Below are positions 1 through 64,000 of a DNA stretch of 64,000 nucleotides, in pieces. The stretch covers positions 736,001-800,000 of the forward strand of contig OZ243961.1 of NCBI GenBank assembly GCA_965214605.1. Reading direction: 5' to 3'. The position numbers and the translations under genes were made by a program. Positions within the stretch are counted from its first letter, which is position 1. The number at the start of each line of letters is the position of its first letter. A model generated the notes under the pieces. It was not told the origin of the DNA and ran no database searches. It worked only from the letters and a program-made list of their open reading frames with translations. Source of the stretch: an uncultured Candidatus Binatia bacterium. Lineage in GTDB: Bacteria > Desulfobacterota > Binatia > Bin18.

Positions 1-917
1 TGCTCAATGCGCAGCGGATAGAAATAGTGGCGGTCAAGCCAGTAAATGAGCTTGCTAGTCGGATAATTGGGCAGCCACTCCTCCCGGGTCGTGGATTCGA
101 CCACATAACACTCTACACCACCGTCGGGCCGGTAGAAGGGATAGGTGTCCCACATCATTTTGAGCTGATCAGTCGCGATCTCAAAAAACGTCCCGTCCGG
201 ATTGGCCAGGGTGAGGGTCGGACGGGTGACGGGAAAACGGACCGTCTCATACAAGACATCCCTCCCTAGTACACGCCAGCGAAACTCCCATGCATCGCGC
301 CCAATGATATCGTCAAACGACTGCACATTGTTGGGAAACCGCTCACCCCGGCGGGGCTGGGGGATACGCCGCACCCGACGAAGTGCCGGTGCATAGGCAA
401 AATAGTCCATCTTGGTCGAATTTTCTTTATCGGTCCGATGCATAATCCACAGATCTTGGCCGCCCAGCAGTTCGGCTGGAGCGGTGTAATAAAACACCAT
501 CCGAAAAAAATCTTGGCCCGGCGGCGTTTGGAGATGACCGATAAGACCGGCCTCATCCGGCATGTAAAAATTGAGTCCGACCGTGACGCCTTGGTTGAGA
601 TATCCGCCGCTGGTCATCGACCCAAACGCGTCGGCCATGACGTGTGACCAACGCGATACGTGGGTGAACTCCATGGAACGATAGCCTAGCTCTTCGGCCG
701 TATACGGCGCTGCAAACGGATAGGGCTCGGCCGGAATATAAGGGACGGCCGAACTACGTGGGGTGTCGGTCCGAAAATCCAGCCCTATTTTTTCTTCGGC
801 AGACAGCTCGGCGACAGTCTTCCAGGATTTTGGCTCGGCACCGTTATCCTGGGCACAGAGCCCGGCTGGTAAGAGCAAAACGGCGAGCAGGCAGGCGTGG
901 GCGACAATACTGTTCAT
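1..917 (-). CDS. DUF1329 / outer-membrane lipoprotein-sorting (LolA-like) periplasmic protein; runs off the window edge; start region appears frameshifted
   Basis: Manual translation of an open minus-strand frame missing from the ORF track: ...CLLAVLLLPAGLCAQD...YAPALRRVRRIPQPRRGERFPNNVQSFDDIIGRD...YWLDRHYFYPLRIE. The PALRRVRR motif is typical of this family. It lies directly downstream of a DUF1302-like gene. Confidence 0.7.
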   Translation of the reverse strand, partial: MNSIVAHACLLAVLLLPAGLCAQDNGAEPKSWKTVAELSAEEKIGLDFRTDTPRSSAVPYIPAEPYPFAAPYTAEELGYRSMEFTHVSRWSHVMADAFGSMTSGGYLNQGVTVGLNFYMPDEAGLIGHLQTPPGQDFFRMVFYYTAPAELLGGQDLWIMHRTDKENSTKMDYFAYAPALRRVRRIPQPRRGERFPNNVQSFDDIIGRDAWEFRWRVLGRDVLYETVRFPVTRPTLTLANPDGTFFEIATDQLKMMWDTYPFYRPDGGVECYVVESTTREEWLPNYPTSKLIYWLDRHYFYPLRIE

Positions 918-920
918 CGA

Positions 921-2660
921 CTAAAACTCGTAGCTCAACTCCCAGCCAATATTGTCATACTTACCGTACAGGGCGTAGAGGTCAGTACCAGCGCCGCTGC
1001 TAAAGGCCGTATAGGTCATCCGACCGGTGATAAATTGGGAAAAATTGTAGCTGGCCACTAGCCTGGTTTTGATACCCTGCCACTTGCGATTGGGCCCGCT
1101 GAGCCATGGGATTGCCGTAAAACTGATGTTTAAGCGGTCGCGCGTAAACCGAAAGGGCCGCCCGACAAACACCACCGGCAAGACGTTCCACTCATCCCCA
1201 ACCCCACCTCCAAATCCACCGCCTAGGGTTTCACGCCAATCGAAGGTGTACAGGAGCGAGGGCTGGAAGATAAACGAGGTATTGCCGGGGAGGGCAAATT
1301 CTAGCGCAACGGCGGCCCGTAGCGTATCCCGAGACACATGTCCGCCAGACTTAAAGCGCTCGCCTGCGCCAGCCTGGCGACGGGCAGACACCATGCGCCG
1401 CACGTCTTCGGCATCGTGTTGTCTGGTGTCAATGACAAAATCGGGCGACGGCAGATCGTCCACAGCCGCAAAGCGGCCGAAGTCCTGAAACTCGACGGCC
1501 TTGGTCCACAAACCCTCGACACGGAGCACCATGGGCAGCTCCCCTACCAGAGGCACGTTGGCGAAAGATGTGGCATAGTCGGCCGTCAGTCCAAGATGGT
1601 GCAGGCGGGTATGACGCGGCTGCAGAATCAGATGCACATCGCCGTTCTGGTCAATCGCCCGGTCAATAATGAAATTCTGGGCTGACTTGTTCCACGCGTA
1701 GTAGTAGACCAGTCCCCAGGTGAGAGGCTCCATGGAAACGTCTAAACGGACGCCGAACTCATGGTCGCCCCAGTCCCCGGACGACGGACGCCGCCGTTTG
1801 AGGATGTAATTGCCGGCAAAGTCCTTGCGACCGAGCAGGAGATCCTCATCGCTGGTCAGCATGCTCTCGGCATCGTCGGGCAAAAACGGGGCTGCCCAGG
1901 GCGAGCCATAGGGCGCGTTGCGGTCGTGCTCAAAATGCGGAATCCAGAGAAAGTTGAGCGAATTGGCGCTAAAGAAATACGTCGTATTCAGCATAAAGAC
2001 CGGCAGACGCCGAAACTCATACTCGGCCGCCTCGACCTGGGCACCCTCACGGTTATCGATGGCGTTGATCGTATCAATGTAGCGCCCGTCCATTTTTCCC
2101 CAAGCAATCTGTTGCTTGCCGATCACGAGGTCTAGATTATGGGTGCGATAGCTGACGTACAGCTCGCGCACAACCCGATCAAGATTATGGTAGGCCCGTA
2201 AGGTCTCACTCACTCGGTCGCCGTACAGGCCTGACGAGTCTTGCCAGTTGTACACTCCATCATACAGAAAATGGCTGATATTGGTGACTTCAATATTAGG
2301 CGAGAACTGATAGTGGGTCTCTAATTCCAGCAGGTTCTGGAGCTGGAGGAAGCGGAAATCTCTGCTGCGGTTATGGATCATCTGGTTGCTGGTCAACAAG
2401 ACATCTGACCACTGCCGATAAAAGCCTTTAAAGGTGAGAGCCGGAATGCGGCGTTCAACCGGCTGACGGACGTAACGGCCAGCCGGGTCAAAGGTCGCCA
2501 AAAAGCGGTCAAAGCGCGACCACGTATTACTCATCCAGCCAATCGGCTTGTTGAGCGGTCCATCCCAGAGTGCATAGCTCGGCGAGGTCCACAGCGTGAG
2601 GACAAGGCATCCGAACAAGTAGACTCGTCTAAAACGTTGCGGTTGTCGCATTCCTTTCAT
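921..2660 (-). CDS. DUF1302-like outer-membrane beta-barrel protein
   Basis: 579-aa ORF with N-terminal signal peptide, RELYVSY..DLVIGKQQIAWG motif and C-terminal beta-signal (WELSYEF). Confidence 0.75.
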   Translation of the reverse strand: MKGMRQPQRFRRVYLFGCLVLTLWTSPSYALWDGPLNKPIGWMSNTWSRFDRFLATFDPAGRYVRQPVERRIPALTFKGFYRQWSDVLLTSNQMIHNRSRDFRFLQLQNLLELETHYQFSPNIEVTNISHFLYDGVYNWQDSSGLYGDRVSETLRAYHNLDRVVRELYVSYRTHNLDLVIGKQQIAWGKMDGRYIDTINAIDNREGAQVEAAEYEFRRLPVFMLNTTYFFSANSLNFLWIPHFEHDRNAPYGSPWAAPFLPDDAESMLTSDEDLLLGRKDFAGNYILKRRRPSSGDWGDHEFGVRLDVSMEPLTWGLVYYYAWNKSAQNFIIDRAIDQNGDVHLILQPRHTRLHHLGLTADYATSFANVPLVGELPMVLRVEGLWTKAVEFQDFGRFAAVDDLPSPDFVIDTRQHDAEDVRRMVSARRQAGAGERFKSGGHVSRDTLRAAVALEFALPGNTSFIFQPSLLYTFDWRETLGGGFGGGVGDEWNVLPVVFVGRPFRFTRDRLNISFTAIPWLSGPNRKWQGIKTRLVASYNFSQFITGRMTYTAFSSGAGTDLYALYGKYDNIGWELSYEF

Positions 2661-2696
2661 TATCCTTTCTCTTCGCTGACGGTATTGCTGCCCAAC

Positions 2697-3929
2697 TTAT
2701 TCTCCCGCGCTTTGCTGTACCAGAATACCAGTGTCTGACAGTTCGGCGATCCGGTCTGCCCTGTACCCCAAGTAGCGCTCCAGAACGGCGGCATTATGCT
2801 GTCCCAGATCGGGGGCAGGCACGACCTGCGGGAGCGGATGACCGGAAAACCGAAACGGAAAGCCGGGAATCATAAACTCGCCCAGCAGCGGGTCAGACAC
2901 AGAGCGCACGGCCTGGCGATCGACCAAGTGTGGATGCTCGACCAGCTCAGGCACCGTCAGCACAGGGGCGGCTGGTACACGTTCGCGGTCCAAGGCGTCC
3001 AGCGCCGCTTGGCGGTCGGGCAGGGACAGCAACCAACGCTCAATCTCGGGAATCAGAACCTCACGGTTTTTACGCCGCGCGCGGACATTCCGAAAGCGTG
3101 GGTCGTCCGACAAATCGGGCCGTTCCATGGCCTTGGTCAGTCCCTGCCACTGATGCTCCAGGGCAGCGATGATCATAATATAGCCCTGCGGAGCTTTAAA
3201 CACACCGCACGGAGTCAGCCCATTGTGATGCGATCCACCCCGGGTCGGAATAAACCTGCCCTGGGTTCCGGTATAAGTTTCGAGGCTGAAATCGTGGGTG
3301 TGCATATACGAGTCGAGGAGCGATACGTCGATGTACTGGCCCTCGCCGGTGCGTTCACGGTTCAGCAGACAGCACGCAATCGCGGCTAAGGCGTGAACCC
3401 CGGTACTGACATCGCCCATTGCCACCATAGGAATGACCGGCGGCTGATCAGGTTCGCCCATCACCTCAGTCACGCCGGCATACGCTTGGGCAATATAGTC
3501 AAAGCCTGGGACATGAGACAATGGACCGGTTTGACCTAAGGCTGAAATCGAACACATCACTAGTGCGGGGTTGAGGTCCTTCAAGACCTCGTAGCCCAGC
3601 CCCAAACGCTTGATTACCCCTGGGCTGTAATTCTCGACCACCACGTCAACATACGGGACCAGGGAGCGGACCAGCTCACGCCCAGTTTCGACTTTGAGAT
3701 TCACACATAGGCTCTGTTTGCCCAGATTATGCTGCATAAAATAGCCGCTGCGGCCTTTTTTCCAGACCGGGTTCTGGCGGGCCGGGTCTCCGGCTGGGGC
3801 TTGTTCGACCTTAATGACCTCGGCGCCCATCTCGGCCATCAGTCGCGTCGTCGTTGGTCCGGCGACAATCTGGGTAAAATCCAGCACCTTATAGCCTGAC
3901 AGCATTCCGCGCGTGTTTTCTGCGGCCAT
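2697..3929 (-). CDS. Family III (CaiB/BaiF) CoA-transferase
   Basis: KVLDFTQIVAGP, GAEVIKVE, DVVVENYSPG and catalytic GD motifs; start set to MAAEN after an AGGAGG RBS. Confidence 0.92.
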   Translation of the reverse strand: MAAENTRGMLSGYKVLDFTQIVAGPTTTRLMAEMGAEVIKVEQAPAGDPARQNPVWKKGRSGYFMQHNLGKQSLCVNLKVETGRELVRSLVPYVDVVVENYSPGVIKRLGLGYEVLKDLNPALVMCSISALGQTGPLSHVPGFDYIAQAYAGVTEVMGEPDQPPVIPMVAMGDVSTGVHALAAIACCLLNRERTGEGQYIDVSLLDSYMHTHDFSLETYTGTQGRFIPTRGGSHHNGLTPCGVFKAPQGYIMIIAALEHQWQGLTKAMERPDLSDDPRFRNVRARRKNREVLIPEIERWLLSLPDRQAALDALDRERVPAAPVLTVPELVEHPHLVDRQAVRSVSDPLLGEFMIPGFPFRFSGHPLPQVVPAPDLGQHNAAVLERYLGYRADRIAELSDTGILVQQSAGE

Positions 3930-4126
3930 ATGCTTTCCTCCTGACACAAGAATCTGGAACAGCAGCCTCTTTTCGACTGAGGGCCTGTTCAGGCGTTGGG
4001 GACCGAGCGGGATCATACTTTGGAACACTGAAACATGCAAGCAGACAGACAGCCACGCTCGGGCGGGTACACCCACCCTGTATCCGGCGCTATCGGACGA
4101 GAAGCCCTAACCTCTTTTTCTCTATG

Positions 4127-5416
4127 CTAGGGAGTTGGCGTATGCTGGCGTATCCACTGCGCTAGGGGCGAGAACACCTGTTGGGCCGCGGCCGTGCCCA
4201 GCAACACGTCGAGGTGGCCCCAATCCTGGAGGAGACGGTACTGGACGTCACGGCTCGCCGTTGCTCGGGCGGTATACTCAACCCGCCTGGCCCAGCCAAT
4301 GCCGGCTTTGTCCATATTGCTGCTGGCAAAGGCGATGATCGGAACGTTCAGTGTGGTCAGCGCGCTGGCATAGTCGAACTTGGCATCGGCCAAATGACGC
4401 TGGAGCTCGAAACCGCCGTGATTCTGTACCCGCGGCCAGTAGCGGTCCTGGTGTAAGAATATCCGGGCCAAAATCAGAATATCGGCGTAGCCGCCCTTGG
4501 CGTTTGACAGTCCTCCCTGCTGGCCATAGGTGGGAGAAACGAAGAGAAAGTGTTTTAGCATCTCGGCCCGATTCTCAAACAGGTGCACCGGCATGAAATC
4601 GGGACCGTCGGGCTCGGCCAGCGTATCCTGGAGCATCTTGATCCAGCGACGATACGGGACATAGCGTCGCTCCAGATCGTCGGCAAACCAGGTGGGAGTC
4701 TTTTGTCGTTGCCGATAAATCGCTCGTGTGTTGGGCGGCTCAAGGGCGTAGCCATCCAGTAAGGCCAGGCCAAGCACATCCTGGCGGCTATAGCGAGCCG
4801 CCATAAAGACTGCAAACGTCGCCCCTCGACTGTAGCCGCCAACGAAAATTTTTTGCACCCCGCTCATCTGACGGACAAAATCCGCAGCCACCGCGGCGTC
4901 CTCAATAAAGACCTGAGCGGTCCAGCCCTGCATAAAGCTGGAATCGAAGATCTGCTCACGGGTGATAAAATGTGTTCGGTAGTCGAGGGTCCAGGTTTCG
5001 ATCCCGCGCTGGGCCAGATACAGCCGCAGATCATAGCGTTCATCGGCCACAACAATATCGCCGTGGTGATGCGAGCCGGGCAGAAAGAAAAACACCGGCC
5101 GGACAGCGTGCGACGGCGTGTCTCCGCGCCGAATGCGGTGAACGGCGATATAGTCGTGCTGGCCGTGCGGAGGACGGCTACGCGTCCACACAGTCTCGCG
5201 GAGCGCAGGATGACCGCTAATCGTCCGCTCAGAGACACTCTGATTCCAGTCCGACCCTGCTCCATCCGGAGCGAGGGCAGACGCCGCCCGCTGCGCAGGG
5301 ATCGGAGCGGGCGGCGGATCGGCATACAGCTTGGGGTTGGAGAACGGCTTCTTCTCCGTCTGACTGCACGCGCTGACAAGCAGCAGGCAGGCAACGATGA
5401 GAGCAGCATTCAGCAT
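4127..5416 (-). CDS. Lipoprotein alpha/beta-fold hydrolase (esterase/lipase-like)
   Basis: Lipobox LVSAC, nucleophile elbow GYSRG, C-terminal GHLD histidine motif. Confidence 0.75.
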   Translation of the reverse strand: MLNAALIVACLLLVSACSQTEKKPFSNPKLYADPPPAPIPAQRAASALAPDGAGSDWNQSVSERTISGHPALRETVWTRSRPPHGQHDYIAVHRIRRGDTPSHAVRPVFFFLPGSHHHGDIVVADERYDLRLYLAQRGIETWTLDYRTHFITREQIFDSSFMQGWTAQVFIEDAAVAADFVRQMSGVQKIFVGGYSRGATFAVFMAARYSRQDVLGLALLDGYALEPPNTRAIYRQRQKTPTWFADDLERRYVPYRRWIKMLQDTLAEPDGPDFMPVHLFENRAEMLKHFLFVSPTYGQQGGLSNAKGGYADILILARIFLHQDRYWPRVQNHGGFELQRHLADAKFDYASALTTLNVPIIAFASSNMDKAGIGWARRVEYTARATASRDVQYRLLQDWGHLDVLLGTAAAQQVFSPLAQWIRQHTPTP

Positions 5417-5419
5417 TGT

Positions 5420-6640
5420 CTAGATCAACACCTGTCCGTCGCGGAGCCGCCGAATCTCCGCTTCCGGCATGCTCAGCAACTCGCGCAATACCTCGTCCGT
5501 ATGCTGACCACGCTGTGGAGCCGCAGCTCGGACCTCACACGGCGTCCCTGACATCTGCCACGGAATACCGGCATGGATACGCCCGTCAAACTCGGGATGT
5601 TTTTTCTGCACCAGGTAGCCACGCGCTTCGAGATGCCGGTCGGTGGCGAGATCTTTGTTGCTCATCGATGGAAAAGCCGCCACTCCGGCTCTTTGTAAGA
5701 CCTCGGTCACCTCCCACCGGTCGCGCTGAACAGTCCAGGCTGTGAGGATCTCCTCCAGCGCGTCTTCGTTGGCTTTACGGGCGGTGACATTGGCAAAACG
5801 CTTATCGGTCGCCAACTCAGGCCGAGCGATGGCTTGACACAAGGCCCGCCATTCAGCGTCCGAGCCACACACGATCGTTACCCATTTGTCGGCGTCGCCC
5901 TGGCATTTAAAACAGCCGTGGGGCGCCATCCAGGGATCGTGATTACCGTCCCGCTCGGCTTGGGTGTTATTCATGGCGTAGTCCATCAGCCCTTCAGGCA
6001 TCAAGACCAGCAGCGCTTCCCACAGTGCCAGATCGACGTGCACGCCTCTACCGGTCCGCTGCCTATAGGCTAAGGCGGCCAGAGCCGCAAACGATCCAAA
6101 GATACCCGCGTTGGGATCACCATAGGAAATCCCGACTTCAGCCGGCCCCTTGTCCCGATAGCCGGACAGCGACGAAATCCCGGCCAGGGGCACCGAGGCT
6201 GGTCCGTAGCCCATATACGTACGCTCAGGTCCCGTCTGTCCATAGCCACAGATGGAAATCATAATGATATCGGGCTTCACCTGGCTGAGCGTTTCATAGC
6301 CAAAGCCCATGCGCTCGATGGCTCCGGCCGAAAAGTTCTGGACAACGATATCGGATTGCGTCGCCAGCTTTTTCACAATCTCGGCCGCCTCGGGTCGCGT
6401 CAGATCAAGCTGTATGCTCTTCTTGCCCTGATTGTACTGGTTAAAATAGCCCGCCCGGTTGGGACCCGGCTCGGCATCGACAAACGGCGGAATCAGACGC
6501 GTCACACATGGCCGTTTCTCACTCTCAATACGAATAACCTCCGCCCCCATATGGGCCATTTGCAGCGTACAATACGGGCCGGCCCAGGCCCAGGTAAAGT
6601 CCAGAACGCGAATACCATCCAAGGGTCGTGGGGATGCCAT
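5420..6640 (-). CDS. Family III CoA-transferase (BbsF-like subunit)
   Basis: RVLDFTWAWAGP, NQGKKSIQLDL and SYGDPNAG motifs. Confidence 0.92.
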   Translation of the reverse strand: MASPRPLDGIRVLDFTWAWAGPYCTLQMAHMGAEVIRIESEKRPCVTRLIPPFVDAEPGPNRAGYFNQYNQGKKSIQLDLTRPEAAEIVKKLATQSDIVVQNFSAGAIERMGFGYETLSQVKPDIIMISICGYGQTGPERTYMGYGPASVPLAGISSLSGYRDKGPAEVGISYGDPNAGIFGSFAALAALAYRQRTGRGVHVDLALWEALLVLMPEGLMDYAMNNTQAERDGNHDPWMAPHGCFKCQGDADKWVTIVCGSDAEWRALCQAIARPELATDKRFANVTARKANEDALEEILTAWTVQRDRWEVTEVLQRAGVAAFPSMSNKDLATDRHLEARGYLVQKKHPEFDGRIHAGIPWQMSGTPCEVRAAAPQRGQHTDEVLRELLSMPEAEIRRLRDGQVLI

Positions 6641-6650
6641 AGGATACCTC

Positions 6651-7859
6651 TTAAATGACGCCTTGCTGCTTCAGCTCTGCCACTTCCGCCTGTGACAGTC
6701 CCAGCTTACCGCAGTAGACCTGTTCATTATGCTCGCCCAGCAGCGGGGCCGGTCGAGGCGTCTCGCCCCCACCTTCGGAGACCTTAAATGGGGCACCGGG
6801 GTAGTCAAGCGTGCCAGCGACCTGGTGGCTGACCATGGTGAAGAACTCGCGGGCTTTCAGGTGCTCGGAAGCAAACAGGTCGGCCATGGTATTCACCGGA
6901 GCCATACAGATACGGCGATCTTGGCCGGCCTTGTAGAGGTCGGCCACCTTCCAATTGGCCGCCCACTCTTGGAGCAGGGGAAAGAGCGCGTCGTAGTTCA
7001 AGCCGCGTTGGACCCGGTCCTCGAAAATTTCCAGCGAGGCCCACTCGGGATCGCCCATCAGCTCAACAAAGCGCTGCCACTGATCTTCCTCCACGTTAAT
7101 CACAAACAGCTTGCCGTCTTGGCAGTCAAGCATACACCACGGAAAAATCGCTCGCCGTCCCAGGCGCGAGGTCTCATTTCCGGCATAGGTGTAATGCATA
7201 AAATTCATTTCCAGAATAGCGGCGATACACTCTTGAATCGACACATCAACATGCTGGCCCTGACCGCTCAGCAGCCGGTGATAATATGCGCCCAAGGTCG
7301 CTACTGCCGCGTGCACCCCGCCCTGGAAATCGGCTTGGTGGCCGAAGGCTTTGAGCGGTGGCAGGTCATCGTGGTCAGAGGCGCCGGGACTGATAAACGC
7401 CCAGCCACCGGCGTTGCTCGCCGTGAGGTCGTAAGCGCGATAGTCGCGGTGGGGCCCGGTACAGCCAAAATATGAAATTGTTGTCATGATGAGGCCGGGA
7501 TTGGTCCGCCCTAGCTTGTCAAAGTCGAGGCCTAAGCCAACCATCTCAGACGGCTGATAGTTGTGGATGAGCAGGTCGGCCTGGCTGCACAGACCCTGCA
7601 ACACCGCCCGGCCCTTTGCCAAGCGAAGATCTAGCGTGACCCCAAGCTTGTTGGTGTTCAAATATAGAAACAACCCGCTCTTTTCCGGGTGCGGGGTATC
7701 GCCGGGGAAGGGTCCGCACTGGCGGGCGCTATCGCCCCCGGGCTCTTCGATTTTGACCACCTCGGCTCCCAAATCGGCCAACAACTTGCCGAGATAGGGA
7801 GCCGAGACAAGATTGCCACATTCAACGACTTTGAGACCCGTCAGGAGTTGTTCTGCCAT
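6651..7859 (-). CDS. Family III CoA-transferase (BbsE-like subunit)
   Basis: LADLGAEVVKIE and FLYLNTNKLGVTLDL motifs; divergent active-site region (HQADFQGG). Confidence 0.9.
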   Translation of the reverse strand: MAEQLLTGLKVVECGNLVSAPYLGKLLADLGAEVVKIEEPGGDSARQCGPFPGDTPHPEKSGLFLYLNTNKLGVTLDLRLAKGRAVLQGLCSQADLLIHNYQPSEMVGLGLDFDKLGRTNPGLIMTTISYFGCTGPHRDYRAYDLTASNAGGWAFISPGASDHDDLPPLKAFGHQADFQGGVHAAVATLGAYYHRLLSGQGQHVDVSIQECIAAILEMNFMHYTYAGNETSRLGRRAIFPWCMLDCQDGKLFVINVEEDQWQRFVELMGDPEWASLEIFEDRVQRGLNYDALFPLLQEWAANWKVADLYKAGQDRRICMAPVNTMADLFASEHLKAREFFTMVSHQVAGTLDYPGAPFKVSEGGGETPRPAPLLGEHNEQVYCGKLGLSQAEVAELKQQGVI

Positions 7860-7880
7860 GGCTTGTCTCCATTAATCTCC

Positions 7881-9098
7881 CTAAATGACGCCTCGCTCGC
7901 TCAAGCGGACTAGCTCCTCGGCCTTCAGTCCGAGTAGATTCTGATACACCTCTTGATTGTGCTCCCCTAAAGCCGGCCCGACAGAACGCGCCGCCCCTGG
8001 CGTTCCGCTCAGCTTGGGCACAACGCCCTGCATGCGGATCGCACCGAGGAGCCGGTCGTGCAGACTGAGCACCATATCCCGCTCTTGGAAATGCGGATCA
8101 ATCGCAATATCGGCAATACTATTGACCGGCCCGGTTGGGATAATAGCGGCTTCAAGGCGTGGTAACAGGTCGGACAGCTCGTGTTCGGCCGTCCATCCGG
8201 CTACAATCGCGTCAATAGCGTCCCGGTTCTCGCCGCGCACCACAGCCGCTGCAAAACGCGGATCATCCAGCAGCTCTTCACGCCCCATAACTCGACACAG
8301 GCGGTCGAATAATTTATCGGAGTGGGCGGCAATAATAATCCATTTACCGTCCCGACACGGATACAGATTTGACGGAGCAAAACCGGGCAGGCTCGTGCCG
8401 GTCCGCGTCCGAATATGACCGGTTTTATCATACTCAGTCAGCGCCCCTTCCATCACCGCGAACACCGCCTCGTACAGGGCCGTATCAATGACCTGTCCAC
8501 GTCCACCATTCACATCCCGGTGATACAGCGCCAGCATAATGCCCAAGGCCGAGAACATACCGGCCAAGGAATCACCAATACTCACCCCAACTCGACTGGG
8601 CGGCCGATCCGGGAAGCCCACGCTGTAGCGCAGCCCACCAAACGCTTCTGCCACCGCGGCAAAGCCGGGCTTGTTTCGATTCGGTCCGGTTTGACCGTAG
8701 CCCGACACCCGGGCAAACACTAAACCAGGATTCCGCTCCCGCAGCACCTCATAGCCGAGCCCCCAGCCCTCAAACGTGCCGGGACGAAAGTTCTCCAGCA
8801 ACACATCGGCCTGAACAGCAAGCTTGCGCAGAATTTCTTGTCCTTCAGGCAGGCGCAGGTTGAGAGTAATACACTTCTTATTCCGGGCGATGTTTGGCCA
8901 CCATAAACTATGACCATCGACGAGCACCTGCCCAGTCGCACGCATGGGATCGCCCTGATTCGGCGGCTCAACCTTGATCACCTCTGCGCCAAAATCGGCC
9001 AGCAGCCTGGCACAAAACGGGGCAGCCAAAAGGACTCCACACTCAATGACGCGGATACCACTGAGGGGGCCGAAACTCGGGGTCGAATCAGCACTCAT
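7881..9098 (-). CDS. Family III CoA-transferase (formyl-CoA transferase-like)
   Basis: LADFGAEVIKVE, RNKKCITLNL, ENFRPG and SIGDSLAG motifs. Confidence 0.92.
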   Translation of the reverse strand: MSADSTPSFGPLSGIRVIECGVLLAAPFCARLLADFGAEVIKVEPPNQGDPMRATGQVLVDGHSLWWPNIARNKKCITLNLRLPEGQEILRKLAVQADVLLENFRPGTFEGWGLGYEVLRERNPGLVFARVSGYGQTGPNRNKPGFAAVAEAFGGLRYSVGFPDRPPSRVGVSIGDSLAGMFSALGIMLALYHRDVNGGRGQVIDTALYEAVFAVMEGALTEYDKTGHIRTRTGTSLPGFAPSNLYPCRDGKWIIIAAHSDKLFDRLCRVMGREELLDDPRFAAAVVRGENRDAIDAIVAGWTAEHELSDLLPRLEAAIIPTGPVNSIADIAIDPHFQERDMVLSLHDRLLGAIRMQGVVPKLSGTPGAARSVGPALGEHNQEVYQNLLGLKAEELVRLSERGVI

Positions 9099-9150
9099 CG
9101 GTTTTTATAGACAGCAACAAAGGCGAGTGAGCCTTTGCCGGAACATAGGC

Positions 9151-10248
9151 TCAAAACTTTGAGGGGTCAAGGCGGCACTCTCCCTCCTCTCTGACCGCCC
9201 CCCCGTACTTGCGGCACAAACCGCGAAACTGGTGATAGGTGAGCCCCAGCCTCTCAGCCGCCTTACGCTGATTGTATTTGGCCTGCCTGAGCGCCTTTCG
9301 GAGCAGACTGAGCTCCAGCTCTCGAACGGCCTCAGTAAAGGGCTTGGTCTCGACACTGGGCGGCACACGCTGCGCCCCCTTGGCCACGGATGGCCCGTCA
9401 TGTGGTTCGGCCCGAAAAGGCGACCGAAAGGGATCAACAATAATATCGCTCTCAGTCACCCGGCTGTCATCGGACCGGTACACCGCCCGTTCAACCACAT
9501 TTTTGAGCTCACGAATATTACCCGGCCAGTGGTAGGCTTCGAGCGCGGCAATCGCTGCGGGGCTGAAATCGGGGACCTCGTGTCGGCCGAGTTCTAGGGC
9601 CATACGGCCGGCAAAGTGCTGGGCCAGCAGCATAATATCCGGCTGGCGCTCGCGCAGGGGGGGCACAAACAGGACCTCGAAGGACAGACGATCAAGTAAA
9701 TCGGGTTTAAAGCGACCGTCTTTGGCCAGCCCAGCCAACTCAGCGTTGGTTGCTCCGATAATCCGCACGTCGGCCTGAATCGGCTGTGAGCCCCCCACCC
9801 GTTCAAAGCTGCCGTATTCAACCACGCGTAAAATCTTCTCCTGCACCTCAAGCGGGATTTGTCCGATTTCATCCAAAAACAGGGTCCCGCCGTCCGCGAC
9901 TTCGAAACGCCCGGCCCGCCGCTCAACGGCTCCGGTAAACGCGCCGTGCTCATGACCGAAGAGTTCGGATTCGATCAAGGTCGGAGACAAAGCCGCACAG
10001 TTAAGGGCCAGCAGCGGCGCCTGCCAACGCGGCGACAGGTAGTGGAGACGCGAAACGGCCAACTCCTTTCCTGAGCCCCGTTCGCCGATTAACAGCACCG
10101 GCCGATTGACCCGAGCGGCCCGTGACAGCCGTTCCTGAAATTCCAGGAAAATTTCCGACTGACCAAGGGCCTCGGTCCGGCCGACGTGCGGCACTTCATC
10201 GGTATGTTGAGGACCTCGCTTGTCTTGAATAAGGGTGCGTCTTTTCAT
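9151..10248 (-). CDS. pspF: Phage shock protein operon sigma54 activator PspF
   Basis: GERGSGKE Walker [30 protein letters not shown] and C-terminal HTH ([18 protein letters not shown]); no N-terminal regulatory domain; divergent from pspA. Exact start is uncertain. Confidence 0.93.
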
Positions 10249-10325
10249 GGTGTTCAAAGCTATTATAGAGTAGTTTTGACGAAAAAATAGTAAAAAAACC
10301 AAGTTCATATTTTTCAAAATTTATC

Positions 10326-10338
10326 TAAGTCATTGATA
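10326..10338 (-). promoter_or_regulatory. IHF binding site
   Basis: Reverse complement TATCAATGACTTA matches WATCAANNNNTTR exactly; lies in the AT-rich gap between pspF and the sigma54 promoter. Confidence 0.7.
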
Positions 10339-10366
10339 TTCATCATTTTTTCAATTTCGGACAGTT

Positions 10367-10382
10367 TGGCACCCTCCATGCT
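10367..10382 (+). promoter_or_regulatory. Sigma54 (-24/-12) promoter of pspA
   Basis: TGGCACCCTCCATGCT has GG-N10-GC spacing; about 45 bp upstream of the pspA ATG. Confidence 0.85.
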
Positions 10383-10426
10383 TATACATGGCAACTCCAA
10401 CACCATAAGCAAAAGGAGGGGAGGAC

Positions 10427-11086
10427 ATGGGAGTTTTTAGCCGACTTGGCGATATCATTAGTTCCAACATCAACGCCATGCTAGACCGGGCCGAAGATCC
10501 GGAAAAAATGGTCCGGCTGATGATTCAAGAGATGGAGGATACCCTGGTCGAAATCAAGGCCTCGTGCGCGGGAGCGATGGCCGCTCAAAAGCGCATCCAG
10601 CGCGATTTACAACACGTTCACAACCGGATCACCGGCTGGGAGGACAAGGCGCAGCTCGCTGTCAGCAAGGACCGAGAGGATCTGGCCCGCGAGGCCCTGA
10701 TGGAAAAGCGGCGCTATCGCGAGCGGGCCAAAGCACTTGAAGAAGAGCTGCGCCACAGCGAAACCCTTATCAAGCAGTATCAGTCTGACATTGCGCAGCT
10801 CGACGATAAGCTCAGCACTGCCCGAGAGAAGCAGCGGATTCTCGTCCAACGCCACATCCGAGCTCAAAAGCAAAAGCGCGCTCATACCGACCTCCAACGC
10901 TTTGAGAACAACGCGGCGATGCTCCGCTTCGAGCAGTTTGAGAACCGTGTTGAGCGACTGGAAGCCGAAGCCGAGCTAGTCAACACCCGTCGTCAACCCA
11001 GCCTCGAAGAAGAGTTTGACCGGCTCGAAGGCGATGAGGAGATTGAGAAAGAGCTGGCTGCCCTCAAGGCCGCAGCACCCAACTAG
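10427..11086 (+). CDS. pspA: Phage shock protein PspA
   Basis: MGVFSRLGDIISSNINAMLDRAEDPEKMVRLMIQEMEDTLVE N-terminus, coiled coil, strong RBS. Confidence 0.97.
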   Translation: MGVFSRLGDIISSNINAMLDRAEDPEKMVRLMIQEMEDTLVEIKASCAGAMAAQKRIQRDLQHVHNRITGWEDKAQLAVSKDREDLAREALMEKRRYRERAKALEEELRHSETLIKQYQSDIAQLDDKLSTAREKQRILVQRHIRAQKQKRAHTDLQRFENNAAMLRFEQFENRVERLEAEAELVNTRRQPSLEEEFDRLEGDEEIEKELAALKAAAPN

Positions 11087-11097
11087 GAGGAGGTTGG

Positions 11098-11520
11098 ATG
11101 GACGCACTATACGCCTTTTCACCAACCGGCTGGAGCTATTTTATTGGAAGCTCTCTGTTAATAGGTGCTCTTGTTTTGTGCGCGGCGAAGGGGACGGCTA
11201 GGCAGAGAAAGTGGGACAACGGATATTTGTATGCTATTCTTCTCATGAATCTAAGCACGCTGCTGATATATCAGTTGGAGCCCTTCTTTTTTCTGCACTG
11301 GCCAGCCCTCGTCACGCTTCTTGCCATCCCCATCGGGTATTGGACGATCTCCGCCAACCGGCCTTGGCTGCTGGCGTATCCGATGTGTGTGGCTGTTAGC
11401 TCTTACACGTTCTGGAGGGATGGCGTAGTGGTGCTCATCGCTTTTGCTGTCAGAACAAGGAGTGTGGGTGAGATACTGACGACCAAACCACAGCTGCTCA
11501 AGGCGGGGGGGACGACATGA
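11098..11520 (+). CDS. Unknown multi-pass membrane protein inside the psp operon
   Basis: GGAGGAGG RBS, 3-4 hydrophobic segments, stop overlaps the next start (ATGA). Confidence 0.6.
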   Translation: MDALYAFSPTGWSYFIGSSLLIGALVLCAAKGTARQRKWDNGYLYAILLMNLSTLLIYQLEPFFFLHWPALVTLLAIPIGYWTISANRPWLLAYPMCVAVSSYTFWRDGVVVLIAFAVRTRSVGEILTTKPQLLKAGGTT

Positions 11521-11777
11521 ACACGGGGACCTTAGTGATTCTCCTCATCTTTGGCACCGGGTTTGTGGCGGTCGCCGGGGGGCTTGCCCTTGCGGCTCTC
11601 AAGATCCTCAAAGGCCGTCCCAACCGCTCCCGCCAGCTCGATAGTGACGAAACCAAACTTATGCAAGAGCTCTATCAGGGTCTCTCACGCCTGGAAGAAC
11701 GCGTGGAGGCTCTGGAGACGTTGGTGCTTGATCAGGACAGACCGGACACCCGCAAGCAACATTCCTTCACCCTCTAG
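11517..11777 (+). CDS. pspB: Phage shock protein PspB-like
   Basis: N-terminal TM helix followed by QELYQGLSRLEERVEALETLVLD; position in the operon. Confidence 0.8.
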   Translation: MNTGTLVILLIFGTGFVAVAGGLALAALKILKGRPNRSRQLDSDETKLMQELYQGLSRLEERVEALETLVLDQDRPDTRKQHSFTL

Positions 11778-11807
11778 AAACGCTGGTGCTTGATCAAGAC
11801 AGACTAG
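11712..11807 (+). repeat. Imperfect ~33-bp direct repeat (both copies encode LETLVLDQDR)
   Basis: ctggagacgttggtgcttgatcaggacagacc (from 11712) versus ctagaaacgctggtgcttgatcaagacagact (from 11774). Confidence 0.75.
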
Positions 11808-11821
11808 AAAGGAGTCCGGCT

Positions 11822-12208
11822 ATGACGTCTACCCGCTATCAGTCTCAGACCCATCTGTATCGCTCCCGGGACGGGATGATCTTGGGCGTATGTAAAGGCA
11901 TCGCCCACTATTTTGACTTCAGCGTGTTCTGGGTTCGGTGTGTGACGCTTGTCATGTTTCTGTTTTCCGGCTTTTGGCCACTAGGTGGAATCTACCTGCT
12001 TGCCGCCCTGCTGATGAAGCCCGCGCCGGTCATTCCGCTGGAAACCAGCGAAGAGCAGGAGTTCTACCACTCCTATGCCAGCTCACAGGGCCTGGCGCTG
12101 CAACGCCTGAAGCGCTGCTTTGACAAACTCGACCACCGTATCCAACGCCTCGAACACCAGGTCACGACTCGGGAGAGTGACTGGGAGCGCCGCTTTTACG
12201 CTTCCTAG
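11822..12208 (+). CDS. pspC: Phage shock protein PspC
   Basis: LYRSRDGMILGVCKGIAHYF PspC domain, TM segment, RIQRLEHQVTTRE C-terminus; AAGGAG RBS. Confidence 0.93.
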   Translation: MTSTRYQSQTHLYRSRDGMILGVCKGIAHYFDFSVFWVRCVTLVMFLFSGFWPLGGIYLLAALLMKPAPVIPLETSEEQEFYHSYASSQGLALQRLKRCFDKLDHRIQRLEHQVTTRESDWERRFYAS

Positions 12209-13241
12209 CTCACTCGGCTGCGGGGTTCGTGGCGGTTCCCTCAGCCAGACGCCAAGTCTTTGAACAGAAAAGGCGCCAGACCACCATCACGGCTGCGTCA
12301 AGGCCGGCCCTTAAAAAGGGGGCCATGAGCAAAGTGGACGACGCACCCGGAGCAATATGGGGGGCACGAGCCTGGGGGCGGACGCAAATAGAGGAGGTCC
12401 TGGGGATATCCCTGCGAGGACAATCCACGAGAGTCTGGGGGCGGCCCGTACGTCTGTCCGCGGTAAAATGGACAGCAGAACATCACCGTGTGAGTGAGAG
12501 AGACCCGCAGCCGGACTATGACTCCTGGCCGTTCGCCGCGTCCATGATATTCGTCCCGCCGCCGAGTACCGTATTCCGAGTTACGACCGCCCTGGCTTTG
12601 CTTTGGCCGCTCCGAGCACCGCTGTCGCCGGACTGCATGGCAGAGGCCGAAAGGGCACCTGGTTGAGCCGAATCGTCACGTCACCCACAGGCCCAGGGTG
12701 AGCGCAGCCAGTAGGCTTGGCCAGCACAGTCCAACACTAACAGGGCGGGAGTCCCGCGGCCAAGACATTGCTCCTCCGCCCACGGTGGTACGCTGTACCC
12801 GTGTCTTAAGCACCGTCACAGCCTGTTCCAAACCAGACGCCCAATGCATCGCTGGTAGCCTCTGCTCGTTGAGTAGGGACCGCAGAGAAGTTCAAGGTTC
12901 TGTCCCAACCCCACCGGACATTGTCCCCTCGGGAAAATACCCGGTGTCTAGAGCACAGAGGTAAAGTGTTGACGCAGGGCCTCGGCCAAAGACTTTCTCT
13001 GAGTCCGGCTGAGGAGGCAGCAGTCTGCCCGTGGTCGTATTAAATGAGTTTCGGCACGGCTGACCGCCGGCGGTTGAGCAGTCGGAACGGGCAAAGAGCT
13101 GCCGCACGCTCAGAGGCGGTGTCCTGAAAAGGCGGAGGATCGGGGATCTCTTCCCGTAAGCGCGGTCATCCAGGGGCTCGCACCACCATGAGCCCGACGA
13201 GAAGTGGCTTACCAAAACCTATCGCCATAAATACTCGGCCC

Positions 13242-14213
13242 CTAACCACCAAAATAACTCTTGGGATTCTCCACGGTCATGGTCCGAATCATGCCCTCGC
13301 CCACACCGGCTTTGCTGAGCTGGGGCAGAATATTTTTCATGATATGGGAGTAGCTCCAGTTGGGACAGGCTTCCATGAACTTTCCCCAGTCCTCACTCAC
13401 TCGACCCAGCCAGCAGCCGACGTGGTCGTGGGAGAGCATAATGCGATCAAAGCCGACCGCCAGCAGACCGATCAGCGAGGCCAGGCGCATCTTATCCGAG
13501 GCGATCGTTTCGATGCCAAAGCGATCAAAACCGATCCAGGCACCCCGCTCAAGGATATCGAAGTAGTAGCGCATGTCACCGACACCACAGGCATGGCCGA
13601 TCAGCACGCTGTTAAAATCTACCCCCTCCTCTTCAAACACGTCGAGCGTCTGACGCCCCAGCGGCCCGAGTTCGTCGTTGTGGCACAGGATCGGAACGCC
13701 GGTTGCTTTGTGCGCCCGGGCGGCGGCCCGCAAACAGGTTTCCTCGCATGGGGCGATGTCGGTCGCGGTCTCAGTCATACCCGGAATCCCTCCGGTTGCC
13801 GTCTTAATGATACCCGGCTTGATCCCGGTTTCATTCATGCCTTCGGCCAGCTCACGTTCATAGACCTCGGCGATAGCGTCGGCATCCAGGCTACGAAAAT
13901 GGGGTGGAATACCCAGGGCTTCGTTGTACAGGCCGGTTGCCATGATGATTTGCACGCCCGACTTTTCCGCAGCCTCAAGGGCGAACTCCGGGTCCCGCCC
14001 AAGCTCCATGGGACAGGGATCAACAATTGAGGTCACCCCCAGATCTTTGATCTCCTTGAGCTTATCGACGATGCTGGCCATTTCGCCTGGGCGGTCAAAG
14101 CTGGCATTGTCAAACTCCCAGCCGGGAAATCCGGCCGTGAGATGTTCGTGGATCAGAGTGAAGCCCAAGTCCTCGGGCGTACATGTACCGGTTACGGTGT
14201 GAATGGTCGGCAT
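13242..14213 (-). CDS. Phosphotriesterase-related metal-dependent hydrolase (lactonase-like)
   Basis: GFTLIHEHL, GIIKTAT, ILCH, IGH and MLSHD metal ligands. Confidence 0.9.
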   Translation of the reverse strand: MPTIHTVTGTCTPEDLGFTLIHEHLTAGFPGWEFDNASFDRPGEMASIVDKLKEIKDLGVTSIVDPCPMELGRDPEFALEAAEKSGVQIIMATGLYNEALGIPPHFRSLDADAIAEVYERELAEGMNETGIKPGIIKTATGGIPGMTETATDIAPCEETCLRAAARAHKATGVPILCHNDELGPLGRQTLDVFEEEGVDFNSVLIGHACGVGDMRYYFDILERGAWIGFDRFGIETIASDKMRLASLIGLLAVGFDRIMLSHDHVGCWLGRVSEDWGKFMEACPNWSYSHIMKNILPQLSKAGVGEGMIRTMTVENPKSYFGG

Positions 14214-14232
14214 ACATGGCTCCCTTCCTCAA

Positions 14233-14622
14233 TTAGAGATACTGCAAGAAATACAGATTATTGCCGTCAGGGTCTTTGAACCCCACAATCCGGGCTCCCC
14301 AGTCCTGATCTTCGGGTCTGCCCAGGAAGGTGATCCCCTTGGCCTGGCACTCGGTGTACGACCGGTTCACGTCTTCAACTAGGAAGCTGATATGATCCAG
14401 GCCGGGCGGATTATGGGCCAGACTGACTTGTCGCTGGACGGCTTGGGGAGCGGTCTGTTTGGTCTGAAACAGAAATAAGACAGCCGCCTCCGAGGTCATT
14501 GTACAGCCCTTCACCCCGGCCTCGTACTCATCGCCTTTGTGAAAACCCAACTTTTCGTAAAAGGCGACCGAACGCGCCAGATCAGTCACTGCCACTCCAA
14601 CGTTATCAATGCCTTTGAGCAT
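14233..14622 (-). CDS. VOC / glyoxalase family protein
   Basis: VAVTDLARSVAFYEKLGF, DHISFLVED and FKDPDGN motifs. Confidence 0.9.
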   Translation of the reverse strand: MLKGIDNVGVAVTDLARSVAFYEKLGFHKGDEYEAGVKGCTMTSEAAVLFLFQTKQTAPQAVQRQVSLAHNPPGLDHISFLVEDVNRSYTECQAKGITFLGRPEDQDWGARIVGFKDPDGNNLYFLQYL

Positions 14623-14642
14623 ACGCTTTCCTCCTTATGGAG

Positions 14643-15713
14643 TTACTGCAAGGACATGGAGTTTGTTTGCTCCCTCAGCTCTTTCCACACCGTGCCGATA
14701 ATCCGTACGGCGTCGTGGATCTGTTGCGCGGTCAGACCATAGTGAGTCACCGCCCGCAAACGTCCCTGGCCCAGGTCTCCGATCCTGACTCCGGCGTCGG
14801 CCAACCGGGCAACGAACACGCCCTCGTCAAGGGTGTTGTCCGCGATCCAAAAAATTACCAGATTGGTCTGGACGGTTTCCAGATCAACCTGTAGGTCGGG
14901 TAATTCGGCCAGCCCTTGGGCTAAAATCCGGGCGTTGGTGTGATCTTCTTCGAGTCGGTCAACCATTTCGGTCAGGGCCACAATGCCGGCCGCGGCAATA
15001 ATGCCGGCCTGGCGCATTCCGCCGCCGAGCATTTTACGGTAGCGCCGAGCCTGGGCGATAAATTCGGCGCTGCCACACACCAGCGACCCAACCGGGGCGG
15101 CTAAGCCCTTGGACAAACAGAACTGCACAGAGTCAGGCTGACGGACCAGTTCTTTGACCGCACAGCCATGGGCCACCGCCGCATTAAAAATCCGTGAGCC
15201 ATCTAGATGAATCGGCAGGCTGAGGCGATCGGCCAACGCTCGGACCGACTCCAGATAGGGCACTGACAAGACCGTGCCACCACATCGATTGTGGGTATTT
15301 TCCAGACACACCACCCCGGCCGGAGCAGCATGAATATCGCTGGCGGCCGGACGAATCGCCCGCTCCAGATCACCAACGGCCAGCTCGCCAAACCGTCCGG
15401 TTGGCACCGGGTGCAGCACGCATCCGCCCAAAGCCGATACCCCACCCGCCTCATAGTGGTAGATGTGCGCCTGATCGCCCACAATCACCTCTGCGCCGCG
15501 CCGACAGTGGCTCAGTACAGAGACGAGATTACCCATCGTCCCGCTGGCCACCAGCAGCGCGGCCTCTTTGCCCAGCAATTCGGCTGCGAAGGCTTCAAGG
15601 CGGTTGACGCTGGGGTCTTCAGACATGACGTCGTCGCCCAATTCGGCCTGAGCGATGGCCTGACGCATGGCCGGGCTGGGCAGGGTGACAGTGTCGCTGC
15701 GCAGATCGATCAT
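14643..15713 (-). CDS. ltaE: Low-specificity L-threonine aldolase
   Basis: MIDLRSDTVT start; SGTMGN, HLDGSRIFNA and CLSKGL (PLP lysine) motifs. Confidence 0.93.
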   Translation of the reverse strand: MIDLRSDTVTLPSPAMRQAIAQAELGDDVMSEDPSVNRLEAFAAELLGKEAALLVASGTMGNLVSVLSHCRRGAEVIVGDQAHIYHYEAGGVSALGGCVLHPVPTGRFGELAVGDLERAIRPAASDIHAAPAGVVCLENTHNRCGGTVLSVPYLESVRALADRLSLPIHLDGSRIFNAAVAHGCAVKELVRQPDSVQFCLSKGLAAPVGSLVCGSAEFIAQARRYRKMLGGGMRQAGIIAAAGIVALTEMVDRLEEDHTNARILAQGLAELPDLQVDLETVQTNLVIFWIADNTLDEGVFVARLADAGVRIGDLGQGRLRAVTHYGLTAQQIHDAVRIIGTVWKELREQTNSMSLQ

Positions 15714-15717
15714 ACCC

Positions 15718-16134
15718 CTACCTCCGTCCACGCACTTTCTCGATCTGGCGTCGCTCGCGCTTGGTCGGTCGGCCCGTGCGGTGGGGCCGGAACTGGGGCG
15801 GTACGAAGACGCTCCGCTCCTCCCGAGGCGGGGGAGGCGGGGAGTGATCTTCGTACAACAGACGTGCCTCAGAAGCCGGGCCACGACGCTCGGCTAGGGC
15901 GATGACCGTGAACTCTTTGCGACCCGCCGGATGGGTGACGCTTACCGCGTCGGTAACCCGGACTAGCTTGTGCGGTTTGGCGTTATGTCCGTTGACCTTG
16001 ACCTTACCCCCACCGCAGGCTTCGGCGGCCAGCGAGCGACTTTTGTATAAGCGGGTGGCCCACAGCCAGCGATCGATGCGAACGGCGGGGACGGCTTGGG
16101 TCGCCTGGACCGGAGCGGCCGAACGGTTGGCCAT
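15718..16134 (-). CDS. hslR: S4-domain RNA-binding heat shock protein 15
   Basis: RIDRWLWATRLYKSRSLA and GRPTKRERR motifs. Confidence 0.9.
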   Translation of the reverse strand: MANRSAAPVQATQAVPAVRIDRWLWATRLYKSRSLAAEACGGGKVKVNGHNAKPHKLVRVTDAVSVTHPAGRKEFTVIALAERRGPASEARLLYEDHSPPPPPREERSVFVPPQFRPHRTGRPTKRERRQIEKVRGRR

Positions 16135-16138
16135 TGGC

Positions 16139-17119
16139 TCAGCTCCCAAAGGCGTTGAGCACGGCCTTGATGCCGGCGTCATAATCGCCGTCTATCGCCG
16201 TCGGATAGAGCACCACATAGGACGCTCCGCTTTTCTCAAATTCTTCGACCTTGTCCCGACAGGCCTGGGGCGAGCCAAGCGCGGCAACCTGGGTTGCCAT
16301 GGCGTCAGAAACGGCGGCCGCGGCCGCGAGCGGATCGTTCTTTTCCCATGCAGCGGCGATAGCGGCGGCTTCGGTCTCGTAGCCCTGACGAGCGAACAGA
16401 CGATTATAGTACGGCATCCGGCCATAGAACGACAAGGTCTGTTTGACCGAGCGCAGGGCAACCGCTTGGTCGTCGCACACACAGCAGTGCATAATCAGCG
16501 CGATCCGCACCTCCGCGGCAGACCGGCCGGCCTTCTTGGCACCCTGAGCGATACCGTCAACAACCTCGCGCAAGCCGTGCGGCGCATAATTGAGAGGCAG
16601 GCTGCCATCGGCCAACTCTCCTGTCACTCCGATGCTGCGGGGCGAAATACCGGCCACATAAATCGGAATCTTACCGGCGGGGCGTGGGGCGGCAATCCCC
16701 CGCGCGGCCATGGCTGCCAAGGCTTCGTCCTCACCCCGAAAAATCTTGGACAGGCTTGAGATATACTCACGCAGCGCAGTCAGAGGTTTGTCCATGCTAA
16801 TGCCAAAAGCCGCGTTGACCGGTACATGGCTGGTGCCCAAACCGAGCAGCATGCGGCCGGGGGCCAGCTGATCGATGGTCATCACGTGCAAAGCCGTCAG
16901 TAAGGGATGACGGAGGTAGAGATTGGTAATGCCGGTGCCAACCTGAATCTTTGTAGTCTGGCTGACAAAATGCTGGGCTAGGGCTAGCGAATCGGTCATC
17001 GACTCGGTGACTAGGAAATTGCGCAAACCGATCGTTTCGGCTTGTTTGGCGTAGTCGGTCAGCTTGTCGATATTACCAGGCGCCATATTGCTCATGAGCA
17101 AAAGTCCGGGGGTCTGCAT
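16139..17119 (-). CDS. LLM-class flavin/F420-dependent oxidoreductase
   Basis: TTKIQVGTGITN, LAPGRMLLGLG, IPIYVAG and GELADG motifs. Confidence 0.88.
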   Translation of the reverse strand: MQTPGLLLMSNMAPGNIDKLTDYAKQAETIGLRNFLVTESMTDSLALAQHFVSQTTKIQVGTGITNLYLRHPLLTALHVMTIDQLAPGRMLLGLGTSHVPVNAAFGISMDKPLTALREYISSLSKIFRGEDEALAAMAARGIAAPRPAGKIPIYVAGISPRSIGVTGELADGSLPLNYAPHGLREVVDGIAQGAKKAGRSAAEVRIALIMHCCVCDDQAVALRSVKQTLSFYGRMPYYNRLFARQGYETEAAAIAAAWEKNDPLAAAAAVSDAMATQVAALGSPQACRDKVEEFEKSGASYVVLYPTAIDGDYDAGIKAVLNAFGS

Positions 17120-17261
17120 AGGCTCCTCCTTTGCTGCTGATTTCAAATCATAAGCCCAACGGAACTGCAACACGGGCTCGGGGCAACAAAAAAATTGTTG
17201 CCGTTCTCATCCCAGCATGGTAGCGTCGCTCCTCAGTCTTGACACCGAGCGGGGGGACGCT

Positions 17262-18428
17262 ATGGATGCGAAAGCCGGAGCCCGAGAACGCTTTGAGAGT
17301 GTGCGTGCTGATCTCATTGAGCTCAGCCGCCGGATTCACGCCAACCCGGAGTTGGGGTACGAGGAAGAAAAAGCCGCGGCTTGGCTATCGGAGACCCTGG
17401 CCGACGCGGGTTTTCAGGTTGAGAGGGGCATTTGTGATATGCCGACCGCATTTGTCGCTCGGGCGGGCAGCGGACCGCTGCATATTGGGATCTGTGCCGA
17501 GTACGACTGTCTGCCCGAGATCGGCCATGCCTGCGGACATAATATCATTGCCGCCATGGGCGTTGGGGCGGGGATTGCCGCAGCCAAGATTGCCGATGAG
17601 GTCGGACTCACGGTGAGTGTGATCGGGACGCCGGCCGAAGAGGTGTGCGACGGCGGTGGGAAGATCCTGCTCTTAGAGCGTGGCGGCTTTAGCGGGCTAC
17701 ACGCGGCCATGATGGTGCATCCGGCTCCCATGGACATTGTGGAGTTTCCGATTATTGCTGCCTCCATGTTTGACGTGTGTTACACCGGCAAAGAAGCCCA
17801 CGCCTCGGCTTTTCCCGAACGCGGCATCAACGCCGCCGACGCGCTGACCGTTGCCCAAACAGCAATCGGTCTGCTGCGCCAGCACATTCGTTCCAGCGAC
17901 CGTATTCACGGCATTATTACCAAAGGTGGGGACGCGCCGAACGTCATTCCGGCCCGTACCACAGCCCGTTATATCGTGCGGGCCAAGACGATTGAAGACC
18001 TCGCCGAGATCAAGGAGAAAGTCCGGCGCTGTTTTGAAGCCGGTGCTCTGGCAACCGGCTCCGGCCTAGAGATCGTTGGCGGTGAGAAACCGTACGCCGA
18101 AATGCACCACGACCCAGATATCGCCGCCGCCTACCAGCGCAATGCCGAAGCCCTTGGCCGCAGCTTCCCGGATTTGGGACCCAACCTGGAAAAATCAGCC
18201 GGCTCAACCGACATGGGCAATGTTTCGCTGGCTCTACCGTCTATTCACCCGGCCATTGGCATTGACTCGTTACCGGCTGTCAACCATCAGCCCGAATTTG
18301 CCGCCCACTGCATTAGCCCGGCCGCCGAGAAAGCGCTAATTGACGGCTCGCTTGCTATGGCATGGACCGCGGTCGATCTGGCTACGGAGAGCAAAGTTCG
18401 GCAGCGCTTGTTGAGCAAAAGAATCTAG
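17262..18428 (+). CDS. M20 family amidohydrolase/metallopeptidase (AbgB-like)
   Basis: HANPELGYEE, EYDCLP, GHACGHN, GTPAEE and GSTDMGNVS motifs. Confidence 0.9.
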   Translation: MDAKAGARERFESVRADLIELSRRIHANPELGYEEEKAAAWLSETLADAGFQVERGICDMPTAFVARAGSGPLHIGICAEYDCLPEIGHACGHNIIAAMGVGAGIAAAKIADEVGLTVSVIGTPAEEVCDGGGKILLLERGGFSGLHAAMMVHPAPMDIVEFPIIAASMFDVCYTGKEAHASAFPERGINAADALTVAQTAIGLLRQHIRSSDRIHGIITKGGDAPNVIPARTTARYIVRAKTIEDLAEIKEKVRRCFEAGALATGSGLEIVGGEKPYAEMHHDPDIAAAYQRNAEALGRSFPDLGPNLEKSAGSTDMGNVSLALPSIHPAIGIDSLPAVNHQPEFAAHCISPAAEKALIDGSLAMAWTAVDLATESKVRQRLLSKRI

Positions 18429-18446
18429 GCGGAGGGCGCCCGGTCG

Positions 18447-19157
18447 TCAGCGAAACAGTCCGGCCTTGGGCCAAAACCGACCATAGATATTTTCGTATAT
18501 CTCTCCATTTAAAAAGATGTCGGTAAAGGGGCTGGCGTCGGGGGCCATGAGATACAGCAAACACACTGCCCCGACCATCGCGGCCGAGACACCGAGATTG
18601 TTGTACTCAATGACTTTGAGCGCCGTGCCAAACGAACGCTTGAGCCGCGTGCTCATAAAATCCACGCTAAAGATCTCGTCTAGGAGCAGATGGATCGTAT
18701 AGCCGCAGCACACGAAGGTGCCAAGGATCCACGCAAAAAGCGGGCTACAGGCAAAGACTACATAGCTCAGGTTGGTCATCAACAACCCAAAAAACAGTCC
18801 GGCCGCCAGCGAATGAAAAATCCCACGATGGACGGTGAAGCTGGTAAAGACGAGCCAAACCGGGTAACGGATAAAGGCATAGACAAGCAGCCACAACAAC
18901 CACAGTTCAAGAGTGGAGTACTGCTCAACATGGGCGAAGACAACGAGGAAGGCAGCCACAAAACCCAAGACAGTGAAGAGAATTTTAATCGGACTGGAAT
19001 GATCTGAGTCAATATCGGGCAGAATCCCGCCCAGGGTTCCGACCACCGACAGAGTAATTACCTCGCCCGGACTGGCCACTTCAGCCCCTAGGCAAACCGT
19101 GGCCAACAGCCCACTACCAACAGCAGCCACCGTCACGTGGGTCCGAAAATTCGCCAT
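18447..19157 (-). CDS. Membrane-bound metal-dependent hydrolase (YdjM-like)
   Basis: MANFRTH, LPDIDS, HRGIFHS and HLLLDE motifs with TM helices. Confidence 0.85.
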   Translation of the reverse strand: MANFRTHVTVAAVGSGLLATVCLGAEVASPGEVITLSVVGTLGGILPDIDSDHSSPIKILFTVLGFVAAFLVVFAHVEQYSTLELWLLWLLVYAFIRYPVWLVFTSFTVHRGIFHSLAAGLFFGLLMTNLSYVVFACSPLFAWILGTFVCCGYTIHLLLDEIFSVDFMSTRLKRSFGTALKVIEYNNLGVSAAMVGAVCLLYLMAPDASPFTDIFLNGEIYENIYGRFWPKAGLFR

Positions 19158-19159
19158 TT

Positions 19160-19699
19160 TTACTTTTTTCTCAATCCTACCAGCAGGCCAAGAGCGGCCA
19201 CACCAGCGGTCGGGATATTCTCAACGATAAACTCACGGAAACTGCCGGCGTGTGGCTGCATCCAGGCCATCAACGCATTGTAATATCCCTCTATGCCGAG
19301 CCAATTCACATCAATAAGATCGACATACTGCAGACCAAACAGGATCAGCAACAGACCACCGGCAAACAGTGCGACAATCTTCAGAAAGGAAGCCAAGGCG
19401 TAGCCGATACTAAACCCGGCCACGAAGCTGAAACCGAGCTGCATTATTGGCCCGCCCCACTCGTGGAGGTAGTCCCCGAGAGGTGAATCGAGATCGTCAC
19501 GCAGTGCGGGCTCGGCTATCTCGGCCGCTCCAAGCGCGGCCTGATTCGAAAGATCGTCTGCCAGTTCAGCCAGACCGTGTCCGCCAAGAGCCGAAAATCC
19601 AAGAACAAGGACAAGGCCAAAGAGCACTCTAGTGGCTCTCGCTGCATGACAGTGTGGTGGATCTTGTAACGGACGACTCTCGTTGTGCCCTGCGCTCAT
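19160..19699 (-). CDS. FUN14-domain membrane protein with N-terminal extension
   Basis: QLGFSFVAGFSIGYAL..FLK....GG......LQY..LIDVNW motif. Confidence 0.75.
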   Translation of the reverse strand: MSAGHNESRPLQDPPHCHAARATRVLFGLVLVLGFSALGGHGLAELADDLSNQAALGAAEIAEPALRDDLDSPLGDYLHEWGGPIMQLGFSFVAGFSIGYALASFLKIVALFAGGLLLILFGLQYVDLIDVNWLGIEGYYNALMAWMQPHAGSFREFIVENIPTAGVAALGLLVGLRKK

Positions 19700-20089
19700 C
19701 CTCAACCCCTCCGGCTGTCCGCTTATACCTTGCCAGAATACCGACCTTTGGAGACAATAGCCAGTAGGGAGCCCGCCCCCGGAGGGAGGTGCTTGCCCCG
19801 AGGTGGCAAGCGCCGCCTCACGCGGCAAACCGGCCCATCCCGGCAAACGACCGTCGGACTTGGTCTCTGCGGGAGTCAGCATGGAGAGTTCCTGCAGCCC
19901 CAGAGCTCTCTACGCCCAGCCGATATATTCTTTGTTCAAATTAGGACAAAAGCACGGTATTCGGCCGGGGCGGCAGTATCGAGATTGAATCGCTTGACAC
20001 AGTGTCGGGGGGCTGCCATGTTCGGCCCATAGAATGGTACATAACGACGCCTAGCAAGGACCAACCAGCCCGTACACAAAGGAGTTGCC

Positions 20090-21109
20090 ATGCCCCTGCC
20101 TGCCAGCAGCAGCTTCCAACTGACCCCAGACATGTCCATCTGTCGTATCCTCAACGGGATGTGGCAGGTATCTGGGGCGCACGGCAGTATCGACCCCAAG
20201 GCTGCTCTTGAGAGTATGCTTGACCATCATGCGACGGGCTTTCACACCTGGGATCTGGCCGACCATTACGGACCAGCCGAAGATTTTATGGGCGAGTTTC
20301 GGCGTCAGCTTATTGCCAAGCAGGGTGAGGCAGCGTGGTCACACGTCCAGGCCTTTACCAAATGGGTGCCTCGGCCCGGCCGCATGACACGCCAGATTGT
20401 CGAAAACAATATCGCTCGCTCGCTCCGTCGCATGGACGTCGACAGGCTGGATCTCCTGCAGTTTCACTGGTGGGAGTATGCCGATGAGCGTTATCTGGAC
20501 GCGCTCGAGCAGCTGGTCGACCTGCGTGACGAGGGAAAAATTCGCCATCTGGCTCTGACCAATTTTGATACGGCCCATCTCAAAACAATTACCGACGCCG
20601 GTATCCGGGTGGTCTCTAACCAGGTTCAGTTCTCGCTGATCGATCAACGTCCAGAAATTAAGATGACGCCGTTCTGCCAAGAAAACAACATCAGCCTCCT
20701 TACCTATGGTACGGTCTGCGGCGGCTTATTGTCCGAGAAATACCTTGATCACCCCGAGCCAAGCCGCAGACTTCTCAACACGGCGAGTTTACAGAAGTAT
20801 AAGAACATAATTGACGCCTGGGGTGGCTGGCGCCTGTTTCAGGAACTCCTCGCAGTACTCAAACCGATTGCTGAGAAACACGGGGCGAGCATTGCCAATG
20901 TCGCTACGCGCTATATTCTCGACCGCCCAGCCGTTGCCGGCGTCATTGTAGGGATCCGGCTGGGGGTATCAGACCATCGTCAGGATAACGCCCGGGTGTT
21001 TGATCTCAGTCTGGATGAGGCGGATACCAGCCGGATTCAAGCCGTCCTGGCAAAGTCACGTGATCTATACCACCTGATCGGAGACTGTGGGGATGAGTAC
21101 CGGCACTAA
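20090..21109 (+). CDS. Aldo/keto reductase
   Basis: GMWQ, DLADHYG, LDLLQFHWW, NQVQFS and GDCGDEYR motifs. Confidence 0.92.
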   Translation: MPLPASSSFQLTPDMSICRILNGMWQVSGAHGSIDPKAALESMLDHHATGFHTWDLADHYGPAEDFMGEFRRQLIAKQGEAAWSHVQAFTKWVPRPGRMTRQIVENNIARSLRRMDVDRLDLLQFHWWEYADERYLDALEQLVDLRDEGKIRHLALTNFDTAHLKTITDAGIRVVSNQVQFSLIDQRPEIKMTPFCQENNISLLTYGTVCGGLLSEKYLDHPEPSRRLLNTASLQKYKNIIDAWGGWRLFQELLAVLKPIAEKHGASIANVATRYILDRPAVAGVIVGIRLGVSDHRQDNARVFDLSLDEADTSRIQAVLAKSRDLYHLIGDCGDEYRH

Positions 21110-21200
21110 GAGCGGCGGCGGTCTAATCTCAGAGTCTGGGTTCAGCGAACACCTCTAATGCCCGCCAAGCCCCCATTATCTTCTGTTTCTCCTTGAGACC

Positions 21201-24200
21201 TCACCATGTAAGGCGTGGCTTGTCGAGACGCTGCAGTACATCGAGTTTGGTAATGGGGTGTTGTCGAAGGCGTTTCAAAATCCAGGCGTGCTCATAGAGC
21301 TGAACTCCGTGGACTTTTGCGGCCCCTGCTCCCGGTTTGCCAATCTTCCTCGCATTGGTAAAGACGGCAAGTGTGGCAAAATCCTTGGCGAGATGATTGG
21401 CGTAGAATTTCCGAGACGCGTAAATCTCGCGGACAGAGGAGTCGTCCTGTAAAACCTCATGCTTTGTGTATTTGCACTGGGCAAGCTGATTTCCATGGGG
21501 AGAGATCAGCACGATATCGCACCCCTTATCATTGCCCGTAGGAGTAAGATGCACCTCTCCGTCAAACTCTCGGTAAAGAAGTTCCGCCACGAGCGCTTCA
21601 AACTGCTCCCACCCAAGCAGGTCCAGCTCCTTTTCTGAGAGAGGAGGAGCCGGCTGGACTGTTGACTGTCCAAAGACGTCGGTCTGCTGAAACGATTCAT
21701 GGGTCACAATTTCCGGCGCCACTATCGCGTCTTTGAGGTCGACCTTCTTTGTCAGAAGCCGATGAAGATGCAGGTCAAAGGAATCGTGCTCGGGATGGTG
21801 CAAAACCGGAATAAAAACACTCACATCTCTGTCCTGACCGATGCGATAAACCCGGTCGGTGGCCTGCTCCTCTTTGGCGGGATTCCAGTGGCGCTCGAGA
21901 TGAATAACGTTATTGGCTCCCGTAATTGTGAGACCTACCCCGGCTGCCACCGGCGAGATGATCAGTATTCCAAAGCCGTCACACGACTCAAATTGCTCAA
22001 TCAAGCCCCGGCGCGTCAACACGGACTGTCGTTTACCAACCGCCTTCGTATCGCCGTTGAGCACCTCCACGGGTATGGCGTAAATTTTCCCGAGCACATG
22101 CCTCAGGAAGACCTGAAGCCGCCTGTTGATGACAAAAATCAGGACTTTCTCTCGGCGCTCTCTAATTTTGTCCAACACGTTTAATACAACCGACAACTTC
22201 CCGGACTTCCCAGCTTCGGTCCGACACTCTTGAATCGTGGCCGGCGATGGCAGCTCTCCTCCCCCCAGGAGATCTGGATGTAGAGACACATCGCGCAGGC
22301 GCTGCAATCCCCTCAAGAGGTGCTCTAGTCCCGTCCCCTCAGCTATTCCCTGACGGGTGGCCTCGACGACCGTATTGTAGGTAGTGAGCTGTAGACCGGA
22401 CATGGTCCGGGCCAGATGAGGGGAATATTCCTGATTTTTGGTAGTGTCTCCGACACCAACGTACACCCTTTTTTTAGGTAATCCTTCCAAGTAGCCTTCT
22501 TTAGTCCGTCTGAGCATGAGCGCCCCAACGCGTGTCCGGAGCTGTTGACCAACCTCTTGTCGGATCTGCGGCAGAGCTTTACCGGCTCTCAACAACGGGC
22601 GTACGTATGTCTTCCGAAAATCCTGATAACTATCGAGCAAGCCGGGAACAGCCGTGTCGAAAATACACCAGAAATCTCTGAGTTGGTTCTCAACCGGCGT
22701 CCCCGTTACCATGAGTTTGAACTGTGCCTTTATGCCCTTGGCTGCTCGCGTCTGCATGGCGTTGGGATTTTTGATGTTTTGAGCTTCATCAAAAATGACA
22801 AATGACCAATCCACCTGGCACAGTGAGAACTGGTAGTTGGTCAGGGTGCTGTAATTGGTGATGACCAATCGCCTCGGGCTATCTAGGCGGTCGAGTCCGA
22901 ACTCTTCACCCACTTTTAGAGAGAGCAGTGCCCGTTGATTCGTCTCACCGTTCTCAAGAACAGCGTCATCCTCCCGCTCTCGGGCTTCGACGCCGCGACC
23001 TGGGAGGCGATAACGCTTAAGGTCGGCACCACCGTGCAGCGTAACCATATTGACAAAGGGCGAGGCGGCAAAGGTCTGCTCGACCTCTGCTTTCCAGTTA
23101 TCGAGAAGAGACAACGGGGCGACCACTAAAACAGGCTTTTGCACGACCCCGCGTACGGCGCACAGGCGGTAGTACTCCCCAAGGGCGACCAAAGCCGTAA
23201 AGGTCTTGCCCAGTCCCATGTCGTCGGCCAATAGACTCCCGAACAGGGATTCTTCATCAGAATGTTCAAGCGCCTGCTGTGAGAGGCCGACCAACCATCG
23301 GATCCCTCTCTGTTGATAGGGAAATGGCGACCGCTTGTAATCCTCCCACGCGAGTTCGCCCTGATAAAGATGTTTGTCAATCGTTGAGTCTATGTAGCGG
23401 GATTTTATATCAAGACGCTCGTCATTGGGGTGAACGTCGACAACGATCTTTGCCCGACTGCTCTCATCTTCTTCAGCCTCGGCCTGGCTCGGTTTTTTCG
23501 GAGAAACCTCGATGGCGCCCTGAGCCCGAAGTTCTCGTTCGAGTCCGTCGAGAGTACGCTCAACTACGTCCCGATTGGCAATCGAGATCGTCTGTTCCTT
23601 GAACGAAATCTCGTTGCCCCCGGCCTGAACGGCATCTTGCAGTCGTTCCCGAAATTCGGCAAGATCCGTCAAATCCTGGATCGCGCTGCCAAGACTCTCC
23701 ACCCCCAGAGGAGATCCAGACGTCTCAGCGCTTCCTCGATCCAACCAATCAATCCCCGATGCTTCCGTCTCACCGAAGTAGGCGTGTCTGAACTCTGCGG
23801 CGCCGCGCACTCGCGCGGAATAGCCGACATCCAGATCAACGAGGGTGACATCAAGGAACGCCGTTGGGGAGGCGAGGAATTGTTTGATATATTTCGCTGG
23901 TATGGAGCGGTTTTTAATAATTTCCTGAGTCGCCTTCAGGCGTTTCTCGTCGAGCAGGATAATTGTATCGCCAACCCGCAGGCTCTGGACCGTATCGTTA
24001 TCCGGGGCTATCTGACCTAGACGATTGGCAACCTGCTCGGCTGAAACGAGCCCCTCAAAATTCGGAGTGAGTTCAAGATCACCGTTTGCAAGCCGCTCAA
24101 GCGAAACCGACACTCGCTGCGGTTCTACCGTCTTGAGGTCGGTAAACTGACGCAAGTCGATGTCACAGCCGGCTTCAGCGGCTTTCTGGACATGCTGGAC

Positions 24201-24734
24201 GGCGAGCAGATTGCGGTATTCAGACCGCGCCCCATCCACCAGCGCCTGATGGTCGGCAACTGCCTTCAAAGCCAACCATTGGTCTGGGGATGGAAGATAG
24301 TGCTCGGTTTCGCTGAGGCGCAGAAAAGGACCTTCGAGGCGGTATGAAGCCGCCGTATCCCCGCTCGCCGTCCGCAGGCGCAGGCGGAGCCTAAAAGAGG
24401 GCTGGAAGCTGCTCCCCTGCGTCCTGAGTTCCAAGCTGCCAGGCCAGCTGTCGGGGAGTCCAAACAGCAAACGTAGGTCCGATTCCAGGTTGACCACGGT
24501 TTCGGGTTCCAACGCAAAGCCATTCGCAAACCGCTCGGCAAGTCCCTGCTCTTCGAGCACTTTAAAATGGGCATATTGCGTCAGTGATAGCTCACCACCC
24601 TTTCCGGACTCGCAATCGGCAAAGGCCTTCTGTGGCAGATAAAAGCTGACATCTTCTTTTTCTGCCCTGTACGAGAAACCCTCATCCTGGGAGTTTCTCT
24701 GCCACAGTGCCGCTATTCGTTCTCTGACGGACAT
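21201..24734 (-). CDS. zorD: Zorya ZorD: SNF2 helicase/ATPase with C-terminal Mrr-like nuclease
   Basis: LADDMGLGKT, DEAQ, TGTPVEN and HWNPAKEEQATDRVYRIGQ motifs; C-terminal FEALVAEL..DKGCD..AQCK; last gene of the zorABC operon. Confidence 0.9.
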   Translation of the reverse strand: MSVRERIAALWQRNSQDEGFSYRAEKEDVSFYLPQKAFADCESGKGGELSLTQYAHFKVLEEQGLAERFANGFALEPETVVNLESDLRLLFGLPDSWPGSLELRTQGSSFQPSFRLRLRLRTASGDTAASYRLEGPFLRLSETEHYLPSPDQWLALKAVADHQALVDGARSEYRNLLAVQHVQKAAEAGCDIDLRQFTDLKTVEPQRVSVSLERLANGDLELTPNFEGLVSAEQVANRLGQIAPDNDTVQSLRVGDTIILLDEKRLKATQEIIKNRSIPAKYIKQFLASPTAFLDVTLVDLDVGYSARVRGAAEFRHAYFGETEASGIDWLDRGSAETSGSPLGVESLGSAIQDLTDLAEFRERLQDAVQAGGNEISFKEQTISIANRDVVERTLDGLERELRAQGAIEVSPKKPSQAEAEEDESSRAKIVVDVHPNDERLDIKSRYIDSTIDKHLYQGELAWEDYKRSPFPYQQRGIRWLVGLSQQALEHSDEESLFGSLLADDMGLGKTFTALVALGEYYRLCAVRGVVQKPVLVVAPLSLLDNWKAEVEQTFAASPFVNMVTLHGGADLKRYRLPGRGVEAREREDDAVLENGETNQRALLSLKVGEEFGLDRLDSPRRLVITNYSTLTNYQFSLCQVDWSFVIFDEAQNIKNPNAMQTRAAKGIKAQFKLMVTGTPVENQLRDFWCIFDTAVPGLLDSYQDFRKTYVRPLLRAGKALPQIRQEVGQQLRTRVGALMLRRTKEGYLEGLPKKRVYVGVGDTTKNQEYSPHLARTMSGLQLTTYNTVVEATRQGIAEGTGLEHLLRGLQRLRDVSLHPDLLGGGELPSPATIQECRTEAGKSGKLSVVLNVLDKIRERREKVLIFVINRRLQVFLRHVLGKIYAIPVEVLNGDTKAVGKRQSVLTRRGLIEQFESCDGFGILIISPVAAGVGLTITGANNVIHLERHWNPAKEEQATDRVYRIGQDRDVSVFIPVLHHPEHDSFDLHLHRLLTKKVDLKDAIVAPEIVTHESFQQTDVFGQSTVQPAPPLSEKELDLLGWEQFEALVAELLYREFDGEVHLTPTGNDKGCDIVLISPHGNQLAQCKYTKHEVLQDDSSVREIYASRKFYANHLAKDFATLAVFTNARKIGKPGAGAAKVHGVQLYEHAWILKRLRQHPITKLDVLQRLDKPRLTW

Positions 24735-24785
24735 GTTCGGCTTGCTCCGGCATTATCCGCGCAGGCCCTCTGTGCAGAGCTCAGC

Positions 24786-26282
24786 TTAGACGACACCGTG
24801 TCGGCGTCTGTATTCCCGGTAGTCCTTAGAGCTCAACACGTCCGAGGGATCAATAGACGTTCCTAATTCCTGCAATGTCTTTATAGCCTTATACTGCCAC
24901 CTAGCAGGCTGATGCGTGATCTCGACAACCCCGGTGTGTCCAAATTGAGACACATAATCTTCATACAGTCCTTTTCCTAAGTCGCGGTGGGGAATATTAT
25001 CGCGTTCATAATTCTCAATAGGATTACCCCGAGGAAGTCGTCCGTATATCCGCAAGGAGAAACTGTGCGTTCCCTCAACAACATACTTTCCGTCGATGTT
25101 GAGATAGATGACCGAGAGAGAGGAGTGCCGCACTCGAGAATAAGCAGGGATATCCTTGTTCCGATAATGACGCCGGACGTAATCTTGAGCCCGCCTGCCG
25201 AGAAACAGCCGCGCGTCTTTGACTAGCCGCTTCTCAAAAACTCCTTTGAGAAAGCGCTTACGCGATGGAAACATCCGTTTCAGATCAGGATCGGAACTCT
25301 GCTCCACATGGTCTTCAAGGACTTTGAGAAACAGCTCGATATCCATTCCCGAGAGCCACTGACGGACCTGCTTGACATATTTATCGCCTAGTATGGCCCA
25401 CCAGTGTCTGTAATTGACCGCCCCCTTACTCACCCGCGGATCGCCGGCAATGGATAAGATCACCCGGAGCCAGTTCTCCGGCATATCCTGGCGGCGGGCA
25501 GCCCGATCAACCATGACTTGAACCACCTTGTGCCCCAGCAACCAGTCGCTTTCATAGGCGCTTTCATAGATGTCTTTCCGCACCAGTTCACGTAGAACCT
25601 CGTGGTCTTGGCCAACCTGGAGTTCTTTCAGAGGAGCCAAATAGTAGATGTTCTTACACTTGGTGAAGAAGCGGCCGCCGCTTTCCATAGGAAGTCCAAG
25701 ACGAGACGCAATTGTTTCCAAGGGAAGGGCGTCCTTCCGGGCCTGCTCAACAACCCATGCCGGGCCATCGATGGAAAAGAGAGTCTCGGCGTGTTGGGCA
25801 AAGAGAGCGAGCGTTTGTGAGAACTTTCTGTCGGCGTTCAGCCGAAACTGTTCTCGGAGAAATTCGGCAAATGACCAAGTATCCCCAAGCTCATCAAAAC
25901 GGGCAAAAAAGAGCTGGGTGCAGGCAAACAGCACAAGCGGCGAGTATCTTTGACGTAACGCCCTCAAATGCTTAAGTGTGGCAGGGTCGATCGGGTTGCG
26001 CTTAACGCACTCTTCACACTCCTGCCATAATTCCACCAGCGGACGGACATCTTTGGGTGTCCGCACGACGTTTTGGATGCGCCGCCTCCGGTGCAACAAG
26101 CCGTGAATATGTTTCTTACGCTTCCTAAAGGCCTCGGAGTTGGTCCCGGCCGTGTGGGCAAGCCGTTCAAGTTTGCCGGACAGGGCTTGATAGTGTACCA
26201 CGTCCGCCCTACCGGTCTGCTTGGGCAGAGTAAAGTCCAGTCTGGCGAGGCTCAATCGGGGGAGCTTAATTGTCAAAGACAT
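24786..26282 (-). CDS. zorC: Zorya ZorC (EH-signature domain)
   Basis: W...ILSIAGDPR, FLKVLE, RMFPSRKRFL and VVEGTHSF...ITH...WQ motifs; sits between zorB and zorD. Alternative start at 26306. Confidence 0.88.
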   Translation of the reverse strand: MSLTIKLPRLSLARLDFTLPKQTGRADVVHYQALSGKLERLAHTAGTNSEAFRKRKKHIHGLLHRRRRIQNVVRTPKDVRPLVELWQECEECVKRNPIDPATLKHLRALRQRYSPLVLFACTQLFFARFDELGDTWSFAEFLREQFRLNADRKFSQTLALFAQHAETLFSIDGPAWVVEQARKDALPLETIASRLGLPMESGGRFFTKCKNIYYLAPLKELQVGQDHEVLRELVRKDIYESAYESDWLLGHKVVQVMVDRAARRQDMPENWLRVILSIAGDPRVSKGAVNYRHWWAILGDKYVKQVRQWLSGMDIELFLKVLEDHVEQSSDPDLKRMFPSRKRFLKGVFEKRLVKDARLFLGRRAQDYVRRHYRNKDIPAYSRVRHSSLSVIYLNIDGKYVVEGTHSFSLRIYGRLPRGNPIENYERDNIPHRDLGKGLYEDYVSQFGHTGVVEITHQPARWQYKAIKTLQELGTSIDPSDVLSSKDYREYRRRHGVV

Positions 26283-27012
26283 CCAATATCCCTTGGTATT
26301 CTTCAATGACGGGTTGTCTCACCGTAAAGCGCAGGTCGATACGCCGATTTTTGCGCCGCTTTTCATCCGTGTCGTCAGGTTCTTGCAGGCGGCGCGTCGC
26401 AGCATAGCCGCTGACCGAGAAAAGAGGCTTCCCTTGGAAATTCAGGAGAGTGGCAAGACCGTTGGAAGCTGCGCGTTCCTCGGTCCAGAAACGCCACACC
26501 TGTATCGCCCGGTTTGCGGATAATCCCCAGTTCCCGAGTTCAAGGGTCCGAGCAGGTCTGCTGTCGGTATGGCCCTCCACAAAAATCGTATCAAGAAATT
26601 TGTGGCGGCCATCCTTGAGTCTCCGCCGTAGAGCGCTGTTAAGCGTGTTGCCAATCGTATACACCGCGTCCTGTCTATCCGGGGGAATCTGATAGCTGCG
26701 AGTCTCAAAAAAGAGGTATTCATCAGGAATCCGCAGTACGGTCTTGTTATCGCTCACCTCAACCAGTATGCCATGCTCCTCCAGCTGCTTCTTGATCTCG
26801 TCAAGGAGGTCGGCGCGGTTCTTATTCGCCTCACTCAATTCTTGAATCGCCTGCTCAACGTCAAGCCGTCTTTTCTGAAGCTGAATAATAAACACCACCG
26901 ACGCCAAAATGAAAATCACCAACAGACCGGCCATGATATCGGAAAACGAAATCCAATAAGGATTCTCTTCGTCAACGTGCCGCCTGACATCGCTGGAGAC
27001 GCGCTGAAACAT
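26266..27012 (-). CDS. zorB: Zorya ZorB (MotB/OmpA-like peptidoglycan-binding stator subunit)
   Basis: YWISFSDIMAGLL TM segment with conserved Asp; VEGHTD, NWGLSANRA and NRRIDLRF OmpA motifs. Confidence 0.92.
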   Translation of the reverse strand: MFQRVSSDVRRHVDEENPYWISFSDIMAGLLVIFILASVVFIIQLQKRRLDVEQAIQELSEANKNRADLLDEIKKQLEEHGILVEVSDNKTVLRIPDEYLFFETRSYQIPPDRQDAVYTIGNTLNSALRRRLKDGRHKFLDTIFVEGHTDSRPARTLELGNWGLSANRAIQVWRFWTEERAASNGLATLLNFQGKPLFSVSGYAATRRLQEPDDTDEKRRKNRRIDLRFTVRQPVIEEYQGILDVFDN

Positions 27013-27017
27013 AGACC

Positions 27018-30000
27018 TTATCTCCTTCTCTCAATCTTGCCGTCCATCTCTTCGACAGTGCTGGCAAGAGAGACAACTGCCGCCTGCATAGCGTTTGTAT
27101 AATTCTGGGTTTGCTTGGTCCACTCGTTCAGACGGTCTTGGGTCTGTGTCTGCACTTGGCTCGCGTAGTCCCTCAGAAGCTGAGCGACCTGCTTTTGCAA
27201 CTGGTCAACATGCTCCTCGAGAGCCGCAAACAACTGCTGCTGATGCTGAGTGAGCTGAGTCGTCTGCCGGCGCGAGGCGTCTGCCGCTTCCGCGATTCTA
27301 TCAGCCGCGCTGGAGAGCATGTCCTTAAGACCGGTAATGACGCCAATCACCTGATTGATATTGCGACCCGTCGTCTCATTCTCCCTGGCAAGCCGCCGGG
27401 TTTGCTCCAACACTTGACCTAGGGCCCGGCCGAGCTGATCAACCCCCGACTGAAGCCGTTCAGACAGAGTTCGTAGTCCGCCGGAAGCGTTGTTCAGCAA
27501 CTCGCCGCCCGTCCGTATTGCCGAGGCAGATGTTTGAAGTCCTTCTGTAACCGCTGCGATCTGCTCATACAATCTCTGACTCTGTTCAAGAACCGTTTGC
27601 GAGGCCTGAATATGGCCATCAAACGAGGCGGCCCAGGCAGTCTCTCTGGCGTCCATACGCTGGTTCAGCGCCTCTAGAGCATCCATAAAGTGCGTCATTG
27701 AGCCGCCCCACTGACTAATGGCCGTCTTCACCTCCGCCGTTGTCGCCTCCATCATCTTCCGCTGTTGTTCGCCTTGACCTCTCAGGCCGTCGCCGAATTG
27801 TCCGACTGCTGTTTCCATCGTACTTGAATACTGTTCGGCCTGCTTAGTCCATTCACGCAGATGGGTTTGGGTCTGGGTCTGCGCCTGATCCACGTAATCC
27901 GCCACAAGCTGAGCGGCCTGCTGTTGCGACTGCTCAACATAGCGCGAGAAGGCGTCCTGCGAGGCCTGAATATGGCTGTCAAACGAGGCGGCCCGGGCAG
28001 TCTCTCTGGTGTCCATACGCTGGTTCAGCGCCTCTAGAGCATCCATAAAGTGCGTCATTGAGCCGCCCCACTGACTAATGGCCGTCTTCACCTCCGCCGT
28101 TGTCGCCTCCATCATCTTCCGCTGCTGTTCGCCTTGACCTCTCAGGCCATCGCCGAATTGTCCGACCGCTGTTTCCATCGTACTTGAATACTGTTCGGCC
28201 TGCTTAGTCCACTCACGCAGATGGGTTTGGGTCTGGGTCTGCGCCTGATCCACGTAATCCGCCACAAGCTGAGCGGCCTGCTGTTGCGACTGCTCAACAT
28301 GGCGCGTGAGGGTGTCCTGCGAGGCCTGAATATGGCCATCAAACGAGGCGGCCCGGGCAGTCTCTCTGGTGTCCATACGCTGGTTCAGCGCCTCTAGAGC
28401 ATCCATAAAGTGCGTCATTGAGCCGCCCCACTGACTAATGGCCGTCTTCACCTCCGCCGTTGTCGCCTCCATCATCTTCCGCTGCTGTTCGCCTTGACCT
28501 CTCAGGCCATCGCCGAATTGTCCGACCGCTGTTTCCATCGTACTTGAATACTGTTCGGCCTGCTTAGTCCACTCACGCAGATGGGTTTGGGTCTGGGTCT
28601 GCGCCTGATCCACGTAATCCGCCACAAGCTGAGCGGCCTGCTGTTGCGACTGCTCAACATGGCGCGTGAGGGTGTCCTGCGAGGCCTGAATATGGCTGTC
28701 AAACGAGGCGGCCCAGGCAGTCTCTCTGGCGTCCATACGCTGGTTCAGCGCCTCTAGAGCATCCATAAAGTGCGTCATTGAGCCGCCCCACTGACTAATG
28801 GCCGTCTTCACCTCCGCCGTTGTCGCCTCCATCATCTTCCGCTGTTGTTCGCCTTGACCTCTCAGGCCGTCGCCGAATTGTCCGACTGCTGTTTCCATCG
28901 TACTTGAATACTGTTCGGCCTGCTTAGTCCACTCACGCAGATGGGCTTGGGTCTGGGTCTGCGCCTGATCCACGTAATCCGCCACAAGCTGAGCGGCCTG
29001 TTGTTGCAACTGCTCAACATGGCGCGTGAGGGTGTCCTGCGAGGCCTGAATATGGCTGTCAAACGAGGCGGCCCGAGCGTTCTCTCTGGTGTCCATACGC
29101 TGGTTCAGCGCCTCTAGAGCGTCCATAAAGTGCGTCATTGAACCGCCCCACTGACTAATGGCCGTCTTCACCTCCGCCGTTGTCGCCTCCATCATCTCCC
29201 GCTGCTGTTCGCCTTGACCTCTCAGGCCGTCGCTGAATTGATGGACGAGATTCTCAAGAGCCTCGGCGCCGCCACGTGCCTGACGCGACGCGAGATCGCC
29301 CGCAGCCTGAGCAAGGGATTCCAGAGCGGGCTGCATGCCCTGCTGAATACCTTCGAAAACAGCGGATTGGACGTTCTGTGTCACCTGGTTGATTGTTTCC
29401 TGCATTTTATTGCCGATGCGTTCGGAAAGGCCGTCCAGAGCAATGGCGGCTTGACGAGTTTCCTCATGAACATGGACCAGCGTTTGTTCCGGACTGAGAC
29501 GCGGAAAGAGTGCGTCTATCTTATTCTGTAAGGTCGTAATCTTGTATCTGACGCGCTGTTCGACGGCTTTTTCGATCAGGTTGAAAACAAAGCTCAGGGC
29601 TACTCCCCAGACCGAGGTCTTAAAAGCGATAGAGGCCCCATCTATCAAACGGGTGATACTGGCCACATCCTCAGGATTGACGTTGGACAAACCCAGGAAC
29701 AGACCGGTGAAAGTCCCGACAACACCAATAGCGGTCAGGAATGCGGGAACAGCAGCGAGAAGGCGATTTTCCGTGATACCTCGCCCCAAAGTGTGCGCAT
29801 TAAAGAAATGGGCGGCATCATAGGTATTCTGGATTCGCTCTTCACCTTTGGACACAACGAAGGTCTCGTCAAACTCCTCCCAGAGCTCACCCAGTCGCTT
29901 GTTGCGCTGCTGCCGGGCCTGCTGCTTCAGATCCTGACGTTTGTCCATCAGACTATCCGGTTTAAGCCCTCGGAGAAGTTTGCGGAAGAACGCTGTCGAC

Positions 30001-30188
30001 CTCCAAGAGCGACCCCAAGCCCAGAACACCCAGAGCAGAAAGCAGCCAAAGAGCAACCATAAGACGTAGATAAAAAGAGAACTTATCCCTTCCGAGGTCA
30101 CATCGCCGCTGAGCAAGCCGCTGAGCAAGGCGAACGGTTCAATTTTTGGTAGGAGATCATAAAAGTCAAAAGTGATTTTATCCTCCAT
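27018..30188 (-). CDS. zorA: Zorya ZorA (MotA-like TM domain plus long helical cytoplasmic tail) with internal 120-aa repeats
   Basis: Three TM segments; AHFFN..TL, LTAIGVVGTFTGL and AFKTSVWG motifs; roughly 800-aa coiled-coil-like tail; upstream of zorBCD. Confidence 0.92.
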   Translation of the reverse strand: MEDKITFDFYDLLPKIEPFALLSGLLSGDVTSEGISSLFIYVLWLLFGCFLLWVFWAWGRSWRSTAFFRKLLRGLKPDSLMDKRQDLKQQARQQRNKRLGELWEEFDETFVVSKGEERIQNTYDAAHFFNAHTLGRGITENRLLAAVPAFLTAIGVVGTFTGLFLGLSNVNPEDVASITRLIDGASIAFKTSVWGVALSFVFNLIEKAVEQRVRYKITTLQNKIDALFPRLSPEQTLVHVHEETRQAAIALDGLSERIGNKMQETINQVTQNVQSAVFEGIQQGMQPALESLAQAAGDLASRQARGGAEALENLVHQFSDGLRGQGEQQREMMEATTAEVKTAISQWGGSMTHFMDALEALNQRMDTRENARAASFDSHIQASQDTLTRHVEQLQQQAAQLVADYVDQAQTQTQAHLREWTKQAEQYSSTMETAVGQFGDGLRGQGEQQRKMMEATTAEVKTAISQWGGSMTHFMDALEALNQRMDARETAWAASFDSHIQASQDTLTRHVEQSQQQAAQLVADYVDQAQTQTQTHLREWTKQAEQYSSTMETAVGQFGDGLRGQGEQQRKMMEATTAEVKTAISQWGGSMTHFMDALEALNQRMDTRETARAASFDGHIQASQDTLTRHVEQSQQQAAQLVADYVDQAQTQTQTHLREWTKQAEQYSSTMETAVGQFGDGLRGQGEQQRKMMEATTAEVKTAISQWGGSMTHFMDALEALNQRMDTRETARAASFDSHIQASQDAFSRYVEQSQQQAAQLVADYVDQAQTQTQTHLREWTKQAEQYSSTMETAVGQFGDGLRGQGEQQRKMMEATTAEVKTAISQWGGSMTHFMDALEALNQRMDARETAWAASFDGHIQASQTVLEQSQRLYEQIAAVTEGLQTSASAIRTGGELLNNASGGLRTLSERLQSGVDQLGRALGQVLEQTRRLARENETTGRNINQVIGVITGLKDMLSSAADRIAEAADASRRQTTQLTQHQQQLFAALEEHVDQLQKQVAQLLRDYASQVQTQTQDRLNEWTKQTQNYTNAMQAAVVSLASTVEEMDGKIERRR
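27599..29240. repeat. Tandem repeat, 360-bp unit, about 4.5 copies, inside zorA
   Basis: gaggcctgaatatgg recurs at 27601, 27961, 28321, 28681 and 29041; copies differ by only a few substitutions and stay in frame. Confidence 0.98.
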
Positions 30189-30257
30189 TGATGTGTAATC
30201 CTTCTGCTCCCGGAACTTCTCGTCTCTCTCAGACTTGCTCGACCCCGGGTCTCTCCC

Positions 30258-31082
30258 TTAGATCGTCGCCAACGGAACGGCCACTCCGGGTATGTCCACT
30301 CGGGTGTGGAAAATTGTCCCCTTACGGTCCGGATCTTCGGTATTGTCGGCGGTCACAATGTACAGGTCACGCCGGTCTTGACCGCCAAAACACAAACTCG
30401 TGACGGCCTTGGCCGGCACCTCAACAACGTGATCGGCCGTTCCGTCAGGCGCAAAGCAGGTCGCACAGCCTCCTCCATACACCGCCACCCACACACGGCC
30501 GGACTCGTCAACTGCTAAGCCGTCGGGGACCTCGTCGAGCGTGGCAAAGACGCGCCGATTGGTCGCTGTTCCGTCCGCGGTGATCTCATGTGCGATGACT
30601 TGTTTCACCGCGCTGTCGGCGTGGTAGAGCAGTTTTCCGTCCCCAGACGTGCCAATGCCGTTCGTAATACCGATATTCCCATACATCTCGGTCGCCTGCC
30701 CCTCGGCTTCAATCCGCCACAACTCCCCCGGTACCTGGCTTGCAAGCTTGAATGGGTCTGACCGCAACGCCCCGGCGTAGATCCGGCCAGCGCTATCGGT
30801 GAAAATATCGTTAAAGCCGGGAATATCATCGCGCTGAAACAAAATACGGCTCGTTCCGTTCTTGACGTGACAGATGTTCTTACCGGAGACGACCACCCCG
30901 CCGTCGGCGTGCAGCGCAATCCCCCCGACGCCCCGCCGTTTTGGCACGACTGTTACAATCTCCCCATTTGGCGAACGACGATACACCCCGCCATTTGTGA
31001 CATCACTAAAAAACAGATTTCCAGCCGCGTCGACCCGTGGTCCCTCAATCAGTCCATAGCCTGAGGCAAGTGTTTCCAGCAT
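30258..31082 (-). CDS. SMP-30/gluconolactonase/LRE family protein
   Basis: EGP, FND, NGIG, PDGLAVDESG and TSLCFGG motifs. Confidence 0.92.
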   Translation of the reverse strand: MLETLASGYGLIEGPRVDAAGNLFFSDVTNGGVYRRSPNGEIVTVVPKRRGVGGIALHADGGVVVSGKNICHVKNGTSRILFQRDDIPGFNDIFTDSAGRIYAGALRSDPFKLASQVPGELWRIEAEGQATEMYGNIGITNGIGTSGDGKLLYHADSAVKQVIAHEITADGTATNRRVFATLDEVPDGLAVDESGRVWVAVYGGGCATCFAPDGTADHVVEVPAKAVTSLCFGGQDRRDLYIVTADNTEDPDRKGTIFHTRVDIPGVAVPLATI

Positions 31083-31243
31083 GTGTTCCTCCCTGTATGA
31101 CAGTCTGGAAAGGGCCGCTGCGCCCTTCCCTGCTCAGCTTATAGCGCGCGGACTTCCGGTTGCCAAACCAGGGGTAAGTAGACTATAGAAGGGAAGAGAT
31201 TAACCAAAACCGTACGCCGTAGCGTACAAAGGAGGTAGTTCCG

Positions 31244-31645
31244 ATGAGCGCAGAAGAGAACAAAAAACTGGTACTGGGCTTCTTCGAAGATATGTCGGCC
31301 GGCAATGCCGAGGCGTTCCTAGGAGCGATGGCGGACAACGCGACGTGGTGGGTCGCCGGGGATCCCAAGAACTTTCCCCTGGCCGGTACAAAGACAAAAG
31401 CCGAATTTACCCAACTGCTCCAAGGTATGGGAGCCGCTATGCCCAAGGGCTTAAAAATCACGCCCAAGGGTGTAACCGCGGAAGGTAACCGGGTCGCGGT
31501 CGAAGCCGAATCCTATGGAGAGCACGCCAATGGCAAAATCTACAACAACCTGTACCACTTCCTGGTTGAATGCGGAGACGGCAAGATCACAGCCGTCCGC
31601 GAATACCTTGATACCATGCACGCACAGGACGTGCTGGTGGGCTAG
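31244..31645 (+). CDS. SnoaL/NTF2-like protein
   Basis: AEGNRVAVEAES and YNNLYHF....GKITAVREYLDT motifs. Confidence 0.9.
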   Translation: MSAEENKKLVLGFFEDMSAGNAEAFLGAMADNATWWVAGDPKNFPLAGTKTKAEFTQLLQGMGAAMPKGLKITPKGVTAEGNRVAVEAESYGEHANGKIYNNLYHFLVECGDGKITAVREYLDTMHAQDVLVG

Positions 31646-31688
31646 ACGACGGCTCAGGCGGCTCTGAGCCCATGGCCCCGACACTATG

Positions 31689-31713
31689 GGGCACGGGAGA
31701 CCGTGCCCGTTTT
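31689..31713 (+). terminator. Putative intrinsic terminator between convergent genes
   Basis: GGGCACGG-GAGA-CCGTGCCC hairpin followed by GTTTT. Confidence 0.55.
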
Positions 31714-31726
31714 ATGCTCTATCATA

Positions 31727-33073
31727 TCAGACCGGCCAGAACATCTTTTTGGCCTGAGCTTTGAGTTCCGGCTGAAAATCCGGATGGGCAATCTCAATGA
31801 GTGCCTCGGCGCGTTGACGCTGAGTCCTGCCCTGGAGATTCACTATTCCAAACTCGGTGACCACATAATCGGCATACTGGCGGGGTGTCGTCAGCGTGCT
31901 GCCCGGCTCAAGCATAGGCACAATCCGGGACAGCCGACCCCTTTTGGCCGTCGAGGGCAGAACCATAATTGAGCGTCCGCCCGGCGAGTACATCGCTCCC
32001 ATCATAAAAGTCATCTGCCCGCCAATGCCCGAGTACATCTGGGGACCGAGCGATTCAGCCGCGGCCTGCCCTGTCAGGTCAATGGCTAAGGTGCTGTTCA
32101 CCGCGACCTGATGGTTTTGGGCGGCGATATTCAGCAGCGAGTTCGTGTACAGCACGCTATACAGCTCAAAGACCGGATTATTATCCACAAACTCCAGGTC
32201 GGCTCCCCCCACGACCATAGCGGCGACGGCTTTGCCCTGGTGCACGGCTTTGTACTTGCCGGTTGCGACACCGCGTTTCACCAGCTCAACATGACTGGCG
32301 GTCATGATCTCGCTATGGACGCCGAGATCGTTACGGTCCATCAGAAACAGTCCGATCGCCTCGGAAATGGCCCCGATGCCCATCTGGACCGTATCGCCGT
32401 CATGAATCAAGCCGGCGGCAAATTCGCCGATCACTTCAAGCGTACCCTGCTCTTCCGCCGGCGGCGGGGCCGTACCGACCGGAAAGGGGGCGGTTTCCTC
32501 AACGAGATAGTCAATCTCTGAGACATGAATCCAATTATCACCATGGGTACGGATGAAGGTCGGATCGACCTCGGCAACAAAGCATCTGGCCGCTCTGGCG
32601 GCGTCTTTGTTGTACCATAAAGCGTTGCCAAAGCTGCAGTAGCCCCGCTCATCGGGCGGAGAAACCACACCGTAGAAGATATCGGCCTGCCAGGTGTTGG
32701 TGCGGCCGTCTTCGGCCTGCTTGGCATACTGGGGATAATCCAGGGGCAGAAAGTCGACATAGTGTTTCTGCATGCCTTGGCGGCAGCCCGCCCCTACATA
32801 GTCCACAATCAGGTGAAAGGACTGGTCATAGCCCGGTTCGTTCCAGATCGGGTGGCTGTACAGCGGATAGCACTGAATCAACGTCACGCTCTCGAGCTGG
32901 CCGTTGCGTTTGGCTAGGGCATCGAGAATGGGAATAGGTGGTTTACCGATATGGAGCCGGACGAGTTGGCCGGATTGAGTCAGGCGTGCCGCCTGCTCAG
33001 CAGAAATGAGTTTATCTCTATAGGTGTGTTGCCAGGGTTCCATGTGTCTCTTCTCCAAATTCGTCCGGGACAC
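31727..33073 (-). CDS. Acetyl-CoA hydrolase / 4-hydroxybutyrate CoA-transferase family protein
   Basis: VSPPDERGYCSFG, QMGIGAI, LGVHSE, SGIGGQ and YVVTEFG motifs; start may be 33043. Confidence 0.9.
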   Translation of the reverse strand: MSRTNLEKRHMEPWQHTYRDKLISAEQAARLTQSGQLVRLHIGKPPIPILDALAKRNGQLESVTLIQCYPLYSHPIWNEPGYDQSFHLIVDYVGAGCRQGMQKHYVDFLPLDYPQYAKQAEDGRTNTWQADIFYGVVSPPDERGYCSFGNALWYNKDAARAARCFVAEVDPTFIRTHGDNWIHVSEIDYLVEETAPFPVGTAPPPAEEQGTLEVIGEFAAGLIHDGDTVQMGIGAISEAIGLFLMDRNDLGVHSEIMTASHVELVKRGVATGKYKAVHQGKAVAAMVVGGADLEFVDNNPVFELYSVLYTNSLLNIAAQNHQVAVNSTLAIDLTGQAAAESLGPQMYSGIGGQMTFMMGAMYSPGGRSIMVLPSTAKRGRLSRIVPMLEPGSTLTTPRQYADYVVTEFGIVNLQGRTQRQRAEALIEIAHPDFQPELKAQAKKMFWPV

Positions 33074-33840
33074 TACCCCACCAGACTATGTCCGCCATCG
33101 ACAAACAAGGTGGTACCCGTCATAAACGTATTGGCATCCGAAGCCAGAAAGATCACCGAGGGTTTGATCTCTGAAGGATTGCCGACTCGTTGCATCGGAA
33201 TCTTAGCGATAATGCCCTTCCCCCCTTTAGTCTCCCAGAAACCAGCGTTCATCGGTGTCTCAAAATAGCCCGGACACAGGGCATTCACCCGGATGTTGTC
33301 CCGGGCCCATTCGAGTGCCAGCGTCCGGGTAAAATGGACCAGAGCAGCCTTGGTCGCCCCGTAGGCCGCCATATAGCGGGCGACGATCCGTGAGAACAGC
33401 GAGGAGACGTTGATGATTGTGCCTTTTTTGCGCTTGGCCATTTCCGCCCCGACGTGTTTGGCACAGAACACCGGCCCTTTCAGATTCAGGTTCATATAGC
33501 TGTCCCACTCCTCCTCGACCAGATCCCGAATCGGCGTCGTGCCCCCCATACCTGCGTTATTGATCAAAATATCGATCCGGCCGTACTCAGCCATGACCTG
33601 CCCGACCATACGCTCAATATCGGCTTCCTTGGTCACGTCGGCCGCCACGCCAATGACCCGGCGACCGCTCGCCCGGCGCATCTCTGCCGAGACCCTGTCG
33701 AGGTCGGCCTGGGTACGGCTAATCAGCGCGAGATCCGCCCCAGCCTCGGCTAGGCCATACGCCATCTGCTCGCCTAAACCTTTGCTCCCGCCGGTAATGA
33801 GAGCAACTTTGCCCGTTAGGTCAAAATAGGGAAGTGTCAT
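33073..33840 (-). CDS. SDR oxidoreductase (gluconate 5-dehydrogenase-like)
   Basis: TGGSKGLG, NNAG and YGATK motifs. Confidence 0.9.
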   Translation of the reverse strand: MTLPYFDLTGKVALITGGSKGLGEQMAYGLAEAGADLALISRTQADLDRVSAEMRRASGRRVIGVAADVTKEADIERMVGQVMAEYGRIDILINNAGMGGTTPIRDLVEEEWDSYMNLNLKGPVFCAKHVGAEMAKRKKGTIINVSSLFSRIVARYMAAYGATKAALVHFTRTLALEWARDNIRVNALCPGYFETPMNAGFWETKGGKGIIAKIPMQRVGNPSEIKPSVIFLASDANTFMTGTTLFVDGGHSLVG

Positions 33841-33872
33841 ACAACTTTCCTCAGTCAGCAGTCTGTCCGTCT

Positions 33873-35021
33873 TCAGCACCCCAGCTGCCGGGCAATCACC
33901 ATCCGCTGCACCTCGCTGGTGCCCTCGCCAATGGTCAGGATCTTCGAATCAAGATAGAAACGCGAAACCGGAAAGTCGCGCGTATAGCCGTAACCCCCGT
34001 GAATTTGGACCGCTTCTTCAGCTGCCTTGACCGCAATCTCCGATGAGGCCAGCTTGGCCATAGCGGCCTCTTTAGCATACGGACGGCCCTGGTCGCGCAA
34101 CCCCGCGGCGCGGTAGACCATGAGTCTGGCCATATCGACCTGGGTCGCCATATCCGCCAGCTTAAACTGAATCGCCTGGTGCGAGGCCAGCGGCTTCCCA
34201 AACGTTTTGCGCTCTTGGGCGTACTGGAGTGACATATTCAGGCACGCCTCGGCCAGAGACAGGCCAAGCGTGGCAACCGAGATCCGACCACACTCCAAGG
34301 TCTTGAGAAAGGCTCGAAAGCCTGAGCCGTCCTCGCCCAACAGATTGTCGCGGGGAACCCGCACATCCTCAAACACCTGCTCGCGGGTATCAACCGTATG
34401 CCATCCGATCTTTTTGTACGGCTTACCGATCGTATAGCCAGGCGTGTCTTTGGGAATAATAATGGCTCGATAGGCTCGTTTTCCGTTCTCGCCTGCATGG
34501 TCGGCGGTCAGCGCTACGAGTCCATAGCTGAGCGGTGTTCCGGCGTTTGAGATAAAACACTTGGTGCCGTTGACGACCCACGAGTCGCCATCCAGATATG
34601 AGGTGGTATGGATATTGGCCGCGTCGGAGCCGGCCTGCGGTTCGGTCAGGCCAAACGCCCCTAAACGTTCCCCGCGCGCCAGTGGAGTGAGCCACTTGTG
34701 CTTCTGTTCCTCAGTGCCAAAGTGCAAAAAGGGCAAAGAACCGATCGTTAGATGGGCTTGCAGCGTGGTGGCAATCGATTGATCCACCTTGCCGAGCTCT
34801 TCGAGGGCCGCCACCATGGCCATGGTGCCGGCACCAGTGCCACCGTACTCCTTGGGGATGAGTAGGCCCATCAGTTGGAGGTCTGCCAGCTTGTGAAAGA
34901 TCTCGGCCGGAAAATACTCGGCATCAAACCATTCATCGGCGTAGGGCGCGATCTCTTTGTGGGCGAAATCGCGGATCATATCCTTCAGCATCTGCTGTTC
35001 AGCCGTCAGTTCAAAGTCCAT
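33873..35021 (-). CDS. Acyl-CoA dehydrogenase
   Basis: GLTEPQAGSD, NGTKCFISN, QIHGGYGY and IGEGTSEVQR motifs. Confidence 0.95.
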   Translation of the reverse strand: MDFELTAEQQMLKDMIRDFAHKEIAPYADEWFDAEYFPAEIFHKLADLQLMGLLIPKEYGGTGAGTMAMVAALEELGKVDQSIATTLQAHLTIGSLPFLHFGTEEQKHKWLTPLARGERLGAFGLTEPQAGSDAANIHTTSYLDGDSWVVNGTKCFISNAGTPLSYGLVALTADHAGENGKRAYRAIIIPKDTPGYTIGKPYKKIGWHTVDTREQVFEDVRVPRDNLLGEDGSGFRAFLKTLECGRISVATLGLSLAEACLNMSLQYAQERKTFGKPLASHQAIQFKLADMATQVDMARLMVYRAAGLRDQGRPYAKEAAMAKLASSEIAVKAAEEAVQIHGGYGYTRDFPVSRFYLDSKILTIGEGTSEVQRMVIARQLGC

Positions 35022-35149
35022 ACATCCTCACCCCTCTTGAGATTGTGTCCATCCGGCATCTTTCCTCCGGCCCTGCCTAAAGTCAAGCAGAAATGCCACG
35101 CGTTAACGCGCATCGACTAGGAGCGGTGTTCTTGTATCTTCAAGTTGGG

Positions 35150-35177
35150 GCTGATAGCTGACTGCTGACCGCTGACA
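35150..35177 (+). repeat. Short tandem heptamer repeat GCTGAYN x4
   Basis: GCTGATA GCTGACT GCTGACC GCTGACA just upstream of the RBS of the LLM gene. Confidence 0.6.
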
Positions 35178-35191
35178 CGAAGGAGGACAGT

Positions 35192-36136
35192 ATGGTACGC
35201 CCTATTCAATTTGGTCTGTTCCAGCCCCAGGTCGGGCTTCCCTTCCCGGCCATCACTGAGCGCGCGCTGGCATGTGAGGCTGCCGGCTTTCACTCGATTT
35301 GGGTGACCGATCACATGTGGGTCGGCGGGATTCCACAGGTTGATTTCTTAGAAGGCTGGACACTCATGTCGGCGCTGGCAGCCAGCACCAACACGATCCG
35401 AATCGGCAGTCTGGTGATGTGTAATTCGTTTCGTAATCCGGCCTTCTTAGCCAAAATGGCCGCCTCGCTCGATAACATCAGCCAGGGTCGGCTCGAGCTC
35501 GGGCTTGGCGCGGGCTGGATGAAAGCCGAGTATCTAGGATACGGCTACGACTTCCCATCCGGCGGAACGCGGGCAGAGCAACTCAGAGAAGGGGTCGAGA
35601 TTATCAAAAAGATGTTCACGGAGGAAAAAGCCTCCTACCGGGGCGAGCACTATACGATCAGCGGGGCGTACAATAATCCGAAACCGCTCCAGAAACCCTA
35701 TCCCCCCATTACCATTGGGGCGGCGGCCGAACGCAGAATGCTCAAAACCGTAGCCCAGCACGCCGACCGCTGGAACTGTCCGGCCGCGGTTGCGCATCGG
35801 ATTGAAAAGAAATGGGGGGTCATTACCGAGCACTGCAGAACGGTCGGACGCGACCCGGCAGAGATCGAAATCTCTGAACAGGTGGTCGTGGTATTGGGTA
35901 AAGACGAGGCGGCCTTTGAGGCCAAATGGCCGATCGCCAAAAAGACTCTGGGCCGGCTAGCCGACCTCGACAAGACGGCCCTGCGCGGCACGCCGGCCCA
36001 GGTCATTGAAGGCATCAAGGAGAAAAACGCAAAAGGGGTCAGCCTGTTCACAATGATTTTCAGCGATACGATCCAGAGCGATTTTTTGGACACGCTCGAA
36101 CTGTTTGCGGGCGAGGTGATGCCCGCCTTTCAGTAA
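35192..36136 (+). CDS. LLM-class (probably F420-dependent) oxidoreductase
   Basis: WVTDH, EGWT, FRNPAFLAKMAASLD and GRLELGLGAGW motifs. Confidence 0.9.
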   Translation: MVRPIQFGLFQPQVGLPFPAITERALACEAAGFHSIWVTDHMWVGGIPQVDFLEGWTLMSALAASTNTIRIGSLVMCNSFRNPAFLAKMAASLDNISQGRLELGLGAGWMKAEYLGYGYDFPSGGTRAEQLREGVEIIKKMFTEEKASYRGEHYTISGAYNNPKPLQKPYPPITIGAAAERRMLKTVAQHADRWNCPAAVAHRIEKKWGVITEHCRTVGRDPAEIEISEQVVVVLGKDEAAFEAKWPIAKKTLGRLADLDKTALRGTPAQVIEGIKEKNAKGVSLFTMIFSDTIQSDFLDTLELFAGEVMPAFQ

Positions 36137-36141
36137 GCCGG

Positions 36142-36175
36142 GAGAAGAGGTGGCGGCAGAGCCGCCGCTCTTTTC
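36142..36175 (+). terminator. Putative intrinsic terminator
   Basis: gagaagaggtggcggc-aga-gccgccgctcttttc hairpin immediately after the stop codon. Confidence 0.5.
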
Positions 36176-36516
36176 AGCTCTGTTCCGGCTGAGCCCAGCC
36201 AGGCCAGCGTCATACGCAGCGGCAAGAGTTCCTGACTCAGGAGATTGATCATCAGCCCTACTGTCTTAAGGGCGACGGATGCACCCACTCCCATCGGAGA
36301 GGGGGTGGTGCGGTCTGCTAGGGCAAAACGGTCCTCAGACATGGGAATAGTTCGCTAGGGGTGAGTTCCTTCTTTGAAGCTTCATTTTAAGAGCACGCCA
36401 GACATCTTCAGCGAAGACGTCCTGTAAAGCGGCGAACGTCACCCGCTTGTCCTCTTTCCGTCGGCCGGTTCACCCGATGAGCCGGACATATGGCAGACCC
36501 ATGGCCCCCCCTTCAG

Positions 36517-37581
36517 CTACATCTTCTTTATAATCGCTTGAGAAAACGACTTAATCGTTCCCTTTGGATCGGTTACTGGCTGAATCGCGACTTGGTTGAT
36601 CCCGGCCTGTTTCATCGCCCGGATTGACGCAATGACTTCGTCACGGGTGCCGGTCAGGGTTGTCGCGCGAATCATCTTTTTGGTGATCAGCGGCACGTGC
36701 TCTTTTTTGAGGCCACGCAGATAATCGCGGTAGAGTTTGAGGTGGCGGGTCTCGATCGATCCCATGGGCTCGCGGTAGGCATACTTAAATGCCATCACGT
36801 CATCGCGCAAATCGTCGGGGAGCACAGCGGGGTCTGGACAGGAAAAGGCGTACAGATTGCTTGACGACGCCACAAACGGGCCAACCGCTTTTCGGACGGC
36901 GGCCGTTTCCAGGTTTTCACCGGGTTTGGTCAGGTGAAACGTGGTCATGCACACCGCGTAGATCCGCTTGGGATTACGCCCTGCCCGTTCGGCTCCGCGT
37001 TCGACGTGGCCGAGGACAAAGCGAATCAGGCTGGGGCTGACCGCGCCAAACAGAATCACGCCATCGGCCACTTCACCCGCCATTTCTAGACTCTTGGGCC
37101 CACTCCCAGCCACATAGATCGGCACTTTTTTACGAATGTTGATCGCACCGGCCCCGGGATTCAGGAAGGTGATCATTCGCCGACGGCCGGCCTCTTGGTA
37201 GGGCACGGTCTTCCCCGCCAGCAAGCCCTTACACACCTCAATATATTGGCGCATATCGCTTACCCGAGCGGCCGGCATACCCAGAGTCCGTCTAGCCGTA
37301 TTACCAGTCCCGATGCCTAAAATGACGCGTCCCGGCGCAAGGGCGTTGATTGAGGCGATCGAACACGCCGTCAGCGGAGCGATCCGTGAGACCGGATTTG
37401 TCACGCCCGGTCCGAGTTTAATCGTCCTGGTCTTGTCCGCACACAGGGCCAACGCCGCATACACATCGCTGGTCAACATCTGGGAGTCGTACAACCAGGC
37501 GTGCGAAAACCCGCGCCTCTCGGCCCGCATCACGTCCTTGTAGGCGTCGACCGAGCCAAAACCGACATAGCCAAAATCCAT
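36517..37581 (-). CDS. LLM-class oxidoreductase (Mer-like)
   Basis: WLYDSQ, IKLGPGVTNP, LAPGRVILGIGTG and AGEVADG motifs. Confidence 0.9.
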   Translation of the reverse strand: MDFGYVGFGSVDAYKDVMRAERRGFSHAWLYDSQMLTSDVYAALALCADKTRTIKLGPGVTNPVSRIAPLTACSIASINALAPGRVILGIGTGNTARRTLGMPAARVSDMRQYIEVCKGLLAGKTVPYQEAGRRRMITFLNPGAGAINIRKKVPIYVAGSGPKSLEMAGEVADGVILFGAVSPSLIRFVLGHVERGAERAGRNPKRIYAVCMTTFHLTKPGENLETAAVRKAVGPFVASSSNLYAFSCPDPAVLPDDLRDDVMAFKYAYREPMGSIETRHLKLYRDYLRGLKKEHVPLITKKMIRATTLTGTRDEVIASIRAMKQAGINQVAIQPVTDPKGTIKSFSQAIIKKM

Positions 37582-37595
37582 ACTCCGCCCCCTCC

Positions 37596-38978
37596 TCACT
37601 CCGCTGACAGCAGGCCGGTCAATGCCTGCATGGAGGTCTCGTGCTCAAGCTGTTGGACCGCATCTTTCACCCGTTCGCCGTGTGACGCCTGCCAGACGCC
37701 GTCGACCAGGGCTTGGTACTTGTCGACGAGTTCTTGCCAAGATAGGGGATTATCCGGGTCACCCTTGGGAAAGCGCACCCGAGCGCTGACCTCACGGCCA
37801 TCGCTGCACTGCATCCGTGCCCAGGCCGGCCATTCCCGAGGAAAGCGTTCTTCTAAAGTCGGGTCGGGAGTATAGGCAACCTTGGGCATCAAGGCCAGCA
37901 CTTCGGCATCGTGCAGCACGGGCGCAGAGAACTCTTCCAGACCGGCCCTGCGCCTGCTGATCGCAACCGCTACGCCAAAAGGGAGACTGAACTGTGCCTC
38001 GACAACGTTGGCCGGGTGGTAGGTGCGGTCGGTCGGCTCGCAAATAACGGGAATACCTGTCTCTAGCATACCGATGGTGACGGTGCGAACATCGTCGGGT
38101 CGAAGTTGATGGCGCTGAACGAGGTCCAGCACAGCATCGATCGGAGCCTGGGTGTAGCGGCAACACGCGTGCGGTTTGACGGCGGTATGCAGAATCTGGA
38201 AATCGGTGCCCAGGCCAGCGGTCAGCCGGGAGGGATCGGGAGCGTCAGAATAGGCTTTGAGAAAACCGTCCCGTCCTTCAATGATCGTGGCCGGTCCGAC
38301 AAAACCCGCCTTGGCCAGCAACGCGGCGTGAATACCGCTAAACGCCGCCCAACCTGGGTGCAGCCGTTTCGTCCAGGCGCCCTGAGCCAAAAATTCCATT
38401 GAGCCCGCGGCTTGGCTACCGGCAATGCCCATGGCGGACAGCAGCTGATCATGGCTCAGCCTCAGCAGGCGGCCAGCACTGACCGCCGCCCCAAACGTGC
38501 CGCACGTCGCGGTTGGATGAAAGCCACGGGCATAATGTGCTTTGGGGGTGACCGCCAGAGCTAGACGCGCCGCCGCTTCAAAACCGGCCACCGCGGCGGT
38601 GAGAAAGGCCGGTCCGCTCGCCCCAAGCTGCTCGGCGACCGCTAGAGCCGCGGAAAACACGCTCACCCCGAGATGGATCGATCCGCCTTGGTGGGTATCG
38701 TCCAGCTCCAGACTATGGGCGGCGGTGCCGTTGGCCAGGGCCGCGTACGGCGTAGCGGTTTTTTCAGGGCGCCCCAGTATCGTCCCGCTGCCAGGAGTTT
38801 CCGGTCCAGCGGCGAGTCGATACACGGGCTGGCTCGACTCCGACAGCGAACCGCGCACCGCAACCCCCAGATAATCAAGGAAAAAATATTTGGCCCGGTC
38901 AACCACGTCTGTAGGCAGTTGGTGAAAGTCCAAGCCGTGGCAGAAAGCCGTTAGCTGCCGAGTCAGTGGAGTGTCCAT
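37596..38978 (-). CDS. MmgE/PrpD family protein
   Basis: ANGTAAHSLELDDTH, GFHPT, KPHACC and AQFSLPF motifs. Confidence 0.92.
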   Translation of the reverse strand: MDTPLTRQLTAFCHGLDFHQLPTDVVDRAKYFFLDYLGVAVRGSLSESSQPVYRLAAGPETPGSGTILGRPEKTATPYAALANGTAAHSLELDDTHQGGSIHLGVSVFSAALAVAEQLGASGPAFLTAAVAGFEAAARLALAVTPKAHYARGFHPTATCGTFGAAVSAGRLLRLSHDQLLSAMGIAGSQAAGSMEFLAQGAWTKRLHPGWAAFSGIHAALLAKAGFVGPATIIEGRDGFLKAYSDAPDPSRLTAGLGTDFQILHTAVKPHACCRYTQAPIDAVLDLVQRHQLRPDDVRTVTIGMLETGIPVICEPTDRTYHPANVVEAQFSLPFGVAVAISRRRAGLEEFSAPVLHDAEVLALMPKVAYTPDPTLEERFPREWPAWARMQCSDGREVSARVRFPKGDPDNPLSWQELVDKYQALVDGVWQASHGERVKDAVQQLEHETSMQALTGLLSAE

Positions 38979-39059
38979 GCACAGCCTCTTCGTCTGTCAG
39001 TCCCACCTTATGAGAACGTTTTTACCATGGGACTGTCGCTCTTTGCTTTGGTTCGCCCC

Positions 39060-40073
39060 TCACAGCTTCGGAATCACCCGTTCCCCAAAGGTCTGGAGGG
39101 CACCGATCGTCGCCTCATGCGACGGGCCGCCGGGCTGCCGAAAGCGGAGGATCAAATAATCGGGCTGGATTTCCTCTTTCCAGTGGAGTAGTTGCTCTAG
39201 GCAGTCGTTCGGTCCGCCGACAATCAGCCGGTCTTTAGCGGTCTGGCTAAACGTCAGGTCTTCCGGTTTTTTGACGTCTTTCAGATACACGTCGGGGACG
39301 TAGGCGCCGTACTGAAAGTAAAAACGGTGGGTATACATAGTCGGCCCACTAGCGGCCTCGGCCGCGTCCATACTGTCGGCGATAATGGCGTCCCGCATCA
39401 GACAGATATACGGCGTGCGGCCCGCCTTTTGTGCCGCAGCCCGGTAACGGGCGGCATAGTCTTTAATCACTGGCAGAGACTGCACCGGATCGGCGATCCA
39501 GCCGTCGGCCATTCTCCCCGCCCGGCGCAGACCGACCGGCGTCCACGAGGCCATCCAGATCGGCGGGCCGGCCGGCTGGGAGGGGGTCGGCGTAATCAGC
39601 GTATCCGTGTACCGAAAGTGTTGGCCCTCATACGAAAAGCGCTCTCCCGTCCACGCGCGACGAATGATATCCATTGCCTCTTCGGTCCGAGAGGCACGTT
39701 CGCTGATAGGGATGCCAAAGGCCTCAAAATCGTGCGGTTGATAGCCAACGCCGAGGCTGAGGATGAGCCGCCCCCGCGTCGCTAAATCGATCACCGCGCA
39801 GTCTTCGGCTACGTGGACGGGATGGTGAAGCGGTATAAGCAGGACGCAGGTACCGACCTTGATGCGCCGGGTTTTCATCCCGATCAAGCCGGCTAGCAGT
39901 AACGGATTGGGAAGATAACCGTCCTCTTGCTGGTGATGTTCGGTAATGAAACACCCGTCCCAGCCGCTAGCCTCAGCGGCCTGGGCTTCAGCTACCAGCT
40001 CATCAATCACACGGGCCATATTCTGTCCGGACGGGGGATTTTGGGTGCACGGTAGGTAGCCGACGGGAAGCAT
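39060..40073 (-). CDS. LLM-class flavin-dependent oxidoreductase
   Basis: TEHH, HPVHVAED and GRLILSLGVGY motifs. Confidence 0.9.
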   Translation of the reverse strand: MLPVGYLPCTQNPPSGQNMARVIDELVAEAQAAEASGWDGCFITEHHQQEDGYLPNPLLLAGLIGMKTRRIKVGTCVLLIPLHHPVHVAEDCAVIDLATRGRLILSLGVGYQPHDFEAFGIPISERASRTEEAMDIIRRAWTGERFSYEGQHFRYTDTLITPTPSQPAGPPIWMASWTPVGLRRAGRMADGWIADPVQSLPVIKDYAARYRAAAQKAGRTPYICLMRDAIIADSMDAAEAASGPTMYTHRFYFQYGAYVPDVYLKDVKKPEDLTFSQTAKDRLIVGGPNDCLEQLLHWKEEIQPDYLILRFRQPGGPSHEATIGALQTFGERVIPKL

Positions 40074-40254
40074 GCTCGTTCTCCTTGTGTGTTGGCGCTA
40101 GACGCACCTAGGAAAGCAAAAAGCCGACAGCTTGTCCATCGTGTAGCTCCAGGTTTGAGAATCGGTTAATATACGCCCCTTCAGAGCCGCCTCATTTGTG
40201 CCAACGGCCCACAAGTTGGGAGGTATATTGATTGTTTGGTCTCGGGATGAGCGC

Positions 40255-41115
40255 ATGAAACTGTACGCCATCAGCGATCTCCATCTCGGCTATCAAGCCA
40301 ACCGCCAAGCCTTGGAGCAGCTCCCGGCACACCCGGAAGATTGGCTTATCCTTGGCGGTGATGTGGGTGAGACCGCCGAGCATTTGGAGTTCGCCTTTCG
40401 CGTGCTGAGCCCCCGCTTTCGGCAGCTCGTTTGGGTTCCCGGCAACCACGAACTGTGGACCACGTCGACCGACGGCCGCTCCGTACGCGGCCGGGAAAAA
40501 TATCAACAGCTCATCGCCGTGTGTCGCTCGTATGAGGTCTTGACTCCCGAAGATCCGTACCCGGTCTGGACAGGAGAAGGCGGGCCGTGTGTTCTGGCCC
40601 CGCTGTTTTTGCTGTACGATTACAGCTTCCGCCCGACCCATATTCCGACCCATCAGGCGGTGGCTTGGGCACGGGAATCGGGCGTTCTATGTGCCGATGA
40701 AAAGCGGCTGTCCCCCGCCCCCTACCCTTCTATCCCGGCCTGGTGTCGGGCGCGCTGCAGGCTGACCGCAGAACGCCTCTCCCATGTATCGGCCGAGTAC
40801 CCGCTGGTGCTGGTGAACCACTTTCCGTTTCGCCAAGACCTAATCCGCCTGTCTAAGATTCCACGTTTTGCGATTTGGTGCGGGACCGCGCAAACCGAAG
40901 ACTGGCATCAACGGTTCCGGGTCCTGGCGGTGGTGTCCGGCCACCTGCATATGCGGGCGACCGACTGGCGCGACGGGGTTCGGTTTGAGGAGGTCTCGCT
41001 TGGCTATCCCCGCCACTGGAGACAAGACAGGGGCCTAGGCCACTATGTGCGACAGATTCTGCCCGGACCGCCCACCCCGACAAGTGGCCATGGTGGTCCG
41101 CAGTGGCACCGCTAG
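40255..41115 (+). CDS. Calcineurin-like metallophosphoesterase
   Basis: ISDLH, GDV, PGNHELW and SGHLH motifs. Confidence 0.9.
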   Translation: MKLYAISDLHLGYQANRQALEQLPAHPEDWLILGGDVGETAEHLEFAFRVLSPRFRQLVWVPGNHELWTTSTDGRSVRGREKYQQLIAVCRSYEVLTPEDPYPVWTGEGGPCVLAPLFLLYDYSFRPTHIPTHQAVAWARESGVLCADEKRLSPAPYPSIPAWCRARCRLTAERLSHVSAEYPLVLVNHFPFRQDLIRLSKIPRFAIWCGTAQTEDWHQRFRVLAVVSGHLHMRATDWRDGVRFEEVSLGYPRHWRQDRGLGHYVRQILPGPPTPTSGHGGPQWHR

Positions 41116-41122
41116 GCATCGC

Positions 41123-43169
41123 TTAGGCCTGTGTGAGCGTGTCCAGGATAAAGGCATACGCAAAGGCGGTCTCTTTGAGCAGATCGTAGCGGCCCGAGGC
41201 TCCGCCATGGCCGGCTCCCAGTATTGGTTTTTAGCACCAGACGCCTCGTATCAGTTTTGGTCGTCCGCAGCTTGGCCGTCCACTTGGCCGGCTCCCAGTA
41301 TTGGACACGGGGGTCGTTCAGTCCGGCGGTGATCAACAGGTGCGGATAGGCTTGGGCTTTGACATTGTCGTATGGCGAATACGACAGCATATAGTCATAG
41401 TAGGCTTTGAGCTGAGGGTTGCCCCATTCCTCATACTCGGCAACCGTGAGCGGAAGGGACTCGTCCAGCATGGTGGTAACGACATCGACAAACGGCACCT
41501 GAGCAACCGCGACCGCGGCTAAACACGGGGCCATATTCATGACCGCTCCGATCAGCAGACCGCCGGCACTGCCGCCCATGATCACCAGCCTATCACTGCG
41601 GGTATAGTTTTTGGCGACTAGGGTCTGGCCACAGGCGATGAAGTCGGTAAAGGTCTGTTTCTTGCTCAGCATTTTACCCTGCTCATACCAATCCCGGCCC
41701 ATTTCCTCGCCGCCCCGAATGTGGGCAAGCGCATACACAAAGCCACGGTCGAGCAGGCTCAGGCGGTTGCTGGAAAACCAGGGGTCTAGGCTAGAGCCGT
41801 AGGAGCCGTAGCCGTACAGCAGACAGGGGTTGGAGCCGTCGCGACGCAGCCCTTTTTTGTAGACCAGAGAGATTGGGATACGGGTGCCGTCCCGAGCGGT
41901 CGCAAACACCCGTTCGGAGCGGTAGGCATCTGCCTCAAAATTGCCCAACACCGGCTTTTGTTTGCGCAGGGTCCGGGTGTGCCGGGCCATATCGTAATCG
42001 AACGTCGAGTCAGGCGTGGTCAGCGACATATAGGTAAAGCGGAGCGTGTCGGCATCAAACTCCGGGTTTTCAGACTGCGCATAGGTATACACCGGCTCTG
42101 GAAAAGAGACGCAATATTCCTGACCGCTGGTAAAATGATGGACGCGCAGGGTTCGCAGCCCCTGTTCACGTTCATACAAGACTAGGTAGTCGGCAAACAC
42201 ATCAATATCGTCAAGCTTGACCGATTCACGGTGGGGCACAAACTCCCGCCAGTTTTCCCGAGTCAAGTCAGCAACCGGGGCGGTCACCAGCCGGAAGTTC
42301 TTGGCCGCGTCGTTAGTCAGAATGTAGAGCAGCCCGTACCGATGCTCGACGGAGTAGCGCCGGCCGGTCTGGCGTGGTAGGACGAGTCGGAAGCGGCCCT
42401 GCGGCGTGTCCGCCGGCAGAATGGACACCTCTCCGGTTTCGATACTGTCAACAGACAGAACGAGATATGCCTGGTCCTTGGTTTTGTAGAGGTGGACCCC
42501 GTGCAGCTCGTCCGCCTCGTGGTACAGCTCGCTATCCTCGCTGGGGTCGGTCATCAGCCGATGGCGGTACAGTTTATGGGGTCGCTTAGCCGTGTCCTGG
42601 GTGGTGTAAAACAGGGTGCGGTTATCGCTGGCCCACTCCAGCGAATAGCTCGTGCGAGGAATCCTGTCCGGCAACAGTTCGCCGCTGACGAGGTCTTTGA
42701 TATACACCGTATAGTCTTCTGAACCGGTGGTATCGAGCGAATAGGCCAGCAGGCTATGGTCGGGGCTCATTTCGTACACCCCCAGCCGCAGGTACTCGGA
42801 GCCGTCGGCCTCGGCGTTCAGGTCGAGCAGGACTGTCTCTTCAGCCTTCGGGCGGTCGGGCTTGCGGCAGTATATGGGATACTGCTTGCCCTTTTCGGTT
42901 CGCGAGTAGTACAGGAACGGGCCGCGCTTCACTGGAAGGGACAGGTCGGTCTCCTGGATGCGGTTCAGCATTTCGGTGTAGAGGGTGTGTTGCAGCTCGA
43001 CCGTATGCGCCATGACCGCCTCGGCGTAGGCGTTTTCGGCTTCTAGATGACTGATGACGGCAGGATTGCTTTTTTCCCGAAGCCAGTAATAGGGATCAAT
43101 CCGGGTATGGCCGTGGACGGTCAGTTTGTGATGAATCGGCGTTGCCACTGGCGGCGTCGGGACAGGCAT
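41123..43169 (-). CDS. ptrB: Oligopeptidase B (S9 peptidase) with a 1-nt frameshift near 41221
   Basis: DPYYWLR, GGSAGG and NDPRVQYWEPAKW motifs; the catalytic GAGHGGASGRY segment lies in another frame that ends at a TAA at 41123. Confidence 0.88.
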
Positions 43170-43181
43170 ACGGACTCCTTA

Positions 43182-44114
43182 TTACGACGAGGAGACTGAG
43201 GCGGAGGATACCGAGGATGGAGCGTGTTCAGACTCTTCGGTCTGCCGGACTTTGCTCCGTTCTGGTCCGCCTTCATGACGGACCATGTATATGCCGCTGG
43301 CGATGATCAGCGCGCCGCCGCCCAACACGCCGGCGGTCGGGATGTCGCCCCACAGCCAATAGCCCAACACCATGGCCCACACTAGCCCGGTGTATTCAAA
43401 CGGCGCGATGAACGAGACTTCTCCATAGCGAAAAGCCTGGGCTAGCAGCCAGTGGGCGACAACCCCAATGAGACCGGTGATGAGAAAGAGCGGCACATGG
43501 GCCGGGGTAATCGGCGTCCAGCTGCTGGCGGCAAAAGGCAGGGTCGCAACAGCGCTGATGGCCATGTAATAGAATAAAATCCGGGTGCTCGGCTCGTGCT
43601 GACTGAGGCGGCGGGCGACTAGGCTGGTCACGGCCCAGACGACCGCGGCCAACAGGGCGAGGAAAGCGGCAAAACTGAAACCCAAACTGGCTGGCGACAA
43701 CACGATCAACACGCCGACAAACCCGCCAATCACGGCTACCCAGCGCGAGTGGGAAACTCGCTCGCCAAGAAAGATCCGACCAAACAGGGCCATGAACAGC
43801 GGAGCGCCGAACACGAGGGTATAGGCGTTGGCGAGCGAGATGGAGCGCAGGGCGATGATGAACAGCAGCCACGACACCAGCATCAACACCGAGCGGACCG
43901 CGTGTGCCAACAGATACGAGGTCGCCACCCCCCGGCGGCCCTGCTCCCACACCACCACCGCTAGCGCGGGCCCCACGCCGAGCAGCGCCCGCAGAAAGAC
44001 AATTTGGACAGCCGGATAGTGTGGCACCAACCACTTTGCCGTAGCATCGCTAACCGACAGCAAAGAGATGGTAGCGAGCATGTAGCAGACGGCCTTAAAG
44101 GGAGCGTTGATCAT
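43182..44114 (-). CDS. DMT/EamA family transporter
   Basis: About 10 TM segments; IFLGERV and APFEYTGLVWA motifs. Confidence 0.9.
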   Translation of the reverse strand: MINAPFKAVCYMLATISLLSVSDATAKWLVPHYPAVQIVFLRALLGVGPALAVVVWEQGRRGVATSYLLAHAVRSVLMLVSWLLFIIALRSISLANAYTLVFGAPLFMALFGRIFLGERVSHSRWVAVIGGFVGVLIVLSPASLGFSFAAFLALLAAVVWAVTSLVARRLSQHEPSTRILFYYMAISAVATLPFAASSWTPITPAHVPLFLITGLIGVVAHWLLAQAFRYGEVSFIAPFEYTGLVWAMVLGYWLWGDIPTAGVLGGGALIIASGIYMVRHEGGPERSKVRQTEESEHAPSSVSSASVSSS

Positions 44115-44908
44115 TGCGGAGGCTTATCCTTTTTGCGCTGGCGGTATTTTTCGACCATATAAGAGCCGGCGGCCACCCCACCACCGTCGACGACTAGGAC
44201 AGTTCCGGTAATAAAGCTTGAGTCGGGAGAGGCCAGAAACAGAGCTGCATGGGCAATTTCTTCAACCTGGCCGAAACGGGCGATCGGCATATGCTGAGCG
44301 CGCTCGCGCAGAGCCTCTGGCGGCCAGGTTCTCAACAGCTCGGTTTCAATCGGGCCGGGAGCGATTGCGTTGACGGTAATACCATAGTCGGCCAAATCAA
44401 GCGCGGCCGAGCGGGTGAGACCAATAATCCCAGCTTTGGCCGCGCCGTAGGGAGCCAGATTAATCGGTCCCATCAGTCCGGCCACAGACGCGATATTCAC
44501 AATCCGGCCGTACTCCTGCTTGGCCATTTCCCGGGCCGCAGCTTGGGCACAGTAGAACGAACCGGACAGATGAATATTGATGTGCTGCTGCCAGTTGTCT
44601 TTACTAACTTCCAAGAAGCGCTGACCTTTGCCGATTCCGGCGTTATTGACTAGGACGTCAATCTTCCCCAAGGCGTCGAGCGTGGTCGAGACGAGAGCCT
44701 GCACCTGATCATAATCACTGACGTCGGTGCGGTGCACGAATGCACGGCGACCGAGCTGACGGATTTCATCGGCCGTGGCTTGGGAGGTCTCCATATTCAG
44801 GTCTGCGATTGCAATATCCGCCCCTTCAGCTGCAAAACGCAGGGCAATCGCTCGACCGATCCCCTGACCTGCTCCGGTAACGAGGGCGGTCTGGTTTTGG
44901 AGCTGCAT
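44111..44908 (-). CDS. SDR oxidoreductase (FabG-like)
   Basis: TGAGQGIG, NNAG and YGAAK motifs. Confidence 0.92.
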   Translation of the reverse strand: MQLQNQTALVTGAGQGIGRAIALRFAAEGADIAIADLNMETSQATADEIRQLGRRAFVHRTDVSDYDQVQALVSTTLDALGKIDVLVNNAGIGKGQRFLEVSKDNWQQHINIHLSGSFYCAQAAAREMAKQEYGRIVNIASVAGLMGPINLAPYGAAKAGIIGLTRSAALDLADYGITVNAIAPGPIETELLRTWPPEALRERAQHMPIARFGQVEEIAHAALFLASPDSSFITGTVLVVDGGGVAAGSYMVEKYRQRKKDKPPQ

Positions 44909-44960
44909 CAGCGACCTCCTCTTCTCTTATGTTTGATACGGCTGATCTGGTCGGCAACCC

Positions 44961-46208
44961 TCATAGCCTGTCCTTGTTTTGATCCGCCACCAACACGCCC
45001 TGCTCGTGTAGGCCTCGAATCTGCTCGTCCGAATAGCCGCACAGATCGCGCAGGAGCTCGACGTTATGCTGTCCCAGACGGGACGCCGGCCCCGGAATAC
45101 GCGGCGGAGTCTTGGAAAACTTATGCGGCGACTTGAGCAGTAGCAGTTCTCCATAGTCGGCATTTGGCGTTTTTTCGATCATGCGTGCACTCAGGTGCGG
45201 GTTCTCGGCAAACTGGCCAATCGATAAAATTGGCGCGACCGGCAGCCGCAGTTCGTCTGCCATAATCCGGATGGCCTCTTCATCGCTTGACAGCGACTGC
45301 AACCACTCTTCGATCATGACTCTGAGGGCGTCGGCGTTCTGGATGCGCCAGCGGTTGGTCTTAAACTCGGGCGAGGCCAGCAGTTCTTCCCGACCCATGC
45401 GTTTGACTAGCGTCACCCAGTGGTCCTCAGTAATCAGGCCAATCGCAATATAGCCGTCCTTCGACTTAAACGACCCGTACGGAAAGGCGCCGCTGCGCTG
45501 GTTGCCGCCCCGCTGTGGGTCCACCTTGCCGCTGCTTACGCTGTAGGCAGCCAGCGCCCAGTCGTGGGCGTTGTAGGTACAATCGACCAACGCTAAATCA
45601 ATATACTGCCCTTCGCCCGTCCGTTGGCGATGGAACAGCGCGGCACTCATCGAGCCAAAGGCGTTGAGGGCGGCCATATGGTCGCCGACCGCCGAACCCG
45701 GATAGGCCGGGTAGTCATCCGGCTCACCGATCATGTGCAGAAACCCGCCGACCCCTAAGGCCACCAAATCATTGCCGATCCGTCGCGCGTACGGACCGGT
45801 TTGGCCATAGGTCGAGACCGAACACATGATGATGGAAGGATTAATCTCGGACAGCTCATCATAGCTCAGGCCGTAGCTAGCCATAATGCCGGGCGTGAAG
45901 TTCTCAAACACCACATCGACGCTTTCGACCAAGCGCTTGATCAGCGTCTGCCCCTGAGGAGTCTTAATATCAACCCCTAGGCTCTTTTTGCCCCGGTTGT
46001 GCAGAATAAAGTAACTCGGGGTTGCACCATCTTTGCCGTCCTTGGGCACAATCCGAATATGGCGGCTGTGCTCACCCCGAGGCGGCAGTTCAACCTTGAT
46101 GATCTCAGCGCCGAGATCAACCATCAGCCGCGTGGCCTGTGGGCCCGCAAGCCACTGGGTAAAATCAAGCACCCGGATACCTTCGAAAATTTGCTTTTGG
46201 ATTGCCAT
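44961..46208 (-). CDS. Family III (CaiB/BaiF) CoA-transferase
   Basis: RVLDFTQWLAGP, NRGKKS, ENFTPG and VGDH motifs. Confidence 0.92.
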   Translation of the reverse strand: MAIQKQIFEGIRVLDFTQWLAGPQATRLMVDLGAEIIKVELPPRGEHSRHIRIVPKDGKDGATPSYFILHNRGKKSLGVDIKTPQGQTLIKRLVESVDVVFENFTPGIMASYGLSYDELSEINPSIIMCSVSTYGQTGPYARRIGNDLVALGVGGFLHMIGEPDDYPAYPGSAVGDHMAALNAFGSMSAALFHRQRTGEGQYIDLALVDCTYNAHDWALAAYSVSSGKVDPQRGGNQRSGAFPYGSFKSKDGYIAIGLITEDHWVTLVKRMGREELLASPEFKTNRWRIQNADALRVMIEEWLQSLSSDEEAIRIMADELRLPVAPILSIGQFAENPHLSARMIEKTPNADYGELLLLKSPHKFSKTPPRIPGPASRLGQHNVELLRDLCGYSDEQIRGLHEQGVLVADQNKDRL

Positions 46209-46225
46209 AGCTATTCCCCCACCTG

Positions 46226-46954
46226 TCAGAAGCTCTTCCCGGCCATAAAACCGCCGTCAATCGGATAGGTTGCCCCGGTGATACAATGCGCCTCGGCTGA
46301 TGCAACAAAGAGCATGAAGGAAGCAACTCCTTCGGGCTGTACTCTGCGTCTGGCCGGGTGCATGCTGCGAAGCGACGCCACCACATTGGGATCGTTAAAA
46401 TAGCTGGCCGTCATACCTGTCTCAACCACGCCGGGCGCAATCGCATTGACCTGGATATCGTCCGTGGCCATTTCTTTGGTCAGCCCAACGACCGCGTGCT
46501 TGGACGCCACATAGGCGGGGCCCGGTTCGGCACCCCGACCACGCTAGCCACTGAGGCCAGGTTGACACCTTTCCCGCCCTGCCCCTGGGCGGTCATCTGG
46601 AGGGCTGCCGCCTGGCTGTACAAAAAGGTCCCGCTCAGATACCCGTTGGCATTCTGTAAAATCCAGCTCCAGAAACGCCGCAATTTCGTGCACGCCCGCA
46701 CTGTTGACCAAGATATCGACCCCGCCGAGTTCCCGCACCGCAGTTTTGACCGCATTAGGCCGCGCAACATCAAGCTGGATCACACGGGCCTTTCCGCCCG
46801 CACTGACGATAGTTTCACCGCTGTCATGGGCTGAATCCAAATTGACATCGGCCGCGGTCAGGTCCGCACCTTCTTTGCTAAAGGCTAGACACGCCGCCCG
46901 GCCGATACCGCTACCAGCCCCTGTGACCAGGACACGTGTGTTCTCAAACCGCAT
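46226..46954 (-). pseudogene. Fragmented SDR oxidoreductase
   Basis: TGAGSGIG/VNSAGV, VNLASVASVVG and ASKHAVVGLTK..VNAIAPG..DGG segments fall in three different frames. Confidence 0.85.
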
Positions 46955-46973
46955 GAACGCCTCCTTAACTATA

Positions 46974-47064
46974 CTGACAGGCACTCATACCTCACACCTA
47001 CCCGTATCAGTCTCTCCTTCACCGTGGGCACTAAGCCGCTGACAGGCACTCATACCTCACACCT
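46974..47064. repeat. Exact 26-bp direct repeat pair with a 39-bp spacer
   Basis: ctgacaggcactcatacctcacacct at 46974-46999 and 47039-47064. Confidence 0.9.
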
Positions 47065-47914
47065 CCTCCATCGCCTAGCCACGAGACGATACTTGCTCTA
47101 GTGGCTAGCTAGTTGCCGCAATGCCTGAACGAGCCGGGCAGAACGCTCTTTGGCTGACCCTATCCGGGGTGCGCTTGCTTTTTGAGCCCGGACAGTTAAG
47201 GAAGCTGCTAGCCCTAAGCGACATGCGTGGCCAGGCAGTGGGGAACAGGCCCAGCGCCTCTCCGTCGATCAACACAACGCCCTCGCCGCGTTTATTCTCA
47301 AAGACGGACAAGACGAAAGGCGCCGGAACGCGGCGTTTGCAAGCTCACCTACACGCTCCGGACGACTCGCCGGTGCAGGTCGCGGGGGAAGACCGCAAAA
47401 GGCCGACCGAAGCACTTCCTAGCACAGGCTCTGTTGTGTCCCGGACAACACGACAGTTTCGTCAGCAGCTAAAGACACGACCGGACGCAATCCCACGATA
47501 GGCGAAGGTCGTTCACCAACACTGCGAGGCCAACCCATAGCGCGAGAGTTGGCGTTTCAAGCCAGTACATCTAACCCGACCGATCTACCGGTGGCATGCC
47601 CAAGAGCGACCGGGCAGTTGGTCAACGGGAGGCCAGGGGCATGCTATGGTTCTGAATCGTCTCACCTGCGGACCCCGACCAAATGCGCAGCTGGGGGATG
47701 GAACACTCAGGGCGCTAGCGCCCCGTCAGAGCATAGCGGTTCAGCCGTCAGGACCTTGATTTCGAATCGCCCTCTGCATAGCGTCCTCTGCAGCGCCTTG
47801 GTCGTCCCTGGCAGGAGCGGACGGCAGGTCTTGAGCGTCCGCCAACCCAGAATAGATCAAGACGATCAATGCATAATCTGCTGATCGCTTCCTTACATGA
47901 GGCCTTTCGGCATT

Positions 47915-47951
47915 CCCCTCCCTCTCCCTCCGGGAGAGAGCCGGGATGAGG
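47915..47951. repeat. REP-like extragenic palindrome
   Basis: cctctccc-tcc-gggagag..gggatgagg; related copies at 49044-49072 and, degenerate, at 36284-36310. Confidence 0.55.
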
Positions 47952-47955
47952 ACGC

Positions 47956-48972
47956 TTAGGTCTGAAACGCCGGCATGACCTCCCTGGCGAACAGCTCCAG
48001 CGACCTCGTCGATTTCCTGGGGTCCATACCTGCAAGCTGGGTGCTCATAATGAAGTGGGTGCATTGGAATTCGCTAGCGAAGCGCTCCATTTTCCTGGCC
48101 ACTTGATCGGGCGTACCGATCATCACCGCTCGGCCAAACGCCGAGTCACGGAGTTCGCTGGGTTTGGTGAACATCCAGACGTCTTTGTCACCGGGCGCGT
48201 CATTGGCCTCGGCCAGGATATGGCCGTAAAACTCCATCATGCTGAAAAGATGGTCTTGACAGTCTTCCCAGGCCTGCTCCTCGGTGTCGGCCAAGTACAC
48301 CAGACGAAGCTGGGCAATGTGAAAATCGTCCGGGTTACGCCCGCACTGCCTGAGCTCATCCACATACCACGGCGCGGGGTCCGGGCCGATGGTAGCCATG
48401 AGATGACAGCCAAGTCGGGCAGCGCTGCGGGTCGCCTTTTCGGCACGCGCGCCGATCCACAGCGGCATCGGCCGCTGGACCGGCCGCGGGCTCAGGCGGA
48501 GGTCTTTGACCTGAGTGAAGCGACCGTCAAACGTGACCGTGTCCTCGGTCCAAACCTTCTGGATCAATTCGACGCCCTCGCGCAAACGCGCAGAGCGTTC
48601 TTTCCGCGGCATACAGAGCGCGTCAAACTCCAGGTAGGAGTAGCCCTGCCCGACACCTAGGTCAAAACGGCCGTTTGACCAGATGTCTACACAGGTCGCG
48701 TCTTCGGCCACCCGAATCGGGTGCTGAAACGGCAGCAGCAAGATAAACGTACCGATGCGAATCGTACTCGTGCGTGTGGCAATTGCCGCCGCGGTCGGCA
48801 GCAGCGAAGGATTGTAGCCGTCGTCCGTAAAGTGATGCTCGGTCAGCCAGACATGGTTATAGCCCAGTTGTTCAGCCCGGACCGTCTGCTCTAGCACCGC
48901 GGCGTACAACTCGGGAAACGGCCGGCGCCACGGCTCGGGGTTACGGAAATCTTGCATAAAGCCAAATTTCAT
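47956..48972 (-). CDS. LLM-class flavin-dependent oxidoreductase
   Basis: WLTEHH, HPIRVAED and GRFDLGVGQGY motifs; start MKFGF after an AAGGAG RBS. Confidence 0.92.
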   Translation of the reverse strand: MKFGFMQDFRNPEPWRRPFPELYAAVLEQTVRAEQLGYNHVWLTEHHFTDDGYNPSLLPTAAAIATRTSTIRIGTFILLLPFQHPIRVAEDATCVDIWSNGRFDLGVGQGYSYLEFDALCMPRKERSARLREGVELIQKVWTEDTVTFDGRFTQVKDLRLSPRPVQRPMPLWIGARAEKATRSAARLGCHLMATIGPDPAPWYVDELRQCGRNPDDFHIAQLRLVYLADTEEQAWEDCQDHLFSMMEFYGHILAEANDAPGDKDVWMFTKPSELRDSAFGRAVMIGTPDQVARKMERFASEFQCTHFIMSTQLAGMDPRKSTRSLELFAREVMPAFQT

Positions 48973-49043
48973 GGTGTGTCTCTCCTTAACTCCCGGGGTC
49001 GGGCTTTTACATAGCGGTTTTTCCATGCTGGCGACAGGCCGCG

Positions 49044-49072
49044 CTCACCCCCTTCTCCCTGGGGGAGAGGGG
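49044..49072. repeat. REP-like extragenic palindrome (inverted relative to the 47915 copy)
   Basis: ctcacccccttctccc-tgg-gggagagggg. Confidence 0.55.
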
Positions 49073-49098
49073 CCCACGGAAAGTTAAGGAGAAGCGCC

Positions 49099-49809
49099 AT
49101 GTCACGGGTGTTGCTGCCAGTGCTGATCAGTCTGAGTCTGGCTTCGGTCGTCTTTGCCTACCAGGAAGTGCAGGTCACCGACGCTGGGATAATCCAGGGT
49201 CAGGTCATCTTCACGGGACCAATCCCCGTACCCGGCGTCCTGCCGGTGCTAAAGAATCGCGCGGTGTGCGGCGAACAGGTTCCGGACGAGAGCCTAGTCG
49301 TCAGCCTCAACCGTGGAGTCAAAAATGTGGCGGTCATTGTTGAGAGTATTACGGCTGGCAAAGCGCTCCCACGCCGCCTAGCCGTCTTGGATAACAAAGG
49401 CTGTGCCTTTGTCCCTCGGGTGCAAGCGCTCGTGGTCGGCCAGACGCTAGAGCTGCGCAACAGCGACCCCATTCTGCATAATGCCCACGCCCACCTGCCG
49501 TCTTATGGGACTCTGTTCAACCTAGGGCTTCCTCACTGGCGTCGGATACGACACACGCTGCAAGACATCGGGCGTATCAGCATTGACTGCAACGTCCTGC
49601 ATACCTGGATGCGGGCCTATCTCATTGTGACAACGCACCCGTACGCCACGATCAGTGATGCCGAAGGGCGTTTCAGCCTGGATCAGGTCCCGGCCGGGAC
49701 CTACACGCTCCGCCTGTGGCACGAACGTTTGGGGGAGCTGAGTCGCAGGGTGTTGGTTGGAGAAAAACAAGAGGTTTGGCTCAGCCTAGCGTACGATGGA
49801 GCACGATAA
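49099..49809 (+). CDS. Secreted cupredoxin-like / carboxypeptidase-regulatory-like domain protein
   Basis: Signal peptide; C.FVP, NSDPILHN, CNVLHTWM and VPAGTYTL..WHE motifs. Confidence 0.78.
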   Translation: MSRVLLPVLISLSLASVVFAYQEVQVTDAGIIQGQVIFTGPIPVPGVLPVLKNRAVCGEQVPDESLVVSLNRGVKNVAVIVESITAGKALPRRLAVLDNKGCAFVPRVQALVVGQTLELRNSDPILHNAHAHLPSYGTLFNLGLPHWRRIRHTLQDIGRISIDCNVLHTWMRAYLIVTTHPYATISDAEGRFSLDQVPAGTYTLRLWHERLGELSRRVLVGEKQEVWLSLAYDGAR

Positions 49810-49828
49810 GGCACTGCTGGGCATCGCG

Positions 49829-50293
49829 TCATATCCCTGGCATAGATAGTAGGAAATGACGGACGGAGAGGCGAAACCCGGTCAGATTCCGTTCGGCCCA
49901 AGGCGGTGTTTCGCTGAACAACACGTCTTTTGCGTAGAGGGTATCTACGTACTCTCGGACCGCCTGAATCTTCCGACCCTCTACATCAAAGCGCACGCGG
50001 CAGTAATTCTCATCAGTCTCTCCTTTGGCAGTTTTGCCCCGCGCAATCCATTCCACCGCAACAGCGTTGTCTTCAGCGATCTGCACCTGGACCGACACGC
50101 TGTTTGGCTTGAAATAGGACTGCGCCCGGCCAAAGCAGTCTTCAAGCACCTCTTTCTTGCCAGTATAGGGACCCGCAACAGGGAGTGACCCAGGGAGCCA
50201 CCGCGTCACATCATCGGCAAAGGCAGCGCTCATGCCGTGCGATACATCGTCGATAAAACCCAGTACGATTTTCTTGCTCTCCTCAGCACTCAG
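49829..50293 (-). pseudogene. Decaying SnoaL/NTF2-like paralog of 31244-31645
   Basis: After an AGGAGG RBS the codon is CTG (LSAEESKKIVLGF versus MSAEENKKLVLGF); internal deletions and an apparently lost stop; VREYVDT motif retained. Confidence 0.65.
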
Positions 50294-50553
50294 AGAACAC
50301 CTCCTGTGTCTGCCGGCGTACACCAATCGTTGGTACGATCATAAGCCGCACCCGCAGCCGCCCCTTCTCTTCACCCTACGCAGCTCCAACATGGGGGATA
50401 CTGGTAAAGAGCTGCACCGAATACGCGGTCAGGCGGGTCTATAGGACAACAGAGGCAGCCAGCTCACGCTTGACCTCATTCCGCTTGTGGGGCATAGCCA
50501 AGCCAGGGGACAGTGTGCGGTTCACTCTCAGCGGGGAAGTAAGGAGGGAGATC

Positions 50554-51294
50554 ATGGATCTGACCGGAAAAACGGCGCTGGTAACGGGTTCAAGCTCGGG
50601 TATAGGACGGGGTATTGCTCTGGCCTTTGCCCAAAAAGGAGCCAACGTCATCATCACTGGTCGCAACCAAGAACGCATCGCCCAGGTCGTGTGCGAGGTT
50701 GAGTCTAGCGGCAGGAGAGCCGTGGGCCTCAGCGCCGACGTCGCCATCTTTGACGAGATTCAGTCCATGGTTGAGCAGGCCCGGGCCGCGCTTGGCCCGA
50801 TCGACATCCTGGTCAATAACGCCGGCGTCTTTGCCACTCGTCCGCTGCATCACATGACGGAGACGGAGTGGGACGAGATGCTGGCCGTTGATCTCAAAAG
50901 TGTCTTCAACTGTACGCGAGCCGTTATTGACGATATGCGCGCCAACAGTTGGGGGCGCATCATCTGTATTACGGGTCTGGTGGGCAATACGGGCTATGCC
51001 AACACCAGCCACGTGGCCGCGGCCAAAGCGGGCGTGCACGGCTTTGTCAGAGCTTTGGCGCGAGAGGTCATCGCCTCAGGGATTACGGTCAACGCGATTA
51101 CGCCGGGTCTGATCGACACGCCGATCCTTGCCGGCATTAGCGAGGCCCAAATGGCGGTCTTCACCCAAGAAATTCCAGCTGGCCGGATTGGCACGGTCGA
51201 GGAGATTGCCGCCGCAACCGTCTATCTCACCTCGGACGCCGCCGCCTATACAACTGGCCAGATTCTGAATATCAGCGGCGGTGGTCTGATATAG
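50554..51294 (+). CDS. SDR oxidoreductase (FabG-like; catalytic Tyr apparently replaced)
   Basis: TGSSSGIG and NNAG motifs; HVAAAK where YxxxK is expected. Confidence 0.88.
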   Translation: MDLTGKTALVTGSSSGIGRGIALAFAQKGANVIITGRNQERIAQVVCEVESSGRRAVGLSADVAIFDEIQSMVEQARAALGPIDILVNNAGVFATRPLHHMTETEWDEMLAVDLKSVFNCTRAVIDDMRANSWGRIICITGLVGNTGYANTSHVAAAKAGVHGFVRALAREVIASGITVNAITPGLIDTPILAGISEAQMAVFTQEIPAGRIGTVEEIAAATVYLTSDAAAYTTGQILNISGGGLI

Positions 51295-51330
51295 GCAATG
51301 ACGAACGCCGCAGAATAAAGGGGAACGTCT

Positions 51331-52323
51331 ATGAGTCGCATCGGAGTTGCTTTTGCTGGAGGCATGTCGCCACCAGACATTGTTGCGTGTGTCAAACTCG
51401 CCGAAGAGCTGGGCTATGAATCGGCCTGGATCGCTGAAGGGCACGGTGGGGACCAGTTTTCGATCTTGTCGGCGTGTGCGGTGCAAACAGAGCGGATTCT
51501 GCTAGGCACCAGCATCAGCAGTGTTTTTGTTCGTAGTGCACCGACGATTGCCATGGCGGCGGCTAGCGTCGATCATTTCTCCCAGGGACGTCTGCTCCTG
51601 GGGCTCGGTTCCAGCCATAAGGTCCAGGTTGAGCCGGAGCACGGCATCCCGTATGGCAAACCGGTCCAGCGCGTACGCGAGACAGTAGAGGTGATCCGTA
51701 GCTTGCTGCGCGACGGACAGGTCGCCTATCAAGGCCAAGAGATCAAGATCGACAGCTTTGATCTGTGGTTTGAGCCGCTTCGGCGCGAGATCCCAATCTA
51801 TCTGTCGGCTGTCTTTCCGCGAATGTTGGAGACCTGCGGCGAAATGGCCCAGGGTACGCTCCTGGTCTGGAGTACTCTGGGGTCCGGCCAGCAGGCTGCC
51901 GAACACGTTGCCGCTGGGGCACGCCGGGCCGGCCGTGACCCGGCCGAGGTTGATATTGGGTCGCTGTTGTCGTGTAGTGTCTCTGAGGACCGTCGAGAAG
52001 CGATTGACCGGGTGCGGCCAGCGGTCGCCTTTTATACCGGGTTTTTCCCGCGTTACAACCGGCTGATGGCCGAAAGCGGCTTCCCCGAAGCGGCTCAAAC
52101 CATTCGCCAGGCCTGGCTCAAGGGCGACCGTGAGGGCGCAGCTCGGCTTGTCCCGGATGACATGGTCCAGACCCTGAGCATTGTCGGTTCGGCGGCGGAC
52201 AGCCGACGGCGGCTTGAGGCGTATCGAGAGTCGGGTATCCAGCTGCCGGTTATCTTTCCGGTTGGCGGTAGACCGGACGGGAAAGAAAAGGTTATTGAGG
52301 CGATTCGGGCGTGCGCGCCGTGA
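51331..52323 (+). CDS. LLM-class oxidoreductase
   Basis: GYESAWIAE, TERILLGTSI and GRLLLGLGSSH motifs. Confidence 0.9.
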   Translation: MSRIGVAFAGGMSPPDIVACVKLAEELGYESAWIAEGHGGDQFSILSACAVQTERILLGTSISSVFVRSAPTIAMAAASVDHFSQGRLLLGLGSSHKVQVEPEHGIPYGKPVQRVRETVEVIRSLLRDGQVAYQGQEIKIDSFDLWFEPLRREIPIYLSAVFPRMLETCGEMAQGTLLVWSTLGSGQQAAEHVAAGARRAGRDPAEVDIGSLLSCSVSEDRREAIDRVRPAVAFYTGFFPRYNRLMAESGFPEAAQTIRQAWLKGDREGAARLVPDDMVQTLSIVGSAADSRRRLEAYRESGIQLPVIFPVGGRPDGKEKVIEAIRACAP

Positions 52324-52369
52324 TGACCCCAAGCTCTCCTCCTTCCATCCCCTCGGGCACAGGTCACAC

Positions 52370-52831
52370 TCAATACGTCCCTTTGGGCAGTTTGCTGTGA
52401 TCCCAACTCGAGGTTTTGACCGGGGTGATTTTGAGAACCGCCCGTTTTTTGGCCCGTGCTTTGATGACCGCGTTATCCGGAGCGGCGGGCTCTTCGCCCC
52501 GAAAACGACGAATCTCGCGCATCACGTTCCAGACCTCTTCGGGTTCATCAATAACCTCACAGTTACCGCGTATCATGAGCCCTTTGAGGTGGTCATAGGC
52601 TTCGCCAGACTCAATCATGACTGTCACCTTGGGATTGCGACGGGCGTTGACCACCTTTTGGGCCTTCCGAAAGGTGGTCATATAGATACAGCCGTCTTTG
52701 ACCATATAGGACATGGCAACGGCGTGGGGATAACCGTTTTTGTCAATAGTACACAGCGTCATCGTTCTCGCTTCGACTAGATAGGCCTGCTGTTCTTCCG
52801 GGGTGAGCTGGATTTGGCTCTGTCTATTCAT
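52370..52831 (-). CDS. PPOX-class (split beta-barrel) putative F420-binding protein
   Basis: GYPHAVAM, KAQKVVNARRNPKV and SWDHSKL motifs. Confidence 0.85.
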   Translation of the reverse strand: MNRQSQIQLTPEEQQAYLVEARTMTLCTIDKNGYPHAVAMSYMVKDGCIYMTTFRKAQKVVNARRNPKVTVMIESGEAYDHLKGLMIRGNCEVIDEPEEVWNVMREIRRFRGEEPAAPDNAVIKARAKKRAVLKITPVKTSSWDHSKLPKGTY

Positions 52832-52842
52832 TGCTCCCCTCC

Positions 52843-53592
52843 CTACTGGGCAAACCAGCCACCGTCAATAACGAGTTCCGCACCAGTGGTAAAGGCTGCC
52901 TCCTCCGAACACAGATAGAGCGAACCGTAAGCGATCTCCTCGGGCCTGCCAAGACGACCCATGGGGGTCGCGGCTTTGATCTGGGCATCCTGCTCTGGGG
53001 TGAGATCGCCCAGAATTGGCGTATCGATCTGGCCTGGGTGAATCGAATTGACCCGAATGCCCTGTTTGACATACTCCAGGGCGGCCGACTTGGTCATCAG
53101 GCGCACGGCCCCTTTTGTCGCGTGGTAGGTGATTGAGCCTGGGCTGCCAATCAGACCGTAGAGCGAAGAGATGTTGACAATCGCCCCACCACCCGCTTCA
53201 CGCATAGCTGGAACCGCGGCCTTCATCCCTAGCCACACGCCGGTCTGATTGACCGCAATCATATTATTCCAGCCCTCAAGCGTTTCCTCTTCGGTCCCCC
53301 GTGGCCAGTAGATACCGGCGTTGTTAATCAGCGTGGTGAGCTTGCCAAAACGGGAAACCGCTTCGTGAACAGCGCGCGCCCAGTCTGCGTGTCGGGCCAC
53401 ATCTAAGCCGACAAAGACCGCCTCCCCACCGCTGTTGTTCACCGCCTCAACCACGGCCCGCCCCTTGTCCTCCTGGAGATCACCGGCAACGATCTTGGCC
53501 CCTTCAGCGGCGAAGACCCGGACATGGGCCGCTCCAATACCGCTCGCTCCGCCCGAGATCAGGGCCACTTTTCCGTCCAGACGTCCTGCCAT
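52843..53592 (-). CDS. SDR oxidoreductase (3alpha,20beta-HSD / cyclopentanol dehydrogenase-like)
   Basis: SGGASGIG, NNAG, YHATKGAV and RVNSIHPG motifs. Confidence 0.92.
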   Translation of the reverse strand: MAGRLDGKVALISGGASGIGAAHVRVFAAEGAKIVAGDLQEDKGRAVVEAVNNSGGEAVFVGLDVARHADWARAVHEAVSRFGKLTTLINNAGIYWPRGTEEETLEGWNNMIAVNQTGVWLGMKAAVPAMREAGGGAIVNISSLYGLIGSPGSITYHATKGAVRLMTKSAALEYVKQGIRVNSIHPGQIDTPILGDLTPEQDAQIKAATPMGRLGRPEEIAYGSLYLCSEEAAFTTGAELVIDGGWFAQ

Positions 53593-53700
53593 AGTCGCCT
53601 CCTGTGTTTTTTCGTATCAGTATCCCAGGCGGTCTAGACACGCAAGGAATTGCGCCGATACTAGGGCAGGTGGTAAGGAAGCGTATACGGAGGAGGCAGC

Positions 53701-54867
53701 ATGGATTTCCAACGCAACGAAGAACATGAAGAAATTCGTCAACAGGTGCGTGCCCTGTGCTCTCGCTTTCCAGATGAATATTGGCGCGAGCGGGATGAAA
53801 CAGGCGAGTTTCCTTGGGACTTTTATCAGGCGATTGCCGACGGGGGCTGGCTCGGAGTGACGATTCCGCCCGAATATGGGGGGAGCGGTTTGGGCATCAC
53901 CGAAGCCGCACTTGTCATGCAGACGGTTGCCGAGTGTGGGGGTGGTACACAGGCCTGCTCGGCGATTCACCTAGGTATCTTCGGTCTGGAACCGCTCATT
54001 AAGTACGGGACTGAGGAAGCCAAAAAGAAATACCTGTCCCCCATCTTAAGCGGTGAGCTGCATGTGTCTTTTGCCGTCACCGAACCGGACGCGGGAACCA
54101 ATACGACCCAGATTAGTACCTTTGCCAAGCGCAAGGGCGACGGCTATGTGGTCAACGGCCAAAAAGTCTTTATCACCAAGGCCCGCGAATCCAAAAAAAT
54201 GTTGCTGCTAACGCGCACGACCGCCTATGAAGAAGCTCCCAAAAAAACCCTGGGGATGAGCCTCTTTTTTGCCGATATCGACCCCCAGGCGGTTGAGGTC
54301 AATGAGCTGCATAAATGCGGGCGCAAAGCTGTTGATACCAACACGCTGTTCATCGACAATCTGTACGTCGCCAAGGAAGACCTGATCGGCGAAGAGGGCC
54401 GAGGCTTTTACTACATCCTAGACGGCATTAATCCTGAGCGGATTCTTGTTGCCGCCGAGTGTATCGGCATGGGCAAGCGGGCGATCCAAAAGAGCGTACA
54501 GTACGCCAAAGAGCGGATCGTGTTTGGACGTCCGATCGGTATGAATCAGGGAATTCAGTTCCCCCTAGCCGAGTCGTTCGCCAAGCTGGAGACCGCCGAC
54601 CTGATGGTCCAAAAAGCGGCCTGGCTGTACGACCACGACCAGCCGTGCGGCAAAGAGGCCAATATCGCCAAATATATGGCGGCCGAGGCGGCGTGTGAGG
54701 CGGCCGACCGGTCCATGCAAGCTCATGGCGGCTATGGCTACATCAAAGAGTACGACGTCGAGCGCTATTGGCGCGAGGCGCGTCTGTTCCGCATAGCGCC
54801 GATCTCCCAGGAGATGGTCCTCAATTATGTTGGCGAGCATGTCTTGGGCTTACCCAAGTCGTATTAG
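53701..54867 (+). CDS. Acyl-CoA dehydrogenase
   Basis: FAVTEPDAGT, NPERI, HGGYGY and APISQEM motifs. Confidence 0.95.
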   Translation: MDFQRNEEHEEIRQQVRALCSRFPDEYWRERDETGEFPWDFYQAIADGGWLGVTIPPEYGGSGLGITEAALVMQTVAECGGGTQACSAIHLGIFGLEPLIKYGTEEAKKKYLSPILSGELHVSFAVTEPDAGTNTTQISTFAKRKGDGYVVNGQKVFITKARESKKMLLLTRTTAYEEAPKKTLGMSLFFADIDPQAVEVNELHKCGRKAVDTNTLFIDNLYVAKEDLIGEEGRGFYYILDGINPERILVAAECIGMGKRAIQKSVQYAKERIVFGRPIGMNQGIQFPLAESFAKLETADLMVQKAAWLYDHDQPCGKEANIAKYMAAEAACEAADRSMQAHGGYGYIKEYDVERYWREARLFRIAPISQEMVLNYVGEHVLGLPKSY

Positions 54868-54888
54868 CTTCGGCCGAGCGCAGGCGTT

Positions 54889-55907
54889 ATGAAAATCGGC
54901 CATATGCCAAGCCCCCACGGTGGCCCGTATGAACAACCGGAGGAGCCATCCCCCCAGGCCACCGTAGCCTTCTGTGGTCAGCTACTGAATGAGGGCATTG
55001 AGGTAGAAAAGGCAGGCTGCGACAGCGTCTTCCTCCCCGAGCGCCACCACCGGACAGGAACCATATTTGCGCCCCCGCTGACCATGCTGGCGGGCTATGC
55101 CACGCGCACCAAGCGGGTCGACCTGGGGACCTTTGTCCTCCGGCCGCCATACTATAATCGGCTGCCCCTAGCCGAGGACGTGGCCATGAGCGCTCTCATG
55201 TCCAAAGGGCGACTCAGCGTCGGTCTGGGCCATCACCCGAGCTCTTTCCATCTGTCCAACGTTCCCTGTACGCGGCACTTTTCACGCTTTGAGGAGAGCC
55301 AGGAGCTCCTGCGTCAAGCCCGGACAAGCCCCCAGCCGTTCTCGTATCACGGCAAGCGCTTTCAGTTCGACAACACCATACCGACCCCCAAACCCTACCG
55401 GCCGGGCGGACCTCCGCGGTGGGGTGGGGCGGCTTATACGGGGGCTATTGAGCAGGCGGGCGAGCCAGGTGACGGGTGGGACACTTTACTGTTCTGGGGT
55501 CCGGTGACTAAGCTCCGAGAACGGGCTCGGCTGGACCGGGAGAGCACCGCTGCCTACCAGCGCCAGCCCAAGGGAGTGTTCATGCAGGATGGCTGGGTTG
55601 CGCCGAGCCGTCGGGAAGCCGAAGATGTTTTTGGACCCCTGTGGGTCCAAGAGATATTTTCCATATTCTCGCTGGAATCTGCTGTCTCCAAACGAAGAGT
55701 TCCAATCAGAGGCGGCTTTCACGATTGACAAGCTGAGGAGTGACGGGTTCGTCCCAGGAGTGTATTGAGCAGATCGAGATGTGCTGGACGGAGGGGGGTA
55801 AGTACTTGAGCGCACGCTTTTGTTTGCCCTTGGGACCTAACCCGGAGCGGGCGCTAGAGTGCATACGACGACTCGGGGCGGAGGTTATGCCGCATTTCAA
55901 GCCTTAG
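54889..55907 (+). pseudogene. Degraded LLM-class oxidoreductase
   Basis: PERH and LAED motifs in the ORF to 55728; the C-terminus (GSSQECIEQI...RLGAEVMPHF*) continues in shifted frames to a TAG at 55907. Confidence 0.8.
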
Positions 55908-55929
55908 GACCGCTGCAGAGAGAGATGCC

Positions 55930-56547
55930 ATGCCTACAGACACACCGCTCAGCCCCCTTATCCTGGCCTCTGCCTCACCGCGCCGCCGCGAGTTGCTGCA
56001 GCAGGTCGGGCTCCGGTTTCGCGTTGTTCCCAGCCATGCCACAGAAGAGGTTCGGCCGGGGGAAACTCCCCGGGAGTATGTCCTGCGGACGGCTCAAGAA
56101 AAAGCGCAAGCCGTTGCCCGTCGCTACCCGACGGCCTGGATTCTGGCCGCTGATACAATCGTCGAGATCGACGGCCACATCTTGGGCAAACCCTGCGATG
56201 AAGCCGCCGGCAGGCGGATGTTACGGCTGCTTTCGGGACGCCGCCATCGGGTAATGACCGCTTTTGTCGTCCTGCATACCGAGCAACAGGTCGGGCGGCT
56301 AATAACCAGCACGGTGAGCTTCAAAACCTTGTCTGAATCGCAGATTAGTGCCTACCTGGCAACCGGCGAATCAAAAGACAAAGCTGGCGCGTACGCGGTT
56401 CAGGGCCAGGGTCGGGCACTTGTCGCAGAACTGGACGGTTCATACACAAATGTAGTTGGACTGCCTATGGATGAGGTCCTAGCCTGTTTACAGGACCTGG
56501 GGATCTATAATCCCGGGTCACTTCGGCCCGACCTAGAGAATGACTAG
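55930..56547 (+). CDS. maf: Maf family nucleotide pyrophosphatase
   Basis: LILASASPRRRELL, AADTIV, DKAGAY and NVVGLP motifs. Confidence 0.95.
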   Translation: MPTDTPLSPLILASASPRRRELLQQVGLRFRVVPSHATEEVRPGETPREYVLRTAQEKAQAVARRYPTAWILAADTIVEIDGHILGKPCDEAAGRRMLRLLSGRRHRVMTAFVVLHTEQQVGRLITSTVSFKTLSESQISAYLATGESKDKAGAYAVQGQGRALVAELDGSYTNVVGLPMDEVLACLQDLGIYNPGSLRPDLEND

Positions 56548-56549
56548 TC

Positions 56550-57248
56550 ATGACGGACAGGGCTGACATCGATATCGCGGCAAACTATGCTCGGGTGAGC
56601 GAGCAGGTTGCCCAGGCCGCACTACGCTGCGGCCGCCGCCCGGAAGAGATTACGATTGTGTGCGCCGCCAAGACCACAGGACCGCAGGCCGTCCAGGCGG
56701 TTCTGGCCGCCGGCGCAACGACGATAGGCGAGAATTATGTCCAGGAGGCGCAGCGCAAAAAGGCGGAGGTCTCGGCTTACGGCCAGTGGCACCTGATCGG
56801 TCATCTGCAACGCAATAAAGCCAAGACCAGCGTGTCGCTATTCACCCTCATCCACTCGCTTGACGGCATTGCCTTGGCCCGTGAGCTGGACCGTCAGGCC
56901 AAAAAACAGAACCGGACCGTGCGGACCCTTATCGAGGTCAAGCTAGGTGACGAGCCCACTAAAACGGGCCTGGTCGAAGACGACCTAGGACCCTTGTTAG
57001 AAACAGTCCAAACTCTCTCGTCCCTCCGTGTTGAAGGCTTGATGACGATTCCGCCGCCGGATCAACCCGCGCGTCAATATTTTCGCCAGCTGGCCCGTTT
57101 GCGGCAAGAATACGGCGCAATGAAGGCGTCCAATATCAGTCTGCGCGAACTCTCAATGGGGATGACCGACGACTACACACTGGCCATTGAAGAGGGCGCG
57201 ACCCTCGTGCGGATAGGCCGGGCGATATTTGGCGAGCGGCGGTCATAA
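56550..57248 (+). CDS. yggS: PLP homeostasis protein YggS
   Basis: GENYVQE, WHLIGHLQRNK, LSMGM and VRIGRAIFG motifs. Confidence 0.95.
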   Translation: MTDRADIDIAANYARVSEQVAQAALRCGRRPEEITIVCAAKTTGPQAVQAVLAAGATTIGENYVQEAQRKKAEVSAYGQWHLIGHLQRNKAKTSVSLFTLIHSLDGIALARELDRQAKKQNRTVRTLIEVKLGDEPTKTGLVEDDLGPLLETVQTLSSLRVEGLMTIPPPDQPARQYFRQLARLRQEYGAMKASNISLRELSMGMTDDYTLAIEEGATLVRIGRAIFGERRS

Positions 57249-57267
57249 AGAAAAGAGGGCAGGAACG

Positions 57268-58077
57268 ATGAGCAAGATTGGATTTATCGGTGCGGGGAAT
57301 ATGGCTGGGGCACTGATCAAAGGACTCCTGGAGGCAAAACTCTACCGCGCTCAGGACATGCTGGTCAGCGATACTCTGCCGGCCCAACTCCGCAAGGTCA
57401 AACACGCCTATGGGGTGGAGGGCGTGCAGGACAATAGGCAGCTGGTGCAAACCACCCACACCGTTATCCTCGCCGTCAAACCCCAGATCCTGGATCAGAT
57501 CTTAGCCGAGATCCACCCCTGCGTCACAACACAGCAGCTGTTTATCTCGATTGCCGCCGGGGTCCCCCTGGCCCGTCTGGAAAGCGGTCTGGGAGACGCC
57601 GCCCGGGTCATTCGGGTTATGCCCAACACCCCGGCCCTATTGGCAAAAGGTATGGCGGTGGTGACACGCGGGAAAAAAGCCACGGCTGAAGATGAGAAGC
57701 TGGCCCTGAGCCTGTTTCGTGGGGTGGGCGAGGTCACGAGCGTCAAAGATGAGGCTCTGATGGACGCCGTGACCGGTCTGAGCGGCAGCGGTCCAGCCTA
57801 TGTGTATTTGTTTGCCGAAGCCCTCATTGCCGGGGGCACTACGGTCGGTCTGACGTCCAAGCTCGCCACCCAGCTCGCGCTACAAACCCTCACCGGGGCA
57901 GCCGCGATGCTCCAGGAATCGGGTCACAGTCCACAACAGCTCCGCGAGATGGTGTCCTCTCCGGGTGGCACCACCCTGGCCGGGCTGGCCCAGCTGGACA
58001 AGGGCAAATTTACTCGCACCGTGGTTGCCGGTATTGAGGCCGCCACCCGTCGCTCGCGAGAATTGGGCAAATCGTAA
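57268..58077 (+). CDS. proC: Pyrroline-5-carboxylate reductase
   Basis: GFIGAGNM, RVMPNTP, SGSGPAY and VSSPGGTT motifs. Confidence 0.96.
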   Translation: MSKIGFIGAGNMAGALIKGLLEAKLYRAQDMLVSDTLPAQLRKVKHAYGVEGVQDNRQLVQTTHTVILAVKPQILDQILAEIHPCVTTQQLFISIAAGVPLARLESGLGDAARVIRVMPNTPALLAKGMAVVTRGKKATAEDEKLALSLFRGVGEVTSVKDEALMDAVTGLSGSGPAYVYLFAEALIAGGTTVGLTSKLATQLALQTLTGAAAMLQESGHSPQQLREMVSSPGGTTLAGLAQLDKGKFTRTVVAGIEAATRRSRELGKS

Positions 58078-58118
58078 AACGAGCACAGCAGACGCGCTGG
58101 AGAGGAGAAGCCAAAACT

Positions 58119-58424
58119 ATGTTTGTTATTAGCAACCTGCTGTCATCAATTGCGTCCGTGCTCAACATGGTGCTGTCGCTGTATATGTGGATTATCATCA
58201 TCCGGGCTATCCTGTCGTGGGTCAGCCCGGACCCGTATAACCCGATTGTTCGGTTTCTGCACGCCGCGACCGATCCGGTCTTGGATAAAGTTCGACAGTT
58301 GGTGCCCTTCCCCACCGTGTATGGTGGTATTGATCTGACGCCTATATTGGTGTTTGTCATCATTATTTTTCTCCAGTCATTCCTGGTCCAGACCCTTTTT
58401 GATCTGTCCCGGAACATGGGCTGA
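58119..58424 (+). CDS. yggT: YggT family membrane protein
   Basis: LSWVSPDPYNPIV...TDP and GGIDLTP motifs. Confidence 0.95.
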   Translation: MFVISNLLSSIASVLNMVLSLYMWIIIIRAILSWVSPDPYNPIVRFLHAATDPVLDKVRQLVPFPTVYGGIDLTPILVFVIIIFLQSFLVQTLFDLSRNMG

Positions 58425-58432
58425 GGTGTGCC

Positions 58433-58735
58433 GTGTCTTTGCCCCGGCAGTTCATCCCGGCCGGGGTGGGCGTCGAGGTTCAGGGCCGCGCGTCGAAAAA
58501 CCGCCTGCTCGGCCGACATGGCCAGCGCCGAAAAACCGCCCTCACTGCTCCGCCGGTTGACGGCGCGGCCAACGCCATGCTGGGTCCCCTTTCCGGCCGA
58601 GTTGCTCGACAACGGCCGCAAAGCGCGGTCAGCCTCCGATTCGGCGCCAAGAGGCGCACCAAACAGCCGCTCATTCAGACCTCAGTGCCAACCCGCATCG
58701 GCCGCCGACGCTACGCCCTGCTGGGCCAGACTTGA
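58433..58735 (+). pseudogene. yggU: Degenerate DUF167/YggU protein
   Basis: VQGRAS and TAPPVDGAAN motifs retained, but many expected hydrophobic core residues are replaced; weak start. Confidence 0.6.
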
Positions 58736-58760
58736 CAACAAAAAGCGGGATGATTAGCGT
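58732..58760 (+). promoter_or_regulatory. Putative sigma70 promoter
   Basis: TTGACA-N17-TAGCGT upstream of the FmdB-family gene and the tRNA. Confidence 0.55.
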
Positions 58761-58801
58761 TGCGGGCAGGCGCCTGAGCTTTGAGTGGAGGATGATACGC
58801 T

Positions 58802-59104
58802 ATGCCGATTTATGAATACGCCTGCAAAAAATGCGGCGAATTTGAAGTCACCCAGCGCATTACTGAAGACCCCCTCGAGAAGTGTCCGAGCTGCGGCCGA
58901 AAAGTCACAAAGTTAATCTCCCACTCGGCTTTTCACCTCAAAGGCAGCGGTTGGTATGCGACCGACTACGACAAGAACGGCTCAGGCAAGTCGGACAAGT
59001 CGGATTCGGGCGACACCAAAGAAACCAAGACCACCAGCGAGAAAAAAGACACCTCAAGCTCAGCCTCCTCGTCAAGCAGCTCAAGCAAATCCGCCTCGGC
59101 CTAG
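58802..59104 (+). CDS. FmdB family zinc-ribbon protein
   Basis: MPIYEYAC..C, CPSCG and F.LKGSGWY.TDY motifs; Ser-rich tail. Confidence 0.93.
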   Translation: MPIYEYACKKCGEFEVTQRITEDPLEKCPSCGRKVTKLISHSAFHLKGSGWYATDYDKNGSGKSDKSDSGDTKETKTTSEKKDTSSSASSSSSSSKSASA

Positions 59105-59172
59105 GGCTCTCCCCCAGGAGCGCCCCTGGGTTACAGTTTTTGGTGGGGCGTGATAGGTAAGGTTTTTGATGG

Positions 59173-59246
59173 GGTCGCATAGCTCAGCTGGTTAGAGCGC
59201 TTGCCTCACATGCAAGAGGTCCGGTGTTCGAGTCACCGTGCGACCA
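59173..59246 (+). tRNA. tRNA-Val (anticodon CAC); CCA not encoded
   Basis: GGTCGCA/TGCGACC acceptor stem, GCTC/GAGC D arm, CTTGC-CT-CAC-AT-GCAAG anticodon arm, CGGTG-TTCGAGT-CACCG T arm. Confidence 0.97.
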
Positions 59247-59251
59247 TGTCC

Positions 59252-59277
59252 AAGCCCGCCACTCGGCGGGCTTTTTT
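59252..59277 (+). terminator. Intrinsic terminator after tRNA-Val
   Basis: AAGCCCGCC-ACTC-GGCGGGCTT hairpin followed by a T run. Confidence 0.88.
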
Positions 59278-59426
59278 CGCGTCCACCCACATCGGGGGGA
59301 GGCGCTCGGCCGACCTTTCTTGTACGAGCCAACGGCCCAAAAGACGCTTTACGCGGTGAGAGTAAGTATGTTAGAGGTGAAAGAGTCGAGCTGGCTTAGG
59401 CTGGAGATTGAGGAGAGGCTTCGGTT

Positions 59427-59858
59427 ATGACAGGCAAAAGCTTCGGGTACGTGATTAAAGACCGACGTCGCGAGCTATTGTTCACCCAGGAAATGGTCGC
59501 CAAAAAAGTTGGTGTTAAGGCAAATTATATCGGCTATCTGGAACGCGGCATGCGTCACCCTAGTCAAAAAGTCGTTGAAAAACTCTCGACTGCCCTCAAG
59601 CTCAACACCCAGGAGCTGTACCTCTTGGCCAACCCCAAGGTCCGCAGTCTGCTGAGGAGAGCCAAACCGGTCATCCCCACCATGTCGATATGGCAGCAGT
59701 TCATCCGCGATACTGCCCAACAGCAGAAGCAGGGTCTGAGCAAGGCCGAACAACAGGCACTCGCCCAGCTCGTTGCTGTCGAGCGAGCGACCTCGTTGAC
59801 AGGGACGATGAGAGCTGTCGGAGCCCTGCGCAAAGGGTTCGCCAAGAAAACCCGTTAG
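59427..59858 (+). CDS. XRE-family HTH transcriptional regulator
   Basis: TQEMVAKKVGVKANYIGYLERGMRHPS motif. Confidence 0.85.
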   Translation: MTGKSFGYVIKDRRRELLFTQEMVAKKVGVKANYIGYLERGMRHPSQKVVEKLSTALKLNTQELYLLANPKVRSLLRRAKPVIPTMSIWQQFIRDTAQQQKQGLSKAEQQALAQLVAVERATSLTGTMRAVGALRKGFAKKTR

Positions 59859-60784
59859 TCCTCCCACAGACTGGTGCTGCTGTAGCGCTCGCCGATATCT
59901 GGGAATAAGGTCACAATACGTCCCCGTCCCAGCTGCTGGGCGATTCTCCAGGCCCCATACAGATAGGCCCCCGAAGACTGGCCGATAAAGAACCCCAGGC
60001 TGGCTGCCCGGTTACACATCTCGTAGGCGTGCTCAATCTGCACCGGGATCCACTCATCGACAAGATCCGGGTCAAAAATCTCGGGCATAATATATTCTGG
60101 CCCTAAGGGTTTCAGCCCTTCCACCCCGGGAAATTCCTCGGGCGCCACACATGCAATCTTGATGGCCGGGTTGTGCTCTTTGAGGCGTTGAGCCACCCCG
60201 GTAATTGTGCCGCCGGTGCCGACCCCGGCCACAAACCACTCTAAGCGGCCGTCCGTTTGAGACAGGATCTCTTCGGCGGTCGTTTCATAGTGGGCACGCC
60301 AGTTGCTGTCGTTGCTGTATTGATCTGCAAAGAAATAGTGCTCAGGCCGGGCTTCATAGCGGCGGCGTACCTCACGCAGCGCCTCGTCGTAGCCAGCAAC
60401 AGCATCGGTCAACACCAGATCTGCCCCGTGGGCGCGGATGCGTTGCTTTCGCTCTTGGCTGGCGTTCTCTGGCACGACGAGCTCGACCCGACGACCTAGG
60501 ACCGTGCCAATCATGGCATACGCGATGCCGGCGTTACCGGACGATGAGTCAAGAATCACTCGCTCGGGCGGTAAACGTCCATCCACGATAGCCTGAGCCA
60601 GCATGCGTAACACCGGCCGATCTTTGACCGAGCCGCCGGGATTTAAGAACTCACACTTGGTCCAGATCTCGACTTCGGGCAGCTCGGTCTGAAACAGACC
60701 GACCGGAACGAGCGGAGTGTTGCCCACCACGGTCAGCAGCGGGTAGTTTTGAATGAGGGCTTGAAGGGCTTGAGGGCGTGGCAT
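59855..60784 (-). CDS. cysM: PLP-dependent cysteine synthase family protein (CysM-like)
   Basis: VGNTPL, NPGGSVKDR, SSGNAG, GVGTGGT and GQSSG motifs. Confidence 0.85.
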   Translation of the reverse strand: MPRPQALQALIQNYPLLTVVGNTPLVPVGLFQTELPEVEIWTKCEFLNPGGSVKDRPVLRMLAQAIVDGRLPPERVILDSSSGNAGIAYAMIGTVLGRRVELVVPENASQERKQRIRAHGADLVLTDAVAGYDEALREVRRRYEARPEHYFFADQYSNDSNWRAHYETTAEEILSQTDGRLEWFVAGVGTGGTITGVAQRLKEHNPAIKIACVAPEEFPGVEGLKPLGPEYIMPEIFDPDLVDEWIPVQIEHAYEMCNRAASLGFFIGQSSGAYLYGAWRIAQQLGRGRIVTLFPDIGERYSSTSLWED

Positions 60785-60802
60785 GCATCCTCCACAACTC
60801 AC

Positions 60803-61105
60803 TCAGCAACCGGCGTCTGGAGCCTCTTCGATCCGACGAGGGGCAGAGGAGGACGTTTCCCCAGCCTCCTCATCGGCAGAGATGTCAAAGAAAGCGTCCA
60901 GGCTAGCTAACAGCTGGGCGCGGACGTGGGCACGGGTACCCTCAATCAGATGGAGCGGGACGCGACCGCTCTCGCCCGCGCTGAACCCGACCTGACCGGC
61001 CGTCAGCTGTTTGACCTGCTGGGCCGGGAAGAGACCAACGCCATAGATCAGACAGAACCTTTTGTCCTTGCCCTTTCCACCTGGGACTGCGTGTAGCTTT
61101 GCCAT
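60803..61105 (-). CDS. Hypothetical protein
   Basis: About 100-aa ORF with a GGGAGG RBS, between thiC and cysM. Confidence 0.6.
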   Translation of the reverse strand: MAKLHAVPGGKGKDKRFCLIYGVGLFPAQQVKQLTAGQVGFSAGESGRVPLHLIEGTRAHVRAQLLASLDAFFDISADEEAGETSSSAPRRIEEAPDAGC

Positions 61106-61181
61106 GCCCATCGTCCTCCCTTCGCAGCTATAGCGGAGCATACAGAGCAGGCATAGGCGCTGTCAATTCCAGGGCGGGCCC

Positions 61182-63050
<1,869 letters not shown>

Positions 63051-63180
63051 CTACCTCCTTATTCCTCAAACCAAGACAAGCTGCTCCGATCTCCGTGGGC
63101 GCCCCTGGTCTGGCCGGGAGCGGAAGACATCGGGCGGATGGAAACAAATGTGACGGAAGAAAAGATGCGGAGAGACGTGG

Positions 63181-63280
63181 CATCGTATTCCCTTCGCTGG
63201 CATTACCCAGTGCAGGTTCCAGGGGTCGATGAGTCCCAAGACTCATCCTCTCAGCCAATTACTCAGCTCCCCCAACGACC
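63181..63280 (-). ncRNA. TPP riboswitch
   Basis: Minus strand GGGGAGC...GCTGAGAG...GACCC..GAACCTG..CTGGGTAATGCCAGCGAAGGGAA upstream of thiC. Confidence 0.96.
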
Positions 63281-63301
63281 GTGTGGCCGCTAGTGCGGTA
63301 G

Positions 63302-63330
63302 ATACTATGCCGCACGGTAACGGCTGTCAA
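63302..63330 (-). promoter_or_regulatory. Sigma70 promoter for the TPP-thiC leader
   Basis: Minus strand TTGACA-N17-TAGTAT just upstream of the riboswitch. Confidence 0.75.
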
Positions 63331-63672
63331 CGGAGGCCTATACCCGAGCAAGCGGATCGGTGGTTTATCGGCACCTAGCACCCACCGTTGACGTACAGAG
63401 TCTGGTCGGTGATATACGCGACTCCTCCAAACACGGCAGGACACCCGTTGCCGCAATCTCTTCGGGTTTGTCCGCCGGGCCGAGCGGGACTTTGCGAACC
63501 CTGCGCTCAGCGGGTAAAAATCAACCTGCTCTCGCTGCTCCGGTGTCAACGGCTATGCCGCGTCGGTTACAGGTCACAACCGGACACCTGATCTGCAAGA
63601 ATCGCTTAACAGTAGCCGTCCCGAGTTCTCAAAACGCGCTGGTGATCAAAGCCTGCCCGTGTGGCAGCCTAC

Positions 63673-64000
63673 TCATTCGCCGCCCTGCCATTTCTTCAGC
63701 TGCTGAAGAGGCCCTAGCCTTTTTTCTCCCGTCCCCAGCTTGAGTTCGCTGTCCTGGCGCAGCCAGTCGATCGTATGATCGACCTGATCGCGCTCCCGCT
63801 CAAGAAAGTGACTCACCGCCTCGGCAAAGCGCGGCTCGGCCATAAAGTGCATGCTGATCGTCGGCTGAGGATCAAAGCCACGCAGACGCTTAAAGTCCCC
63901 GCCTGCGCCGGGTTCAAAGCGCACCATGCGGTTTCGGATACAGTGGGCAATAGCCGCGTAGTAGCAGACGTTGAAGTGCAGGTGACGTAGCTCGCGAAAA
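63673..64000 (-). CDS. DUF482 / FemAB-like GNAT protein, C-terminal part (5' end outside the window)
   Basis: LHFNVCYY..I..CI....RFEPGAGG.FK..RGF.P motif. Confidence 0.8.
   Translation of the reverse strand, partial: FRELRHLHFNVCYYAAIAHCIRNRMVRFEPGAGGDFKRLRGFDPQPTISMHFMAEPRFAEAVSHFLERERDQVDHTIDWLRQDSELKLGTGEKRLGPLQQLKKWQGGE

Follow-up and report, generated by a model that had tools for sequence, protein, structure and literature searches.

How does the ZorA protein of a Zorya defence system come to carry near-identical repeats in its tail, and does their number matter? The window (the whole stretch of Candidatus Binatia DNA analysed here, 64,000 nucleotides) holds a zorA gene of 1056 aa, which the initial annotation had called type I and whose repeats it had read as a possible contingency locus for a tail of tunable length. 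We put the probability at roughly three in four that the window contains a complete type I Zorya operon in which a 120-residue module native to the ZorA tail was recently amplified in tandem, making the tail longer. The order of the genes is zorA-zorB-zorC-zorD, all on the minus strand:

27018..30188, minus strand: zorA, 1056 aa, with a motor domain of MotA/ExbB type at about aa 30-235 and a long helical tail
26266..27012, minus strand: zorB, 248 aa, N-terminal membrane helix with FSD motif, and OmpA-like peptidoglycan-binding domain
24786..26306, minus strand: zorC, 506 aa, EH-signature protein (PF15611, E 7.7e-68; PADLOC ZorC1, E 1.1e-137)
21201..24734, minus strand: zorD, 1177 aa, SNF2-type helicase with C-terminal Mrr-like nuclease domain

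The genes are separated by gaps of 5 and 51 bp and one overlap of 41 bp. Each has a full-length open frame, the catalytic motifs are in place, and their best PADLOC matches are ZorA1, ZorB1, ZorC1, and ZorD1, respectively. ZorA matched PADLOC ZorA1 (PDLC00601) at E 7.1e-203, Pfam PF01618 at 27.7 bits (cut-off 22.9), and the solved ZorA proteins 8vvn (E 4.5e-74) and 8qyd (E 6.1e-08) in the PDB. ZorB matched ZorB1 (E 1.9e-92) and the Pfam OmpA family PF00691 (E 3.6e-10); its N-terminus contains YWISFSDIMAGLLVIF, and the role of the Asp in this helix is presumably that known from MotB. ZorD matched ZorD1 (E 0, 1223.9 bits), PF00176 (E 1.3e-44), PF00271, and PF04471 (23 bits, cut-off 21), and has the motifs GLGKT at 507 and DEAQ at 649. 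The type I call therefore stands, as a complete zorABCD operon by PADLOC and Pfam. We considered and rejected a defence island or mobile element as the context, as the neighbours are metabolic (aldo-keto reductase, SGL lactonase, CoA-transferase, SDR, and acyl-CoA dehydrogenase).

The repeated module consists of X (68 aa), which opens with a family-conserved F..G.G..G..QR motif, and Y (52 aa), which resembles the tail tip. The array and two further duplicated features of zorA are:

27597..29240, minus strand: 360-bp/120-aa tail-module array, aa 317-864, in frame in zorA
28881-29240, minus strand: full unit u0
28521-28880, minus strand: full unit u1
28161-28520, minus strand: full unit u2
27801-28160, minus strand: full unit u3
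27597-27800, minus strand: part copy u4, X part only, 68 codons
27075..27437, minus strand: tail tip module (about aa 918-1038), old paralogue of the whole X+Y unit, bearing the family-conserved tip motif
30105..30129, minus strand: 12-bp tandem duplication, 2.1 copies by Tandem Repeats Finder, near the zorA 5' end; adds LLSG, aa 21-28 being LLSGLLSG

Tandem Repeats Finder reported positions 27598-29240 with period 360, 4.6 copies, 97% matches, 0% indels, and a score of 3083; chance could not plausibly produce 1.6 kb of tandem repeats that are 97% identical. By assembly count, the approximately 4.5 in-frame copies first noted are four full units and a 68-aa part copy. The six pairs of full units differ at 14, 14, 16, 6, 10, and 8 of 360 bases, and repeat identity across the array is 96-98%. 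Read on the plus strand, the units starting at 27961 and 28321, said to differ at about 2 positions, differ at exactly 2, and the neighbouring registers at 12 and 10. Genome-wide, the unit matches five places only, all of them in this array on contig C1 and none on the other eight contigs. When the unit was aligned by BLASTP with the last 192 aa of the protein, the two were 35% identical over 122 columns (E 3e-19). The flank N-terminal to the array is 305 aa long here versus 301 in 10 of 11 relatives, so that 1056 is 692 + 360 + 4.

We then asked what the extra modules may add to the tail. The E. coli ZorA tail is described as about 700 Å long for residues 223-729 (PMC11946911), which implies 0.138 nm per residue. 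The earlier estimate of 18 nm per unit (120 aa at 0.15 nm) is arithmetically right and close to this value, and the placement of the repeat in the cytoplasmic helical tail also held. ZorA has no proline after aa 287, and the hydrophobic periodicity of the tail peaks at 3.64-3.66 residues. Since 120 residues correspond to some 33 turns at the hydrophobic period of 3.64, and since the X-Y and Y-X junctions already occur in genes with 1.6 copies, added units would make the pentameric bundle of helices longer and introduce no new seam into it. We infer a gain of about 17-18 nm per unit in a helical pentameric tail, and hence a tail here of about 816 residues and about 113-122 nm, versus about 63-70 nm in 692-aa relatives and E. 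coli. An AlphaFold2 monomer predicted tail helices of 93-147 residues from aa 328 (328-440, 469-561, 568-681, 686-801, 806-902, and 909-1055), at a low tail confidence of pLDDT about 50-67. In this model each tail helix is broken at the FGDGLRGQG motif; the motif could thus act as a hinge or a point of fold-back, in which case a unit might add less than 17 nm. Four copies of a two-unit stretch (aa 437-676) folded together scored 0.00 against a mark of 0.32, in a fold made without control folds and with an uncertain partner, for a type of assembly that in reality is ZorA5B2 with a pentameric tail.

The solved proteins locate the excess. ZorA of Shewanella sp. ANA-3 (8VVN, 696 aa) and of E. coli (8QYD, 729 aa, in line with the roughly 730 aa given in the initial annotation) belong to the same family and share the zorABCD operon. 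In the alignment to 8VVN, the motor and tail base (aa 31-454 here) correspond to residues 25-449, and the tip (860-1052) to 503-695. ZorA here is about 330-360 aa longer than the two solved proteins and the excess is all mid-tail, amounting to three extra 120-aa modules; the Gly motif occurs once in the solved proteins but five times here.

The array is not a new kind of insertion, a possibility that we rejected, because it amplifies a module already duplicated in an ancestor: the X-Y-X' arrangement (1.6 copies) stands in most orthologues. In those genes X and X' share 63-74% of their bases and have stretches of 10-57 nt in which they do not differ. Unequal homologous recombination between pre-existing X copies is most likely the cause of the array. 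Exchange between the two X copies would have been the first step; entire units would later have recombined unequally, and some gene conversion would have occurred among them. Traces of exchange among units are visible in the X part, where six informative sites give eight incompatible site pairs and variant sharing is mosaic. Pairs of units have a dS of 0.039-0.110 and a dN/dS of 0.20-0.46 (only 3-9 changes per class and pair), and the flanks have a dS of 0.54-0.57 and a dN/dS of 0.19-0.28 to a congeneric genome, G005, in which zorA follows the same upstream SGL gene as here. Judged by these divergences, the description of the array as young is apt (dS 0.04-0.11 versus 0.54-0.57), but with 6-16 differences in 360 bases it does not appear brand new. 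The unit dN/dS below 1 suggests that the array is probably translated under constraint and, together with the intact operon, that the extended ZorA is probably still made and used.

Comparison of repeat number among ZorA orthologues, a check proposed with the initial annotation, revealed a series of 0.6, 1.6, 2.6, and 4.6 copies that points to several independent events. The series comprises 13 proteins of one clade from Candidatus Binatia MAGs, this ZorA (P0001, 1056 aa, 4.6 copies by assembly count) included. Nine of the 13 have 1.6 copies (P0003-P0009, L002, and L005; 692-694 aa, P0009 being truncated at 598 aa), one has 2.6 (P0002, 812 aa), and two have 0.6 (L006, 572 aa; L007, 573 aa), and the middle part is exactly 79, 199, 319, or 559 aa long between fixed flanks. 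The 692-694-aa orthologues P0003-P0008, L002, and L005 resemble the present protein in sequence (72-78% identity), X-Y-X' module, flanks, and operon, but carry 1.6 copies with X and X' only 63-74% alike in DNA, versus 4.6 copies at 96-98% here. Full-length zorBCD genes were present at all four related loci, and two of 41 genomes of relatives had a match (G000 and G005).

A tree of the flanks (12 clade rows and an outgroup, P0009 left out) placed forms of different length side by side. The 812-aa P0002 is sister to the 692-aa orthologue of G005 (98/99), with flanks 97.8% identical (11 differences in 493 aa); L006 (572 aa) is sister to a 692-aa group (97/98), and L007 (573 aa) to a 694-aa pair (94/87). 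At 14 positions diagnostic for the first and last X, the X that P0002 gained scores as "first" (9 F, 4 L), the five X copies of the present protein all score as "last" (9-10 L, 2 F), and the single X of L006 is an F/L chimera. The tree points to changes of module number in about four independent events, and we infer that in this clade the number of modules is a quantised trait that is labile in evolution. A scan of metagenomes returned 12 loci, only one of them from the clade (L025, partial, 62%), and no further copy-number variant among the 12.

The middle of the tail also varies outside this clade. Among 117 relatives, conservation is 0.59-0.65 at the tip versus 0.18-0.28 mid-tail, and it is in this indel-rich, least conserved region of the tail that the module's variable part is found. 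An ungapped offset scan scored at least 170 for 21 of 120 proteins, against a shuffle maximum of 42. Mid-tail duplications of their own are present in P0076 (148-aa offset, 78% identity) and in P0026, P0028, P0037, and P0060 (69-aa offset, 56-70%). Searching representative proteins with one unit gave only 19 matches at E <= 0.001; those from outside the clade mostly fall in the ZorA tip region, at 24-48% identity. One of them, P0124, matched in nine stretches, is a repetitive protein in which a ZorA motor region is not recognisable on reading the sequence. In a sample of the phylum, PDLC00601 was found in 6 of 401 genomes, where the open frames besides this one (1079) span 531-787 aa, too few for a length distribution. 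Component size is reported to be well conserved within each Zorya family (PMC11890865). The text of the literature searched describes no ZorA tail repeats or copy-number variation; the tail-length distribution of Hu et al. is given in a figure (Extended Data Fig. 6b).

The copy number of 4.6 is the assembly's count alone, the read data being short-read contigs of four runs, one of which (X6) covers only parts of the window. An array mis-built from its repeats, with fewer or more units in the true gene, is improbable in our estimate. It would fit the fact that no spanning record was found and that all contig pieces of the four runs end inside the array, none crossing it. It would also fit a unit variant, T>A at 29080 combined with T>C at 29090, which runs X1, X2, and X5 contain and all five assembled copies lack; the array flanks show no differences from the assembly. 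Either genomes that are identical elsewhere have different arrays, or the assembly does not render the array exactly. However, the genome is in 9 contigs with the array internal to one of about 4.3 Mb, no two units have the same set of differences, and the gene stays in frame throughout. Depth rises from 68.9-77.1 in the flanks to 155.8-315.5 inside the array in X2, and from 82.2-95.8 to 175.7-210.6 in X1, which fits several copies, though depth is not a copy number. Another, independent assembly contains a form with 2.6 copies. The unit variant also bears on the contingency locus first proposed, in which copy number would switch at high frequency within the population and tail lengths would serve as a bet-hedge against phages. 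Long direct repeats of 96-98% identity, signs of exchange among them, and the single unit that separates the 812-aa and 692-aa relatives speak for it, and the part of the proposal that stood is this difference in repeat number among close relatives. Frequent reversible switching found no support: 6-16 substitutions and a dS of up to 0.11 argue against constant rapid turnover, as frequent unequal exchange should keep units more alike, and no joints or joined forms occur among the contig pieces listed for the four runs, though contigs drop rare variants. We consider such switching very unlikely.

What the length means for function is the harder question. In the published model, activation of the ZorAB motor is signalled to ZorC/ZorD through the tail; if the model holds, a longer tail would reach further into the cytoplasm with its tip and with four additional tip-like Y segments and Gly motifs. 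Structural papers hold tail length to be functionally important, with truncations as the only length experiments, and all four truncations tested in E. coli ZorA abolished defence (PMC11946911). Extension might thus impair Zorya too, yet an expansion that disabled ZorA and left the operon heading to decay seems quite doubtful, given four open, full-length genes with catalytic motifs and a unit dN/dS that suggests constrained translation after the duplications. The literature searched yielded no functional data on extended ZorA tails. Tentatively, and against the odds as we see them, the length of the tail, or how many tip-like Y segments and Gly motifs it bears, may be a selectable, quantised parameter of Zorya, with 120-residue modules gained and lost by recombination; it would set the distance from the membrane or the number of sites for engagement of ZorC/ZorD, or allow escape from phage proteins that bind the tail. 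A length polymorphism that is selectively neutral or mildly harmful, arising by occasional X-X recombination in a tolerant mid-tail and without adaptive meaning in the number, is a real possibility, if short of an even chance. The poor conservation of the region, the independent mid-tail duplications in other ZorA1 lineages, and the nine clade members that stay at 1.6 copies agree with it. Against it, the units have no higher dN/dS than the flanks, no gene of the operon is broken, and shortened and lengthened forms both persist with complete zorBCD, though neutrality could accommodate all of this as well.

Amplification of a native tail module within a complete operon, the reading that we favour, has parallels in other repeat proteins. 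Bacterial surface proteins with large in-frame tandem repeats, and classical contingency loci, shift their repeat number by recombination; the former are antigens under immune selection, and the latter are short-repeat on/off switches. The near-identical in-frame repeats are common to these and the present array, but here the protein is a cytoplasmic defence protein and the units are 360 bp. Another elongated protein with repeat-dependent length is YscP, the needle-length ruler of the Yersinia injectisome, whose length varies among strains by internal repeat number and whose size is linear with physical length (PMC3469391). YscP is an unrelated secreted ruler with repeats of 14, 25, and 46 aa, whereas ZorA has a membrane-anchored signalling tail.

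No part of how Zorya works is less well understood than what its ZorA tail, approximately 70 nm long, does, and within one narrow clade with complete operons tails differ almost two-fold, in steps of a 120-residue module. If the long allele is inactive, it would be merely a curiosity of repeat evolution. If the alleles are active, they would provide a ready-made, structurally seamless series with which to separate the tail's possible roles as ruler, torque shaft, or docking scaffold. The series shows that recombination within a gene can change the architecture of a defence system, and if tail length is indeed a quantised parameter, the Binatia proteins of 572, 692, 812, and 1056 aa would represent a set of rulers that nature has built into an immune sensor.

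On homology evidence, the 1056-aa protein encoded in the window is a type I ZorA. It matched PADLOC PDLC00601 (E 7.1e-203), Pfam MotA_ExbB (27.7 bits, over the cut-off), and the ZorA proteins of Shewanella (PDB 8VVN, 696 aa; E 4.5e-74) and E. coli (PDB 8QYD, 729 aa; E 6.1e-08). The rest of the operon follows:

zorB, downstream of zorA, minus strand: OmpA-like domain, FSD motif
zorC, after zorB, minus strand: EH signature, E 7.7e-68
zorD, after zorC, minus strand: SNF2 helicase (GLGKT, DEAQ) and Mrr-like nuclease domain

The genes are tightly spaced (zorA-zorB gap 5 bp, zorB-zorC overlap 41 bp, zorC-zorD gap 51 bp), and the locus is a complete type I Zorya. The adjoining genes are metabolic; no defence island or mobile element around zorABCD was in view among the neighbouring genes.

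The zorA ORF (27018-30188, minus strand) carries a single in-frame array at 27598-29240, for which Tandem Repeats Finder reported a period of 360, 4.6 copies, 97% matches, 0 indels, and a score of 3083. Within the 9-contig assembly, the unit had no matches beyond the five places listed here, together with a separate short repeat:

28881-29240, minus strand: unit u0, full, gene register
28521-28880, minus strand: unit u1, full, gene register
28161-28520, minus strand: unit u2, full, gene register
27801-28160, minus strand: unit u3, full, gene register
27597-27800, minus strand: part copy u4, ends after 68 codons
30105-30129, minus strand: 12-bp tandem duplication, 2.1 copies, 5' end of zorA (Tandem Repeats Finder, translation)

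The 12-bp duplication adds LLSG near the N-terminus (aa 21-28 read LLSGLLSG) and is absent from most relatives; the N-terminal flank is 305 aa long versus 301 aa in 10 of the 11 relatives compared. Because the duplication contributes LLSG, the length of 1056 aa resolves into 692 + 360 + 4. Pairwise mismatches among the full units were 14, 14, 16, 6, 10, and 8 per 360 bases, and the plus-strand units starting at 27961 and 28321, which the initial annotation had judged to differ at about 2 positions, differ at exactly 2. Across the array, 22 sites vary (13 non-synonymous and 9 synonymous). Unit u3 (27801-28160) alone has four non-synonymous changes within 13 nt (unit positions 208-220), turning DTLTRHV into DAFSRYV; either a short conversion tract or clustered mutation may explain them.

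Each unit consists of two parts, X (68 aa, QF[SG]DGLRGQGEQQR...ASQ) and Y (52 aa, DTLTRHVEQ...TAVG). The motif that starts X is almost invariant in ZorA1 relatives, with F318, G321, G326, M333, and F354 each conserved in at least 90% of 58 aligned sequences. The whole unit is an old paralogue of the tail tip, the last ~120 tail residues, with which it aligns across 122 columns at 35% identity (pairwise E 3e-19). Across 117 relatives, the tip is among the better conserved tail parts (0.59-0.65), and the end of X plus Y is the least conserved region (0.18-0.28). The tail has zero prolines beyond aa 287, and its hydrophobic periodicity is strongest at 3.64-3.66 residues, which gives ~33 turns per 120 residues. 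An AlphaFold2 monomer of low confidence (mean pLDDT 62.9, tail ~50-67) placed one helix of ~93-116 residues in each unit, the helices being briefly interrupted at the Gly motif. One protein of the representative library, P0124 (886 aa), has approximately nine near-identical repeats of ~75 aa and a weak unit match (28% identity); by eye, its sequence is without a recognisable ZorA motor region.

We asked how many modules related proteins carry. Of 8000 candidates scored in a word-indexed protein search, 195 had E <= 0.001, and we used the best 120; apart from the window ZorA, these 120 span 589-875 aa. P0002-P0009 from this search were close to the window ZorA (60-70% identity in the best local alignment; 72-78% for P0002-P0008 over full-length alignments). 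A scan of species-representative genomes yielded four further loci, L004-L007, in records titled Candidatus Binatia bacterium, and searching the whole genomes of 41 relatives brought in the congeneric genome G005, with the same SGL gene upstream. Full-length zorBCD was present at 4/4 Binatia loci. At L004, the zorB match (8085-8827) is split in two frames meeting near 8303-8309, which may reflect a frameshift or else an indel in the assembly.

Module number in 13 distinct ZorA proteins of the Binatia clade
4.6 copies: window ZorA, 1056 aa
2.6 copies: P0002, 812 aa
1.6 copies: P0003-P0009, L002, L005, 692-694 aa (P0009 truncated, 598 aa)
0.6 copies: L006, L007, 572 and 573 aa

Repeat number, which the initial annotation had proposed to compare across orthologues, therefore differs among these 13 proteins, and the middle part between the fixed flanks measures exactly 79, 199, 319, or 559 aa. 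P0009 ends early (...FLQRC versus ...FSGAAD in relatives), is without the tail tip, and is a truncated or frameshifted copy.

We built a maximum likelihood tree from the concatenated flanks of 12 clade proteins and the outgroup P0010, leaving out truncated P0009. P0002 was sister to the 692-aa G005 orthologue (support 98/99; 11/493 flank residues differ), L006 to a 692-aa group (97/98), and L007 to a 694-aa pair (94/87). With the 1.6-copy form present in every group, the counts are most simply explained by two losses and two gains. Module number has changed through independent events among close relatives. Typing of X agrees with this history: at 14 positions diagnostic for the first versus the last X (X') of 1.6-copy proteins, the extra X of P0002 was of the first type, 5/5 X copies of the window ZorA were of the last type, and the single X of L006 was a first/last chimera, as would be expected of the reciprocal product of an X-by-X' crossover. 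In 1.6-copy genes, X and X' share 63-74% DNA identity with identical runs of 10-57 nt, which is enough for occasional homologous exchange.

Nei-Gojobori estimates gave dS 0.039-0.110 (dN/dS 0.20-0.46) between full units versus 0.54-0.57 (0.19-0.28) for the flanks against G005; on this measure the array arose long after the two congeners diverged, yet it is old enough for 22 variable sites to have built up. The ratios suggest purifying selection after duplication, though each pair offers only 3-9 changes per class, and we infer that the window ZorA still functions. Variants are shared in a mosaic (u1 with u4, u2 with u4), and the 6 informative sites give 8 incompatible pairs, a pattern that points to gene conversion or crossover among units.

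Four public short-read contig sets (X1, X2, X5, X6) were compared with the array. Among the pieces listed from them, every one ends inside the array, none spans it, and no joints were reported. Depth was 155.8-315.5 inside the array versus 68.9-77.1 in the flanks in X2, and 175.7-210.6 versus 82.2-95.8 in X1, which fits several copies, depth itself not being a copy number. Two forms of 29050-29110 (unit u0) occur side by side in X1 and also in X2, both at about flank depth. One form, the sole form in X5, has two substitutions, T>A at 29080 and T>C at 29090; its base at 29080 matches 0/5 assembled copies. Either arrays vary between genomes with identical flanks, or the assembled array is inexact at the unit level.

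Among the best 120 of 195 relatives, a loose X-motif pattern matched once in 86 proteins and not at all in 27; two or more matches were confined to the clade (two in five proteins, three in P0002, five in the window ZorA). In an offset scan of the same 120 (maximum of 42 in 20 shuffles), 21 proteins scored at least 170, 12 of them outside the clade. P0076 has a 148-aa mid-tail duplication (78% identity), and P0026, P0028, P0037, and P0060 have 69-aa mid-tail duplications (56-70%); listed with these are 40-aa and 29-aa periodic stretches in the distant ZorA1 relatives P0046 and P0117. A weak 51-aa periodicity at aa 300-400 recurs in many ZorA1 proteins of 670 aa. Since duplications also occur outside the clade, the ZorA mid-tail is generally repeat-built; the window ZorA stands out in copy number, copy similarity, and total length.

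In the window zorA, a native tail module has thus been amplified in frame, probably by unequal recombination. The helical bundle would be lengthened without a seam, because every junction type pre-exists and one unit makes ~33 turns. Each unit would add ~17-18 nm, for a tail of ~113-122 nm (the tail taken to begin near aa 240, as aligned with 8VVN, and each residue to add 0.138-0.15 nm). Hu et al. (PMC11946911) give a ZorA tail of ~700 A and describe four tail truncations but no extensions; all four truncations lost defence, from which those authors infer that the length of the tail matters for function. Mariano et al. (PMC11890865) describe component size as well conserved within each Zorya family. 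In article text, apart from the tail-length distribution (Extended Data Fig. 6b in Hu et al.) and supplements, our literature search turned up no paper on repeats or copy-number variation in ZorA tails. The needle ruler YscP serves as a working analogy: its number of repeats differs from one Yersinia strain to another and scales with the length of the needle (PMC3469391). We rate the window ZorA as a new variant within the known type I Zorya system, and the Binatia zorA series as a natural allelic series for an open Zorya question.

Follow-up and report, generated by a model that had tools for sequence, protein, structure and literature searches.

A question in the Zorya field is whether the signal is carried by the ZorA tail's length, by its tip or by both, and where ZorC and ZorD bind. 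The locus analysed here, in a 64,000-nucleotide stretch of DNA from an uncultured Candidatus Binatia bacterium (the window), bears on this question: its zorA encodes a tail along which a motif resembling the protein's own C-terminus recurs, and such a tail could be read either as a row of docking sites or as a longer rod. The Zorya system itself is known; what is new here is a ZorA tail-length variant with multiplied internal tip copies. The literature searches listed no publication that describes repeats in the ZorA tail or internal copies of its tip, although the tail-length distribution in Extended Data Fig. 6b of PMC11946911 may already include long-tail outliers. The reading that we consider probable is that of a type I Zorya operon whose zorA underwent recombinational expansion of a native tail segment.

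The zorABCD operon and the repeat array in ZorA

The ORFs at 21201-30188 on the minus strand are an intact type I zorABCD operon in the order A-B-C-D (ORFs 30188-27018, 27012-26266, 26306-24786 and 24734-21201), with full-length ORFs for all four genes:

27018..30188, minus strand: zorA, 1056 aa, MotA/ExbB-like motor domain and a tail of ~815 aa
26266..27012, minus strand: zorB, 248 aa, PADLOC ZorB1 307 bits
24786..26306, minus strand: zorC, 506 aa from a TTG start, PADLOC ZorC1 458 bits
21201..24734, minus strand: zorD, 1177 aa, Snf2 helicase and Mrr-like nuclease, PADLOC ZorD1 1224 bits

ZorA scored 674 bits with PADLOC ZorA1 (PDLC00601), 477 bits with NCBIfam NF033915 (cut-off 100) and 27.7 bits with Pfam MotA_ExbB (PF01618, cut-off 22.9). 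ZorB is MotB-like with an OmpA-type peptidoglycan-binding domain (Pfam OmpA, 40.5 bits; cut-off 27.2), ZorC has an EH-signature domain (Pfam EH_Signature PF15611, 230 bits; cut-off 27.5), and ZorD lies above the Pfam cut-offs for SNF2-rel_dom (PF00176), Helicase_C (PF00271) and Mrr_cat (PF04471). An alternative ATG is located 8 codons inside the TTG start of zorC. The ZorA5B2 stoichiometry, the pentameric tail and the anti-phage activity referred to below are those of the E. coli and Shewanella systems (PMC11946911, PMC11890865; for these points both are cited from part of their text).

The ZorA tail contains a tandem array for which Tandem Repeats Finder reported a period of 360 bp, 97% matches, 0 indels and a score of 3083:

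27598..29240, minus strand: 360-bp tandem array, 4.6 copies, aa 317-864
28878..29237, minus strand: unit 1, aa 318-437, consisting of the Gly-rich motif, an A segment and a tip-like module
28518..28877, minus strand: unit 2, aa 438-557
28158..28517, minus strand: unit 3, aa 558-677
27798..28157, minus strand: unit 4, aa 678-797, module starting YVEQ
27598..27797, minus strand: partial unit 5, aa 798-864, A segment only, without the tip-like half
29199..29237, minus strand: Gly-rich motif F-x-x-G-x-x-G-x-G-x-x-Q-R, the first residues of unit 1
28839-28877, 28479-28517, 28119-28157 and 27759-27797, minus strand: recurrences of the Gly-rich motif

The regular expression for the Gly-rich motif matched ZorA at aa 318, 438, 558, 678 and 798. 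The units differ from each other at 6-16 positions per 360 nt (95.6-98.3% DNA identity). Partial unit 5 is identical to unit 2 over its first 179 nt and from offset 200 onwards is unlike every unit; in the alignment it is equivalent to the A2 segment of shorter, 692-aa orthologs from Candidatus Binatia genomes, in which a single internal tip copy (T1) is flanked by a 66-72-aa direct repeat (A1-T1-A2).

Tip-like modules and the C-terminus

The second half of each full unit had been described in a preliminary description of the sequence as aligning without gaps to the true C-terminus, to give five tip-like modules on one tail. Four internal modules and one terminal module were indeed located, all within 27060-29040; the terminal one is followed by a short end segment that has no equivalent at the internal copies:

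28884..29021, minus strand: internal tip-like module 1, aa 390-435, BLOSUM62 score 149 against the terminal module, 53.5 bits with the family tip HMM
28524..28661, minus strand: internal tip-like module 2, aa 510-555, 26/46 residues identical to the terminal module, BLOSUM62 score 144, 46.6 bits
28164..28301, minus strand: internal tip-like module 3, aa 630-675
27804..27941, minus strand: internal tip-like module 4, aa 750-795, BLOSUM62 score 138 against the terminal module, 46.6 bits
27075..27212, minus strand: C-terminal tip module, aa 993-1038, 76.5 bits against an HMM of 252 distant ZorAs
27021..27074, minus strand: end segment, the last 18 aa after the tip module

The gap-free alignment of internal and terminal module (26/46 identities, BLOSUM62 score 144) gave a z of 11.8 against 20,000 shuffles (mean -11.6, sd 13.2), and its score compares with a shuffle maximum of 55 and with 41 for the best unrelated offset elsewhere in ZorA; the similarity is thus significant against shuffled controls. 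Of the 46 tip residues, the internal modules keep 26-27, and W, the two Y, the QTQ motifs, M and AV are among those retained. All the shared residues that had been listed beforehand (HVxQ, QL, DY, QTQTQ, EWTKQ, Y, M and AV) were found, with internal copy 4 reading YVEQ instead of HVEQ.

When the profile of the tip from the 252 distant ZorAs was applied, internal modules scored 43.9-53.5 bits and terminal modules 70.6-77.3 bits, a deficit of 25-30 bits for the former. Within the clade, the internal modules are the least conserved part of the tail (mean pairwise identity 0.77) and the terminal module the most conserved (0.90), the 18-aa end segment standing at 0.80. The internal modules match the tip profile of the family, but they lie away from the C-terminus, and each runs on into the next unit's Gly-rich motif instead of the end segment.

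An HMM built only from the internal modules (threshold i-E<1e-3) matched the C-terminus in 107 of 111 distant ZorAs and no internal site. Judged by sequence, the internal modules are true paralogs of the family-wide tip motif, since this HMM finds distant C-termini and nothing internal, and they read as degraded copies of the tip. The tip module is C-terminal in 111/111 distant ZorAs; among 141 further 50%-cluster representatives, exactly one tip module was found in 140 and two in none. With an A-segment HMM, a single A was detected in 79 of the 195 distant full-length ZorAs searched and a second in none, and in these profile searches the two-tip arrangement of the clade is unique among the ZorAs surveyed. 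The Gly-rich motif is also family-wide, in distant ZorAs in the form F-x-x-G-x-G-x-x-G-x-x-Q-[RK] (of the 111, F is conserved in 106, the three G in 94, 95 and 108, and Q in 110), and on these matches the 46-aa C-terminal motif and the Gly-rich motif are conserved landmarks of the tail in this ZorA subfamily.

In comparisons within single proteins, Smith-Waterman alignment of the C-terminal 70 aa with the remainder of the same protein reached a z of at least 16.6 in 8/8 close-clade proteins with a full C-terminus; of 120 proteins, only 2 others exceeded a z of 5 and 27 exceeded 3, a weak signal. A search for an ancient internal tip copy in distant ZorAs, in which hhalign compared the tip block with the remaining tail, gave a P of 0.0036 and a probability of 9%; the block-by-block profile test was unreliable, the A1 block matching every other block at E ~1e-30. 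Scans of metagenome contigs returned 0 and then 12 ZorA relatives, all distant (29-47% identity) and none belonging to the clade.

Length series in the clade and the origin of the array

The ZorA lengths in the clade follow 572+120n aa with n = 0, 1, 2 and 4. Six protein clusters have n=0 (572-573 aa) and are without an internal module, n=1 (692-694 aa) is represented by six clusters together with L002 and G037, n=2 (812 aa) by one cluster from an independent genome, and n=4 by the window; among the clade clusters, the 4.6-copy, 1056-aa ZorA was found only in the window. In trees built from the ZorA flanks, with the repeat left out, n=0 and n=1 forms are interleaved, so that copy number has changed repeatedly on the tree: n=0 forms are sister to n=1 forms with support of 97/92 and 100/99 (IQ-TREE), and four n=0/n=1 pairings were supported at 0.96-1.0 (FastTree). 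The n=2 form groups as sister to n=1 forms, and residues specific to its lineage occur in both of its units, which indicates that the expansions were independent. Two n=0 loci were read, and in both zorA is followed by full-length ORFs for zorB, zorC and zorD. In principle n=0 may be the ancestral form, inter-strain recombination having spread the n=1 alleles; the trees fit loss and allelic exchange alike.

An older duplication followed by later amplification, as had been proposed from the sequence, agrees with the DNA identities, which are 73% between internal and terminal module and 95.6% or more between units, and with the 692-aa orthologs, which already have a single internal copy. The accompanying proposal that the unit is a chimera of a mid-tail segment and a tip copy has to be modified: its second half is a diverged tip copy, but amplification did not create the chimera. 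The unit is an uninterrupted native part of the ancestral tail (A1-T1-A2), and the 692-aa orthologs have it already.

We propose that the clade ancestor gained a second copy of the Gly-rich motif with the following helix (A) and of the tip module (T), which would have given the tail order A1-T1-A2-M-T2-end. The A1 and A2 direct repeats, 360 bp apart, could then serve as the substrate for unequal homologous recombination, which would add or remove whole 120-aa A+T units; such recombination is the most likely mechanism, and an A1/A2 repeat predating the expansion is its likely substrate. The DNA identity of first and last A is 82% in one n=1 ortholog and 71% in another; in the window it is 94%, with one exact match running over 55 nt. 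The internal tip-like modules would be passengers of the unit, degraded paralogs with no free end to offer, and effector recruitment probably does not depend on them.

The hydrophobic period was 3.64-3.69 residues in 5/6 tails tested, one distant homolog peaking at 3.58, and the hydrophobic power in the repeat sits at 120/33. As 120 aa correspond to 33 turns at a period of 3.64 and every array junction is a native junction, the coiled-coil register would be kept. A pentameric tail would thereby become longer by ~17 nm per unit, with estimated lengths of ~48 nm (n=0), ~65 nm (n=1) and ~115 nm (n=4). An AlphaFold2 monomer model of the whole ZorA, unusable as a structure (mean pLDDT 38.5, pTM 0.22), indicates no more than a tail predicted as helical with breaks near the Gly-rich and QWGGSM stretches.

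Set against this expansion is the view that the array is a neutral or harmful slippage, a recombination accident in a gene prone to repeats, whose over-long tail impairs or inactivates a system that is perhaps decaying. In E. coli, each tail truncation tested, and every tested change in tail length, abolished defence (PMC11946911, cited from part of its text), and by analogy a large extension might be harmful rather than adaptive; the zorA flanks of the window lie on a long branch (0.20 vs 0.008-0.17 for most relatives), codon differences between units are synonymous and non-synonymous at ~1:1, and the system is patchy, being carried by 6/56 genomes of the order. However, all four zor ORFs are full length, the 6-16 substitutions per unit came with no indel or stop, which implies that the reading frame of the array has been maintained over some period, and steps of ±120 aa have occurred naturally more than once in the clade beside intact partner genes; we regard an accident of this kind as unlikely. 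It is very improbable that the true gene has fewer units and that the 4.6 copies come from repeat mis-assembly. No contig in four public runs bridges the array, and short-read (Logan) contigs break inside it, but the units are in frame and distinguishable, the contig measures 4.31 Mb in a 9-contig genome, and an n=2 allele occurs in an independent genome; moreover, a unit-4-specific piece is present at about flank k-mer depth, and repeat-internal contigs reach ~2-4.5x flank k-mer depth in three runs, depth not being a measure of copy number.

The alternative that bears on function, raised in the preliminary description, takes the tip as a landing or activation site for ZorC or ZorD and the four internal copies as extra functional sites that amplify the response. 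We judge it quite unlikely, and multivalent effector docking or signal amplification is speculation from sequence. The internal modules are real tip paralogs, and a tip module that is the best-conserved tail segment in the clade and occurs in every one of the 111 distant ZorAs fits a functional site; in E. coli, deletion of the tail tip (residues 435-729) lost ZorD co-localisation, and the failure of Pseudomonas zorC and zorD to complement suggested direct contacts (PMC11946911, in the part used here). That deletion, however, takes out ~295 residues and not the 46-aa module, no effector is known to bind the module, and the measured E. coli stoichiometry is ~1 ZorC and 1 ZorD per ZorA5B2. The internal modules, besides their lower scores, are the fastest-evolving tail segments, have neither the conserved 18-aa end nor a free terminus, and are missing from six clade clusters. 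Lower profile scores, lower conservation and the n=0 clusters lean against equivalence of internal and terminal modules, while the tip-shared residues that are mostly retained leave room for residual function. An ESMFold2 complex of four copies of ZorA 965-1056 with ZorC, the real tail being a pentamer, gave a score of 0.00 (mark 0.32), which weighs on neither side of the binding question. A combined reading, to which we give little credence, makes the tail a modular, recombination-adjustable ruler whose alleles set effector depth, with the internal tips as weaker ZorC/ZorD sites. If it were true, each 120-aa cassette would combine a Gly-rich hinge with a helix and a tip-like module over exactly 33 helical turns, natural tail alleles of ~48, 65, 82 and 115 nm would set the cytoplasmic depth of effector engagement, and the n=4 tail would be multivalent.

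The clade shows the mid-tail of ZorA to be a general hot spot for in-frame tandem duplication. It offers a natural allelic series (0, 1, 2 and 4 equal-length, in-register cassettes) with motor, tip and effectors otherwise alike, and thus a ready experimental set to separate tail length from tip identity.

Comparison with known systems

The closest solved relative of the window ZorA is the type I ZorA of Shewanella sp. ANA-3 (PDB 8VVN, 696 aa, PMC11890865; phmmer E 4.5e-74), which falls in the same NCBIfam/PADLOC ZorA subfamily. The alignment takes in the motor domain, the region of the Gly-rich motif and the tip module with the end segment, window ZorA 860-1052 pairing with 503-695 of the 8VVN chain. 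However, in this pairwise alignment the Shewanella tip region aligned once, at its own C-terminus, with little similarity opposite an internal module, and the protein is without the 120-aa tandem array, its tail (residues 236-696) spanning ~460 aa vs ~815 in the window. The ZorA of E. coli NCTC 9026 (PDB 8QYD, 729 aa) represents the same type of system; its motor is ZorA5B2, and its pentameric coiled-coil tail of ~70 nm (residues 223-729) is required for defence and for ZorD co-localisation (PMC11946911, as far as used here). It is only distantly related to the window protein (E 6e-8, alignment over 48-568), and no match of its C-terminus to the tip module was obtained; the part of PMC11946911 used here reports no natural or engineered extension of the ZorA tail.

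Much nearer are the 692-aa Candidatus Binatia orthologs (P0006-P0011, L002 and G037), which are 72-78% identical to the window ZorA, lie in the same operon and share the A1-T1-A2-M-T2 order, but have one internal unit vs four, and their A1 and A2 are more diverged (71-82% DNA identity vs 94% in the window).

Length variation of coiled coils by intragenic repeats is familiar from the size variants of streptococcal M protein and from phage tape-measure length, where rod-like helical proteins gain or lose whole units by homologous recombination between in-frame tandem repeats. M protein and the tape measure are other proteins with other functions; in the window the rod forms the cytoplasmic tail of a rotary defence motor, and a copy of the motif at the rod's end sits within its unit.

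The zorABCD operon and its repeat array

By ORF reading, zorA, zorB, zorC and zorD form a single minus-strand operon (window 21201-30188). PADLOC type I Zorya models gave strong matches (ZorA1 674 bits, ZorB1 307, ZorC1 458 and ZorD1 1224), the Pfam domains MotA_ExbB, OmpA, EH_Signature, SNF2-rel_dom, Helicase_C and Mrr_cat scored above their cut-offs, and the zorA product matched NCBIfam antiphage_ZorA_2 with 477 bits (cut-off 100).

27018-30188, minus strand: zorA, 1056 aa
26266-27012, minus strand: zorB, 248 aa
24786-26306, minus strand: zorC, 506 aa
21201-24734, minus strand: zorD, 1177 aa

The longest zorC frame opens with TTG and shares its first 41 nt with the 3' end of zorB (26266-26306). 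An ATG 8 codons inside it, matching both the PADLOC profile start and the starts in relatives, is the likelier true start. The neighbouring genes (17217-21109 and 30258-35021) are metabolic (aldo/keto reductase, gluconolactonase-like, SnoaL-like, acetyl-CoA transferase, SDR and acyl-CoA dehydrogenase) and include no defence genes; the operon does not sit in a defence island. GC ranges overlap (operon 0.53-0.585, surroundings 0.55-0.59); zorB-D lie slightly below the surroundings (0.53-0.55) and the zorA repeat region is not lowered.

Within zorA, Tandem Repeats Finder reported a 360-bp tandem array at 27598-29240 (4.6 copies as assembled, 97% matches, 0 indels). No short-read contig bridging it was found in four public runs, where contigs break inside the array; repeat-internal pieces had approximately 2-4.5x the flank k-mer depth, which is consistent with several copies without giving their number. 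The units start at ZorA residues 318, 438, 558, 678 and 798 (the last partial), and each full unit closes with a 46-aa module (starting at 390, 510, 630 and 750) that aligns without gaps to residues 993-1038 near the C-terminus (26/46 identical; BLOSUM62 score 144). The score far exceeded that of 20,000 shuffles (mean -11.6, sd 13.2, maximum 55; z 11.8) and of the best unrelated offset within ZorA (41). The alignment thus confirmed the five tip-like modules proposed in the preliminary description, four internal and one terminal, and the tip copies are a genuine feature, far beyond chance. An AlphaFold2 monomer model of this ZorA was set aside as unusable.

Conservation of the tip module and the Gly-rich motif

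A profile built only from the internal modules of close relatives matched the C-terminus in 109 of 111 distant ZorAs (107 at i-E<1e-3), and its 35 matches at internal sites of these proteins included none that was significant (best 0.032). The terminal-module profile matched the C-terminus in all 111 and no internal site. On these profile matches the internal module is genuinely a duplicate of the tip motif, which is common to the whole family. A phmmer search with ZorA residues 941-1056 against 1.84 billion cluster representatives returned 207 proteins at E<=0.001; among the 141 new representatives listed, 140 had exactly one significant module and none had two, five being present in the window protein only. 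One further protein in this search, P0177 (3832 aa), has 12 stretches matching query residues 36-80 (E 6.8e-9); it is probably unrelated, a giant repeat protein whose Q-rich helices resemble those of the query.

The rest of the unit, segment A, consists of a Gly-rich motif and the helix that follows. In distant ZorAs the motif has the form F-x-x-G-x-G-x-x-G-x-x-Q-[RK] and is nearly invariant (F 106, G 94, G 95, G 108 and Q 110 among 111 proteins).

29199-29237, minus strand: Gly-rich motif of unit 1, with four further copies at 360-bp steps

An A profile run on 195 distant full-length ZorAs detected a single A in 79 and two in none, and both duplicates (A and the tip-like module, T) are specific to the window's clade. 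The two conserved landmarks of the tail, the Gly-rich motif and the tip module, are thus each present five times in this ZorA.

Origin of the unit and the copy-number series

The closest relatives, from Candidatus Binatia genomes, are 72-78% identical to the window ZorA. Orthologs of 692-694 aa show the order A1-T1-A2-M-T2-end, in which a single internal tip copy (T1) lies between direct repeats A1 and A2 (66-72 aa), and M separates A2 from the true C-terminal copy, T2. The window unit is A+T, and all junctions in the array are also native junctions. The earlier view of the repeat as a chimera of a mid-tail segment and a tip copy is therefore upheld as to composition, but the chimera predates the amplification, being already present as A1-T1-A2. 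Clade alleles fit 572+120n aa, n being the number of full internal units, and the window ZorA is the longest among 120 homologs listed (runner-up 875 aa).

Table. ZorA alleles of the clade by number of full internal units.
n=0; 572-573 aa; six 90% clusters (two of these seen in genomes L003 and L004 as well)
n=1; 692-694 aa; six clusters, plus relative L002 and congener G037
n=2; 812 aa; one cluster
n=4; 1056 aa; window alone

In trees of the sequence outside the repeat only, n=0 forms adjoin n=1 sisters with support of 97/92 and 100/99 (IQ-TREE), FastTree gave four such sister pairings (0.96-1.0), and n=1 forms are likewise the sisters of the n=2 form, whose two units have lineage-specific residues in common. 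These sister pairs and shared residues indicate that copy number altered more than once, in independent events. The simplest history starts from an n=1 ancestor, followed by several losses and two expansions, although exchange of alleles between strains could also have given the n=0/n=1 pattern. At each of the two n=0 loci read, zorA is followed by zorB, zorC and zorD ORFs of full length. Within the order, this ZorA occurs in 6 of 56 genomes, among them a single one of the seven congeners (n=1). In this congener, G037 (L024), zorA groups with P0005 and P0007, apart from the window gene, which suggests that the operon moved horizontally or that allelic divergence is deep. In the n=1 relative L001, a Candidatus Binatia genome, zorB (L001 positions 8085-8830) is in two frames with a break near 8340 (ORFs of 122 and 163 aa, compared with 248), which reflects a genuine frameshift or else an indel error of long-read sequencing.

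The direct repeats A1 and A2 are spaced by 360 bp; in two n=1 orthologs their DNA identity is 82% and 71%. In the window the A copies are homogenised (first and last 94% identical, with a 55-nt exact run), the differences between units amount to no more than 6-16 of 360 nt, and over 179 nt the partial fifth A matches unit 2 exactly. Because the A copies are homogenised and the units near-identical, the array is probably the product of unequal homologous recombination with gene conversion between A repeats, which would be expected to leave this pattern. DNA identity between internal and terminal modules reaches only 70-73%, supporting the earlier proposal that the duplication is old and the amplification recent.

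Tail length and the role of the internal copies

The hydrophobic period was 3.64-3.69 residues in five of six tails tested, with one distant homolog peaking at 3.58, and the repeat has periodicity power at 120/33 = 3.64, so that one unit makes 33 turns and keeps register. By scaling from the E. coli tail (507 residues, measured at ~70 nm; PMC11946911), each unit would lengthen the tail by ~17 nm, giving estimated lengths of ~48 nm (n=0), ~65 nm (n=1), ~82 nm (n=2) and ~115 nm (n=4). Other ZorA lineages have mid-tail tandem duplications (aa ~340-500), with lags of 148 (P0079), 29 (P0120), 69 (P0029/P0031/P0063/P0040), 40 (P0049), 40 (P0073/P0061) and 51 aa (P0055); all but 148, together with the window's 120, fall within 0.03 of whole turns at 3.636 residues/turn, a period picked after seeing the data.

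Multivalent docking, in which internal modules would act as functional tips, is an improbable and speculative reading. The internal modules retain most tip-shared residues, so a weak residual role is conceivable, but a tip profile from 252 distant ZorAs scored them at 43.9-53.5 bits compared with 70.6-77.3 for the clade's terminal modules, and within the clade mean pairwise identity is highest among tail segments for the terminal module (0.90) and lowest for the internal (0.77), the window's internal module being only 0.62 identical to its orthologous counterparts. The internal copies also lack the conserved 18-aa end segment and have no free end to offer, and alleles without an internal copy are as frequent as those with one. 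As far as the available text of PMC11946911 goes, the E. coli 'tail-tip' deletion that lost ZorD co-localisation removed residues 435-729, much more than the tip motif, and effector-tail binding lacks direct demonstration there. Taken together, these results lean against the internal copies being functional tips.

Hydrophobic periodicity falls at every copy of the Gly-rich motif in the window tail, and the motif lies at about the position of an irregularity noted at residues 312-322 of the E. coli ZorA AlphaFold model (PMC11946911, available text); it may be a tail hinge or irregularity, with five in the window ZorA. The tip motif is also conserved in Shewanella ANA-3 ZorA (PDB 8VVN), the nearest relative with a solved structure, where it aligns along with the short terminal segment behind it. 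From its sequence, the window system is a Zorya motor whose tail is extended by four in-register cassettes, each bearing a degraded version of the motif at the tail's own end. It is a new variation on the known Zorya system, within a clade having a natural 0/1/2/4 series, and we consider this tail-length series more useful than the multivalent-docking idea.
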